This document shows positions 1 through 64,000 of a stretch of DNA of 64,000 bases, in pieces. Each line of letters starts with the position of its first letter. Within the stretch, counting starts at the first letter, position 1. This DNA comes from an uncultured Pseudomonadales bacterium (lineage in GTDB: Bacteria > Patescibacteriota > Microgenomatia > UBA1400 > PJMF01), in contig CAZEEV010000001.1 of assembly GCA_964511345.1 (NCBI GenBank), positions 150,621 through 214,620 of the forward strand. Reading direction: 5' to 3'. The position numbers and the translations under genes were made by a program. The notes under the pieces are model-generated. The model saw nothing but the letters and a program-made list of their open reading frames with translations. It was not told the origin of the DNA and did no database searches.

Positions 1-630
1 ACTTATTTTTTAGCGATTTGCATGCTAATCGACATAATAGGCGAAATTATTATCGCTCTATTTGATAAATCATTTAAGAAAAAACATTTAATTTTGTTTT
101 ATTTATTAGTTGTTTCTCTGGCTCCATCTGTTGTGACTGTCGATAGTCCACACGCTACGCGCAGCTTGTTATTCTTTTTTGTTTTTGTATCCCTAGCTGT
201 TTTATTCTTAGATAAATTAGCCAAAATTTTTGTTAAGCAAAGTAAATTAATTCTTATAGTGTGCTTAGCTATTTTGCTTACAGAAAGTCTTTTCTATTAT
301 CACAAATATTTTTTCAAATATTCTCAGTCACAAGAAAAAATTCTTTTTGCTAGTTTCAAAAAGTTCATTATTGACGCTGATGAAAAATATACCAAGCAAC
401 CTGTGGTAATCATTGACGAAGGTGGTTATCAATATATTTTGACAGCTTGGTATTTAAAAATTCCCAGTCAAAACTTTTTCGCTACTATGAAATATCAGCA
501 AGCAGATCGCATTAATTTTTATTATGGAGAAAGATTACTTAATTATCACTTTATTAAAAATTTAGAAGATCGAAATAACGATGAGAAAGTGGTTCTATCT
601 AAAAATTTAGGCTTAGTTGTTTATGAATAA
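1..630 (+). CDS. 5'-truncated CDS. C-terminal soluble domain of an ArnT/PMT-like (GT39-type) GT-C glycosyltransferase paralog.
   Basis: Frame is open back to window position 1. The C-terminal region resembles the C-termini of ORFs 617..2233 and 10963..12474. Confidence 0.45.
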   Translation, partial: TYFLAICMLIDIIGEIIIALFDKSFKKKHLILFYLLVVSLAPSVVTVDSPHATRSLLFFFVFVSLAVLFLDKLAKIFVKQSKLILIVCLAILLTESLFYYHKYFFKYSQSQEKILFASFKKFIIDADEKYTKQPVVIIDEGGYQYILTAWYLKIPSQNFFATMKYQQADRINFYYGERLLNYHFIKNLEDRNNDEKVVLSKNLGLVVYE

Positions 631-2233
631 AAAGCAAGAGTTTTTACTTTTAGTTTTCATTATTTTAACTGGAGTTTTTTTACGCTTTTTTCAATTTGCT
701 GCTAATCCAGCTTCTTTGTATTGGGATGAGACAGCAATTGCTTTGGATGCTCGCAGTATTGCTGAAACAGGCAAAGATATTAATGGCGAGAATTGGTTAC
801 AACCAATTCTGATTTCTTATGGTGATTTTAAAGCCCCAATATTGATTTGGCTAGCCAGTTTATCAGTCAAAATTTTCGGCATGAATGCCTTTGCCGTACG
901 TTTACCAGTTGCTTTATTTTCTGTGTTTAGTATCTATCTTGTTTATTTATTGATCAAAGAGTTACTTAATTTTAGCGATACTTTGACAAGACGTTATAAA
1001 TTACTGCCGATTTTGACGGCTTTTATCCTGTCGATTTCTCCCTGGTCGGTACATTTTGGCCGTATTGCCTTCGAATCTAGCCTTTCAATGAGTTTTTTAT
1101 TAATTGCCTTGCTATTTTTTGTCAAAGCAATTAAAAACAAAGGTTATTATTTTTTGATTAGTACTGTGTTCGCTGTTTTAGCAACTTATACTTATTATTC
1201 GTTGCGTGTAATCGTACCCCTACTTTGCTTAAGTTTAGTTATTTTGTTTTTCAAACAAATTAAGGTTAAAAAATTCTGGTTAGTAGCTTCAATGACTTTT
1301 TTTGTTTTAGGGATGTTGCCAATTTTAAAATCTCCTTATTACGCGGTTAGTCAGAGCTATCGTTTAAATAATAATAATCTAATTAATCATCAGCAAGCAA
1401 TTGAGGAATCAAGTAAATATTTAGAAAAATATCATTCGAGCTTGTTTTCTAGAATAATTTACCATCGTTATATTTTTGTTGCGCGTGATTTTATGATTAA
1501 TATGGGCGCTCATTTCACTCCCAACTTTTTATTTTTTAAGGGAGATACCAACTTGCGCCATCACTCTGGATTTTCTGGAGAATTTTTTGTAGTAACTTCA
1601 CCATTCTTCTTAATAGGGCTTTTTTTGTTATTAAAAAACTTCAAAAGCAAGTTGACGATATTCCTTCTATTTTTTATGTTTTTATCACCAATTCCAGCAG
1701 CCATGGTTTATGAGGTGCCACATGCATCGAGAGCAATTTATTTAGTAATTCCTTTTTCTGTCTTAATTGCCTGGGGTATTAATGAGTGTTTTTTACTTAA
1801 GAAAAAAATAATTTCACTTATAATTGTTTTAGCGTTTTTAGTTAATGCAATTATTTTTTATACAGATTATTTTACTAATTATGTAAAGAGATCTAGCGAA
1901 GCATGGCTTTATAGCTATAACCAAGTAGCTTCATACATTAAAGATCATTATCAGGAATTTTCTAAGCTAGAAATTAGCGAACATTATTGGTTTCCCAATA
2001 TCTTTGTTTATTATCAATTTCCAGAGTTATTGAATCAAAGAAGTAAAACCATTGGCTTTGGTTTGGAAGATCCTTTCGCACTTTTACTCGATCAAAATGA
2101 TTCGAATAAAGAACGAGGGAAATTTATTTACTATAAAGATGCTATCCCAGAGGGGTTCGTCGCTACTCAGAATTTTAATTTCTTGAATGGAGAACCCAGT
2201 TTGATTCTAGTGATTAAAGAAAATAATTTATGA
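617..2233 (+). CDS. GT-C fold glycosyltransferase, family 39-like (ArnT/PMT-type, polyprenyl-phosphate-sugar dependent)
   Basis: 538 aa, many TM helices. N-terminal loop carries 'YWDETAIA' (the GT-C DE motif) and an 'RLPVALFSV...' helix typical of ArnT-like enzymes. Confidence 0.8.
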   Translation: MFMNKKQEFLLLVFIILTGVFLRFFQFAANPASLYWDETAIALDARSIAETGKDINGENWLQPILISYGDFKAPILIWLASLSVKIFGMNAFAVRLPVALFSVFSIYLVYLLIKELLNFSDTLTRRYKLLPILTAFILSISPWSVHFGRIAFESSLSMSFLLIALLFFVKAIKNKGYYFLISTVFAVLATYTYYSLRVIVPLLCLSLVILFFKQIKVKKFWLVASMTFFVLGMLPILKSPYYAVSQSYRLNNNNLINHQQAIEESSKYLEKYHSSLFSRIIYHRYIFVARDFMINMGAHFTPNFLFFKGDTNLRHHSGFSGEFFVVTSPFFLIGLFLLLKNFKSKLTIFLLFFMFLSPIPAAMVYEVPHASRAIYLVIPFSVLIAWGINECFLLKKKIISLIIVLAFLVNAIIFYTDYFTNYVKRSSEAWLYSYNQVASYIKDHYQEFSKLEISEHYWFPNIFVYYQFPELLNQRSKTIGFGLEDPFALLLDQNDSNKERGKFIYYKDAIPEGFVATQNFNFLNGEPSLILVIKENNL

Positions 2234-3864
2234 AAAAATTTATAAAAATCATTTTTTTTGTTTTATTGACCTTAATTAACTGTCGTTACTTTTTTCATTT
2301 AGGTGTACCCATTACTCATGATGGTAATAATCATTTAGTACGTTTTGCTAATTACAAAATAGCAGTCAGAGAATTGCAAATTCCGCCACGCATTGCTCCA
2401 AATTTAGTTAATAGATATGGTTATCCAGTATTTAATTATAATTACCCATTAGCTAATATTTTATCTTTGCCATTTTCAATTGCTCACTTTAATTATGAAT
2501 TCACTTTTAAAATTATTACATCAGGCTTTGTCTTTTTAGCTTTAATTGGAGCTAATTTATTTTTAAGAGCTAAAAATTTTTCAAGAGGTTCTAGAATTTT
2601 TGCCTTGTTTGTTTTGGCTTTAAATCCATATATTTTTACGAGCATTATTTTCAGAGGCAATATTGGTGAAGTTATGGCTTGGGGTATTTTACCCTGGATT
2701 TTTTATTATTTAGAAAAAATTAAATTTAGTAAAAAATTTTTTAGTAAAGATTTCTTTTTATTAACCTTATTTATGTTAGCGCTATTTTTAGCGCACAATA
2801 TCATGGCTTTTTTTGCTAGCATTTTGTTGATTTTTTATTTAATTTTCAATTATTGGAATAATTGGCAATTTATCAAGAAGTTTGCTTTGAGCTTTATTTG
2901 GTCTTTTGTCTGTACTCTATGGTTCTGGTTACCAGCAATTATGGAAAAGGGTTTGGTTATTCTAGATAATGTGGATTTAACCCTTAATTACACGCAACAT
3001 TTTCTAAGCTTCAATCAGCTATTGCGTTTACCGATTGAATTTGGTTATTCATATTGGGGACAAGTTGATTCAATGTCACTTGGGCTTGGTGCCATACAAA
3101 TTTTACTTATTTTAGCTGCCATAGTTTACTTATTTAAGAAAAAACCTAGAGAAAATCTGGTTTTCTTCATTGCTTTGTTTGTTTTGTTAATCGCTCAACT
3201 TGGCTTTTCTAAACCACTTTATGATTTAATTCCCTTTGCCAACTTTATTCAATTTCCTTGGCGTTTGGCTCTTTTGATTTCTATAGTTTTGCTACCAGTT
3301 TCAGCCTTGGTTTTTACTTATCTGAAAAAACCAGTTAAATTTGTATTTGTTTTGGTGGTTTTTCTGCAATTAATACAGTTTCTACAAGTTAAACCAATCG
3401 ATTATCAGCATCAAACAAACATTGATTATGAAACTTATGGAGGTATTACATCTGTTAACCAAGAAAATATGCCACGGCTATTTACTTTTGAGTATTTTAC
3501 TGAGAGACCAGCGTCAGTTTTCATTTTAAATGGTAAAGGACAAATCAATATTAAAAACTTCAATGGTTCTTCTCGTTATTACTCATTAAGTCTAGAGGAA
3601 AAATCAACAATTGTTGAGTCGACAGCCTATTTCCCAGGTTGGGAAACAAAAGTTAATAATCAAAAAATAACTTATTTAGACAACGACATAATTAAAGGTA
3701 GAATTGCTTATGATTTGGAACCGGGAAACTATGAAGTAGTAACACGTTTCACTCAAAGGACTTGGCCCAGATTAGTTGGTAATAGCGTTAGCGCTTTGAG
3801 CTTACTTGCGCTTTTTTCTTTGGGTTTTTATCTTTGGCAAAAGGATAGAAAAAATAAAGGCTAA
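2230..3864 (+). CDS. polytopic membrane protein, GT-C-like glycosyltransferase of an uncharacterised family
   Basis: 544 aa with more than 10 TM segments. N-terminal 'HDGNNHLVRFANYK...RYGYPVFNYNYPLANI' region is paralogous to ORF 3788..5551. Start overlaps upstream stop by 4 nt (operon-like). Confidence 0.5.
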   Translation: MKKFIKIIFFVLLTLINCRYFFHLGVPITHDGNNHLVRFANYKIAVRELQIPPRIAPNLVNRYGYPVFNYNYPLANILSLPFSIAHFNYEFTFKIITSGFVFLALIGANLFLRAKNFSRGSRIFALFVLALNPYIFTSIIFRGNIGEVMAWGILPWIFYYLEKIKFSKKFFSKDFFLLTLFMLALFLAHNIMAFFASILLIFYLIFNYWNNWQFIKKFALSFIWSFVCTLWFWLPAIMEKGLVILDNVDLTLNYTQHFLSFNQLLRLPIEFGYSYWGQVDSMSLGLGAIQILLILAAIVYLFKKKPRENLVFFIALFVLLIAQLGFSKPLYDLIPFANFIQFPWRLALLISIVLLPVSALVFTYLKKPVKFVFVLVVFLQLIQFLQVKPIDYQHQTNIDYETYGGITSVNQENMPRLFTFEYFTERPASVFILNGKGQINIKNFNGSSRYYSLSLEEKSTIVESTAYFPGWETKVNNQKITYLDNDIIKGRIAYDLEPGNYEVVTRFTQRTWPRLVGNSVSALSLLALFSLGFYLWQKDRKNKG

Positions 3865-5551
3865 TAAATAAAGCCAAAGCAGAAATCGAGTCACCTAATT
3901 TGCGAGCTAGAGTATTTTCAGTAAAGTAAATTCCTACTTTATGCTGTCCAGCAGGAACACTAATTTGGATGTTGCCAAGCTCCTGATTAGTATCAATTTG
4001 CCATTTCTCACCATCTAGTTCAGCTTGCCAACCAGCAAAATTAGCAACCTTAAAATTCAAAGTTTCTGCCTTAAAGAAATCAGTAGAAACTAACTTTTCG
4101 AAACCGCGATCAACAAGCAAAGTTGCTTTACCATCCGATTGAATATCTGCTAACCAAAAAGTGCCTAATGCCTGATTTTTAGCTAAAAGCGTTTTTTCTT
4201 CAGCCATTTGAGTAGGAATGTAGTCTGGCAAAGTTTCGCTCATGTGATTCTGAATTCTAACGGCATCTGTATAGTAAAGAGCATTAGCATCATCCAAATA
4301 TCCCTTCGGTTTGAAATAAATAGCATTGCTTAATAAAAAGAGAAATAAAAACACCCCATATAAAAACTTTATTTTTTTATTCTTTATCAGATAAATTGAT
4401 AGCGCCACTAAGAGAGCAAGGAACAAAGAAGCCATAGACATGAAGCGCCAAGGAAATTGAATATACTGTAAAAGTTTAATACTATCCCAGACTAATTTAC
4501 TTTTTAAAATGCTCATAAAAAGACTTAGTAGAAGTAAACTAGAAAAAACTGAAATGTAAAAAAATAATTGATTTCTAATAAAAGTTTTACGATTTTTGAT
4601 CAAGTGATATAAAGCAGCCAAACCTAAAACTACCAAACTCAGTAATTGGCCTTTACCTAAGAAAAAAGAAAAGCCATCATTGGGGCCCCAAGCTGAACCA
4701 CCTTCGTATTGCCAGCGATCCAGGAAAAATTGTCTGATGTAAAGAAAGTGGTGAGAATAATGGAAATAGCCAGAGAAAATTTTATTAATAATAGTTAAAT
4801 CTTTTTCCATAAAAGCTGGAATCATATAAAACGCTGACAAGCCCATTGCTAAGAAAAACTGGCTAGCAATGATCCAAAGTAACTTGATCTTTTTCTGGTA
4901 TAGAAGATAAACAAAAGTAAAAAGAGCCGCCAACGGAATAAACATCATGGCAGTTAAATTATGTGATAAAACAATGGCAAATAAGGCTAGAGACAACAAT
5001 AATAAATATTTTTTATTTTGATTTTTAACATAGGCGACAATAGCAAAAAGTACTAATGGCAAAAAAGCCATGGCAAAAACTTCACTAAAAGCTCCTCTAA
5101 CAAAAAGATTCACTGCCCGATAAGGAGCTAAAGTATAAGCAGCAGCTAAAAGTAATCCACCAAAACGACCCAACATTTTTTTACCGAGCAGGTAAGCACC
5201 TATTAAAGTTACTAGATTAATTAATAAACCTAAAATTTTAAGACTAGCAATTACACTAAAACCCATTTTGAAAAAGATAGCTCCCACAAAATAAGGCAGT
5301 GGTGCATAAAAATTAAATAATGGCATACCGAAGCCATAGCCAAAATTCTCACTCCATCTAACTGGTAGTTGCCCCTCATCTAGAGCATGAGCCATTTCGG
5401 CAATTCTGGCAGCATGAGTAAAATCGTGTACATGAAAAAAACTAGGGTGAAAAAAAGAATAACTACTCAAAACAAAAACTAAAACTAAAGCAAAAGCAAC
5501 AAAATAGTTTTTTAAAAAATTAACTAAAAATTGCCAAATTTTATTTATCAT
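3788..5551 (-). CDS. polytopic membrane protein, GT-C-like glycosyltransferase paralogous to 2230..3864
   Basis: 587 aa. 'HDFTHAARIAEM...RWSENFGYGFGMPLFNFYAPLPYF' aligns with the N-terminal loop of the neighbouring plus-strand gene. 3' ends converge and overlap by 77 nt. Confidence 0.5.
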   Translation of the reverse strand: MINKIWQFLVNFLKNYFVAFALVLVFVLSSYSFFHPSFFHVHDFTHAARIAEMAHALDEGQLPVRWSENFGYGFGMPLFNFYAPLPYFVGAIFFKMGFSVIASLKILGLLINLVTLIGAYLLGKKMLGRFGGLLLAAAYTLAPYRAVNLFVRGAFSEVFAMAFLPLVLFAIVAYVKNQNKKYLLLLSLALFAIVLSHNLTAMMFIPLAALFTFVYLLYQKKIKLLWIIASQFFLAMGLSAFYMIPAFMEKDLTIINKIFSGYFHYSHHFLYIRQFFLDRWQYEGGSAWGPNDGFSFFLGKGQLLSLVVLGLAALYHLIKNRKTFIRNQLFFYISVFSSLLLLSLFMSILKSKLVWDSIKLLQYIQFPWRFMSMASLFLALLVALSIYLIKNKKIKFLYGVFLFLFLLSNAIYFKPKGYLDDANALYYTDAVRIQNHMSETLPDYIPTQMAEEKTLLAKNQALGTFWLADIQSDGKATLLVDRGFEKLVSTDFFKAETLNFKVANFAGWQAELDGEKWQIDTNQELGNIQISVPAGQHKVGIYFTENTLARKLGDSISALALFISLYFFYPFAKDKNPKKKAQVSSKR

Positions 5552-5553
5552 GA

Positions 5554-6285
5554 CTAATTAGATTTTAAAGAAGAAAACTTAATATTTAAATATGTAGTTA
5601 AAGCTTCATAACAAGCCTTGACGATTACCTTGAATTGAGCTCCAGTGGCTTGACCATAAAGGCGTGGATAATGATTAACGGCGACTTCTTTAAATTTAAT
5701 ACCTCTCTTTTTTAATCGATAAAGAATTTCTGCGCTAGTGAAAGCACTGCCTGATGTGAGATGTAGATTTTTTAAAGCCGAGGTCTTAAATAATTTGAAG
5801 GCGCAATCAATATCTCTAACGTGTAAACGAAAAAGAAGGTCAATATACAACTTAAAAATACTAGTATTAATATGTCTTCTTAAACCTTCCGATCTTTTTT
5901 TTCGATAACCGATAATAGCTTCGTATTTATTGGTTTCTTGCACAAAACGAACTAATTCAGATAAATCAAACTGTAGATCGCTGTCAGTCCAGAATATCCA
6001 TTCATATTGGCTATTTTTAATACCAGTTTTAAGCACTTCACCATAGCCTCTATTATATTTATGAGAAAAAATTTTAACTTGTTGATATTCGCTTCTCAAA
6101 TTTTTAGCAATTTTAAGACTGTCATCAGTACTGCCATCATTAATAATCAGCAATTCATATCTGGAAGCCAAAGTAGGAATAATTCTAACTGCCTGTTTAA
6201 TGAGAATTTCCAAATTAGCCTCTTCGTTATAGACAGGAAAAAAAACAGAGAGAGACTTAAGTTTTTTCATGACAGCTGTTATCAT
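5554..6285 (-). CDS. GT2 glycosyltransferase, DPM1/GtrB-like polyprenol-phosphate sugar synthase
   Basis: 'VFFPVYNEE...LLIINDGSTDDS' DxD-type GT-A N-terminus and 'NRGYG' motif. About 240 aa. Confidence 0.7.
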   Translation of the reverse strand: MITAVMKKLKSLSVFFPVYNEEANLEILIKQAVRIIPTLASRYELLIINDGSTDDSLKIAKNLRSEYQQVKIFSHKYNRGYGEVLKTGIKNSQYEWIFWTDSDLQFDLSELVRFVQETNKYEAIIGYRKKRSEGLRRHINTSIFKLYIDLLFRLHVRDIDCAFKLFKTSALKNLHLTSGSAFTSAEILYRLKKRGIKFKEVAVNHYPRLYGQATGAQFKVIVKACYEALTTYLNIKFSSLKSN

Positions 6286-6320
6286 ACTATTAATAGACCT
6301 ATAGCGAAATAAAGAAAAGG

Positions 6321-7253
6321 TTGTTTATTATGTCCATTTCAGCAGTAGTAATCGCCAAGAACGCCGAAAAAATTATTCAGAGAAGCTTAAAGTCTGTGCA
6401 ATTTGCCGATGAGGTAATTTTGGTCGATATTAAGAGCACTGATCAAACCGCTGAAATTGCAAAAAAACACTGCACTAAGGTTTGCAATTATGGTCAGGAT
6501 TCCGCTTTTGTGGAGCCAGTACGCAATTTTGCTCTGTCTCAGGCTAAAAAAGACTGGATCTTAGTTTTGGATGCTGATGAAGAAATTCCCGAATCATTGG
6601 CCAAAAAATTGCAAGAAATTGATCAAAAAAATCTAGGAGATGTCTATTATTTGCCACGAAAAAATATGGTTAGCGGAACTTGGATGCAGCACACCGGTTG
6701 GTGGCCTGATTATCAGTTGCGTTTTTTCAAAAACGGCTTGGTTACTTGGGGAAATAAAATTCATGGACAAGCACAAGTGGCAGATGGATACAAAGCTAGT
6801 GTATTAGAAGCTACAGAGGAAATGGCAATCTTACATCACAATTATCAAGATACTAAAGATTATTTATTGCGTTTCGATCGCTACACAGACATTGAGGCTG
6901 AACAAAAATCCCATGAATTAGCTGATCAGTTTTCTATTTCGCAATCAGCTTTATTAAAAGCTTTTAGCGATGACTGGCTGAGAAGATACTTTGCTCGGGA
7001 AGGTTATAAAGATGGCGTACGTGGATTTTATTTAAGTTTAATGCAAGCCGTTTATCAAATGACTGTTCAAATGAAAATTTTTGATCGTTTGGCTAATAAA
7101 AAAACTTTAGAAAAGAATGAACAACAAGATTTAATTAAGGATTTGCGTCACTTTCAAAAAGAGTTAAACTACTGGATAGGAGATCTGGAAATCAAGCAGA
7201 AAAAAGGCCTAAGTCGCTTTTGGGTGAGTTTAAAAAGAAAGCTTAGTTTATGA
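6321..7253 (+). CDS. GT2 family glycosyltransferase
   Basis: 'SAVVIAKNAEKIIQRSL...VDIKSTDQTAEIA' GT-A N-terminal signature. Paralogous to 8175..9002 and 14229..15014. Confidence 0.7.
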   Translation: MFIMSISAVVIAKNAEKIIQRSLKSVQFADEVILVDIKSTDQTAEIAKKHCTKVCNYGQDSAFVEPVRNFALSQAKKDWILVLDADEEIPESLAKKLQEIDQKNLGDVYYLPRKNMVSGTWMQHTGWWPDYQLRFFKNGLVTWGNKIHGQAQVADGYKASVLEATEEMAILHHNYQDTKDYLLRFDRYTDIEAEQKSHELADQFSISQSALLKAFSDDWLRRYFAREGYKDGVRGFYLSLMQAVYQMTVQMKIFDRLANKKTLEKNEQQDLIKDLRHFQKELNYWIGDLEIKQKKGLSRFWVSLKRKLSL

Positions 7254-8173
7254 AGAATCATATTTCTATTATTATTGTTAACTACAATACTCCAGATGAC
7301 ACTAAAGCTACTGTTCAGTCTTTGAGTAAAATTAATCATAGCGGTTTTGACTATCGTATTATTGTGGTAGATAACGGTTCTAAAGAAATCCTTAATTTCA
7401 GCAGAATATTTCTTAAAAAGAATACTAAAGTAGATTTATTGCGTAGTGAAAGCAATCTGGGTTTTTCAGGTGGCAATAATTTAGGTATTCAACATGCTAT
7501 TGATCATTATGATAGCGATTATTATTTATTACTTAATTCTGACACTGTAGTTGATAAAAACTTTTTGCAAGCTCTCTATGACATGGCGAAGAAAGATCCT
7601 AAGATTGGTCTTGCTTGTTCCAAAATTTATTTTCATAGAGGCTATGAATTTTTCGAAAATTCTTACAATGAGGCTGAAAAACATCACGTACTTTGGTACG
7701 TTGGTGGCAAAGTAGATTGGACAAATCTTTTGTCTTATCACATTGGAATAGATGAGGTTGATCGCGGTCATTTTGATCTAGCTAAAGAAACGGACTATGC
7801 AACTGGCTGTTCGATGCTGATTAGTAGAGAAGTGATTGAAAGAGTCGGCCGCTTAGATGATCACTTTTTCTTATATAGCGAAGACGTTGACTTTAGTTTG
7901 CGCGTGCAAGAAGCAGGGCTCAAGGTGATGTATTGCCCAGAATCAGTGGTTTATCACAAAATTGGCAGATCAACTGGTGGGGCCGGTTCACCCTTGCAAC
8001 AATACTATCAAACTAGAAATAGATTGTTTTTAACTTTTCGTCATGCGCCTATGAGAAGTAAGTTGACCGCTGTTCATTTAATTTTAAACATCTTGCGTAG
8101 CGGTAATAAAAGTGAACGCAAAGCAGTTTGGGATTTAGTTATTGGTCGTATGGGAAAGCAAGCTTTTATTTAA
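7250..8173 (+). CDS. GT2 family glycosyltransferase
   Basis: 'ISIIIVNYNTPDDT...VVDNGSKE' and 'DSDT'/'ED.D' motifs. 4-nt start/stop overlap with upstream gene. Confidence 0.8.
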   Translation: MKNHISIIIVNYNTPDDTKATVQSLSKINHSGFDYRIIVVDNGSKEILNFSRIFLKKNTKVDLLRSESNLGFSGGNNLGIQHAIDHYDSDYYLLLNSDTVVDKNFLQALYDMAKKDPKIGLACSKIYFHRGYEFFENSYNEAEKHHVLWYVGGKVDWTNLLSYHIGIDEVDRGHFDLAKETDYATGCSMLISREVIERVGRLDDHFFLYSEDVDFSLRVQEAGLKVMYCPESVVYHKIGRSTGGAGSPLQQYYQTRNRLFLTFRHAPMRSKLTAVHLILNILRSGNKSERKAVWDLVIGRMGKQAFI

Positions 8174-8174
8174 T

Positions 8175-9002
8175 ATGCAATCAAATTTAACTGCACTAAT
8201 TATTGCTAAAAACGAAGAGAAGATGCTTCAAGCTTGTCTTGAAACCCTATCTTTTTGTCAAAAAATTATTGTTTTAGACACTGGTTCCAGCGATCAAACT
8301 GCCAAAATTGCTGAAAACTACAATTGCCAGGTGGTTGGTTTTGCTCATGAATCATTTGCTAAATTGCGTGAGAAAGCCTTGAGCTTAGTAGAAACAGATT
8401 GGCTTTTTTACATTGATGCAGATGAAAGAGTAACTCCTAATTTAGCCAAGGAGATTTTATTACACATTGAGCAAAATGATTGCCAAATCATGACTTTGAG
8501 TCGTCAAAATATTTGCTATGGAACAAAATTTAATTTTGGTAATTGGCAGCATGATTTAGTAACCAGAATCTTTAAAAAAAATAATCTCAAGGGTTGGCAG
8601 GGTGAAATTCATGAGAGTCCAATTTACGATGGACAAGTAGTGCAGTTGCGACATGAGTTAATTCATTTAACTCATCGAAGTACGCAAGATAATCTTCGCA
8701 AAAGTGCTGAATGGACAATTAAAGAAGCTAGAGCTTTAGAAGCAGTTATGGTCAAAAAAGTGACTTTAGCTTTGATTTTACGCAAAGGAATAATGGAATT
8801 TTACCGTCGAGCCCTCAAGCATCAGGGTTATAAGGATGGTATGCCTGGATTAGTAGAGGCTTTGGTGCAAGCCCTTAATCGCATGATTGTTTACATTCAA
8901 GTTTGGGAGTTACAACAAAAACCAAGCATTGTGACGCGTTATGAAAAAATTGAACAAGATATCAAGAGTTTATGGAAAAATGAGGGCAAAATTAACTTAT
9001 GA
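8175..9002 (+). CDS. GT2 family glycosyltransferase
   Basis: ATG at 8175 directly after the upstream TAA. 'LTALIIAKNEEKML...LDTGSSDQTAKIA'. The TTG-initiated ORF-track start at 8142 is probably too long. Confidence 0.7.
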   Translation: MQSNLTALIIAKNEEKMLQACLETLSFCQKIIVLDTGSSDQTAKIAENYNCQVVGFAHESFAKLREKALSLVETDWLFYIDADERVTPNLAKEILLHIEQNDCQIMTLSRQNICYGTKFNFGNWQHDLVTRIFKKNNLKGWQGEIHESPIYDGQVVQLRHELIHLTHRSTQDNLRKSAEWTIKEARALEAVMVKKVTLALILRKGIMEFYRRALKHQGYKDGMPGLVEALVQALNRMIVYIQVWELQQKPSIVTRYEKIEQDIKSLWKNEGKINL

Positions 9003-10105
9003 AAATAGCCCTTTATTCTCCTTATTTACCCAAACACGCTGGAGGTGGAGAAAAATATTTATTTGATTGTGCTCAAATACTGGCGGAAGAAGGTCATGAT
9101 GTCTCAATTGCTATTACTTCAAATGACGCTTCACTAAGTTCAGAGTTAGTTGAAGAAACAAGAAAAAAGTATGAGAATTTTTTAAATTATTCTCTGGCAA
9201 ATATTAAATTTATCTCTGCCCCTCTTTTTACTTCAGCAAGTTTTTTCAAAAAACTCTTATGGACAGCTCAATTCGATATTTTGTATTACCAAACTGATGG
9301 TAGCTTGTTCTTTTCCCTGGCTAAGAAAAATATTTTGCACATTCAAATTCCTCTCAAACTAGACAAGTCTTCTTTAATAGAACGATTGAAATTAGCTAAT
9401 TGGCAAATTAAAAACACTAATTCAGAATTTACCAAAAAATATATTGAACGATTCTGGCAAACCAAAATTGATTGTGTTCATCAACCCTATGTTAATAGCG
9501 AGGAATTTCAAACTAACTTAAAAAAAGAAAAAATTATTCTTTCGGTAGGTAGATTTTTCTGTCAGTTACATAGCAAAAGACAAGATGTATTAGTGGATTT
9601 TTTCAAAAGCTTAGTCGAACTTGACTTAAAAGCTCTACAAGATTGGAAATTGGTTTTACTTGGTCAAAAAGAAGATGAACTTTTTGCTCAAAAGGTTAGT
9701 GATTTAGCCAAAAATTTAAACATTGAGATCTTGCATGAAGCTGATCGCGCAACTTTGTTAAAACTCTATCAAAAAGCTAGCATTTATTGGCATGCCTCTG
9801 GTTTTGAAGTTGATGAAGAAGAGAATCCTGAGAAAGTGGAACATTTTGGCATTGCAACCTTAGAAGCAATGGCTGCTGGAGTTGTGCCAATTGTAATTAA
9901 TAAAGGCGGACAAAAAGAAATTCTTGGAGAAAGTTTGCAAGGTTGTTTATGGACAGACAAAGATGATTGTCTTGCTAAAACTTTAAAATTGATTAAAAAT
10001 AATCAAGAACAAGAAAAACTAGGGCAACTGGCTAGAGAGCGCAGCCTTCTTTTTTCCAAAGCAAAATTTAAAAACATTTTGCTAAGTATGATAGGAAAAG
10101 CATGA
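8999..10105 (+). CDS. GT4 (GT-B fold) glycosyltransferase
   Basis: C-terminal 'FGIATLEAMAAGVVPIV' EX7E-type motif. 368 aa. Confidence 0.75.
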   Translation: MKIALYSPYLPKHAGGGEKYLFDCAQILAEEGHDVSIAITSNDASLSSELVEETRKKYENFLNYSLANIKFISAPLFTSASFFKKLLWTAQFDILYYQTDGSLFFSLAKKNILHIQIPLKLDKSSLIERLKLANWQIKNTNSEFTKKYIERFWQTKIDCVHQPYVNSEEFQTNLKKEKIILSVGRFFCQLHSKRQDVLVDFFKSLVELDLKALQDWKLVLLGQKEDELFAQKVSDLAKNLNIEILHEADRATLLKLYQKASIYWHASGFEVDEEENPEKVEHFGIATLEAMAAGVVPIVINKGGQKEILGESLQGCLWTDKDDCLAKTLKLIKNNQEQEKLGQLARERSLLFSKAKFKNILLSMIGKA

Positions 10106-10959
10106 TAAATATTTCGGTGGTCATTCCCAGCTATAAAGGCGTCCATCTTTACAAAAAAAATTTGCAAGCTGTTTTAGATTGCATGCGAGATCAAGATGAG
10201 TTAATTGTGGTTGATGATGCCAGTGGTCCAGACGATAACACGATTGCTTGGTTTGAACAAAAATTTAAAATTAAAAAACAGAGTACTGCCCCCGTTAAAG
10301 AAACTGACTTTTACGTGGGTGAATATCATGAAACCAACAAAAATCTAAGAATAGTTTTATTAGTGAATCAGAAAAATCAACGCTTTGGCGCTTCTTCCAA
10401 TCGTGGCTTTGCTGTGGCACAAAACGAATTAGTTTTTCTGATTAATAATGATGTCGCCCCATATAAAGACTGTTTGAAATATCTGATTCCGCATTTCGAT
10501 AATGAAAAAGTTTTTGCCGTGGGTTGTTTGGAGCATGAAAAACACGTCAATGAAATTGGTGGCCGTAATAAATTATGGTTTGAAAGAGGTATGTTTTTAC
10601 ACAGTCGTTACAAAGATTTATCCGGTGGAGAAACTGCTTGGGCGAGTGGTGGCAGCGCGATGTTTCGCAAATCAATTTTTGAAAAAATTGGCGGTTTTGA
10701 TAAGCTTTATTATCCAGCTTATTGGGAAGATATTGATTTATCTTTTCAGGCTCGAAAACGCGGGTTTTTAGTTCTTTTTGAACCTAAAGCTCAAGTAGAT
10801 CATAATCATGAAACTACTAATAAGTCTGTTTTTGGTGAAAAGAAAATCAATGAAATGAGCTGGAGGAATGCCAGAAAGTTTACTTGGAAAAATGGCAATA
10901 TTTGGCAAAAAATTAGTTTTATCCTTTGGCAACCTTATTGGTTGATTAAAATGCGTTAA
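10102..10959 (+). CDS. GT2 family glycosyltransferase
   Basis: 'ISVVIPSYKG...VVDDASGPDD', 'NNDV' and 'WEDIDL' motifs. Confidence 0.75.
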   Translation: MINISVVIPSYKGVHLYKKNLQAVLDCMRDQDELIVVDDASGPDDNTIAWFEQKFKIKKQSTAPVKETDFYVGEYHETNKNLRIVLLVNQKNQRFGASSNRGFAVAQNELVFLINNDVAPYKDCLKYLIPHFDNEKVFAVGCLEHEKHVNEIGGRNKLWFERGMFLHSRYKDLSGGETAWASGGSAMFRKSIFEKIGGFDKLYYPAYWEDIDLSFQARKRGFLVLFEPKAQVDHNHETTNKSVFGEKKINEMSWRNARKFTWKNGNIWQKISFILWQPYWLIKMR

Positions 10960-10962
10960 AAA

Positions 10963-12474
10963 ATGCTAAAAAAAATTGGCACACTATTTTTAATTTTACT
11001 TTTAGCTTTTATTTTACGTTTCTATAAACTCGCTGAAGTGCCTCACGGCATGGCCTGGGATGAGGCGGCGATTGCTTACAATGGCTTTGCCATTTTTACT
11101 ACTAGAAGAGACGAATGGTTGCAGAGATTACCAATTAGCTTTCGTTCTTTTGGAGATTACAAAGCTCCTCTGGCTATTTATGAAAGTGGTTTTTTTACTT
11201 ATTTCTTTGGCATGAATCTTTGGGCAGTGAGGTTGCCTTTTGCGATTCATGGTGTTTTAGCAGTTTTGGCGATTTATCTGCTATTCAAAGAATTGTTTTA
11301 TAAAGACAAAAATCAAGAAAAATGGGCGTTCTTGGCTGCTTTTTTATTAAGCATTTCGCCTTGGCATTTGCATTATTCGCGTTTGGCTTTTGAATCTGGC
11401 TTAGCTCTAAATTTAATGTTGTGGAGCTTATATTTTTTCTTTCGTTTTGTACGTTTAGAAAAATTACCCAACCTATTAATAGCCAGTTTATGCGGTGTTT
11501 TAGCAGTTTACGCTTATCACAGCAGCAAAGTTACTATTCCTTTATTATTTATTTTCTTGTTTTTTAAAAACCTAAATTTATTCAAAAAAAGAATGAGTGC
11601 TTTGATTATCGCTGGTGTTTTTACGCTTGTTTTACTTTATCCATTTTTGAAAGATTCTTTTTTTGGGGCCGGTCTAACCAGAGCTTCATCGATGATTTTT
11701 GCTCAGGGTTACACCGCTTTAGAATTAATTAAAAAATTAATTGGCAATACTTTGAGTTATTTCTCTTTAGATTTCTTAATTTCTGGTAAAAATTTGGGCA
11801 ACTATCGCCACGGTGATGGTAAGTTTGGTGTACTTGAACCAATTTCCTTGATTCTGATGATTTTTTATTTGTTTTTCAAAAAGAATAAAAGTCAGTTGGC
11901 TCCAACAGCTTTGATGATGATTTTTTGTGGTTTATTACCAGCCATCATGGCTGATGGTCAAAGCAGTAGCAATAGAAGTCTTTTGGCATTACCAGGATTT
12001 ATTTTTCTCACCATTTTGGCAATTCGGTCTATTTATACTGTTTTAGAAAGTCATAGGAAAATCTTTTTTAGCACTCTAATCATTCTGTATTTAGCCTATA
12101 CAGGACTTTATCAGATCAATTATTATCGTCACTATCCAGAAAAAAATGCCGATGACTTCTTGGATGGTTATTTAGAAACTATGACTTACTTGCGCCAATT
12201 AGATCGTAGTAATGTCAAACAAATCGTTTTTACCAATGATTATCAGCAAGCTTATATTTATGCTTTATTTGCCTTTGAAGTTAGTCCTATCGCTTATCAA
12301 GGTGGTATTCTTAATTTATTTTTCTTCACTGATAAAATCGATGCCGGTGATCTAGAAAAATCTAATACCATTGTGGTAGCTAGTAAATTTGATCAAATGG
12401 GAGAACGTCAAGCAGACCATATTATTAAAGGCAGCGATGGTCAAGGCAGATTTTTTATCTATTTGCCGTTATAA
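10963..12474 (+). CDS. GT-C fold glycosyltransferase, family 39-like (ArnT/PMT-type)
   Basis: 'MAWDEAAIAYNGFAI', 'RLPFAIHGVLAVLAIYLLFKELF' and 'SPWHLHYSRLAFES' are paralogous to 617..2233. Confidence 0.8.
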   Translation: MLKKIGTLFLILLLAFILRFYKLAEVPHGMAWDEAAIAYNGFAIFTTRRDEWLQRLPISFRSFGDYKAPLAIYESGFFTYFFGMNLWAVRLPFAIHGVLAVLAIYLLFKELFYKDKNQEKWAFLAAFLLSISPWHLHYSRLAFESGLALNLMLWSLYFFFRFVRLEKLPNLLIASLCGVLAVYAYHSSKVTIPLLFIFLFFKNLNLFKKRMSALIIAGVFTLVLLYPFLKDSFFGAGLTRASSMIFAQGYTALELIKKLIGNTLSYFSLDFLISGKNLGNYRHGDGKFGVLEPISLILMIFYLFFKKNKSQLAPTALMMIFCGLLPAIMADGQSSSNRSLLALPGFIFLTILAIRSIYTVLESHRKIFFSTLIILYLAYTGLYQINYYRHYPEKNADDFLDGYLETMTYLRQLDRSNVKQIVFTNDYQQAYIYALFAFEVSPIAYQGGILNLFFFTDKIDAGDLEKSNTIVVASKFDQMGERQADHIIKGSDGQGRFFIYLPL

Positions 12475-12482
12475 TAAACTTC

Positions 12483-14213
12483 ATGGATAAAGAACTCTTA
12501 CTGACAGCTATTTTGAAGCAAGCTTTAAATACTTTTGCTTTAGATTTACCAATCAAACTAGAGAAACCAGCTGATGAAAAATTTGGCGATTTAGCCAGCA
12601 ATATTGCTTTAGTGGCTTACAAACAATTAACTGATCAATTTACTTCTCCCAGAGAACTGGCCGAGGCTTTGATTCAAGAAATTAAAAAAGCTGATAGAGC
12701 AAATATTATTGAAACAATTAGTGTGGCTGGACCAGGATTTATTAATTTTAAATTGGGCCATGATCATTTAATCAGTAAATTGCAAGAAATTGTCGCTAAT
12801 AAAGATTTTCCCTTAATCAATTTGGGTCAAGGCAAAAAAGCCATTGTTGAATATTCTTCGCCAAACATTGCTAAGCCATTTACCATTGGTCATCTGCGCT
12901 CAACCATTATTGGTGGCAGTGTAGCTAATTTACTTGAGGCAAGTGGTTATAAAGTTTTCAGAGATAATCATTTGGGTGATTGGGGCACTCAGTTTGGTAA
13001 ACAAATCGTAGCTATTAAAAAATGGGGCAATGAGAGTGAGATTGCTCTAGCTGACAATCCGGTTGAAAAATTAGTGGCTCTTTATGTAAAATTTCATGAG
13101 GAAGCAGAAAAAAATCCCGAATTGGAAGATGAAGCTAGATTGTGGTTCAAAAAACTAGAGGATGGTGACAAGGAAGCTCGTGACTTATGGCAAAAATGTA
13201 TTGATTGGTCTTTCAGAGAATTTGCCAAAATTTATGATTATCTCCAAGTTAAATTCACAGAAAATGATGGCAAAGGTTATGGTGAATCGTATTTTGAACC
13301 AATGCTGCAAGATCTAATCAAAAAACTGCGAAACACTGGCTTTGCGCGAGAAGGCAAAGAAGGAGCAGTTTTGTTTTTCTTTCCTAAAGATAAATTATCT
13401 CCTCTGATGATTGCTAAAAAAGATGGCAGCACCCTTTACGCCACTAGAGATTTGGCAGCTGACGAGTGGCGCAGAAATAACCCTCGCTATCAAAACGAAG
13501 ACGACAGTGCTCCTTTAGTAGTCAATGAGGTAGGGGCTGAGCAAGCTTTTTATTTTCAACAGCTTTATTTAGCTGAAGAATTGTTAGGCTGGTATCCAAA
13601 AGGTCAAAGAGTTCACGTTAAACATGGTCTCTATCGTTTTAAAGAGGGTAAGATGTCCACGCGCAAAGGCAATGTGATTTGGTTAGATGAAGTACTAAAA
13701 AAAGCTAAGACCAAAGCCTTAGACTTTACTAGTGATGAAGAAGTGGCGACTAAAGTGAGCGTGGCTGCCTTGAAATGGAATGATCTAAAAAGAAAATCAG
13801 AAATTAATATTAACTTTGACTGGGATGAAATCCTCAATTTGCAAGGCAATTCTGGGCCCTACATGCTTTATAGTTATGCGCGAGCTAAAAGCGTTTTGCG
13901 CAAAGCCGAAGAACTTAATTTAACCCAAACAGAAAACGTTGATTTTGTAGTGAGTGACTTAGAAAAAACTTTGTTGAACACGATAAATGATTTTGCCAAA
14001 GTTGCGGCGCGTGCAAGCAGTGAATTCGCTCCACATTATCTTTGTACCTATTTGTTCGAGTTAGCACAACTTTTTAATAGTTTTTATAATAAATATCCCA
14101 TCTTGAATAGCTCACTAGAACGTCAATTTCGGCTTAATTTAGTCGAGGGTGTGGCTATAATCCTTAAAAAAGGCTTGAATTTGCTCGGGATAAATACTTT
14201 AGAAAAAATGTAG
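12483..14213 (+). CDS. argS: arginine--tRNA ligase
   Basis: 576 aa. 'SSPNIAKPFTIGHLRSTIIG' HIGH-region and typical ArgRS N-terminal and anticodon-binding regions. Confidence 0.93.
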   Translation: MDKELLLTAILKQALNTFALDLPIKLEKPADEKFGDLASNIALVAYKQLTDQFTSPRELAEALIQEIKKADRANIIETISVAGPGFINFKLGHDHLISKLQEIVANKDFPLINLGQGKKAIVEYSSPNIAKPFTIGHLRSTIIGGSVANLLEASGYKVFRDNHLGDWGTQFGKQIVAIKKWGNESEIALADNPVEKLVALYVKFHEEAEKNPELEDEARLWFKKLEDGDKEARDLWQKCIDWSFREFAKIYDYLQVKFTENDGKGYGESYFEPMLQDLIKKLRNTGFAREGKEGAVLFFFPKDKLSPLMIAKKDGSTLYATRDLAADEWRRNNPRYQNEDDSAPLVVNEVGAEQAFYFQQLYLAEELLGWYPKGQRVHVKHGLYRFKEGKMSTRKGNVIWLDEVLKKAKTKALDFTSDEEVATKVSVAALKWNDLKRKSEININFDWDEILNLQGNSGPYMLYSYARAKSVLRKAEELNLTQTENVDFVVSDLEKTLLNTINDFAKVAARASSEFAPHYLCTYLFELAQLFNSFYNKYPILNSSLERQFRLNLVEGVAIILKKGLNLLGINTLEKM

Positions 14214-14228
14214 TCTTTTTAGGCTATA

Positions 14229-15014
14229 ATGAAAGATATGTTTTCAGTAGTTTTGGCTACCCACAACGAAGAAAAAAATTTGGCTAAGTGTTTAGAATCC
14301 ATTCAGAGTTTGGCTGACGAAATCATTGTGGTGGATGGCGAATCAACTGACCACACTCTAGAAATTGCGAAAAGTTTTGGTGCTCAAATTTTTTCAACCA
14401 CCAATAAAAAAAACTTTCACATCAACAAACAAATGGCTATGGATAAGGCCAAAGGTGACTTGATTCTCCAATTAGATGCGGATGAATTGGTTGATAGTGA
14501 ATTAAAAAATTTTATTCAAAAATTACTAGGCTCTCTAGAAAAAAATGAACAGCTCGACGCCGTAGCTTGGTGGATTAAACGCAAAAATTTCTTTTGTAAT
14601 CGCTGGTTAAGTAAAGGTGGCCAATATCCCGATCCAGTCATTCGTCTTTACCTCAAGAACAAGGCTTATTTGCCAGCTAAAGATGTTCATGAGCAAATGC
14701 AAGTCAATGGTCAAACAGCCACTGCAGAGGGTCATTTATTGCATTACAGTAACCCCAGCTTTAATGATTATTGGCGTAAATTCCAAACTTACACCTCTTT
14801 CAAAGCACAGCAATTAAAAGATGAAGATTTGAAAATTAATCCCGTCACTTTAATAAAATATCTGCTTTTTAAACCACTACAAACTTTTTTGTTAATTTAC
14901 TTGCGTCATAAGGGTTTTGTTGACGGCTGGCAAGGCTTCGTCTTTGCTTTTTTCAGTGCTTTGCACCACGCAATCGCTTATATTAAATTTATGAAAATCA
15001 CATATGCCAATTAA
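14229..15014 (+). CDS. GT2 family glycosyltransferase
   Basis: 'FSVVLATHNEEKNL...VVDGESTDHTLEIA'. Paralogous to 6321 and 8175. Confidence 0.7.
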   Translation: MKDMFSVVLATHNEEKNLAKCLESIQSLADEIIVVDGESTDHTLEIAKSFGAQIFSTTNKKNFHINKQMAMDKAKGDLILQLDADELVDSELKNFIQKLLGSLEKNEQLDAVAWWIKRKNFFCNRWLSKGGQYPDPVIRLYLKNKAYLPAKDVHEQMQVNGQTATAEGHLLHYSNPSFNDYWRKFQTYTSFKAQQLKDEDLKINPVTLIKYLLFKPLQTFLLIYLRHKGFVDGWQGFVFAFFSALHHAIAYIKFMKITYAN

Positions 15015-16056
15015 AGTTTTACTTGATGACAGTCCACTTAAAAATGCTAACGCCATCAGAGGCGTCGGAGCTTATACTAGATTTTTAGCAGAATCTCTAG
15101 CAAAAAATTCGAGTGTCGAACTAGCCCTTAGTTCAGAGAAAAATCTAGATTTTAAAGCAGAAATTACCCATTATCCATTTTTTGATCTATTTTTTTCAAC
15201 CCTGCCATTGATTAACAAAGGCAAAACTATTGTCACTATTCATGACACCATTCCTTTACTTTTTCCTAAATTTTACCCAATTGGCAAAAAAGGTTTACTG
15301 GCTCTGATTAGACAGAAAGTGGCCCTTAAAAGTGTCAATGCGGTCATCACTGATTCTAATAATTCAAAAACTGATATTGCTAAATATTTTAGATTTCCTT
15401 TAGAAAAAATTTACGTTGTGCCCTTGGCTCCCAATCCTAATTTAAGATCAGCGAGCGAAGATGAAATTAAAAAAGTTACCAAAAAATATAAATTGGCAAA
15501 AAAATATTTACTCTATGTAGGCGATATCAACTACAATAAAAATATTCCTCAACTAATCAAAGCCCTGAAGTTTTTGCCCAAAGAAATAAAGTTAGTTTGC
15601 GTTGGCAAAAACTTTATTCCTCAAGATATTCCAGAGTGGAAAGCGATTGAAGCGCAAATTGCTTTAAGTGACGTAACCAATAGAATTAAATTTATTACTG
15701 ACTTGGGCAGTGAAAGTAACTTAGAATTATCAGCTCTTTATAGCGGTGCTCTCGCTTATATCCAACCATCTCTCTACGAGGGTTTTGGTTTGCCAGTTTT
15801 GGAAGCGATGCGTTGTGGAACACCGGTTGTTTGCGCTAATAATTCCTCTCTGTCAGAAGTAGCCCTCAACAAAGCTCTCTTGGTGGAAGAAGCCAAAGCC
15901 GAAAATTTCGCTTTAGCAGTAGAAAAAATTTTGGCTTGGTCAAAGCTAGATCGAGATAAATTTATTAGACAGGCTATGTTTCATGCGAGAAAATTTACCT
16001 GGCAGAAAACTACCCAAAATACGATTGACGTTTATCAAGAAGTGCTAAAACAATGA
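15004..16056 (+). CDS. GT4 (GT-B fold) glycosyltransferase
   Basis: 'LYEGFGLPVLEAMRCGTPVVCANNSSLSEVA' EX7E motif. Confidence 0.8.
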   Translation: MPIKVLLDDSPLKNANAIRGVGAYTRFLAESLAKNSSVELALSSEKNLDFKAEITHYPFFDLFFSTLPLINKGKTIVTIHDTIPLLFPKFYPIGKKGLLALIRQKVALKSVNAVITDSNNSKTDIAKYFRFPLEKIYVVPLAPNPNLRSASEDEIKKVTKKYKLAKKYLLYVGDINYNKNIPQLIKALKFLPKEIKLVCVGKNFIPQDIPEWKAIEAQIALSDVTNRIKFITDLGSESNLELSALYSGALAYIQPSLYEGFGLPVLEAMRCGTPVVCANNSSLSEVALNKALLVEEAKAENFALAVEKILAWSKLDRDKFIRQAMFHARKFTWQKTTQNTIDVYQEVLKQ

Positions 16057-17201
16057 GTAAAAAAGAAATTCTGAGAGTTTTTGGTTTTTTTATTTTGTGG
16101 TTATTTTTCTTGAGTTTAGTGAGTTTTTGGGCAGAAAGAATTTTTACTTTTAAACCAACTTTTCCTTATGCTTACGAATTTGCTAAATACAACTTACATA
16201 GTTTTTTCGAAAGATTAGCTAATTTTGATGGCGTGCACTATCTCGGCATTAGCGAAAATGGCTATTTAGGAACAGGACTGGTACAAGCTTTTTTCCCTTT
16301 GTATCCGTTCTTAATGAGAACGCTAAATATTTTAGTAAATAATCATTTAATTAGTGGATTGTTGATCAGCCATTTTTTTGCTCTGACTAGTTTTTATGCT
16401 TTTTATTATTTAGTCAAAATGGAACATAAACAAAAAATTGCTAGCTGGAGTTTGGTTTTTTTCGCTTGTTTCATGAGCAGTTTTTACTTGAGAAGTTTAT
16501 ATAACGAATCTTTGTTTTTGACTTTGATTTTAAGCAGTTTGATCGCCGCTAAAAAGCAAAAATATTTATTAGCTGGAATTTTAGGTGCCTTAGCTAGCGC
16601 AACTAGAATTGTAGGAATTTTCATTTGGCCGAGTCTCTTGTTAATGATTTTCTTGGAAGATCGACAGAAGTGGTGGGCTTATTTAGCTGTTTCTTTGAGT
16701 GCCTTGGGTTTAATGATTTATATGCTATATTTACAAATTCATTTTGCTGATCCTTTATATTTCTTTCATGTGCAAGCAGAATTTGGGGCTAGTCGTCAAA
16801 CAGAACTAGTGACTTTTCCTCAAGTAATTTGGCGCTATCTGAAGATTTTTTATACAGTGCGACCAATCGATTGGAAATATTATGCCTATGTGCAAGAATT
16901 TATCTTATCTATTTTGGCGTTTTTTGGGTTAGTCATGGCAACCTGGCAGAATTTCAAGAAAAAAATCAAGATGAATTGGGCTTATTTAATTTTTGCTTGG
17001 GGAGCTTATTTATTGCCTACGCTCACTGGTAACTTTTCGAGTATGCCTCGTTATATTTTAATATGCTTTCCACTTTTTATTTATTTGAGCCTTCTTTTAA
17101 AAAAAGAGCCAGGCTCTAAAAAGATCTTCTACCTGACAATTAGCCTGATCTTCCTTATAATCAACTTAATTCTGTTTACCCAAGGCTATTGGGTGGCATA
17201 A
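16053..17201 (+). CDS. polytopic membrane protein, putative GT-C-like mannosyltransferase-type enzyme
   Basis: 382 aa, about 10 TM helices. 'FDGVHYLGISENGY' loop after TM1. Translationally coupled to the upstream GT4. Confidence 0.4.
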   Translation: MSKKEILRVFGFFILWLFFLSLVSFWAERIFTFKPTFPYAYEFAKYNLHSFFERLANFDGVHYLGISENGYLGTGLVQAFFPLYPFLMRTLNILVNNHLISGLLISHFFALTSFYAFYYLVKMEHKQKIASWSLVFFACFMSSFYLRSLYNESLFLTLILSSLIAAKKQKYLLAGILGALASATRIVGIFIWPSLLLMIFLEDRQKWWAYLAVSLSALGLMIYMLYLQIHFADPLYFFHVQAEFGASRQTELVTFPQVIWRYLKIFYTVRPIDWKYYAYVQEFILSILAFFGLVMATWQNFKKKIKMNWAYLIFAWGAYLLPTLTGNFSSMPRYILICFPLFIYLSLLLKKEPGSKKIFYLTISLIFLIINLILFTQGYWVA

Positions 17202-17227
17202 AACATCATAACGAAAGGGGAATATTT

Positions 17228-18145
17228 ATGAAAATTTTAATTACTGGAGGTGCAGGTTTTATTGCTTCTCACGTCGCTGATGCATATGTTGAGTTGGGCC
17301 ACGAAGTAGTCGTTGTCGACAATCTTTCAACTGGTAATCTAGATAATCTCAACCCTAAGGCTAAATTTATCGAAGTTGACATTACCGATAAAGAAAAAAT
17401 TCAAGAAATCATTAGAACCGAAAGACCAGAGGTAATTAATCATCACGCAGCCCATATTCAAGTTGGTTACAGCGTTAAGAATCCTCAATTTGATGCGGAA
17501 AATAACATCATTGGCTTATTAAACATTATGGAAGCTGCCAAAGAAGTACCGATTAAAAAAGTCATTATGGCTGCCACAGGTGGAGCGATGTATGGCAATA
17601 AACAAACTCCTTTCAATGAAACCATGAAAGCTGAGCCACTTTCCCCTTATGGCATCTCCAAACGCGCTGGCGAGCTTTATCTGAATTATTATCATGAACT
17701 TTACCAAATTCCTTTCATTTCTCTGCGCTATTCCAACGTTTATGGCCCACGCCAAAATGCTCACGGTGAATCTGGAGTAATCGCTATTTTTACGGAAATG
17801 ATTGCCGACGGTAAAAGTCCAGCAATTAATGGCGATGGCACTCACACTCGTGATTATGTCTATGTAGAAGATGTCGCCAGAGCTAATGTTTTGGCTCTAA
17901 ATAGTGATTTTGTGGGTGAATTGAATATTGGTACTCAAACCGAAATTTCTACCAACGAAGTTTTCCGTAAAGTTGTTAATGAAATGGGCGTCAACATCGA
18001 GGAAAAACACACTGAAGCACGACCTGGTGAACAGGTGACTAGTTCACTTGACTACAGCAAAGCCACTGAAATTCTTGGTTGGGAACCACGCGTTGATTTC
18101 GATGAAGGCGTGAAAAGAGTCGTAGCTTGGTATAAAAATAGATAA
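17228..18145 (+). CDS. NAD-dependent sugar-nucleotide epimerase (UDP-glucose 4-epimerase-like SDR)
   Basis: 'MKILITGGAGFIASHV' Rossmann GxxGxxG and 'YGISK' catalytic YxxxK. AAGGGG RBS upstream of the ATG at 17228. Confidence 0.85.
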   Translation: MKILITGGAGFIASHVADAYVELGHEVVVVDNLSTGNLDNLNPKAKFIEVDITDKEKIQEIIRTERPEVINHHAAHIQVGYSVKNPQFDAENNIIGLLNIMEAAKEVPIKKVIMAATGGAMYGNKQTPFNETMKAEPLSPYGISKRAGELYLNYYHELYQIPFISLRYSNVYGPRQNAHGESGVIAIFTEMIADGKSPAINGDGTHTRDYVYVEDVARANVLALNSDFVGELNIGTQTEISTNEVFRKVVNEMGVNIEEKHTEARPGEQVTSSLDYSKATEILGWEPRVDFDEGVKRVVAWYKNR

Positions 18146-18146
18146 G

Positions 18147-19589
18147 CTATTTTTCCAACAAAACAATTTCTAAAGTTTCATTGCACCTGAAACGTTCTTT
18201 TTCTTTGGATTCACCAAAGAGAGTTAGTTCGTAATAGGCAGTTTTGCCGTGCTCATAGACGTTATCATCCAAAACAATTGCCATGATATTAGCCTGGCCA
18301 TTCTCTGTATTAATATCTTTGACCTGACAACCAGCTTCGTTCATTAAATATTGAAACTCTGTGGCATTGTGATAAGGATGGCGAACAGATTGATTACTAA
18401 TAAATAAAGGCTCTTGATACTTTTCACAAAAACTTTGAGAGCAAGCTTGCAATTCTGCCACGCTATATACAGCTGGAGCAAAATAGTTAGCTTTGAGAGC
18501 AAATTGCAAAAAAGTGATGTAAAGGAAAACAGCTCCTAGATAAATATATCTCGCTCGTAGGAAACTGATTAATAAAAACAAAAGTGGTAAAAGCCCAAAA
18601 ATATAATGGGCGTGAAAAGAAACCGGCATCAAGATGGTTAAGAACAAAGTCAAGATAAAGGCAAAAAAGCTATATTCTAAAAATAAATTCTTTTCTCTTT
18701 TGCGAGAAAGATAAGTAAATAAAATTAAAAAAAGTATAAAAAATATTGCCCAAGGTAATGTGGTGGCTAAACTAAATCCGCTTAAGTTGTGTAAGCGGGT
18801 GAGAAAAGAATTGTTGCTTTGCTCAAGTTTGTCGCCAAAAAGCATCATCTTGCTTAATAAAAATCCATGGCGCAACTCAAAAAATATAGTTGAAAGATTC
18901 ACTAGACCAAGTGAAGCAATCACATATAACAAATAAGATATAAAAACCTGACGGCGACGATAGAGAACTAGAATTAAGTAAACTAATAAGGTCGGTACGG
19001 CTGAATAAGAAAAACCAGTGGCTAAAGCAGCAAAAAAAGCGCTACTCATCAATAGAATTTTCTTCGGTTTTTTCTGCACCAAATAAACCACCAAAGTATA
19101 AAAGGCAGCCAACACACAAGGAGTAACAAAAGACGGATTCCAGATGAAACGACCCTGAATAATATATTGTGGATGCACAGTGATTAGTAAAAATACCAAT
19201 AATAAAGATTTTTCTAAACGCGGATAATGGCGCAAAAAATACAAACCCAGGGTAAAACTAATCAAATAAAAAGCACTGCCAGCAATCAGAGTTGCGTAGG
19301 GCGAATGATTGGTCAATAAATAAAAGGGATAAAGTAAATAAAAATAAATGGCACTCTGATTAAAGGGTAAAGCACTGGTCTGAGGACCCAAGAGAGGTGG
19401 TTTGCCAGACTCTTGCCACTTAAAAAGAACTAAAAAATCTCGACCAATATCATTGAAAAACAAAAGCGAAGTATCAATTTTATAAAATCTTGTCCAAAGA
19501 AAAATTAAGCTTAAAAGAAAAGAGATTAAGTAGAGATTACGAATTTTTGGCATTTGGCTAATTTTAAATGGGCTTGATCGATAAAGCAA
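18147..19589 (-). CDS. polytopic membrane protein, GT-C-like, with C-terminal Cys-containing extracytoplasmic domain
   Basis: 480 aa, more than 10 TM helices, C-terminal 'CSQSFCEKY...GCQV' soluble domain. Confidence 0.45.
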   Translation of the reverse strand: MLYRSSPFKISQMPKIRNLYLISFLLSLIFLWTRFYKIDTSLLFFNDIGRDFLVLFKWQESGKPPLLGPQTSALPFNQSAIYFYLLYPFYLLTNHSPYATLIAGSAFYLISFTLGLYFLRHYPRLEKSLLLVFLLITVHPQYIIQGRFIWNPSFVTPCVLAAFYTLVVYLVQKKPKKILLMSSAFFAALATGFSYSAVPTLLVYLILVLYRRRQVFISYLLYVIASLGLVNLSTIFFELRHGFLLSKMMLFGDKLEQSNNSFLTRLHNLSGFSLATTLPWAIFFILFLILFTYLSRKREKNLFLEYSFFAFILTLFLTILMPVSFHAHYIFGLLPLLFLLISFLRARYIYLGAVFLYITFLQFALKANYFAPAVYSVAELQACSQSFCEKYQEPLFISNQSVRHPYHNATEFQYLMNEAGCQVKDINTENGQANIMAIVLDDNVYEHGKTAYYELTLFGESKEKERFRCNETLEIVLLEK

Positions 19590-20205
19590 TTTCTTTCATG
19601 GTTTGAGTAAGATAAGCATCTTCGATATAGAGCAGTTCTAGCTTCAAATAAATAGTAGTTTGAGTATTCCCCCCATCTTTTTGATCTGAATAGGTAAATT
19701 TGTAAAAATAAGCTTCCACATTTTGACCAGGAGCTGTGTCTTGCCCTTCCTTAGCTTTGTAGTAATTAATATGACCATAAGGAGCCTCAATTTCTCTTGA
19801 CTCAATGAAATCTAATTCCTTGAGATAATCCTCTTGAGTTTTCTTCCAAAACTCATCATTAAATAAATTAGGATCTTCATAAATGGTTAACTCATAAATT
19901 CCTTTGGAATAACCAACTGAAGCCATATTAATTGGGTAAGGACTGATGGCATAGGTTTTAGTTTGACGACTATCGTTGGTAAAAAAGAGAGCCACATGCC
20001 AACCATAGGGATATTTAAAAGCAAAATTCCAATACTGAGCCTCAGCCCACTCTTCTTTTTTTTCTTGTTCAGTTTTGTAACTCTCATATTCTTTTTGCAA
20101 GTTCTGTTGAGTTTTTTTAGCATCATAAATCTTGAAAAGTAAAAAACCAGCCAAAAGCATGGCTAGGAGAGTCAAAAGAAAGTAAAAATTGTTGTTATCT
20201 TTCAT
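19564..20205 (-). CDS. hypothetical membrane-anchored protein
   Basis: N-terminal TM anchor 'FYFLLTLLAMLLAGFLLF' followed by an acidic, aromatic-rich soluble domain. Overlaps the upstream gene by 26 nt. Confidence 0.4.
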   Translation of the reverse strand: MKDNNNFYFLLTLLAMLLAGFLLFKIYDAKKTQQNLQKEYESYKTEQEKKEEWAEAQYWNFAFKYPYGWHVALFFTNDSRQTKTYAISPYPINMASVGYSKGIYELTIYEDPNLFNDEFWKKTQEDYLKELDFIESREIEAPYGHINYYKAKEGQDTAPGQNVEAYFYKFTYSDQKDGGNTQTTIYLKLELLYIEDAYLTQTMKEIALSIKPI

Positions 20206-20286
20206 AAATTTAAGTTCAAAAGCTATTTTAGCCAAGTTTTTTAAATAAAGCCAGCACTGAGGCCATGAGTAGCAAACATCCTATAA

Positions 20287-20315
20287 TTGACTAAAATAGG
20301 TCAAAATGATAAAAT
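20287..20315 (+). promoter_or_regulatory. sigma70-like promoter (TTGACT-17-TAAAAT)
   Basis: TTGACT at 20287-20292, 17-nt spacer, TAAAAT at 20310-20315, in an intergenic region upstream of ORF 20508. Confidence 0.35.
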
Positions 20316-20420
20316 TACGCCTTGTATTGACGCTATTAACGGACGATCGCTGTCCTCAACTGGTGTCGATATGATACAAATCCTTGTTCTTTAAAATACT
20401 CATTAAAGTATTCCTTTATA

Positions 20421-20475
20421 AAATAGGTGACTTACCTTGAGCCCAAAATCAGGACTTAAAGTGAGTCACCTATTT
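20421..20475 (+). promoter_or_regulatory. 12-bp perfect inverted repeat forming a long 5'-UTR hairpin
   Basis: AAATAGGTGACT (20421-20432) pairs with AGTCACCTATTT (20464-20475) across a 31-nt loop. It ends 20 nt before the GGAGG RBS of ORF 20508. Confidence 0.35.
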
Positions 20476-20507
20476 GGTGATATCTTTTTTAATTTGGAGG
20501 AAATCAA

Positions 20508-20954
20508 ATGTTAGAAGTTGTTGCAACTGAAACAAGCATTTCCTGGTTCGAGAGAACCTGGAAAAAAGTTCCAGAGGGGATCGAAAGAAACCTGTCTGGG
20601 TCTACTTATGTAGACAAGCAAGAATTCTTTACTGGTCAACTTTATGACTGGTTAAGACAAAGTAAAGAGGTCGAAACCGTTGTCATAGGCGACGACCTTG
20701 CAATGCAATTATTTTTTGATGAAAAAACGAACTTATCCAAATTACTATTCTGGGATAAATTCACTATTGGCGAACACCCCACTCAAAAAGAGTGGGAGTG
20801 GGCTGTCAAAGGAGCCGAAGTAGTAGAGGCAATTATCGTTGAAAACCTTGAGGTTTTTGACATAATTGTTCCGGTTTTAGTGATCGTTAATTCCTGGATG
20901 GCCCCAGGACTAAGCGGTCTCGGGGGAAAAGTTCCAATACTTAAAATGGGATAG
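20508..20954 (+). CDS. hypothetical small protein (148 aa), no recognisable domain
   Basis: GGAGG RBS 7 nt upstream and its own terminator downstream. Trp-rich. Confidence 0.4.
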   Translation: MLEVVATETSISWFERTWKKVPEGIERNLSGSTYVDKQEFFTGQLYDWLRQSKEVETVVIGDDLAMQLFFDEKTNLSKLLFWDKFTIGEHPTQKEWEWAVKGAEVVEAIIVENLEVFDIIVPVLVIVNSWMAPGLSGLGGKVPILKMG

Positions 20955-20970
20955 ATAAGCAACAAGGATC

Positions 20971-21002
20971 AGCGCCTTCGGTAACAACCGATGGCGCTTT
21001 TT
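20971..21002 (+). terminator. rho-independent terminator
   Basis: GCGCCTTCGG / CCGATGGCGC stem with one mismatch, loop TAACAA, then TTTTT. Confidence 0.5.
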
Positions 21003-21005
21003 CGT

Positions 21006-22127
21006 TTATAAAGCAGAATTAATTTTTTTAAACAACTTCAAGGCCTCCGCCACAGCCTGATCCATATTTAGATAGCGATAGGTGCCCAAACGGCCAACGA
21101 AGTGAATACCAGAGGCTTCTAATTTCTTAGCCTCGCGTAGATATTTCCTCAACAACAAATGGTTGCGAGTTCTAGGTACTGGATAATAAGGCTCGCCATC
21201 CCAAGTGGGATATTCTTTAGAAATGATGGTTTTATTGATAGATTTTTTGGGTGGATAAAAATATTTGTATTCAATGATGCGAGTGAAAGGGTAGTCTAGA
21301 GAAGGGTAATTGACAGCAGAATTACTTTGGTAAAATTCCTGGTCATGTTCTTCAAAGTGAAAATCTAGAGAGCGATATTCTAAATGGCCGAAGGCGTAAT
21401 CAAAGTATTGATCGATAGCGCCGGTATAAAAAACCTGATCAAACTGACTAAGATCATTTTGCTCGCGAAAAACAAAGAAGTCGGTCTTAAGTCGTAACTC
21501 AATATTTGGATGCGATAACATTTTAGAAACTAGCCCTGCGAAGCCACTAACTGGCAAAGCCTGATAGCGATCAGTGAAATAGCGATTATCAGTATCAAAA
21601 CGCAAAGGATTGCGCTTAATTACCGCCGCATCGAGCTCACTAGGATCAAGCGCCCATTGTTTGAGACTGTAATTTTGAAAAATAGCCTCATAAAGTTCTT
21701 GGCCCACTTGAGATAAAACGTAATCTTCGCTATTAGCTACGTCTTTGAGTTTTTTAGTTTTCTTAGCCAAAAAAGCCCGCATTTCCTCTGCATTTTTGAG
21801 CTTCTGATGAAAAAATTGATTAACAGTATTTAAATTGATCGGTAAATTAAGCAATTGGTTTTTAACTTTGACTAGAACTTGATGTTCATAGTCCTGCCAT
21901 TTTGCAAAGCTTCTCAAATAATTCCAAACTTCTTGACTGTTAGTATGAAATAAATGAGCACCATAATTGGAGACCCGAATGCCAGTATCTAGATCCAAAT
22001 GATCATAACAATTACCCGCTAAATGAGTCCTTTTATCAATGACTAAGACAGAATCACCGAGATTCGCAAAACGCTCCGCCAAAGTCGCTCCAGACAAACC
22101 AGCACCGATGATTAGAATGCGAGACAT
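21006..22127 (-). CDS. glf: UDP-galactopyranose mutase
   Basis: 373 aa. 'ILIIGAGLSGATLAERF' FAD-binding motif and the full-length Glf pattern ('HLAGNCYD', C-terminal 'RLGTYRYLNMD'). Confidence 0.9.
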   Translation of the reverse strand: MSRILIIGAGLSGATLAERFANLGDSVLVIDKRTHLAGNCYDHLDLDTGIRVSNYGAHLFHTNSQEVWNYLRSFAKWQDYEHQVLVKVKNQLLNLPINLNTVNQFFHQKLKNAEEMRAFLAKKTKKLKDVANSEDYVLSQVGQELYEAIFQNYSLKQWALDPSELDAAVIKRNPLRFDTDNRYFTDRYQALPVSGFAGLVSKMLSHPNIELRLKTDFFVFREQNDLSQFDQVFYTGAIDQYFDYAFGHLEYRSLDFHFEEHDQEFYQSNSAVNYPSLDYPFTRIIEYKYFYPPKKSINKTIISKEYPTWDGEPYYPVPRTRNHLLLRKYLREAKKLEASGIHFVGRLGTYRYLNMDQAVAEALKLFKKINSAL

Positions 22128-22233
22128 AATTACTATTTTACCTTATTTAAAAATACCAAAATAAAACCCAAAAGACAACTGAAACAAGTCTTATGACACT
22201 TTTTGCAACCTTAATACTACATAATATTCATTA

Positions 22234-22830
22234 ATGAGCGAAATAAAAAAGAAAAAAAGAGTAGGTGTGTATATTGATGGCTCAAATCTCTACTATGGTG
22301 GGCTTAAAGCAGGATGGCAATTAAATTATGCCAAAGTGAAGGTTTTTATTGAGCGAAAATATGAAATTGCGGTGATTAATTATTACAATTCAATTGGCTA
22401 TGAGAGAGGTAAGGATGGAAAATATATTAAGGATCAAAAAGGAGAATATATTTTTAATCAAGCTATACTAAGATTTGAAAACTATTTAAGAAAATTAAAA
22501 ATAAAAGTAATCTCTAAACCCTTAAAATTCATCAAGAGCAATGAATCAATCGCCACTAATAAATTAGATGGTGATATTATGATTGAGGCGTTATTGGATC
22601 ACAGAAAGTGGGATGAATTAATATTAATGAGTGGTGATTCTGATTTTGAGAGATTAGTAAAAGAAATTGCTTCACTAAAAAAGACGGTTCATATTTTTAG
22701 TTTTGGATCAAGAATTTCGCATGAGTTAAAAATGCTCTCTGTAGAATCTAATTTTGTTACTTTTACCAAGTTAGATAGTTTAAAACTAGTTTTAAAGCAT
22801 GAAATAAATTTGACAAAATACTCTAAATAA
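22234..22830 (+). CDS. NYN-domain (LabA/DUF88-like PIN-fold) protein
   Basis: 'RVGVYIDGSNLYYGG' and 'LMSGDSDFERLV' are characteristic of the NYN domain. Paralogous to 37247..37816. Confidence 0.75.
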   Translation: MSEIKKKKRVGVYIDGSNLYYGGLKAGWQLNYAKVKVFIERKYEIAVINYYNSIGYERGKDGKYIKDQKGEYIFNQAILRFENYLRKLKIKVISKPLKFIKSNESIATNKLDGDIMIEALLDHRKWDELILMSGDSDFERLVKEIASLKKTVHIFSFGSRISHELKMLSVESNFVTFTKLDSLKLVLKHEINLTKYSK

Positions 22831-22853
22831 GCTAACATTGAACTATATTTCCT

Positions 22854-22884
22854 CACCCGCCTAAATGGCGGGGTCTTTGTTTTA
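22854..22884 (+). terminator. rho-independent terminator (CACCCGCC-TAAAT-GGCGGGG-UCUUUGUUUU)
   Basis: GC-rich 6-7 bp stem plus T-run. Nearly identical to the terminator after the second NYN gene. Confidence 0.6.
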
Positions 22885-22920
22885 TAGATCAAAAAACTCC
22901 ATTTCCAAAATTAAGAGCAG

Positions 22921-23739
22921 ATGTTATACAATGAAGCAATGTTAGCCATTTTTAAAGAGATTCGTGATGTTATTAAGTGGCGTGAGTTGCTTGGACAAAT
23001 GGTTAGCCGTGAAGTTAAAGCACGTTATAAACAATCGATCTTAGGCTATTTCTGGATTATCTTAAATCCTCTGGCTCAAATGTTAGTGATGAGTTTTGCC
23101 TTTTCGATTATTATGCGCATCCCGACCAATGCGACGGATAACATTCCTTACTCGGTATTTCTTTTTGTAGCTTTGTTACCTTGGAATCTCTTTTCCAACT
23201 CACTAAGTTCTGCTTGTGGATCTTTAGTTGGTTCGGCTTCATTGATCACTAAAGTCTATTTCCCACGCACTATTTTGGTTTTATCGACTGTAATGGCTAA
23301 AATTATTGATTTTGCCTTGGCTCTGACCGTGCTAGTCGTTTATATGATTGCTTATCAGCTACCAATTAACCTCAATATTTTATGGGTAATTCCGATATTT
23401 TTGATTCAACAAATTTTTACCATGGGCTTGTCGTTATTTTTTGCAGCGGCTAATTTGCTTTATCGCGACATTCAATATTTATTATCTTTACTTTTACTTC
23501 TATGGATGTACCTAACACCAGTGATTTATCCAGCTGATTTGGTACCAGAACGCTATCAGTTTGTTTTTCAACTTAACCCAATGTCCGTCATTGTTAATGC
23601 CTATCGCCAAACCATTTTAGGTGGGGGCATGCCGAACCTAATCAGCATTAGTATTGCTTTAGTAGTTTCAATCTTAGTTTTATTAGTTGGTTTTTCTTAC
23701 TTTAAATCTAGAGAAAAAATCTTTTCGGATAATATTTAA
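22921..23739 (+). CDS. ABC-2 type polysaccharide/teichoic-acid export permease (Wzm/TagG-like)
   Basis: 272 aa, 6 TM helices. 'VKARYKQSILGYFWIILNPL' ABC-2 signature. Confidence 0.8.
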   Translation: MLYNEAMLAIFKEIRDVIKWRELLGQMVSREVKARYKQSILGYFWIILNPLAQMLVMSFAFSIIMRIPTNATDNIPYSVFLFVALLPWNLFSNSLSSACGSLVGSASLITKVYFPRTILVLSTVMAKIIDFALALTVLVVYMIAYQLPINLNILWVIPIFLIQQIFTMGLSLFFAAANLLYRDIQYLLSLLLLLWMYLTPVIYPADLVPERYQFVFQLNPMSVIVNAYRQTILGGGMPNLISISIALVVSILVLLVGFSYFKSREKIFSDNI

Positions 23740-23740
23740 T

Positions 23741-24478
23741 ATGTCAGATACTGTTATTAAATTCCAAAATGTCACTAAGAAATTTGCTTTTCAAAGTCAA
23801 AAGACTTTCAAAGAATTTTTGCCAGCTTTAATTAGAGGTGAAGAAACTAGTAAAGGTTTTACTGCGCTTGATAATATTAGTTTTGAAATTGAAAAAGGTG
23901 AGAGCATTGGCATTATTGGGCCAAATGGTTCTGGAAAATCTACCATTCTTAAATTAATCGCTGGAGTGATGTCGCCAACGATGGGTAAAGTTGAGGTTGA
24001 AGGGCAAATTTCACCTTTAATTGAACTAGGCGCTGGTATGCACCCAGAATTGACTGGTATGGAGAATATTTACCTAAATGGTGCCATTCTGGGTCTTAAA
24101 AAGAAACAAATTGATGCTAATCTGCAAAGTATCATCGATTTCTCAGAAATAGAGGAGTTTATTAATCAACCAGTTAAACACTATTCATCTGGGATGTATA
24201 TGCGCTTGGCTTTTGCGATTGCTGTCCACGTTAATCCAGAAATTTTAATCGTCGACGAAATATTGGCAGTGGGCGACGATGCTTTCCAAAAAAAATGTTT
24301 TAGAAAAATGGAAGAATTCAAACAAAATGGAGTAACCATTATCTTTGTGTCGCATTCATTAGGACAAGTGAGAGAATTCTGTAATAAAGCAATTTATATT
24401 AATCACAGTAAGCTTATTGCCCAGGGCAATGTAGATGAGGTGTGCGATAAATATCAAGCCGATGCAGTAAATAAATAA
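23741..24478 (+). CDS. ABC transporter ATP-binding protein (Wzt/TagH-like)
   Basis: ATG at 23741. Walker A 'GPNGSGKST', signature 'YSSGMYMRLAFA', Walker B 'ILIVDE'. Confidence 0.85.
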   Translation: MSDTVIKFQNVTKKFAFQSQKTFKEFLPALIRGEETSKGFTALDNISFEIEKGESIGIIGPNGSGKSTILKLIAGVMSPTMGKVEVEGQISPLIELGAGMHPELTGMENIYLNGAILGLKKKQIDANLQSIIDFSEIEEFINQPVKHYSSGMYMRLAFAIAVHVNPEILIVDEILAVGDDAFQKKCFRKMEEFKQNGVTIIFVSHSLGQVREFCNKAIYINHSKLIAQGNVDEVCDKYQADAVNK

Positions 24479-24480
24479 CT

Positions 24481-25635
24481 TTATTCTTTAGAGAAAATTT
24501 CGTCCCAAGTAAATTTGGTTAATTGATTTCTTAAGTCTTTTTGGCTAACTTCTACAAATTCCAGATTATTAACTAATTTAATAATTTGCTGTACCCAGGC
24601 TTGCGAATCATCTGATTTAGAAATAATAGATAATAATTTCGAGTTAATTTCTATTCCCTCAGTTCCGACCTCCGTAGTAACAACTGGTTTACCATAAGAC
24701 AGACTTTCTAAAACTTTCAAACGAGTTCCGGAACCAGCAAAAATTGGGGCTACTAATATGTCAATTTGTTTATAGAAACTTTGCAAATCAGCGACATAAT
24801 CAAGAAACTTAACGCCTGGTAGATTTGGGTAAAAATCCTGATTGCCTTTGCCCAGAACAATCACTTCACATTCAGCCTGAACTTGTTTTAAGGCTGGTAA
24901 GATTTTTAAAAGCAAATAATCAAGAGCTTGGCGATTGGGAGTGTGATCAACTGAACCAACAAAACCAATCGCTATTTTTTTCTCAGTTCGAGGGGCTAAA
25001 AAATTAATTTTTTCTATACCATTGGGACTAACTTGAACTTTATCTAGAGCAAAAAGTTTTTTAACAAAGAAAGCATCTTTTTGAGACATAACCACGATCT
25101 TTGAAAAAAATCTCAATAAACTTCTTTCATATAAATAAACTTGCAGACAGCTCAATAGTCTAATAAGGATTTTAAGTGGATTTTTAGAAGCAAAGGCTCT
25201 TCTGTAAAAAGAAATTGTAGAAATATCTAAAGCTACAAATTTACTAAATTGATTTTTTAATAAATACTTAGCTAAATAAAGAATTTGCGTTGATTCAATT
25301 CTGATTTGAGCAAAACTAGTTTTAGCCTGTAGATCTTTAAAATCATCAATTAATTCTTGAGAAAAATAGTTTGAAAAATGATAGGGAAGAGCAAGTTTCA
25401 AACTGAGCAGAATAGACTTTTTTGTCAAAGAAAAGGACTTAAAAAAAACCGTGTATTGATTCAGAAAAGATTTTTCCTCCGCTGTTAATAGTTGGTCACT
25501 AGAAAGAAAAAAGTAAAAGTGAATTTCATACTTTTTACTTAAATGGATTAAAGTTTGTTTGATTCTCGTCGCTCCACCGCTAGTTTGCGGAAAAGGGGAA
25601 ATGCCAGAGATTAATAATAACTTTGGTTTTGACAT
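24481..25635 (-). CDS. GT4 (GT-B fold) glycosyltransferase
   Basis: C-terminal 'GSGTRLKVLESLSYGKPVVTT' E-x7-E-like motif. Confidence 0.7.
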   Translation of the reverse strand: MSKPKLLLISGISPFPQTSGGATRIKQTLIHLSKKYEIHFYFFLSSDQLLTAEEKSFLNQYTVFFKSFSLTKKSILLSLKLALPYHFSNYFSQELIDDFKDLQAKTSFAQIRIESTQILYLAKYLLKNQFSKFVALDISTISFYRRAFASKNPLKILIRLLSCLQVYLYERSLLRFFSKIVVMSQKDAFFVKKLFALDKVQVSPNGIEKINFLAPRTEKKIAIGFVGSVDHTPNRQALDYLLLKILPALKQVQAECEVIVLGKGNQDFYPNLPGVKFLDYVADLQSFYKQIDILVAPIFAGSGTRLKVLESLSYGKPVVTTEVGTEGIEINSKLLSIISKSDDSQAWVQQIIKLVNNLEFVEVSQKDLRNQLTKFTWDEIFSKE

Positions 25636-26393
25636 TAATATCTTTCTATCAGTCCCAAGTTAATAAAAATTTTGCCCAGTAAACTTTGTCTAAAGTTAAA
25701 TTGTTTTTGTAGCTGCTCAAGTTCTTGAGTAGAGAAAAGCTCTCGCAAAACTTGCTCTCGTTCCTGATTTAGTAAGGCTAAATTGGTAGAACTAATGCCG
25801 CTTTGATCAAAGTAAACAATGGAAGTGGCTGAATGCTGCCAAGTACATTTTTGACTTAAGAAAAGCTTCAAATTAAAAGCTAAGTCAGCGACAATTTTTA
25901 AATCTTCACGATAAAGACCAAATTTTTGAAAAAGTTCTCGTTTAAAAAACATTGATTGATGACAAAGAGAATAGCGATAAAAAAAGAGCTTTGTTAACTG
26001 ATCTGGTTGAAAATATAGTTCAATTTGCTTAGTGTCCAAATTAAGTCGCTTGGCATCGGCATAAACGATGTCAGTATCAGGTTTAGTTATAAAAACACGA
26101 TTTAAAGCCTCTGAATCAAGAAAATAATCACCGCTATGTAAAAATAAAATGTATTCACCTTTAGCCTGTCTAATTCCTTGATTTAAGGCCTGATAAATAC
26201 CATTATCCTTTTGACTCTGCCAATAAGAAATTTTAGATTGATTATCTCTAATTAAATCCACACTCCCATCAGTAGAACCACCATCAATAACAATATATTC
26301 AAAATCAGTAAAAGTCTGAGAAAAAATACTAGCAAAGGTTTTTTGAAGACCTCGGAAATTGTTTAAATTAACGGTTATGATGCTTAGCTTCAT
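25635..26393 (-). CDS. GT2 family glycosyltransferase
   Basis: 'LSIITVNLNN...YIVIDGGSTDGS'. Confidence 0.75.
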   Translation of the reverse strand: MKLSIITVNLNNFRGLQKTFASIFSQTFTDFEYIVIDGGSTDGSVDLIRDNQSKISYWQSQKDNGIYQALNQGIRQAKGEYILFLHSGDYFLDSEALNRVFITKPDTDIVYADAKRLNLDTKQIELYFQPDQLTKLFFYRYSLCHQSMFFKRELFQKFGLYREDLKIVADLAFNLKLFLSQKCTWQHSATSIVYFDQSGISSTNLALLNQEREQVLRELFSTQELEQLQKQFNFRQSLLGKIFINLGLIERY

Positions 26394-26488
26394 AAATTAA
26401 CATTCAGCAATTGAGTTAATCAAGATATTGTGCTTAGATCATTATACTCATATTTCTAGAAAAAAAATTAAATAAACTCTAAATAACA

Positions 26489-26836
26489 ATGATTAAATAC
26501 ATCTTATTGATTTCATCAATGACTTTAGCAGTATTGGGACAAATCTTTTTTAAGAAAGGAATCACTAGCTCGGCATTGTCTCCAAATATACTCTCCATAT
26601 TACAAACAATCTTTACACCATATATATTTTTTGGTTTTTTTATTTATGGTTTATCATCAATAATCTGGTTGTTTGTATTACAAAGATTTCCTTTGTCAGT
26701 AGCTTATCCGAGTTTAGCTTTAACCTATATAATAGTAGCCGTATTAAGTACATTCATTTTTAAAGAAAGTTTGAATTTTGAAAAGATAATTGGAATATTA
26801 CTTATATTTATAGGAGTTTATTTTATCAATAAATGA
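26489..26836 (+). CDS. small 4-TM SMR/ArnE-ArnF-like (or GtrA-like) putative polyprenyl-phosphate-sugar flippase subunit
   Basis: 115 aa, four hydrophobic helices. 'LAVLGQIFFKKG' resembles EamA/ArnE. 4-nt coupling to the downstream GT2. Confidence 0.5.
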   Translation: MIKYILLISSMTLAVLGQIFFKKGITSSALSPNILSILQTIFTPYIFFGFFIYGLSSIIWLFVLQRFPLSVAYPSLALTYIIVAVLSTFIFKESLNFEKIIGILLIFIGVYFINK

Positions 26837-27552
26837 AAAACATAAATTACAACACATTATCAATCGTTGTACCTTGCTATAACGAAGTAAAAACTATTCA
26901 AACAATTATATCAAAGATATTAAAAGCGGATAGCTTAGGTCTAAAAAAAGAAATCATCATAGTAGATGATGGGAGTACTGACCAAACTAGAACAATTCTA
27001 AAAAAATACCAATCAAGGAAAAATTTTAAAATAATTTTTCAAAAACAAAATCAAGGCAAAGGCGCGGCTTTAAAAACAGGAATTACTAATTCAACTGGTG
27101 ACATTGTCTTAGTTCAAGATGCTGATTTGGAATATGATCCAGAAGAATATCCTATTTTGTTAGAACCAATTATTAATAATAAGGCAGACGTAGTTTATGG
27201 ATCTAGATTTTTAGGAGGTAGACCCCATCGAGTTTTATACTTTTGGCATTCCCTGATGAATCATTGGCTAACAACCTTTTCTAACATGCTTTCTGGTATT
27301 AATCTGACTGACATGGAAACTTGTTATAAAGTCATAAGAGGCGATTTAATTAGAAAATTAGCCTCAAAATTAGAATCTCAAAAATTTGGTTTTGAACCAG
27401 AAATCACAGCTAAGCTAGCAAAAATAAAAGACGTCAGATTTTATGAGGTCGGAATCTCTTATTACGGAAGAACATATAAGGAAGGTAAGCACATTAATTG
27501 GTTAGACGGCATTCGCGCTATTTGGGAAATTATCAAATATAATCTTTTTTAA
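26833..27552 (+). CDS. GT2 polyprenol-phosphate glycosyltransferase (ArnC/GtrB/DPM1-like)
   Basis: 'LSIVVPCYNE...IIVDDGSTDQT', 'NQGKGAAL' and 'VQDADLEYDP' are characteristic of DPM1-type synthases. Confidence 0.75.
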   Translation: MKNINYNTLSIVVPCYNEVKTIQTIISKILKADSLGLKKEIIIVDDGSTDQTRTILKKYQSRKNFKIIFQKQNQGKGAALKTGITNSTGDIVLVQDADLEYDPEEYPILLEPIINNKADVVYGSRFLGGRPHRVLYFWHSLMNHWLTTFSNMLSGINLTDMETCYKVIRGDLIRKLASKLESQKFGFEPEITAKLAKIKDVRFYEVGISYYGRTYKEGKHINWLDGIRAIWEIIKYNLF

Positions 27553-27560
27553 TAAACATT

Positions 27561-29378
27561 GTGCAATTTAAACATAAAATAAGCTTAGAGAAATTTCTAG
27601 ATTTATCCGTCAAAAGTTGGATTATCTATTTATTTTTTGTATTTTTGACTACTGAAATATTATCTTTATTTAATCTAATTGGCAGAACATCAATAATAAT
27701 TATTTATTCTATTATTGCTCTATTGATTTTCATTTTTTTACTTAAAAATAAAATAACAATTGATTTCAATTCCTTAAAAAAGATCAAGAAAAGCGAAAAA
27801 CTTATTCTTTTATTGGTTACTTTAACCATATTATTGCCAATTCTTTTTACAGCTCTCTACTATCCACCTAATAATTGGGATTCTATGACTTATCACATGG
27901 CGAGAATCATGCATTGGATTGATAATAAGAATGTCAATTTTTACTTTACTCATAATGATAGGCAATTATTTAATGGCCCACTGGCGGAATATGTGATTTT
28001 ACACTGGTATCTATTGGCAAATTCGGACATATTTTCTAATTTAGTGCAATACTTTTCTCTTATCATTACAACTTGCTCTTCATATTTGATTACCAAATTT
28101 TTATCTAAAGATAAAAAAACAAATTTGCTATCAATAGTTTTGGTGTTAACAACTCCCATGGCAATTATGCAGGCTAGTAGTACACAAAATGATCTAGTCG
28201 TGTCCTCAATCTTATTGGCAACGATTTATTTAGGATTTAAAAAAGCTTGGTGGCTTTTTGGTCTATCAATTGGTTTAGGAATGTTAACCAAAAACACCTA
28301 TGCCATTTTCGCTTTACCTTTTTGTTTTTATTTTGGTGTTAAGTGGCTTAAAGAATATAAACAGAAAGCTTTATTACTATTTTTATGGTTTTTATTATGC
28401 GTAATCTTTATTAACCTGATGCATTGGCATAGAAACTATCAAGAATTTGGTTCACCAGTTGGACCAAAGCACATGTCTGAAAAAATTTTAAATAACGATC
28501 ATGAAACAAAAATTATTACATCTAATGTTATTAGAAATATCGGTTTGCAACTTGGTTTGCCATATGGCAGATATAACTCATTTATTGATGAAGTTATTTA
28601 TGAATCGCATAAAAAATTAGGTTTAAGCATCAATGACCAAAAAAATTCTTGGTATTCCATGACTTATCAAACTAAATTTTCAATTCACGAAGATCTTGCG
28701 GGTAACTTTTTATTAACAATACTTTTAATATTTTCTTTTTTATTTATTTTCAGAGAAAAACAAAAAATGTATTACGGATTTGCCATAATTGGTGGATGGA
28801 TAACTTTTAACTATTTATTAAAATGGCAACCATGGGGAAGTAGGCTTTTACTCCCATGGCTCCTGGTTTCTATTCCACTTATTACGAGTGTTTTAAATAA
28901 ACTTGTAAAAAATAATAAAATAATATTCTTGCTTATTTCAATTTTGTTATTTTGTTCTTGGCCATTTGTAGCTGGAAGTAGCAAATATTTTGGCAGCCTA
29001 CCTACTTCAATTGAATCCAATAGACAAATTTTACCATTACCAGAATTTGGAAAAGAAAGTAGGTTTGAAAGATATTTTTATAGTAGAAAAGTTTTATTAC
29101 CAAATTTAGAATCTATTGAAAAAATTATTAAAAACAACAAAATCGAAGAAGTTGGACTAAATTTAGGGTATGATAGTACAGAATATCTCTGGTGGGTAAT
29201 CTTAAAAAAAATAGATAAAAATATAAATATAAAAATTGTGGAAGATAATTTTTTTGATAAAGCTGATGAACCAGCAATTATTTTTTATGATAAGGAACAG
29301 GCTAAAAAGGACAACAATATCAAATCGCATGATATAAGTCCAAGCGTCAAAATATATTTTAATAACGAAAACTTATAA
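27561..29378 (+). CDS. polytopic GT-C-like membrane glycosyltransferase (GtrC/ArnT functional analogue)
   Basis: 605 aa, about 12 TM helices. 'PPNNWDSMTYHMARIMHW' periplasmic loop after TM1. Confidence 0.5.
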   Translation: MQFKHKISLEKFLDLSVKSWIIYLFFVFLTTEILSLFNLIGRTSIIIIYSIIALLIFIFLLKNKITIDFNSLKKIKKSEKLILLLVTLTILLPILFTALYYPPNNWDSMTYHMARIMHWIDNKNVNFYFTHNDRQLFNGPLAEYVILHWYLLANSDIFSNLVQYFSLIITTCSSYLITKFLSKDKKTNLLSIVLVLTTPMAIMQASSTQNDLVVSSILLATIYLGFKKAWWLFGLSIGLGMLTKNTYAIFALPFCFYFGVKWLKEYKQKALLLFLWFLLCVIFINLMHWHRNYQEFGSPVGPKHMSEKILNNDHETKIITSNVIRNIGLQLGLPYGRYNSFIDEVIYESHKKLGLSINDQKNSWYSMTYQTKFSIHEDLAGNFLLTILLIFSFLFIFREKQKMYYGFAIIGGWITFNYLLKWQPWGSRLLLPWLLVSIPLITSVLNKLVKNNKIIFLLISILLFCSWPFVAGSSKYFGSLPTSIESNRQILPLPEFGKESRFERYFYSRKVLLPNLESIEKIIKNNKIEEVGLNLGYDSTEYLWWVILKKIDKNINIKIVEDNFFDKADEPAIIFYDKEQAKKDNNIKSHDISPSVKIYFNNENL

Positions 29379-30342
29379 TTTTAAATGCCTTACTGATCAT
29401 TTGAGAAATTTTCCAAGATTTAGAGTTTATAACTTCATCTAATTTTTGTTTATAAACAAAATCTTCTCTTTTGCAATTGTTAACATTTTTATTTCTAAGT
29501 TCTTCAATTTTCAGCATATATTCATCGTAATTGAAATACTGTTTTAGAGGTTTTAATTTGATTGCTAATTGAATTGGAATATCTAATATAGATCCAGAAT
29601 AAATATCTCCGCAAATCTTCTCAGACTGTTTCAGTGTAATTGGAAAAAGCTTCTTATAATTTTCGTAGTAAATATTAGAGACCTCTTTAAAAACTAATCC
29701 ACTCTTTGTTGCATATTCTGAAAACCCACCAAGTCTGTATGTTGCAAAAGAATTTTTGACGTAGACGCTGTCATAGTTCTTTAAACAAAGTCTTACTGTC
29801 ATATCATAGTCGCCAACACATTTATATTTTGTATTAAAACAATTTTCTTTAACAATTATTCTTTTGTTAAATAGCATTGTTTGGTGGTTAGGCATAATTG
29901 TAAAAAAAATATTTTTGATGTTTGGTTTTATCTCATCTTTCCTTTTGGTATTTTCGTTTAAATTAATTACGGGAGCATATGAAAAAGCAGCCTTACTTTT
30001 TTCTAAACATTTAACAGATTCATTTATTCCGTTTTTATCATGATAAAAATCATCAGAATTCAAAAAAGCTAAATATTTTCCTTTTGACAGTAAAATTCCT
30101 TTATTCATGGCGTCATAAACACCAGTGTCTGGTTCGGATACAAATTTAATCCAACCTTTTTTTTCGTATGTTTCTAATATTTCTCTAGTTCCATCTTGTG
30201 AATTGCCATCAATAACCAAATGTTCTATGTTTTTATAAGCTTGGTCATGAACTGATTGAAGACATTGTCTAAAAGTATTAATCCTATTATTTTTAACTAA
30301 ATTGAATGTTATAGTGATAATAGATACTAAAGGTTTTTGCAT
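29359..30342 (-). CDS. GT2 family glycosyltransferase
   Basis: 'VSIITITFN...LVIDGNSQDGT' and 'NSDDFY'. Confidence 0.7.
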   Translation of the reverse strand: MQKPLVSIITITFNLVKNNRINTFRQCLQSVHDQAYKNIEHLVIDGNSQDGTREILETYEKKGWIKFVSEPDTGVYDAMNKGILLSKGKYLAFLNSDDFYHDKNGINESVKCLEKSKAAFSYAPVINLNENTKRKDEIKPNIKNIFFTIMPNHQTMLFNKRIIVKENCFNTKYKCVGDYDMTVRLCLKNYDSVYVKNSFATYRLGGFSEYATKSGLVFKEVSNIYYENYKKLFPITLKQSEKICGDIYSGSILDIPIQLAIKLKPLKQYFNYDEYMLKIEELRNKNVNNCKREDFVYKQKLDEVINSKSWKISQMISKAFKIISFRY

Positions 30343-30343
30343 T

Positions 30344-39585: not shown

Positions 39586-41046
39586 ATGATTTACATCATC
39601 TTAATTCTAGCTTTTATTTTGCGTCTCCCCCTACTTAATGGTTCTTTTTGGCTTGATGAAGCCGCTCAATTTCTAGAAAGTGCTCGACCATTATCACAAC
39701 AGTTAAATATTGTTGATGATTTTCAGCCACCTTTAATGCATTTGCTAACTTTCTTTAGTATTCGCTTAGGTAGTTTGTTTGGCTTAGGTCAAACTGAATG
39801 GTGGCTGCGCATTATTCCCAGTTTAATTCCAGGAATTCTAACTATTTGGGCACTTTATCGTTTGGCGCTCACTCTTACTAATCGTAAAATTGCCCTTCTT
39901 AGCAGTCTTTTTGTGGCTACCTCTTCTTTTCATATTTTCTATTCTCAGGAATTACGTCCTTACAGTTTGCCGGCGCTGTGGGCTATTTTAGCTACTTGGC
40001 AGATGTTGCTCATGCTCAAGAACAAAGCCAAAAAACCACTAATTTTGTTTATCATTTTTTCCATTCTCGGACTTTATTCGTCTTATCTATATCCATTTTT
40101 GTTGATTGGTCAATTTGCTTATTTACTCAAAGAAAAGTTAGCTTTTTCCAAGATTCTAGTCAGTGGTGGATTGATTGTGGCTGGCTTTTTACCTTGGTTG
40201 CCCAAGTTTTTAGAACAGTTGCGAGCTGGCCAAGCCCTGCGTCTAAGTATGCCTGGTTGGTCAGAAACCGTCAGTCTGCCCATCTTTAAAACTGCCCTGA
40301 TCTTGCCACTAAAGTTTGTCTTTGGTGTTAGTAATTTGGAAATGAATTTATCTTATGCATTTTTAGCTCTGATCGTTTTTGCCCCTTTGACGTATCTATT
40401 ATTTTTAAGTTTACGTCAGAAACAAAAAAGCTTAAATTTCTTCTTTTGTCTTTTGTTTTTACCTTTATTACTTAGTTGGCTCGTCTCCTTTTTTGTCCCA
40501 GTGCTTCAAGCTAAAAGAGTTTTGTTCCTTTTGCCAATTTTCACTTTACTCGAGGCATTTTTAGCCATGACTTACTATAAACAAAAACCTCATTTAGTCA
40601 GAATTTTCGTCTCGGCAATTTTGATCATTAATATTTTTTCAACCCTAGCTTATTGGACTAAACCTCAATTGCAGCGAGAAAACTGGCGCGCTCTTCATCA
40701 AGAAATTGTTGCCAAATTTCCGAAAGACAAAACTGCGGTGGTTTTTTCTTTCGCTCATCCTTTCGCTCCTTGGGAATTATATGATCGAACCCAATTTAAA
40801 ACTTTTAGCTCTGGAATTTATTACGCCAACAATCTAGAAAACCCTGCTGAAACTTTCAAGGGCTTAAGTGATTATTCCTACGTCTTGGTTTTTGATTATC
40901 TGCGAGATCTCACCGATCCAGATAATATTCTGCTCAAAACCGTTCAAGATCTAGGTTTCAAAGAGGTTGGCGTGTTAGACTATCCTAACATCGGTTTTGT
41001 GCGTATTTATACTTTGAATAACATTATTATTGCGGAAGCGAAATAA
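39586..41046 (+). CDS. GT-C fold glycosyltransferase (ArnT/PMT-like)
   Basis: 486 aa, about 12 TM helices. 'FWLDEAAQFLESARP' DE-motif loop after TM1. Confidence 0.6.
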   Translation: MIYIILILAFILRLPLLNGSFWLDEAAQFLESARPLSQQLNIVDDFQPPLMHLLTFFSIRLGSLFGLGQTEWWLRIIPSLIPGILTIWALYRLALTLTNRKIALLSSLFVATSSFHIFYSQELRPYSLPALWAILATWQMLLMLKNKAKKPLILFIIFSILGLYSSYLYPFLLIGQFAYLLKEKLAFSKILVSGGLIVAGFLPWLPKFLEQLRAGQALRLSMPGWSETVSLPIFKTALILPLKFVFGVSNLEMNLSYAFLALIVFAPLTYLLFLSLRQKQKSLNFFFCLLFLPLLLSWLVSFFVPVLQAKRVLFLLPIFTLLEAFLAMTYYKQKPHLVRIFVSAILIINIFSTLAYWTKPQLQRENWRALHQEIVAKFPKDKTAVVFSFAHPFAPWELYDRTQFKTFSSGIYYANNLENPAETFKGLSDYSYVLVFDYLRDLTDPDNILLKTVQDLGFKEVGVLDYPNIGFVRIYTLNNIIIAEAK

Positions 41047-41048
41047 AA

Positions 41049-42194
41049 ATGAAAATCGGTATCGACATCTCCAGCTTAACTTACCAACGCGGCGTTTCTC
41101 GTTATACTGGCGATCTAGTTAAAGCTCTAGCTAAAGAAAAAAATGCTGAACTTTTCCTCTATGGCAGCTCAATGCGTCAACAAAAGGTTCTCAAAGCTGA
41201 ATTACGCAAAGTCTTGCGTAATGTCACTCCTGATCGTTATGACCTTTGTTTGCAAAATTTTCCACCATCCTTTTTAGCTAAACTTTGGCAATTTGGTTTT
41301 AACCCAATCAATCAACATTTTCCTAAACTAGATGTTTTTCACAGTTGGGATTGGTTACAACCACCAGATAAAAATATTCCCTTGGTTTCAACCATTCATG
41401 ATCTTGCTATTATTCGCTATCCAGAAGTCGCTCATCCTCAAGTTTTGAAGATGCATCAACATTCGTGGCAAATTTTGCGTGATCGCCAAGCTCAAATCAT
41501 TGCAGTTTCTCAGTCAACCAAAAACGATATCTTACGTTACTTAGAAATTCCAGAAAAAAACATCAGTGTTGTTCATGAAGCCCTGCCCACTCAAGTGGCG
41601 GAAATTAGTCGAGAATTAGCTGACAAACCAGATTTGGTCGCTTTCCTGAGACAAAAACTTAAACTTAATAAACCCTATCTTTTATTTGTCGGTACTAGAG
41701 AACCGCGCAAGAATCTCGCTCGCCTCATTAAGGCTTGGCTGCCTCTCGCTAATGATTATCAATTACTCATCGCTGGTGAACAGGCTTGGGATGGTAGTGA
41801 AAAAATTAGCCAAAATCCTAATTTACGTTTCATGGGCCGTGTGAGCGATTATGAGTTGGCAGTTTTATATCATCAGTCTGAATTATTTGTTTATCCCAGC
41901 CTCTATGAGGGTTTTGGCTTGCCAGTTCTAGAAGCCTTCGCCCATGGCGTGCCGGTGGTTAGCTCAGATATTCCTGCCATTAAAGAAGTAGCCGGCAATG
42001 CGGCAGAGCTTTGCAATCCTTTAGATGAACAATCTATTTATCAAGCCATCGAAAAAGTTCTCAATGAAAAAAAATCAGACAGCGAACAACGCATGAAAAA
42101 AATGATTATTCGTTTGCAACTTTTTAATTGGCAGAAGACTGCTTTGCAAACTTTGGCTGTTTATCAAAAAGCGATAGATAATTTTGGAAGTTAA
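41049..42194 (+). CDS. GT4 (GT-B fold) glycosyltransferase
   Basis: 'LYEGFGLPVLEAFAHGVPVVSSDIPAIKEVA'. Confidence 0.8.
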   Translation: MKIGIDISSLTYQRGVSRYTGDLVKALAKEKNAELFLYGSSMRQQKVLKAELRKVLRNVTPDRYDLCLQNFPPSFLAKLWQFGFNPINQHFPKLDVFHSWDWLQPPDKNIPLVSTIHDLAIIRYPEVAHPQVLKMHQHSWQILRDRQAQIIAVSQSTKNDILRYLEIPEKNISVVHEALPTQVAEISRELADKPDLVAFLRQKLKLNKPYLLFVGTREPRKNLARLIKAWLPLANDYQLLIAGEQAWDGSEKISQNPNLRFMGRVSDYELAVLYHQSELFVYPSLYEGFGLPVLEAFAHGVPVVSSDIPAIKEVAGNAAELCNPLDEQSIYQAIEKVLNEKKSDSEQRMKKMIIRLQLFNWQKTALQTLAVYQKAIDNFGS

Positions 42195-42195
42195 T

Positions 42196-43359
42196 ATGAT
42201 GAGAATCGCCATTGACGGTAACGAAGCTAATGTTAAAAATCGAGTCGGCAGTAATACCTATGCCTTCATGGTGATTAGTGAGCTTTATAAATTAACTGCT
42301 AATCGTAAAAATATTGATGTTACCATCCTTTTATCTAATAAAAGAGTCGCTGATTTGCCACCAACTAGAAATAGCTGGCGCTACATGGTCCTTGGACCCA
42401 AGAAGTTTTGGACGCAGTGGGCTTTGCCAATTCATTTATTTTTACACCAAAAAGATTATCAAGTTTTTTTCACACCATCTCACTATGCTCCAAGAATTTC
42501 TAGCGTGCCTTATGTCAGTAGCGTCATGGATTTGGCTTATCTTCATTATCCAGAACAATTTCGATCAAATGATCTCTTGCAACTGAAAAGTTGGACCAAG
42601 TATAGTGTCAAAAATGCTCGCAAAATTATCACCATTAGCAAGTTTTCTAAAAAAGAAATTGAAAAACATTACGGGCGTCAAAGCAAGGATATTATTATTG
42701 CTTATCCTTCTTTTCAATTTGGTGAAAATGCTCCTCTTGAGGAAATTAAGGCCTTTTTCAAAGAAAAACAAATTAAAAATAAATATTTTCTTTACTTAGG
42801 TACACTACAACCACGTAAAAATATTATTGGCATCATTACTGCTTATGAAGAATTTTTGCGTAAATTAGCGGCTAGTAATTTGAAAACCAAAAATAAACAA
42901 GCCAAAAAACTCGTTGAACCAAATTTAGTCATTGCCGGAAAAATTGGCTGGTTAGCTGACGATATTTTAGCTCGCATAGCTAACTCACCAGCTAAAGAAA
43001 AAATCATTTTAACTGGTTTCGTGGAAGATAAATTCAAACGTGCTCTTTATCAAAACGCCACCGCCAGTCTTTTACTGTCTCTTTATGAAGGCTTTGGGAT
43101 CCCGGCACTCGAATCCATGCAAGCCGGCACTATTCCTATTGTGGCTAATAATTCCAGTTTACCAGAGGTGGTAGAAAAAGCTGGTTTTCTAGTAGCAACA
43201 GAAGACTCTCATCAAATCAGCGACGCCATGTTAACTATTTATCAAATGCCATATAAAGAACTACTAAAATATAAAACTGCCATGCGCCGTCAAGCCAAAA
43301 AGTTTGACTGGCAAGAGTCGGCGAAAACCGTTTTAAAAGTGCTCGAACATGAAAAATAA
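42196..43359 (+). CDS. GT4 (GT-B fold) glycosyltransferase
   Basis: ATG at 42196 right after the upstream TAA. 'LYEGFGIPALESMQAGTIPIVANNSSLPEVV'. Confidence 0.8.
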   Translation: MMRIAIDGNEANVKNRVGSNTYAFMVISELYKLTANRKNIDVTILLSNKRVADLPPTRNSWRYMVLGPKKFWTQWALPIHLFLHQKDYQVFFTPSHYAPRISSVPYVSSVMDLAYLHYPEQFRSNDLLQLKSWTKYSVKNARKIITISKFSKKEIEKHYGRQSKDIIIAYPSFQFGENAPLEEIKAFFKEKQIKNKYFLYLGTLQPRKNIIGIITAYEEFLRKLAASNLKTKNKQAKKLVEPNLVIAGKIGWLADDILARIANSPAKEKIILTGFVEDKFKRALYQNATASLLLSLYEGFGIPALESMQAGTIPIVANNSSLPEVVEKAGFLVATEDSHQISDAMLTIYQMPYKELLKYKTAMRRQAKKFDWQESAKTVLKVLEHEK

Positions 43360-43837
43360 CCCTATTATTGTTGGTATTGATCCAGGCTATGATCGCATTG
43401 GTGTGGCCATTGGCCAAAAAATTGATTCTAAATGGCAAGTTTTGACCTACACTTGTATTCAAACCGATAAAAAAGCTCAGCTTTTCGAGCGTTACCAACA
43501 AATTACTGAAGAACTAGAGACATTAATCATCAAACATCAGGTCACTGAAGCCGGCATCGAATCACTATTTTGGTTTAAAAATCAAAGTACCGCTCTCGAT
43601 GTCAGCGAAGCAAGAGGCGTCATTATTGCCACACTCTTGCGTCAAAAGATCAAAATCGCTGAATATACACCATTGCAGATCAAACAGAGTCTAACTGGCT
43701 ATGGACGAGCTGATAAAAAAGCGGTAGAAAAGATGGTGAGAATGGAACTTTCATTATCCGGTAAAATTATGGATGATACGATTGATGCATTAGCCGCGAT
43801 GATTTGTCATGAATGCAGCAGAAAGTTAAAAGTATGA
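43349..43837 (+). CDS. ruvC: crossover junction endodeoxyribonuclease RuvC
   Basis: 'IIVGIDPGYDRIGVAIG' RNase-H-fold resolvase N-terminus. 162 aa. Confidence 0.9.
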   Translation: MKNNPIIVGIDPGYDRIGVAIGQKIDSKWQVLTYTCIQTDKKAQLFERYQQITEELETLIIKHQVTEAGIESLFWFKNQSTALDVSEARGVIIATLLRQKIKIAEYTPLQIKQSLTGYGRADKKAVEKMVRMELSLSGKIMDDTIDALAAMICHECSRKLKV

Positions 43838-44409
43838 TCGCTTATCTAGATGGACAAGCCTTAATCAAAAAAGACCATTTGATTGTACTCACGGGTGGAG
43901 TAGGCTATTTTGTTTTTGTAGGTGCAAAAATTTTGCACGCTCTCACTAGCGATGGTGAACAAATCGCTCTTTATATCTATAGCCATATTAAGGAGGACCG
44001 CTTTGAACTTTATGGCTTTCAAAATGAAGAAGACTTAGAAATTTTCAAAATGTTAATTGCTATTTCCGGTGTAGGCCCTAAAACTGCCCTTGCTCTAGCT
44101 AATGCCGGCACCAATCAACTCATCGAGGCAGTTCAACAAGCCCAAACTAGTTTTTTTACCAGCGTACCAAGGGTTGGTAAGAAGTTAGCCCAAAAAATTA
44201 TTATTGAACTCAAAAGTAAATTGGGTAGTCTCAAAGAACTTAATTTGGGAACTCTCTCACCCAAAGCTCAAGACGTCATGGATGCTTTGCTTGGTCTTGG
44301 GTTCGAGGAAAATGCTGTCCAAACTATTTTGTCACAACTGGATTTAGAAAACATGGATCTACAAGTGGCGATTAAAACCGTTATTAAAATGAGTAACAAT
44401 AAAAATTAA
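43834..44409 (+). CDS. ruvA: Holliday junction DNA helicase subunit RuvA
   Basis: 'MIAYLDGQ...VLTGGVGYFVFV', 'ISGVGPKTALAL' HhH motifs. ATGA overlap with ruvC. Confidence 0.9.
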   Translation: MIAYLDGQALIKKDHLIVLTGGVGYFVFVGAKILHALTSDGEQIALYIYSHIKEDRFELYGFQNEEDLEIFKMLIAISGVGPKTALALANAGTNQLIEAVQQAQTSFFTSVPRVGKKLAQKIIIELKSKLGSLKELNLGTLSPKAQDVMDALLGLGFEENAVQTILSQLDLENMDLQVAIKTVIKMSNNKN

Positions 44410-44413
44410 ATCA

Positions 44414-45424
44414 ATGTCAAAGACCAAAACTAATCCTATTGTTTCCACCACTGACGAAGAAATGCTTTTCACTTCCTTACGTGCTCAAGACTGGAAGGAA
44501 TTTACTGGTCAAGAAAATATTAAAAAATCTCTACAAATTGCCATCAAAGCTGCTAAACAACGTCATGAGGCTGTCGATCACATTCTATTTTATGGCCCTC
44601 CAGGCTTGGGTAAGACTACCTTATCTCAGCTTATTGCTAAAGAAATGGGCAGTAACTTTAAAGTCACTTCCGGCACCGCTTTATCTAAAACTGGCGATCT
44701 GGCCGCGATTCTCACTAACTTAGAAGATGGCGATGTTTTATTCATTGATGAAATTCACCGCTTGCCCAAAGCCATTGAAGAAACTCTTTATCCAGCGATG
44801 GAGGATTTTGCTTTAGATATTGTGATTGGCAAAGGTCCATCAGCGCGCACTGTGCGTTTAGATTTGGCTAAATTTACTTTAGTGGGCGCTACCACTCGCT
44901 TTGGTTTATTGACTGGCCCTTTTAGAGACAGATTTGGTTTGATACATCGCTTAGAATTTTACAAACCAGTTGAATTGGCTAGTATTTTACAAATTGCCAG
45001 TACCAAACTGGAAACTAAATTAGAAGACAAGGCAGCTTTGGCAATTGCCCAGCGTTCTAGAGGCACACCAAGAATTGCCTTGAAGCTTTTCAAAAGAGTC
45101 CGTGATTTTGCCCAAGTTTTGGAAAAAAATGTTGTCGATTTATCTTTAGTTCAACAAGCTTTGAGTATTTTTGAAATTGATGAACTCGGTTTAGATGAAA
45201 ATGATCGTCGCTTAATTATGGCGATGATTGAAAAACATCACGGTGGACCAGTGGGACTTAAAACTCTTTCTGCTTCGATCAATGAAGATCCTGGCACCGT
45301 TGAAGAAGTCTTGGAGCCATATTTATTACAAATTGGATTTATTAAACGTAAACCATCTGGCCGAATACTCAGCCAAAAAGCTTATGCTCATTTTGGCATA
45401 AAACCTCCAGCTGATGTATACTAA
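44414..45424 (+). CDS. ruvB: Holliday junction DNA helicase RuvB
   Basis: Walker A 'GPPGLGKTTL', 'LFIDEIHRL', sensor and arginine-finger regions. Confidence 0.95.
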   Translation: MSKTKTNPIVSTTDEEMLFTSLRAQDWKEFTGQENIKKSLQIAIKAAKQRHEAVDHILFYGPPGLGKTTLSQLIAKEMGSNFKVTSGTALSKTGDLAAILTNLEDGDVLFIDEIHRLPKAIEETLYPAMEDFALDIVIGKGPSARTVRLDLAKFTLVGATTRFGLLTGPFRDRFGLIHRLEFYKPVELASILQIASTKLETKLEDKAALAIAQRSRGTPRIALKLFKRVRDFAQVLEKNVVDLSLVQQALSIFEIDELGLDENDRRLIMAMIEKHHGGPVGLKTLSASINEDPGTVEEVLEPYLLQIGFIKRKPSGRILSQKAYAHFGIKPPADVY

Positions 45425-46052
45425 ACTCATGGCAATTACAGACAAAGACGGCAACACCCTTTCCACTTCACAAGTTATTGAAAAAGTTTTAGTTCGCATT
45501 AAAACTATTCATCTAGAATTGGTTACAGGTTTATTATGGTGGTTAGTAGGCTACATTCCTTGTCATTGCTTTCGTCGTTTTTGTTATCGCCTCGCTGGTA
45601 TGAAAATTGGTCGTAAATCGACACTACACATGGGAGCTCGTATTTATTATCCAAGTGGGATCAAAATCGGTGAAGGCACTTTAGTCGGTGAGAAATCTAC
45701 CTTAGACGGTCGCAGACAACTCAAAAATTCTCATGGTGGTTTAGAAATTGGCAATCATGTCGATATCGCTTCCGAGGTGATGATTTGGACTAGTCAACAT
45801 GACATCCACAGCAACAATATGGCCACCATTGAAGAAAAAGTTACCATTGGGGATTATGTCTTCATTGGCCCTCGTGCCATCATTATGCCTGGAGTGAATG
45901 TCGGTAAAGGCGCCATTGTCGCCGGAGGAGCAGTCGTCACCAAAGATGTGCCTGCGATGAAAATTGTCGCCGGTGTACCTGCCAAAGAAATTGGAGAGCG
46001 TCAAAGTAAAAATCTTAATTACAAACTAGGTCGCCCTAGACTTTTCCAATAA
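45414..46052 (+). CDS. hexapeptide-repeat (left-handed beta-helix) sugar O-acetyltransferase, WcaF/maltose-O-acetyltransferase-like
   Basis: Repeating [LIV]-G-x-x-x-x hexads ('IGNHVDIASEV', 'IGDYVFIGPRAIIMPGVNVGKGAIVAGGAVV'). Confidence 0.7.
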   Translation: MYTKLMAITDKDGNTLSTSQVIEKVLVRIKTIHLELVTGLLWWLVGYIPCHCFRRFCYRLAGMKIGRKSTLHMGARIYYPSGIKIGEGTLVGEKSTLDGRRQLKNSHGGLEIGNHVDIASEVMIWTSQHDIHSNNMATIEEKVTIGDYVFIGPRAIIMPGVNVGKGAIVAGGAVVTKDVPAMKIVAGVPAKEIGERQSKNLNYKLGRPRLFQ

Positions 46053-46054
46053 TC

Positions 46055-47008
46055 ATGAGTAAAAACAAATTTTTAGGTTTAGTTGGACTTCTTGGTTCTG
46101 CTTTTATTGGCGGAGCGTTTTTACCGTCATTGATTCGTTGGGGAACAGAACTAGTACATCCTTTTTTATTAAACTGGTTTAGGGTTTTTATTGGCTTGCC
46201 CATCATGCTATTAATTTTCAGAGGTCAATATAATCTTAAATTAATTTTTGATCGTAAGAATTTGCTATTTGTTTTACCGTTAGCCTTAGGACTTTGCCTT
46301 AATGTCACTATGTTTTCTTTTGGCATACAGCACACTACTTTAATTGCTTCGCAGTTAATTTACGTCGCCACTCCAGTAATCACTAGTCTATTGGCTTATT
46401 TGTTATTAAAAGAAAAAATCACCAGCAAAAAAATCTTAGGCATGAGCCTTGCCTTAATCGGCGTCCTCATTTTAATTATTTTTTCCAGGTCACCAGAGGA
46501 AAGAATGTCTTTGGGTAGTTTTTATGGTAATTTTTTGATTTTTATTGGCATGTTTGGTTATTCTTCATATCTAATTGCCTCCAAAAAGTTGAGTGCAAAA
46601 TTATCTGTTATCGAAATGATCATTACCACTAATTTATTTATGTCACTCTTGCTTTTGCCATTAGCCTCTTACTCACTCTACGCACATGGACTATCGCAAA
46701 TCAATCTCCAATCAATTTCAATATTGTGTCTCATTGGCTTAGTTGCTCTGATTTTTACCTATTTCGCACAGTTAGCTATCAAAAATCTATCTGTCGGTAA
46801 TGCCTCACTAAGCTCTTTGCTTTCTCCAGAATTTGCCGCTTTGGCAGGCATTGTGATTTACGATGAAAAACTTTCTTTAATCTTATTAATCAGCATGACT
46901 TTATCTATTGGTGGCACTATCTTGAGTATTCGATCGGAAAAAGCTACACTGCTTGATAGAATAAAGTTGAGTCTAAATAAATTGCAAGCAATTAAAGGAA
47001 TCAAATGA
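46055..47008 (+). CDS. EamA/DMT-family membrane transporter (10 TM)
   Basis: Two repeated 5-TM halves, each with an 'ASQL...A' EamA-like pattern. Confidence 0.6.
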   Translation: MSKNKFLGLVGLLGSAFIGGAFLPSLIRWGTELVHPFLLNWFRVFIGLPIMLLIFRGQYNLKLIFDRKNLLFVLPLALGLCLNVTMFSFGIQHTTLIASQLIYVATPVITSLLAYLLLKEKITSKKILGMSLALIGVLILIIFSRSPEERMSLGSFYGNFLIFIGMFGYSSYLIASKKLSAKLSVIEMIITTNLFMSLLLLPLASYSLYAHGLSQINLQSISILCLIGLVALIFTYFAQLAIKNLSVGNASLSSLLSPEFAALAGIVIYDEKLSLILLISMTLSIGGTILSIRSEKATLLDRIKLSLNKLQAIKGIK

Positions 47009-47997
47009 ATTTATCTCTTATTACCGTTTCCTATAACACCAAAGATCTCACTCTTCAGACTCTAGAAACTGCTATCAAAGAAATTAATTCTTCTAAAATT
47101 CTCAAGGATCAAACCGAAATTTTTGTGGTTGATAACGATTCCAAAGATGGTTCACCCAAAGCCTGTGAGGATTTACTCAAAAAACTTAAATTCCCTCATT
47201 ACAAAGTTTTTGCTAATCATGAAAATTTAGGCTTTGCTCGCGCCAATAATCAAGCCACCGAAGTTGCCAAAGGCAAATATATTATTTTACTCAATTCTGA
47301 CACCATCACCCACAAGGGCGGCCTGAGTCTATTAGTTGAAGCCATGGAAAAAGGTGGCATTAAAGAGGAAACCGCCAATTTAGTATCAAGTGGTAAATTA
47401 GATAAATTGGGCATTATTGCTCCTACTTTACTTAATCCAGATGGTAGTATTCAAAATCAAGGTGGTTCTTTGCCAAGCTTGAGTACTGTTGCTTCACAAA
47501 TGTTGTTTTTGGATGATATTCCTTTCTTTGGGCGATTCTTTCCCTCTACTCAACATACTGGTATGAGCGACTTTGCTTTTGCTAGTTACGATGAAAATAC
47601 TCCCAAATTAATTTCCAAAGACTGGATCGCTGGCACAGCAATGATGATTCGTCGTGAGTTAATTGATGATATTGGCATGCTAGACGGTAATATTTTTATG
47701 TATGGTGAAGATCAGGAATATTGCATGCGTGCTCGCAATCATCATTGGGACATTGCCATTCATCCTAAAGCTAAAATTACTCATTTTGGTTGCGCTAGTT
47801 CTTCATCAAAAAATGCCATTCATGGTGAATTTAAGGGTTATCTCTATATTTGGAAAAAGCACATGCCAACTTGGCAATTACCCATTCTCAAAACCATTCT
47901 TTGGCTAGGTGCCTTTTTGCGCCAAATGATTTACACAATAAGAGGCAGAGAAATCCCTGCTTCCATTTACAAAGAGGCTAGAGCTCTGCTTAAATAA
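47005..47997 (+). CDS. GT2 family glycosyltransferase
   Basis: 'LSLITVSYNTKDLT...VVDNDSKDGS' and 'NSDT'. Confidence 0.75.
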   Translation: MNLSLITVSYNTKDLTLQTLETAIKEINSSKILKDQTEIFVVDNDSKDGSPKACEDLLKKLKFPHYKVFANHENLGFARANNQATEVAKGKYIILLNSDTITHKGGLSLLVEAMEKGGIKEETANLVSSGKLDKLGIIAPTLLNPDGSIQNQGGSLPSLSTVASQMLFLDDIPFFGRFFPSTQHTGMSDFAFASYDENTPKLISKDWIAGTAMMIRRELIDDIGMLDGNIFMYGEDQEYCMRARNHHWDIAIHPKAKITHFGCASSSSKNAIHGEFKGYLYIWKKHMPTWQLPILKTILWLGAFLRQMIYTIRGREIPASIYKEARALLK

Positions 47998-48001
47998 GAT
48001 T

Positions 48002-49603
48002 ATGAATTTTTTACTCATCATCGCTAGCTTTCTTTTGGCTTTTATTCCTCTTTATCCCAAAATCCCTCTTTTTGAAGCTATTCCCGGTTATATCGTCAGA
48101 GTGAGAGTAGAAGATATTTTGGTGCTTTTAGCCTTTTTAATTTATTTGGTGCAAATATTTAGAAAAAAGGTTGATTTCAAAAACAAAATTACTCCTTGGA
48201 TCTTTGCTTATCTTGGCGTTGCCAGTCTCTCTATTTTGTCTGCCATGTTCCTCATCAAAACAATTCCTTTGGAATTAATTCACGTCGGAAAGTCTGTTTT
48301 GCATTTATTCAGATACACCGAGTATTTCGTCTTATTCTTCATTATGTTTTCTTCGATTAAAAAAACTAAAGACGTTAAATTAGTTTTTTATACTTTAGCT
48401 TTCACTGTTTTAGCGATTACGATTTACGGCTATGGTCAAAGATATTGGTATTGGCCAGTTTTTTCGACCATGAATCGTGAATTTAGTAAAGGTATGGTTC
48501 TATATTTAACTGAGCATGCCCGCGTTCAATCTACTTTTGGTGGTCATTATGATTTAGCCGCTTATTTGGTGATTGTCTTACCAATCTTTTATTTAATGGC
48601 CATTAATTTAAAAAATAAATGGCAACGTTATGGCTTATGGTTGATACATTTACTTGGGCTTTGGCTCCTGGTCATGAGTGCCTCTCGCACTTCTTTTGCT
48701 GCTTATATTGGTGGAGTTTTAATAGGCTTGGGTTTTTTCGCTGCTTTACAAAAAAAATGGTATCAGAAAATTTGGTACTTCTTGCGAAAAAGTTTTACTT
48801 ATTTGTTCATTGTCTCAGTCATGATGTATTCCTTTGGCGATGACATGCGTGAAAGATTTGAACAAGTCCTACGAGCATATCCTGAGGTGTTCACTGTTTA
48901 TGAAAATGCTCAAAAAACAGCTATTCAACAGACTAAAGATCTTAATGAATATTTCAAAAAATTAAGAGAAGGTAAAAAACCAGAAAATGGTATTGCCTTC
49001 GATAATACTTTGACTCCTACTGACGAAGTACCTGTTAGCACTCGACCGGTGGATGTTTATGTCGATGTACCAGATACAGTTGCTGTTGTGGATGACAATA
49101 ACAATGTAACTTACGTAGAGCAGCCTCGCACTTGGTCAGCTAATGCCATGAAGTATGGCTTATCTTTGGCAATTCGCTTAGATGAATTATGGCCAAATGC
49201 CATTAAAGGTTTAATGCGTAATCCTTTGCTTGGCTCTGGCTTTGCTACTTTAAATAAAAAAGAATTTTCACAATTCACCGAAGCCGAAAGTACCGATAAT
49301 AATTTCTTGCGCACTTTGGGTGAAACTGGTTTACTAGGCTTTATTACTTTTTACGGCGCAGTTACCACTCTTCTGGTTATACTCTATAAAAACCAAAAAA
49401 AGAGTCGAGACTGGCAACTTAAAACTGCCAATTTAGCCTTTATTGCCGCTTCTATTGGTTTGCTACTTAATGCCAGTTATATTGACGTTTTTGCTTCTTC
49501 CAAAGTTGCTTTTACCTATTGGGCATTATCAGGTGCGATTCTAGCTTACAACCAACTTGCCAGTGCTAAACATGCTAAAAAAACTACTAAAAAAAGCTCT
49601 TAA
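48002..49603 (+). CDS. O-antigen ligase/polymerase-like (Wzy_C/WaaL-type) polytopic membrane protein
   Basis: 533 aa, about 10-12 TM helices with a large extracytoplasmic loop. 'SASRTSFAAYIGGVL' resembles the Wzy_C core. Confidence 0.5.
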   Translation: MNFLLIIASFLLAFIPLYPKIPLFEAIPGYIVRVRVEDILVLLAFLIYLVQIFRKKVDFKNKITPWIFAYLGVASLSILSAMFLIKTIPLELIHVGKSVLHLFRYTEYFVLFFIMFSSIKKTKDVKLVFYTLAFTVLAITIYGYGQRYWYWPVFSTMNREFSKGMVLYLTEHARVQSTFGGHYDLAAYLVIVLPIFYLMAINLKNKWQRYGLWLIHLLGLWLLVMSASRTSFAAYIGGVLIGLGFFAALQKKWYQKIWYFLRKSFTYLFIVSVMMYSFGDDMRERFEQVLRAYPEVFTVYENAQKTAIQQTKDLNEYFKKLREGKKPENGIAFDNTLTPTDEVPVSTRPVDVYVDVPDTVAVVDDNNNVTYVEQPRTWSANAMKYGLSLAIRLDELWPNAIKGLMRNPLLGSGFATLNKKEFSQFTEAESTDNNFLRTLGETGLLGFITFYGAVTTLLVILYKNQKKSRDWQLKTANLAFIAASIGLLLNASYIDVFASSKVAFTYWALSGAILAYNQLASAKHAKKTTKKSS

Positions 49604-51011
49604 AAAAAAATCTTTTTTACTGAGCTTAATTCTATTACTTGCTCTAGGTTTACGTTTCTATCGAATTAATAATCCCGTCGCTGATTGGCATGCTTTTCGT
49701 CAAGCTGACACCGCTTCAGTAACTAGAGAATATGTTAAAGCAGATAAAATCGATCTACTTAGACCTCATTATCAGGATTTATCTAATATTCAGTCTGGTT
49801 CAGATAACTTAGAGGGCTACCGCATGGTTGAATTTCCCTTCATTAATGGAGGACTGGCACTTATCTTAAAAACATTCAAAAGTTTGGATTTAGTGCTTTT
49901 TAGCCGCTTAGCCTCGGTTTTTATTTCACTGCTAACCATCGTGGTGCTTTATCAATTAGTAAAAGAAGTTTCTGGTCAAAAACTCGCTTTACTTAGTGCT
50001 TTCAGCTATGCCGTTTTACCCTATAGTGTCTTTTATTCACGAGTCATTTTGCCAGAACCTTATTTTTTGTTTTTTTCTACTTTTTCTCTATGGCAATTCT
50101 ATTTATTTGCCAAACATCGCTCTTGGTCTACATATTTTTTCAGCATCATTGGTTTGGCTTTAGCAGCTTTATTGAAACCTTTTGTGGTTTTTTTAGCTCC
50201 AGTTTATCTAGCTATTCTTTGGCAATTTCGCCAAAAGAAGCTTTTGTTAGATCCAAGGGTTTATTTGTTGCCAATTATTGCTTTTGCTCCCATGTTTGCT
50301 TGGAGAGAATGGATTAAAGCTTTCCCAACTGGTATCCCGGATTCCGATTGGTTATTAAATGGTAATGGAATTCGTTTGCGACCAGCTTGGTTTCGTTGGC
50401 TTTTTTATGAACGTTTAACAAAATTATTTTTAGGTTACTTTGGAGTTGTTTTTCTGTTCGCTAATTTGTTCAAAAAAAATAAGGAGATGTTAATCTATGG
50501 AGCTTGGTGGTTAGGAGTTCTTATTTATTTTGTCGTCATTGCTACTGGTAATGTTCAGCATGATTATTACCAGAATCTCATCTCACCAATTGTGACCATT
50601 TCAGTTGCGCGAGGCATGCTCATTGTGTACGAAAAATTAAATAAAAAAATTGCTTTCGCGGCAACGTCTTTAATCTTCGTACTTTGGTTATTTTTTGCCA
50701 ATAAACAAATTGCTGGTTATTATAATGTCAATCATTGGGAATACGTTAAAGCCGGCACAGCTGTTGATCAGTTGGTAGACAAAAACGCTTTGGTAATTGC
50801 TCCTGCTATGGGAGATACACAATTTTTATTTCAAACTAATCGTCGTGGTTGGCCAATTGGTTTTGAAATTGAAGATAAAATTAATAAAGGGGCTGATATT
50901 TATGTCTCTAGCAGTTATGATTGGGAGGCTGAAACATTAGCAGAAAAATACCAAGTACTTGCTCACACTGCTGACTACATTATTATCGATTTGAAAGCTA
51001 AAAAACCATGA
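49557..51011 (+). CDS. polytopic GT-C-like membrane glycosyltransferase
   Basis: 484 aa. 'ADWHAFRQADTASVTREY' loop after TM1. Multiple TM helices. C-terminal soluble domain. Confidence 0.45.
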   Translation: MPVLNMLKKLLKKALKKKSFLLSLILLLALGLRFYRINNPVADWHAFRQADTASVTREYVKADKIDLLRPHYQDLSNIQSGSDNLEGYRMVEFPFINGGLALILKTFKSLDLVLFSRLASVFISLLTIVVLYQLVKEVSGQKLALLSAFSYAVLPYSVFYSRVILPEPYFLFFSTFSLWQFYLFAKHRSWSTYFFSIIGLALAALLKPFVVFLAPVYLAILWQFRQKKLLLDPRVYLLPIIAFAPMFAWREWIKAFPTGIPDSDWLLNGNGIRLRPAWFRWLFYERLTKLFLGYFGVVFLFANLFKKNKEMLIYGAWWLGVLIYFVVIATGNVQHDYYQNLISPIVTISVARGMLIVYEKLNKKIAFAATSLIFVLWLFFANKQIAGYYNVNHWEYVKAGTAVDQLVDKNALVIAPAMGDTQFLFQTNRRGWPIGFEIEDKINKGADIYVSSSYDWEAETLAEKYQVLAHTADYIIIDLKAKKP

Positions 51012-52207
51012 AGATATTAATGCTTACGCCTTATTTGCCATACCCACTTTTATCTGGTGGGCAAATTCGTACCTACAATCTTCTCAAGAAACTAAGTAAC
51101 AAACACCAAATTACTTTGTTTGCTTTGATTAAAAATGAGGAAGAAAAGCAATATGTCAGTGAATTGGAAAAATATTGCCATAAAGTCAGAGTTTTTAAAC
51201 GCAGTGAAAAACCTTTTACTCTCAAGAATATTTTTAAAACTGCGTTTTCTGGTTTTCCTTTTCTAGTGATCCGCAATCAAGCTGAAGGTAGTTTGGAAGC
51301 TATCAAAAAAGAAATTGCCAAAGAAAATTATGATTTAATTCATGCTGAAACTTTTTACATGATGCCTCATATTCCTGAGTGTCAAATTCCTATTATTTTA
51401 GTGGAACAGACCATTGAATATTTGGGCTATGAAAGTTATGCCAAAAAGGCACCTCTTCTCTTAAAACCTCTACTTAATGCTGATGTTAAAAAGATTCATC
51501 TTTGGGAGAAACATTACTGGCAGAAAGCGGATCGCTTAATCGTTATGAGCGAAGAAGATCGCCAATTTATTGCCAAAGATCTGGATAAAGAAAAAATCGA
51601 TGTAGTTGCCAATGGCGTTGATACCAAATGGTTTGCTGAAAAAAAACGCCAATTAGCTAATCGACCAACTATTTTATCTGTAGGAACTTTTAAATGGCTG
51701 CCTAATATCGAAGCCGTAGATTTTTTAGTCAATCAAGTTTGGCCTTTAATTAAAAAAGCCGTGGCTAATGCTAATTTGTTAATTGTTGGTAATGCTCCTA
51801 CCGAAAAAGTTATTTCTTATGGTAAAAGTGATCCACAAATCACCGTTGCTGGCCGAGTAGAGGATATTCGCGACGCTTTTGGCAGCGCCCATGTTTTATT
51901 AGCCCCGGTATTTAGTGGTAAAGGCACTCGTTATAAAATTTTGGAGGCCATGGCCAGCGGCACTCCAGTGGTAGCTAGTAAAATCGCTGTTGAAGGTTTA
52001 AATATCACTGACGGTGTTCATCTCTTGACTAGCAACAAAGCTACTGATCTGGCAGATTTGACAGTTCGAGTACTTAATGATAAAAATCTCTGGCAGAAAC
52101 TTTCCAAAAACGGCAAAGAATTTGTAGCCAAAAATTATGATTGGGAATTAATTTCTCAAAAGTTAGACAGAATTTATCAGGAAATAGGAAATTATGCAAA
52201 AAAGTAA
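51008..52207 (+). CDS. GT4 (GT-B fold) glycosyltransferase
   Basis: 'GKGTRYKILEAMASGTPVVAS'. Confidence 0.8.
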   Translation: MKILMLTPYLPYPLLSGGQIRTYNLLKKLSNKHQITLFALIKNEEEKQYVSELEKYCHKVRVFKRSEKPFTLKNIFKTAFSGFPFLVIRNQAEGSLEAIKKEIAKENYDLIHAETFYMMPHIPECQIPIILVEQTIEYLGYESYAKKAPLLLKPLLNADVKKIHLWEKHYWQKADRLIVMSEEDRQFIAKDLDKEKIDVVANGVDTKWFAEKKRQLANRPTILSVGTFKWLPNIEAVDFLVNQVWPLIKKAVANANLLIVGNAPTEKVISYGKSDPQITVAGRVEDIRDAFGSAHVLLAPVFSGKGTRYKILEAMASGTPVVASKIAVEGLNITDGVHLLTSNKATDLADLTVRVLNDKNLWQKLSKNGKEFVAKNYDWELISQKLDRIYQEIGNYAKK

Positions 52208-53084
52208 GACTAAAATAGATTTGAGCATTATCGTTCTAAATTATAATGGCCAATTTTGGCTCAAAAAGCTTTTACCCACCCTCAAAAAAAACTACATGGA
52301 TAAGAGTAAATACCAAGTGGAGCTAATTGTTGTTGATAACGATAGCACCGACGATAGCGTTAAGCTCATGCGTCGCGATTTTAAGTGGGCAACGACTATT
52401 GAGTCTGGTCGCAATGGCGGCTTTGCCTTCGGTAATAACGTTGCCATTAAAGGAAATAATGCTCGTTACGTGATGTTATTAAATAGCGACACTGAATTTT
52501 TACCAAATGGCCAATCCGATCTTGATCAAATCATTGATTTTATGGACCAAAATACCGACGTTGGCATGGTATCACCTCGAGTTGAATTAAGTGATGGCAG
52601 CCTCGATCCAGCTTCCCACCGCGGCGAACCTACTCCTTGGGCAAGTTTAGCTTATTTATTGGGTTTAGAAAAGTTATTCCCCAAATGCAAACTTTTTGCC
52701 GGCTATCACCAAAGTTACAAAGATTTAAATACTATCCATGAAGTTGATGCCTGCACTGGTGCAGCCATGGTAGTACGCAATGGCGCTATCAAAAAAATCG
52801 GTATGCTCGATGAAATTTTCTTTATGTACGCTGAAGATTTGGATTGGTGCAAACGCTTTCGCGATGCTAACTATCGCATTGTCTTTTATCCAAGAATTAA
52901 AATTATTCATCATAAATACAAATCAGGAATTAAAAGCAGTAATAAAAAAACCGCTTCAATTACTCAGCAGTATTTTTACAAAACTATGCTGCAATATTAC
53001 GATAAACATTACAAAGATAAATACCCTAAATTCTTGAGGGGAATTGTCAAATATTTTGTTTTGATTAAAACAGATGGTCGCTAA
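52194..53084 (+). CDS. GT2 family glycosyltransferase
   Basis: 'LSIIVLNYNGQ...VVDNDSTDDS', 'NSDT' and 'EDLDW'. Confidence 0.75.
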   Translation: MQKSKTKIDLSIIVLNYNGQFWLKKLLPTLKKNYMDKSKYQVELIVVDNDSTDDSVKLMRRDFKWATTIESGRNGGFAFGNNVAIKGNNARYVMLLNSDTEFLPNGQSDLDQIIDFMDQNTDVGMVSPRVELSDGSLDPASHRGEPTPWASLAYLLGLEKLFPKCKLFAGYHQSYKDLNTIHEVDACTGAAMVVRNGAIKKIGMLDEIFFMYAEDLDWCKRFRDANYRIVFYPRIKIIHHKYKSGIKSSNKKTASITQQYFYKTMLQYYDKHYKDKYPKFLRGIVKYFVLIKTDGR

Positions 53085-54219
53085 AAAAACTTATACTATC
53101 GGTATTGATGCACGCTTATCTGGTGAAAAGCATGCTGGCATTGGTCGTTATAGTGAAAATTTAATTAGACGATTGATCAAACTCGGCTTGGAACAACAAA
53201 AAAAACTACCAATTAAATTTGTTTTATTTTTTTTCGATGCGCAGCAAGCCAAAGAAGTGTTGGGTGAATTTTATGAAGTCAATAATATTGAAATAGTTAT
53301 TGCTCGTATTAAGCACTATGGTTTTGCAGAACAGCTTTGCTTGCCAAAAATCTATCGTCGAGCCAAATTGGATTTACTTTATGTTCCTCATTGGAATGTT
53401 CCAGTTTTCTATCGAGGTAAATTAGCGATCACTATTCATGACCTACTTTGGCATGAACAAAAAGGTACTCAGGCCACTACATTAAAGGCCTGGCAATATT
53501 ATTTTAAGTATCTGGCTTATCGATACATCAGTAAAAAAATCGCTCAAAAAGCTCAAGTTATTTTCGTTCCTGCTGAAACAATTAAAAAAACCGTGAGCAA
53601 CTATTATCCTTTTGCAAAAAACAAGATTATTGTCAGTAAAGAGGGTTTAGCCAATGCTTACGAATTTGTTTTGCAAACAGATTCTTCAATTAATCATCAC
53701 ATTAAAAAACAATTAATTTATACTGGCTCTCTCTATCCTCATAAAAATCTTAAGGTCGTTATTAAAAGTCTCAGTAAAATTCCCAAGTACAAACTCCTTA
53801 TCGCTTCTTCTAGAAATATTTTTCAAGACCAAATTCAAGCTTTGGTATCACGCTATAAGGTTAAAAAGCAAGTAGTTTTCTTGGGGTTTGTAAACGATAA
53901 AAAGCTTTTATCTATTTATCAAGAGTCCATGGCTTTAGTTCAGCCATCTTTTTCTGAAGGTTTTGGTTTAACCGGCATTGAAGCTATGGCTAGTCGTTTA
54001 CCAGTTTTAGCTTCAGATATCAAAATTTTTAGAGAAATTTATCAAGATGCGGCTTTCTTCTTTGACCCTAATTCTTGTGAGGATTTTCTCAAAGCACTCA
54101 GTGAACTAGAAATTGCTAATAGAAAAACAATTGTTGAACGAGGTCTTAGAATCGCCAAACAATACAGTTTTGACAAGATGGCTCAAGAAATTTGGACAGA
54201 GCTACTTAAGCAATTATGA
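53074..54219 (+). CDS. GT4 (GT-B fold) glycosyltransferase
   Basis: 'FSEGFGLTGIEAMASRLPVLAS'. Confidence 0.75.
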   Translation: MVAKKTYTIGIDARLSGEKHAGIGRYSENLIRRLIKLGLEQQKKLPIKFVLFFFDAQQAKEVLGEFYEVNNIEIVIARIKHYGFAEQLCLPKIYRRAKLDLLYVPHWNVPVFYRGKLAITIHDLLWHEQKGTQATTLKAWQYYFKYLAYRYISKKIAQKAQVIFVPAETIKKTVSNYYPFAKNKIIVSKEGLANAYEFVLQTDSSINHHIKKQLIYTGSLYPHKNLKVVIKSLSKIPKYKLLIASSRNIFQDQIQALVSRYKVKKQVVFLGFVNDKKLLSIYQESMALVQPSFSEGFGLTGIEAMASRLPVLASDIKIFREIYQDAAFFFDPNSCEDFLKALSELEIANRKTIVERGLRIAKQYSFDKMAQEIWTELLKQL

Positions 54220-55382
54220 AAAGTCGCGTCGCTCTTATTTATGATCGCGCCAATACTGCTTACGGTGGAGCAGAGCAAGTGCTTTTAGCCATTCAAAAAA
54301 TTTATCCTGAAGTCACACTTTTTAGTTCCGTCTATAATCCTCAAAAAGCCAAGTGGACTAAAAAATTTAAAGAAGTCAAAACTTCTTTTTTACAAAAAAT
54401 TCCCTTTACTTCTGCACTGCATCGCTATTTAGCAGCACTCATGCCTCTTGCTTTCGAAAATTTAAATTTAGCTGAATATGACATCATCATTTCTGTCACT
54501 AGCGCTGAAGCCAAAGGTGTCATTACCAGAAGAGATCAATTGCATCTCTGTTATTTACTCAGTCCTCCACGCTATCTTTATCATTATCAAGATGAATATT
54601 TAAAACAAAATCAATTATTGCAGTTACCACTTATCAATTCTTTAGCCAAAGGTGCTTTAAATTATTTGAAAAAATGGGATCAAATGGCTATTTATCGTCC
54701 TGATCTCATTATCCCTATTGCGCAAATTGTTAAAGAAAGAGCAAAAAAATATTATCCTCAAGTTAAATTAGAAAAAGTCATTTATCCACCAATTAATACT
54801 ACTTTAATTAATTATCAAGATAAAACTTCCGTGTCTATGATAGATGGCGATTATTTTCTTGTAGTCAGTCGCCTAGTGCCATATAAAAACATTGTATCTG
54901 CAATTCTGGCTTGTCAAAAATTAGGTAAAAAATTAGTGATTGTGGGGGAAGGACCAGAGGAAAAGCATTTGCGTAATCTAGCTAATCAACTAATTATTTT
55001 TAAGAAAAAAGTAAGCAATAAAACATTAGCTAATTTATATCAACACTGTCTGGCAGTATTGAGTCCTGGTCTTGATGATTTCGGCATTATCGCTTTGGAA
55101 GCCAATTTATTTGGCAAACCCGTAATTATTAATCAATTAGCTGGCGCAGCCGAACTGATCACTGACAAAATTCATGGACTACACTTACCCTATCAGGCCG
55201 ATAATTCTGTGGAAGAGATCAGCTTTAATCTGGTAAAAAAGATTCAACAATTACCAAAGATCAATTTTGAAGTCGAAACACTACGCAAAAATGCGCTAAA
55301 ATATGATACAAATGAATTTGTCCTTAATTTCGGTTCTGCCGTCAACAAAGCTTACCAAGAAAAAAAAGAGGGAAAATTATGA
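54216..55382 (+). CDS. GT4-like (GT-B fold) glycosyltransferase
   Basis: 'YGGAEQVL' N-terminus and a C-terminal GT-B Rossmann domain ('GIIALEANLFGKPVII'). Confidence 0.65.
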   Translation: MKSRVALIYDRANTAYGGAEQVLLAIQKIYPEVTLFSSVYNPQKAKWTKKFKEVKTSFLQKIPFTSALHRYLAALMPLAFENLNLAEYDIIISVTSAEAKGVITRRDQLHLCYLLSPPRYLYHYQDEYLKQNQLLQLPLINSLAKGALNYLKKWDQMAIYRPDLIIPIAQIVKERAKKYYPQVKLEKVIYPPINTTLINYQDKTSVSMIDGDYFLVVSRLVPYKNIVSAILACQKLGKKLVIVGEGPEEKHLRNLANQLIIFKKKVSNKTLANLYQHCLAVLSPGLDDFGIIALEANLFGKPVIINQLAGAAELITDKIHGLHLPYQADNSVEEISFNLVKKIQQLPKINFEVETLRKNALKYDTNEFVLNFGSAVNKAYQEKKEGKL

Positions 55383-56482
55383 TCGATAAAAAACAAATTT
55401 ATGCCGTCTTGTTAGCCGGAGGTGGAGGAACCAGGCTTTGGCCCAAATCGAGAACTAAAACTCCTAAACAATTTCTCAAATTAACTGGTCCACAAACCAT
55501 GATGCAAATTGCTGCTGCTCGTATCAATAAAGTAGTAGATTGGGAAAATATTATTGTAGTAACCAATCAACTTTATTTTGAAGAAGTCAAAAAGCAACTT
55601 CCTGAAATTAAAGTTGAGAACATCATTGCTGAACCAGAAAAACGCGATACTGCTGCTGCTATGTTAATCGGAGCGCTTTATGCTAAAAGCAAAAATGAAA
55701 ACGCAGTAGTTATTAACGCTGCTTCAGATCACATTGTTGATAATATGTCCGAGTTTATTAAGGTCATGAATGCGGCTGTGGAAACAGCTGCAGAGAACCC
55801 TTATCTGGTAACTGTCGGCATTACACCTGCGTATCCTACTAGTGCCTTCGGTTACATCAAAGTTGGTCATGATATTAAAAAAATCAAACGTGACTTAACA
55901 CTTTTTCAAGTGGATAGTTTTACTGAAAAACCAAATTTAGCCACTGCCATTGCTTTCATTTCCACTGGGGCATATTTTTGGAATGCCAATATGTATGTTT
56001 GGTCAGCCAAAGAACTTAAAAGTGCCTTTGCTAAGTTTATGCCTGATATGTTAGCGCTATGCAAGGACTTGGATAAACTTAACAGTAAAGAATTCCATCA
56101 GGCCTTGCCTAAAGTTTATAAAGAAATTGAAAGCATTTCTATTGATTATGCCATTAGTGAAAAGGCTGATAATCTTGTTCTCATACCTGGGGATTTTGGT
56201 TGGAATGACGTTGGCGACTGGAAAGTAGTTTATGACCTAGGTAAAAAAGATTTATCTGGTAATGTCATGCTTGGTGATAAAAAAGAAATTCATGCCTTGT
56301 CCATCAATTCTCACCGCAATCTAATCCACGCTGATGGACGTCTGGTAGCAATTTGTGGAATTGATGATTTAATAGTCATTGATACTGACGAAATTTTAAT
56401 GATTTGTCCCAAAAATAAAAGTCAGGACGTCAAGAAAATGGTCGAACGTCTCAAAGAAGAAAATAAAAAAGAATATTTATAA
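55379..56482 (+). CDS. manC: mannose-1-phosphate guanylyltransferase (GDP-mannose pyrophosphorylase)
   Basis: 'YAVLLAGGGGTRLWPKSRTKTPKQFL' nucleotidyltransferase signature. 367 aa. Confidence 0.8.
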   Translation: MIDKKQIYAVLLAGGGGTRLWPKSRTKTPKQFLKLTGPQTMMQIAAARINKVVDWENIIVVTNQLYFEEVKKQLPEIKVENIIAEPEKRDTAAAMLIGALYAKSKNENAVVINAASDHIVDNMSEFIKVMNAAVETAAENPYLVTVGITPAYPTSAFGYIKVGHDIKKIKRDLTLFQVDSFTEKPNLATAIAFISTGAYFWNANMYVWSAKELKSAFAKFMPDMLALCKDLDKLNSKEFHQALPKVYKEIESISIDYAISEKADNLVLIPGDFGWNDVGDWKVVYDLGKKDLSGNVMLGDKKEIHALSINSHRNLIHADGRLVAICGIDDLIVIDTDEILMICPKNKSQDVKKMVERLKEENKKEYL

Positions 56483-56485
56483 CCT

Positions 56486-57112
56486 ATGTCTTACGATCAA
56501 AAAAAGAGAATTTTGGACCTATTTGTAGCAATTATTCTTATCATTGCTTTTTTGCCCTTTTGGATCTTAATTCCCATATTAATTTTTTTCGACTCTGGTT
56601 GGCCAGTTATTTTTACCCATAAAAGAGTCGGCAAGAATGGCATCGATTTTGAACTATATAAATTTCGTTCGATGGTTCTTAATGCTGATGAGATTTTGCA
56701 CCAAAAAAATCATAAGCTGCTCAGACAATTTAAAAATGGCGATTGGAAAATTGCCGCTAAAGATGACCCTCGTATTACTCCACTTGGAAGATTTTTGCGA
56801 TCTCTCACCATTGACGAATTTCCTCAACTATTTAATGTCCTAAAAGGACAAATGAGTATGGTTGGTCCCAGGGCTTATGTGCGTAAAGAGCTAGAAGAAC
56901 AAAGCAAAAAATATCCAGAAACTAAAAAATATATTCCCCATATCTTATCTGTGAAGCCTGGCATTACCGGTCCTTGGCAAACTAGCGGGCGCAACGAGAT
57001 TCCTTTTGTTCAGAGAGCCGCAATGGATTCTGAATATGCAGAAAATAAAAACATTACTCAAGATATATTGATTCTTTTGCGCACTCCCAAAGCCATGTTG
57101 TCAAAGTGGTAG
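56486..57112 (+). CDS. initiating polyprenyl-phosphate sugar-phosphate transferase (bacterial sugar transferase, PglC/WbaP C-terminal-domain type)
   Basis: Single N-terminal re-entrant helix, 'LYKFRSM', 'DDPRITPLGRFLRSLTIDEFPQLFNVLKGQMSMVGPR'. Confidence 0.85.
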   Translation: MSYDQKKRILDLFVAIILIIAFLPFWILIPILIFFDSGWPVIFTHKRVGKNGIDFELYKFRSMVLNADEILHQKNHKLLRQFKNGDWKIAAKDDPRITPLGRFLRSLTIDEFPQLFNVLKGQMSMVGPRAYVRKELEEQSKKYPETKKYIPHILSVKPGITGPWQTSGRNEIPFVQRAAMDSEYAENKNITQDILILLRTPKAMLSKW

Positions 57113-57146
57113 TTCTCTTAATTTGAATCTGCTATACTAAATTTCT

Positions 57147-59153
57147 ATGGATAATATTTTGCCCGATAATGAACAGGAAGTAAAAATAGAAAATTTATTT
57201 CCCACAAAAGAACCCGTGATTACTACTACAAGTAAAACCACTCCTACTAAAAAAAAGAAAAGAGTTGTTTTAAAGAAATGGCAAAAGGTTGTTTTCATTT
57301 TAGCCTTAGTTTTCTTAGTTTCATTAACTAGCCTGGCTAGCTACACTGTTTTCATCGCTAAAGAAATAAAACAACATGCCGATGAATTAATTCCGATAGC
57401 GTCTGAGGCCAAGGCTCTTCTCGCAAGTCAAAACATTATGGCTTTACCAGAAAAAGTCGCTCAGCTTAAAACTGGCAAAGAACAAGTTTACACAAGTTAC
57501 CAAAAATTAGCTTTTTATGGCAAAATTCCTTTTTTGAAACAATATTATCTTGATGGCGAAAAACTTTTCCAAGCAGCAGATTATGGTATTAGCGTTGCAG
57601 AAAAAGGTCTTAATGCTCTTATTCCTTATGCTGATATCTTAGGCTTTCAAGGAGAAGGTTCTTTCACTGGTGGTACAACTCAAGATCGTATTGTTTTGAT
57701 TTTGGCAACACTTAAAGAAATTCAACCAACAATAGATGAAATTGAACAAGAAATACACACTTTATCTGGTCTAATCAATGAAATTAATCCAGGCAGATAT
57801 CCTCAAAAAATTAAAGATCAAGAAATTAGAAACAAAATTATTGAAATTCAAAAAACCGCTAATATAGCCAGTCAAACTTTTTCTGACTATAAACCAGTCA
57901 TTGCTTCTTTAGGTAAAATGGCTGGAGCAGATGAACCGCAAAAATATCTGGTTTTATTCCAAAATGATAATGAATTGCGTCCCACCGGTGGTTTCTTGAC
58001 TGCCTACGCCATCATTACTGTTGACAAAGGTGTGGTTAATTCTGAAAAGTCAGATGACATTTATGAGTTAGACCAGAAATTCAATAAGAGAATTGCCATT
58101 CCTGACGTCTTGGGTAAATATCTTACTACTGAGAAGTATTATCATCTGCGTGATATGAATATTTCCCCAGACTTCAAAGCTTCGATGGAAGAATTTTATA
58201 CCAATTATTCCACTGTTAGAGGAGAACCAGATGATTTAGACGGCATCATCGCCGTAGATACTCATATTTTAAGTGAATTACTTAAAGTCATTGGTCCTGT
58301 AGAAGCTCCAGGATACGGTGTTTTCTCAGCTGAAAATGATATTCGCTGCGATTGCCCTCAAGTGGTTTATGCGCTATCAGAAATTATTACTAAACCCACT
58401 CCTTATATGCGTGAAGATCGTAAGGGTGTTTTAGGGCCGCTGATGAAGGCTGTGCTGGCTAAAACTTTCGATCTCGATAAAGCTAGATTTCCGGAACTTT
58501 TTGCAATCGCCATGAGTGGTATTGAGGGCCGTCATCTCCAAATGTATTTTATGGATGAAACTACTCAAATGGCTACTGAACAAATTAATGCAGGTGGCAG
58601 ACTTTACGAACTCAAAGACAATCTTAAAGGTTGGCAAATGGGTAACAACATGGACTTTTTGGCGATTGTCGACGCTAATTTAGGTGGTGCCAAATCAAAT
58701 TTATTTACCAACTATGAAGTTAAACAAACCATCAGTGCTCCAGTGGATGGTCGTTTAGAAAAAACTGTCGAAATTACTTATAAAAACACTCGTAAAGCAG
58801 ATAACTGTAACCTAGAAGCTGGAAAATTATGCCTGAATGCCACTCTTAACGATTGGGTCAGAATTTATGTGCCAGCTGGTACAGAACTCATTGATATTCA
58901 GGGAATTAGTAACGAAGCCAGTGTTTATGATGAAGCTAATCTAACAGTGATTGATGGCTATTTCAGTTTGGAACCAATGGGTTTGGCGAAAATCAAACTC
59001 ACTTATTCCATACCTTATACAGAAACCGTCAATTACAATTTCAGGATGTGGAAACAGGGTGGTATCGATGCTGTACCAGTCCTAATCGACGTCACCGGTG
59101 GAGAAGAACAACTACTTCTTAGCAAAGATCTAGACTACAGTACTGTTTTTTAA
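57147..59153 (+). CDS. membrane-anchored DUF4012-like extracytoplasmic protein
   Basis: 668 aa, single N-terminal TM. 'YLVLFQNDNELRPTGGFLTAYAII' conserved core. Confidence 0.45.
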   Translation: MDNILPDNEQEVKIENLFPTKEPVITTTSKTTPTKKKKRVVLKKWQKVVFILALVFLVSLTSLASYTVFIAKEIKQHADELIPIASEAKALLASQNIMALPEKVAQLKTGKEQVYTSYQKLAFYGKIPFLKQYYLDGEKLFQAADYGISVAEKGLNALIPYADILGFQGEGSFTGGTTQDRIVLILATLKEIQPTIDEIEQEIHTLSGLINEINPGRYPQKIKDQEIRNKIIEIQKTANIASQTFSDYKPVIASLGKMAGADEPQKYLVLFQNDNELRPTGGFLTAYAIITVDKGVVNSEKSDDIYELDQKFNKRIAIPDVLGKYLTTEKYYHLRDMNISPDFKASMEEFYTNYSTVRGEPDDLDGIIAVDTHILSELLKVIGPVEAPGYGVFSAENDIRCDCPQVVYALSEIITKPTPYMREDRKGVLGPLMKAVLAKTFDLDKARFPELFAIAMSGIEGRHLQMYFMDETTQMATEQINAGGRLYELKDNLKGWQMGNNMDFLAIVDANLGGAKSNLFTNYEVKQTISAPVDGRLEKTVEITYKNTRKADNCNLEAGKLCLNATLNDWVRIYVPAGTELIDIQGISNEASVYDEANLTVIDGYFSLEPMGLAKIKLTYSIPYTETVNYNFRMWKQGGIDAVPVLIDVTGGEEQLLLSKDLDYSTVF

Positions 59154-59158
59154 TCATT

Positions 59159-59695
59159 ATGAGTCACTCATTTAAAACAGAGGCCATAGTTCTCAAACGA
59201 ACTAATACTGGCGAAACTGATCGCATTGTGACTTTGCTTTCTAAAGATCACGGCAAAATTGTCTGTGTCGCTAAAGGCGTACGCAAACTTAAATCAAGTA
59301 ATCGCGCTACTCTTGAGCCTGGTAATCTAGCAGAAGTGTTTTTAATCGAAACAAAATCTTTACCCATCTTAACTCAAAGCAAACTTATTAAAGAAGCCGA
59401 TACTATACGTCAGTCTTTAACTGGCATTTCACAATTATCACAAATTTTAGAAATTTTTGATCGACTCTTTGTAGAGGACTTTATCGAAGAAGAAACTAGC
59501 CAATTGGCTTTTAATATTCACCAAGAATTATTAAGTCAAAATAAAAACAATAATAAAATTAAACTTCTGCTTAGAGATTTAATTAAAAATTTAGGCTACC
59601 AAGATATTAAAGCAACAGCTTATTCAAATATTTTGGATTACGTAGCAGAAATTACTGAGAAAAAAATGAAGAGTTTTGACTTTTTAAAAGTTTAA
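59159..59695 (+). CDS. recO: DNA repair protein RecO (short form)
   Basis: 'FKTEAIVLKRTNTGETDRIVTLLSKDHGKIVCVAKGVRK' N-terminal OB-fold typical of RecO. Confidence 0.65.
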   Translation: MSHSFKTEAIVLKRTNTGETDRIVTLLSKDHGKIVCVAKGVRKLKSSNRATLEPGNLAEVFLIETKSLPILTQSKLIKEADTIRQSLTGISQLSQILEIFDRLFVEDFIEEETSQLAFNIHQELLSQNKNNNKIKLLLRDLIKNLGYQDIKATAYSNILDYVAEITEKKMKSFDFLKV

Positions 59696-59696
59696 T

Positions 59697-64000: not shown

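What the first reader, a model, noticed from the sequence alone, without database searches (positions are those of the whole stretch)
26489..29378. Three-gene flippase/GT2/GT-C module, the logic of GtrABC and ArnC-ArnE/F-ArnT
Three same-strand, tightly coupled genes are a 115-aa 4-TM SMR/GtrA-like protein, a DPM1/ArnC/GtrB-like GT2 and a 605-aa GT-C enzyme. The coupling is a 4-nt overlap and then an 8-nt gap. This is the canonical arrangement for making a polyprenyl-phosphate monosaccharide in the cytoplasm, flipping it, and transferring it onto an extracytoplasmic acceptor. It implies a side-chain modification system for the glycan made by the surrounding locus. A second DPM1-like GT2 (5554..6285) sits next to another GT-C pair.
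Basis: partly seen in the sequence, partly recalled or inferred. Interest (0 to 1): 0.55.

Follow-up and report, generated by a model that had tools for sequence, protein, structure and literature searches.

The report
Lipid-linked sugar decoration operon in CPR bacterium
Three tightly coupled genes in an uncultivated Patescibacteria genome encode the usual kit for attaching a sugar to a surface molecule outside the cell membrane: a lipid-sugar synthase, a small EmrE-like membrane protein that probably flips the lipid-sugar, and an ArnT-like transferase. This is an ordinary new example of a well-known system.

Summary
Three plus-strand ORFs lie at 26489-26836 (115 aa), 26833-27552 (239 aa) and 27561-29378 (605 aa), with an ATGA overlap and then an 8-nt gap.

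- **Small protein:** SMR fold. It is EamA/ArnE-ArnF-like, not GtrA and not a Qac/EmrE drug pump. It has no membrane-embedded carboxylate, keeps the Tyr switch, and has a K/R bias of -1.
- **GT2:** It has no TM segment. Its best solved relatives are Pyrococcus Dol-P-Man synthase, ArnC and GtrB.

Co-conservation is partial but informative.

- The small gene and this GT2 are neighbours in 20 of 30 metagenome loci, 14 of them with the same 4-nt overlap.
- The downstream polytopic protein varies between loci, much as gtrAB pairs with different gtrC genes.
- The GT2/GT-C pair recurs across many phyla without the small gene.
- The closest relative carries only a deleted remnant of the small gene.
- Relatives often carry a methyltransferase that this window lacks.

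The host is a Pacebacteria-like CPR bacterium, and the operon sits in a glycan locus with a Wzm/Wzt-type ABC transporter. The sugar and the acceptor are unknown.

Verdict: a new member of a known kind, of modest interest.

The parts
26394..26488 (.). 95-nt AT-rich intergenic region between the divergent GT2 gene (25635-26393, -) and the operon; presumed promoter region
   Evidence: Position only. The sigma-70-type scan found no more sites than in shuffled sequence, and no terminator-like site was found in 26200-29700. Inferred, not shown.
26489..26836 (+). 115-aa 4-TM protein with an SMR fold, of the EamA/ArnE-ArnF type; proposed dual-topology homodimeric flippase for the polyprenyl-phosphate sugar
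   Evidence: Pfam: EamA PF00892 scores 35.2 bits (cut-off 28.2); PF00893 SMR scores 19.4, below its 23.7 cut-off; no GtrA hit. NCBIfam: best matches are ArnF (52.1 bits) and ArnE (43.7), against 27.7 or less for Qac/Ebr models, and all are below the equivalog cut-offs. The AF2 model has pLDDT 95.2 with four long helices plus a short one. The Foldseek top hits are EmrE (TM 0.68-0.71) and Gdx-Clo. In the family profile, invariant Y73 aligns with EmrE Y60, and L76 sits at the W63 position. The only acidic residues are E93 and E98 in loop 3 (sequence). K/R bias is -1. It is followed by the orthologous GT2 in 20 of 30 metagenome loci.
26833..27552 (+). 239-aa TM-less GT2 of the polyprenyl-phosphate glycosyltransferase class (DPMS/ArnC/GtrB-like); proposed synthase of the lipid-linked monosaccharide donor
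   Evidence: PF00535 scores 130.8 bits. The best PDB match is Pyrococcus Dol-P-Man synthase 5mlz (E 5e-20), aligned over residues 9-236 against 25-249, with DADLEYDPEE matching DADLQHPPE. ArnC and GtrB follow. NCBIfam matches are AglJ, a Dol-P hexose transferase, PpgS and ArnC, all below cut-off. No TM segment is predicted. The orthologue in L022 is fused to a GtrA_DPMS_TM domain. An orthologue lies next to the GT-C in 16-17 distant genomes.
27561..29378 (+). 605-aa polytopic GT-C glycosyltransferase with a small C-terminal alpha/beta domain; proposed extracytoplasmic transferase that uses the lipid-linked sugar
22921..24478 (+). Context only: Wzm-like ABC-2 permease (22921-23739) and Wzt-like ATPase (23687-24478). 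They are candidate exporters of the polymer that the GT-C may decorate.
   Evidence: PF01061 and PF00005. The same pair flanks the module in L003 and L005. The link to the module is inferred.
3788..6285 (-). Context only: a second lipid-sugar synthase / polytopic protein pair. It consists of an ArnC/GtrB-like GT2 (5554-6285) and, 2 nt downstream, a 9-TM PTPS_related protein (3788-5551). No flippase gene accompanies it.
   Evidence: It may share the 115-aa protein, but that is inference only.

Best explanation
This is a three-gene operon for extracytoplasmic glycosylation, of the kind called a three-component or multi-component transmembrane glycosylation system.

Step 1 (inferred from homology): the TM-less GT2 binds the inner face of the membrane, probably through its C-terminal amphipathic helix. 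It transfers one sugar from a nucleotide sugar to polyprenyl (undecaprenyl) phosphate.

Step 2 (inferred): the 115-aa SMR-fold protein inserts in both orientations and forms an antiparallel homodimer. The dimer lets the polyprenyl-P-sugar headgroup cross to the outer leaflet down its gradient, without proton coupling, as proposed for ArnE/ArnF.

Step 3 (fold shown, chemistry inferred): the ArnT-like GT-C uses an invariant Asp in an extracytoplasmic loop to move the sugar onto an acceptor outside the membrane. The most likely acceptor is the polysaccharide assembled by the surrounding glycosyltransferases and exported by the adjacent Wzm/Wzt ABC transporter.

The small gene plus GT2 behave as a conserved donor-supply cassette that combines with different polytopic transferases. 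The sugar and the acceptor are not known.
For: - **Family and fold assignments:**
- **GT2 class:** The three best solved relatives (Dol-P-Man synthase, ArnC, GtrB) are all polyprenyl-phosphate sugar synthases, ahead of ordinary GT2 enzymes such as chondroitin synthase. An orthologue is fused to a GtrA/DPMS transmembrane domain in L022.
- **Small protein, lipid-transport SMR features** (as listed in PMC9574504): it sits in a glycolipid operon, lacks the central carboxylate, and keeps the Tyr switch. The K/R bias is -1 for the window protein and -2 to +1 for all but one of 32 family members (one outlier, P0151, at -6). This fits a singleton dual-topology SMR.
- **Small gene and GT2 linkage:** The orthologous GT2 (scores 180-412 bits) follows the small gene in 20 of 30 metagenome loci with enough downstream sequence, 14 of them with the same 4-nt overlap.
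- **Full set in other lineages:** small gene, GT2, methyltransferase and GT-C occur together in L005 (GT-C 63% identical), and in L092 and L131 (40%).
- **GT2 and GT-C linkage:** An orthologous GT2 lies within 8 kb of the GT-C homologue in 17 of 54 species-representative loci with full flanks, spread over many phyla. GT2 scores fall into two clear groups, 178 bits or more versus 80 or less.
- **Flanking context:** Wzm/Wzt and the flanking GT4/GT2 genes are syntenic in L003 and L005.
- **Precedent:** A 4-TM EmrE/ArnE-like flippase works with a GT-C on an ABC-transporter-dependent O antigen in Citrobacter youngae (PMC11127046).
Against: - No biochemical data exist for any of the three proteins or their close homologues.
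- Flipping has not been shown directly even for most characterised small flippases (PMC11127046).
- The small gene is absent next to the GT-C in 80 of 80 distant genomes and in L007, L009 and L010. In the closest relative, L003, it is reduced to a 29-codon remnant. So it is not essential to the GT2/GT-C pair, or another flippase can replace it.
- About one third of loci carrying the small gene lack the orthologous GT2 immediately downstream.
- All NCBIfam matches are far below the equivalog cut-offs.
- The acceptor is inferred from gene neighbourhood only. The host is a CPR bacterium, and its envelope chemistry is unknown.
Confidence: 0.65

Rival explanations
1. The small protein is not a flippase. 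It is a membrane anchor or activator for the TM-less GT2, like DPM2/DPM3 for human DPM1, GacJ for GacI, or the DUF2304 protein Rv3632 for PpgS. Flipping would then be done by some other protein or be unassisted.
For: - The GT2 has no TM segment.
- The small gene and GT2 form the tightest conserved pair and are translationally coupled.
- In L022 the orthologous GT2 carries a fused 4-TM GtrA_DPMS_TM domain. In Pyrococcus DPMS that domain is part of the enzyme.
- In L090, L007 and L010 a neighbouring GT2 is paired with a DUF2304 protein in the equivalent position.
- GT2 partnerships with a separate small membrane protein are documented (PMC8035078).
Against: - An SMR fold with a balanced K/R distribution is the architecture of an antiparallel transporter dimer, not of an anchor (PMC9574504).
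- The closest named relatives are the ArnE/ArnF flippase subunits.
- Orthologous TM-less GT2s exist without any small partner in L003, L007 and L009, so an anchor is not obligatory.
Confidence: 0.2
2. The module works as described, but the acceptor is not the locus polysaccharide. The GT-C would instead glycosylate proteins, as actinobacterial Ppm1/Pmt do in O-mannosylation (for example S-layer or pilus proteins), or a membrane lipid, as ArnT does with lipid A.
For: - The only Pfam families matched are PMT_2 and GT87.
- ArnT (lipid acceptor), Pmt4 and the oligosaccharyltransferases (protein acceptors) are the best structural matches.
- Only about one third of GT-C homologues in distant genomes have glycan genes shared with this window nearby.
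- One relative, L006, has the GT-C with no glycan GT genes around it.
Against: - The operon is embedded between glycan GT4/GT2 genes and a Wzm/Wzt exporter, and that arrangement is syntenic in L003 and L005.
- No MIR domain or PMT (PF02366) match was found.
- The 252-aa and 327-aa flanking GT2 genes accompany the GT-C in 11-13 other loci.
Confidence: 0.25
3. The GT-C is a chain-building enzyme rather than a decorating one. Together with the other polytopic GT-C-like proteins in the window, it would assemble much of a glycan outside the membrane from lipid-P-monosaccharide donors, as in mycobacterial arabinan and mannan synthesis.
For: - The 64-kb window encodes five PMT_2 proteins, a PTPS_related protein and three unclassified 7-11-TM proteins, plus two lipid-sugar-synthase-type GT2s.
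- AftA, AftB, AftD, Emb and PimE are among the fold matches.
Against: - The best fold matches are single-transfer enzymes (ArnT, ALG12, Pmt4).
- The locus also has many cytoplasmic GT2/GT4 enzymes and an ABC exporter, which fits intracellular polymerisation.
- Nothing distinguishes processive from single-addition GT-Cs at this level of analysis.
Confidence: 0.1
4. The 115-aa protein is an ordinary SMR drug, quaternary-cation or guanidinium exporter that merely happens to lie next to glycosylation genes.
For: - Weak matches to QacH/QacC/EbrA models (about 27 bits) and to EmrE (profile E 0.007).
- EmrE is the best structural match.
Against: - No acidic residue lies in any TM segment, so the proton- and cation-binding Glu14 equivalent is missing. 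The W63 position is Leu.
- ArnF and ArnE score about 16-25 bits higher than any Qac model.
- PF00893 is below its threshold.
- The gene is linked and translationally coupled to a GT2 in 20 of 30 loci.
Confidence: 0.03

Closest known systems
ArnC / ArnE-ArnF / ArnT (undecaprenyl-phosphate-L-Ara4N pathway of Enterobacteria)
   Different: There is one small gene rather than a heterodimeric pair. Its balanced K/R bias suggests a dual-topology homodimer. The GT2 lacks ArnC's C-terminal TM helices. The operon holds no ArnA/B/D-type sugar-nucleotide tailoring genes. All scores are far below the equivalog cut-offs. The host is a CPR bacterium, which is expected to lack lipid A (own knowledge).
GtrA / GtrB / GtrC O-antigen glucosylation (Shigella and Salmonella phages) and Klebsiella GmlABC (own knowledge)
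   Same: The logic is the same. So is the modular pattern found here: a conserved flippase-plus-synthase pair combined with variable GT-C proteins. Like GmlABC, it sits beside an ABC-transporter-dependent glycan locus that contains glf.
   Different: The small protein is not in the GtrA family (no PF04138 hit; SMR fold). The GT2 aligns with GtrB only over its N-terminal half and lacks GtrB's two TM helices.
Citrobacter youngae O1/O2 pentofuranose three-component system (ORF15 synthase, ORF14 flippase, ORF12 GT-C; PMC11127046)
   Same: A 4-TM EmrE/ArnE-like protein is the proposed flippase. It works with a GT-C that modifies an ABC-transporter-dependent polysaccharide after polymerisation.
   Different: The donor synthase there is a PRPP-dependent polyprenyl phosphoribose synthase plus a phosphatase, not a GT2. 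Its GT-C founds family GT136 and is unrelated in sequence.
Gram-positive multi-component transmembrane glycosylation systems (CsbB/GtcA/YfhO, GtlA/GtcA/GtlB, GacI-GacJ/GacK/GacL; PMC8035078)
   Same: A monoderm-type setting. A C55-P-sugar synthase and a GT-C decorate ABC-exported wall polymers. One flippase can serve several GT-A/GT-C pairs, which is relevant to the second GT2/polytopic pair at 3788-6285. A soluble GT2 with a separate small membrane partner is also known.
   Different: The flippases there are of GtrA or Wzx type, and the GT-Cs are YfhO-like. No sequence relationship was found.
Pyrococcus furiosus Dol-P-Man synthase (PDB 5mlz) and actinobacterial Ppm1/Pmt (own knowledge)
   Same: It is the best solved homologue of the GT2 over the whole catalytic domain, and the DAD metal-binding motif is kept. 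An orthologue in L022 has the same GT2 + GtrA_DPMS_TM fusion architecture.
   Different: The window GT2 stops after the catalytic domain and first interface helix, and has no TM domain. Sugar specificity is unknown.

Membership tests
GtrA family (PF04138) flippase | Match to the GtrA/DPMS_TM profile | tested here: not met
   No PF04138 hit even at E <= 1. The fold search finds EmrE and Gdx, not the DPMS TM domain.
SMR superfamily, lipid-transport (ArnE/ArnF) subtype | About 110-aa protein with 4 TM helices and an SMR fold | tested here: met
   115 aa. The AF2 model has pLDDT 95. Best PDB matches are EmrE (TM 0.68-0.71) and Gdx-Clo, probability 1.0. By Pfam thresholds it belongs to EamA (35.2 vs 28.2), not PF00893 (19.4 vs 23.7).
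SMR superfamily, lipid-transport (ArnE/ArnF) subtype | Central TM1 glutamate replaced by an uncharged residue, with the tyrosine switch conserved (PMC9574504) | tested here: met
   No Asp or Glu in any TM segment; the conserved TM1 motif is G17-Q18. Invariant Y73 aligns with EmrE Y60. The TM1 alignment that places A14 at E14 is weak.
SMR superfamily, lipid-transport (ArnE/ArnF) subtype | Encoded in a glycolipid or glycan biosynthetic operon | tested here: met
   4-nt overlap with the GT2. GT2 is downstream in 20 of 30 loci. Other members head operons with sugar-nucleotide enzymes, a GT2 and a 9-TM protein.
ArnE / ArnF equivalogs | Score above the NCBIfam equivalog cut-off, and two adjacent genes with opposite K/R bias | tested here: not met
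   ArnF scores 52.1 against a cut-off of 99; ArnE scores 43.7 against 92. It is a single gene with K/R bias -1.
Qac/EmrE-type multidrug SMR | Membrane-embedded Glu14, Trp63, and a score above the family cut-offs | tested here: not met
   Scores are 27.7 bits or less against cut-offs of 160-226. There is no TM carboxylate, and Leu sits at the W63 position.
Polyprenyl-phosphate glycosyltransferase class of GT2 (DPM1/DPMS, ArnC, GtrB, PpgS, AglJ) | GT-A GT2 domain with a DxD (DAD) motif; closest relatives are lipid-phosphate sugar synthases | tested here: met
   PF00535 scores 130.8 bits. D96-A-D98 aligns with the DAD motif of 5mlz. The best PDB hits are DPMS, ArnC and GtrB.
Polyprenyl-phosphate glycosyltransferase class of GT2 (DPM1/DPMS, ArnC, GtrB, PpgS, AglJ) | Equivalog-level identity with a characterised enzyme, which would give the sugar specificity | tested here: not met
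   AglJ scores 93.8 against a cut-off of 325, ArnC 65.2 against 529, and PpgS 49 against 370. The sugar remains unknown.
Polyprenyl-phosphate glycosyltransferase class of GT2 (DPM1/DPMS, ArnC, GtrB, PpgS, AglJ) | Transfers a sugar to polyprenyl phosphate | not testable with these tools
   Needs an enzyme assay.
GT-C superfamily | GT-C fold: a polytopic N-terminal core with juxtamembrane helices | tested here: met
GT-C superfamily | Conserved acidic residue in the first large extracytoplasmic loop | tested here: met
   D107 (WDS) is invariant in 38 homologues at 28-77% identity. Its location outside the membrane is inferred from the model, not measured.
ArnT (GT83) / PMT (GT39) family membership | Sequence match to the family profile | tested here: inconclusive
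   Only the broad PMT_2 (28.6 vs 26.1) and GT87 (27.4 vs 25) profiles are passed, and only marginally. There is no PF02366 hit, and the family profile finds no PDB chain by sequence.
Three-component / multi-component transmembrane glycosylation system | Lipid-sugar synthase, flippase and GT-C encoded together and co-conserved | tested here: met
   One operon. The set recurs in L005, L092 and L131. The small-gene/GT2 pair occurs in 20 of 30 loci, and the GT2/GT-C pair in 17 of 54. The small gene is optional.
Three-component / multi-component transmembrane glycosylation system | Post-export addition of a sugar to a defined glycoconjugate | not testable with these tools
   The acceptor and product are unknown, and the organism is uncultivated.

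The most novel reading that the evidence does not exclude
This reduced-genome CPR (Pacebacteria-like) bacterium may assemble much of its surface glycan outside the membrane from lipid-phosphate monosaccharide donors. A single dual-topology SMR-type flippase would supply several of the roughly nine polytopic GT-C-like proteins encoded in this 64-kb field. The small-gene/GT2 cassette would be a mobile donor-supply unit that recombines with unrelated transferase families. One of these is a roughly 560-aa family with no Pfam or PDB match, which is seen only in related metagenome loci, not in this window.
Probability: 0.15. Interest if true: 0.55.

Novelty: new member of a known kind. Interest (0 to 1): 0.3.

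Why it matters
This adds a computationally well-supported example of extracytoplasmic, lipid-carrier-dependent glycosylation in the Candidate Phyla Radiation, whose envelope chemistry is almost unknown.

It also shows that an ArnE/F-like singleton SMR protein, probably a dual-topology homodimer, is a recurrent partner of a specific TM-less lipid-sugar synthase in uncultivated bacteria. That pair combines with interchangeable polytopic transferases and, often, a methyltransferase.

This is useful for annotation, because these small proteins are routinely labelled as DMT or multidrug transporters. It also helps in choosing tractable candidates for testing SMR-type lipid flipping. It does not change the current picture of how such systems work.

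Tried and rejected
- **GtrA assignment:** rejected (no PF04138 hit, SMR fold).
- **Arn or Gtr equivalog membership:** rejected because the scores are too low.
- **Promoter and terminator scans, 26200-29700:** no signal above shuffled sequence.
- **tRNA and Rfam scans of the window:** nothing found.
- **GT-C family profile against PDB sequences:** no hit, so fold comparison was needed.
- **Source genome:** Cluster look-ups gave no names. The organism was therefore inferred from named ArgRS relatives.
- **Large proteins downstream of the small gene in L089, L090 and L091:** single-sequence hhalign against the GT-C profile gave no similarity.
- **Profile of ten ~560-aa proteins (A3) against the GT-C profile:** only a borderline match (probability 49%, E 2e-4). 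It aligns W35-x-D37 with W106-D107. A3 has no Pfam or PDB hit. Whether this family is GT-C is therefore open.
- **Literature:** searches for CPR-specific work on such systems found nothing relevant.
- **Methyltransferase:** the one seen in relatives was searched for in the window and is absent.


Full report
**Observation**

- 26489-26836: 115 aa, ATG start.
- 26833-27552: 239 aa, ATG start.
- 27561-29378: 605 aa, GTG start.

Reading the junctions directly shows ...AAT AAA TGA with the next ATG inside it, a 4-nt ATGA overlap. The second junction is TAA-TAAACATT-GTG, an 8-nt gap. The operon is bounded upstream by a divergent GT2 gene (25635-26393, -). Downstream, a convergent GT2 gene (29359-30342, -) overlaps the last 20 nt of the GT-C. 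An independent gene caller made identical calls on two other metagenome contigs that carry the same proteins. Promoter and terminator scans add nothing beyond chance.

**Host and setting**

The window is a field of glycan genes.
- Wzm/Wzt-type ABC transporter: 22921-24478.
- UDP-galactopyranose mutase (glf): 21006-22127 (-).
- Many GT2 and GT4 enzymes, and several epimerase/dehydratases.
- A Wzx-like protein (35199-36470) and a Wzy_C protein (48002-49603).
- Five PMT_2-type polytopic proteins.
- ArgRS (12483-14213) and RuvCAB (43349-45424) are embedded among these genes.

The ArgRS's named relatives are Candidatus Pacebacteria (76%, 57% and 56% identity) and 'Patescibacteria group'. The host is therefore a CPR bacterium. 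From general knowledge, such bacteria are expected to have no outer membrane or lipid A. The operon and its two downstream neighbours form a low-GC block of 26-31%, against a gene mean of 34.6%.

**The small protein**

- **Family matches:** Pfam places it in EamA (35.2 bits, cut-off 28.2). PF00893 (SMR) is below threshold, and there is no GtrA match. The best NCBIfam models are ArnF (52.1 bits) and ArnE (43.7), well ahead of every Qac/Ebr/EmrE model (27.7 or less). None reaches its equivalog cut-off.
- **Fold:** An AF2 model built from 30 homologues is very confident (pLDDT 95.2). Its best solved matches are EmrE (TM 0.68-0.71) and Gdx-Clo, followed by SLC35/DMT transporters.
- **Key residues:** A family profile aligns TM2-TM4 with EmrE (E 0.007). 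This puts the invariant Y73 on the EmrE 'tyrosine switch' Y60, and Leu on the substrate-binding W63. The protein has only two acidic residues, E93 and E98. Both lie in loop 3, and none lies in a TM helix.
- **Fit to the lipid-transport subtype:** The SMR review describes this subtype (ArnE/ArnF) as follows: the central Glu is lost, the Tyr switch is kept, and the gene sits in a glycolipid operon (PMC9574504). All three features are present here.
- **Topology:** It is a singleton with a K/R bias of -1. All but one of 32 family members fall between -2 and +1; the outlier (P0151) is at -6. The same review gives this as the signature of dual-topology homodimers.

The 'GtrA-like' alternative is wrong.

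**The GT2**

- **Family:** It matches PF00535 at 130.8 bits and has no predicted TM segment.
- **Solved relatives:** The best is Pyrococcus Dol-P-Man synthase (5mlz, E 5e-20), aligned across the whole catalytic domain and first interface helix. D96-A-D98 sits on the DAD metal-binding motif. ArnC and GtrB come next.
- **NCBIfam matches:** These include AglJ, a haloarchaeal Dol-P hexose transferase, PpgS and ArnC. All are below cut-off, so sugar specificity cannot be read off.
- **Fusions in orthologues:** In L022 the orthologue is fused to a GtrA_DPMS_TM domain. In L020, L053 and L077 it is fused to a SAM methyltransferase.

**The 605-aa protein**

It only just passes PMT_2 and GT87. A 38-sequence profile finds no PDB chain by sequence. 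The AF2 model is confident (pLDDT 90.6, pTM 0.93), and fold comparison is clear.
- **Foldseek:** it agrees, with ArnT on top.
- **Conserved residues:** D107 in the loop motif PPNNWDSMTYH is invariant across homologues down to 28% identity. This is the expected position of a GT-C catalytic carboxylate.

**Co-conservation**

*Starting from the GT-C:*
- L005 (63% identity): small gene, GT2, methyltransferase, GT-C.
- L092 and L131 (40%): the same four genes.
- L003 (77%), L007 (47%): GT2-methyltransferase-GT-C without the small gene; L009 and L010 (about 40%): GT2 directly followed by the GT-C, with neither the small gene nor the methyltransferase.
- L006 (50%): the GT-C alone.
- In L003 the intergenic DNA still encodes MKY fused to the last 29 residues of the small protein, at 86% identity. 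This is an internal deletion, so the gene was ancestral there and was lost.
- Across 80 species-representative genomes from many phyla, GT2 scores fall into two clear groups (178 bits or more, versus 80 or less). An orthologue lies within 8 kb of the GT-C in 17 of 54 loci with full flanks, and within 600 nt in 16 loci. None of the 80 has the small gene.

*Starting from the small protein (61 metagenome loci, not de-replicated):*
- 20 of 30 close family members with at least 800 nt of downstream sequence are followed by the orthologous GT2. In 14 of these the overlap is the same 4 nt.
- The next large gene is usually a ~560-aa protein with 7-9 predicted TM segments and no Pfam or PDB hit. It matches the GT-C profile only marginally (hhalign probability 49%, E 2e-4), aligning its invariant W-x-D with W106-D107.
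- More distant members head operons containing sugar-nucleotide enzymes, a non-orthologous GT2 and a ~450-aa 9-TM protein.

*Overall pattern:* the small gene and GT2 form a conserved donor-supply cassette joined to variable polytopic partners. This resembles gtrAB with serotype-specific gtrC. The GT2/GT-C pair can also exist without the small gene. The triad is modular rather than fixed.

**Mechanism**

The best-supported reading has three steps.
1. The GT2 charges polyprenyl phosphate with one sugar at the inner face of the membrane.
2. The SMR-type homodimer equilibrates the lipid-sugar across the membrane.
3. The GT-C transfers the sugar to an acceptor outside the membrane.

The folds and families are shown. 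Each chemical step is inferred. The acceptor is most simply the polymer built by the neighbouring GTs and exported by Wzm/Wzt, because that neighbourhood is syntenic in L003 and L005. A protein or lipid acceptor cannot be excluded.

A real rival for the small protein is a role as anchor or activator of the TM-less GT2, by analogy with DPM2/3, GacJ or DUF2304 partners (PMC8035078). The evidence for that rival is the tight coupling to the GT2 and the GtrA_DPMS_TM fusion in L022. The evidence against it is the balanced-charge SMR architecture and the ArnE/F affinity.

**Comparison with known systems and novelty**

Three-component (multi-component) extracytoplasmic glycosylation is well established. 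Examples are Arn, Gtr, the Gram-positive CsbB/GtcA/YfhO and Gac systems, and the mycobacterial pathways (PMC8035078, PMC11127046). A 4-TM EmrE/ArnE-like flippase paired with a GT-C on an ABC-transporter-dependent O antigen has already been described in Citrobacter youngae.

What differs here is the CPR host, a singleton SMR gene rather than an ArnE/F pair, a TM-less GT2, and the absence of the methyltransferase that most relatives carry. None of these changes the kind of system. This is a new member of a known kind, and its interest is modest.

Noticed in passing
window 33596-34398 (-): A family 8 glycosyltransferase gene is split into two overlapping ORFs. The 101-aa piece (34093-34398) matches PF01501 positions 2-78 (sub-threshold: E 4.5e-4, 20.3 bits against a 24.3 cut-off). 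The 182-aa piece (33596-34144) matches positions 79-251. This is a frameshifted pseudogene or an assembly error. The N-terminal piece has only 17% GC.
   Followed up: partly
window 26489-32542 and 33596-34398: A low-GC block (26-31%, against a window gene mean of 34.6%, sd 4.4) covers the operon and the next two GT genes. In the closest relative, L003, the 732-aa GT is replaced by a 385-aa GT4 and the operon composition differs. This looks like a variable, possibly exchanged, cassette within the glycan locus.
   Followed up: partly
L003:4619-4715 (closest relative, GCA_002306345.1): A remnant of the small flippase-like gene. MKY is joined in frame to the last 29 residues (86% identical) directly upstream of the GT2 start. 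This is an internal deletion of about 80 codons, while the GT2, methyltransferase and GT-C remain intact.
   Followed up: yes
L003, L005, L007, L092, L095, L104, L115, L122, L131; fusions in L020:965-2377, L053:4497-5888, L077:9875-11281: A Methyltransf_23-type SAM methyltransferase is a frequent fourth gene between the GT2 and the polytopic protein. In three distant lineages, including a Methanocellales MAG, it is fused to the orthologous GT2. This suggests methylation of the lipid-linked sugar or its precursor. The window has no copy.
   Followed up: partly
L022:6756-7889: In a Bdellovibrionales MAG the orthologous GT2 carries a C-terminal GtrA_DPMS_TM domain (PF04138, 44 bits) and is followed at once by the GT-C homologue. 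A GtrA-type 4-TM domain thus occupies the role that a separate SMR-type protein has in the window.
   Followed up: partly
L090:7063-8763 and nine homologues (alignment A3): A ~560-aa family with 7-9 predicted TM segments usually follows the small-gene/GT2 cassette. It has no Pfam or PDB sequence match and only a borderline profile match to the GT-C family, through a shared W-x-D loop motif. It is probably an undescribed GT-C-like family, but no structure was predicted.
   Followed up: partly
window 3788-6285 (-), 617-3864 (+): A second ArnC/GtrB-like GT2 (5554-6285) lies 2 nt upstream of a 9-TM PTPS_related protein. A PMT_2 protein and an unclassified 11-TM protein are adjacent. No small flippase-type gene accompanies them, so the 115-aa protein may serve more than one module.
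   Followed up: partly
L007:275-2689, L010:2667-5247, L090:3478-6004: In several relatives a separate module lies directly upstream of the operon homologue. It consists of a polytopic protein (DUF2079 or unclassified), a 223-aa GT2 and a DUF2304 small membrane protein, which is the GacI/GacJ- or PpgS/Rv3632-like arrangement. Two lipid-sugar modules therefore sit in tandem.
   Followed up: no
window 12483-14213, 43349-45424, 22234-22830, 37247-37816: Housekeeping genes (ArgRS, RuvC-RuvA-RuvB) and two NYN-domain genes are interspersed within the glycan gene field. A 10-TM full-length EamA transporter is at 46055-47008.
   Followed up: no
L011 (CAZENT010000004.1, labelled uncultured Pseudomonadales): This contig shares many window genes: several GT2/GT4 genes, two PMT_2 proteins, Wzm/Wzt and a 43%-identical truncated GT-C. 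Its taxonomic label may be a binning error, or the locus may have been transferred.
   Followed up: no
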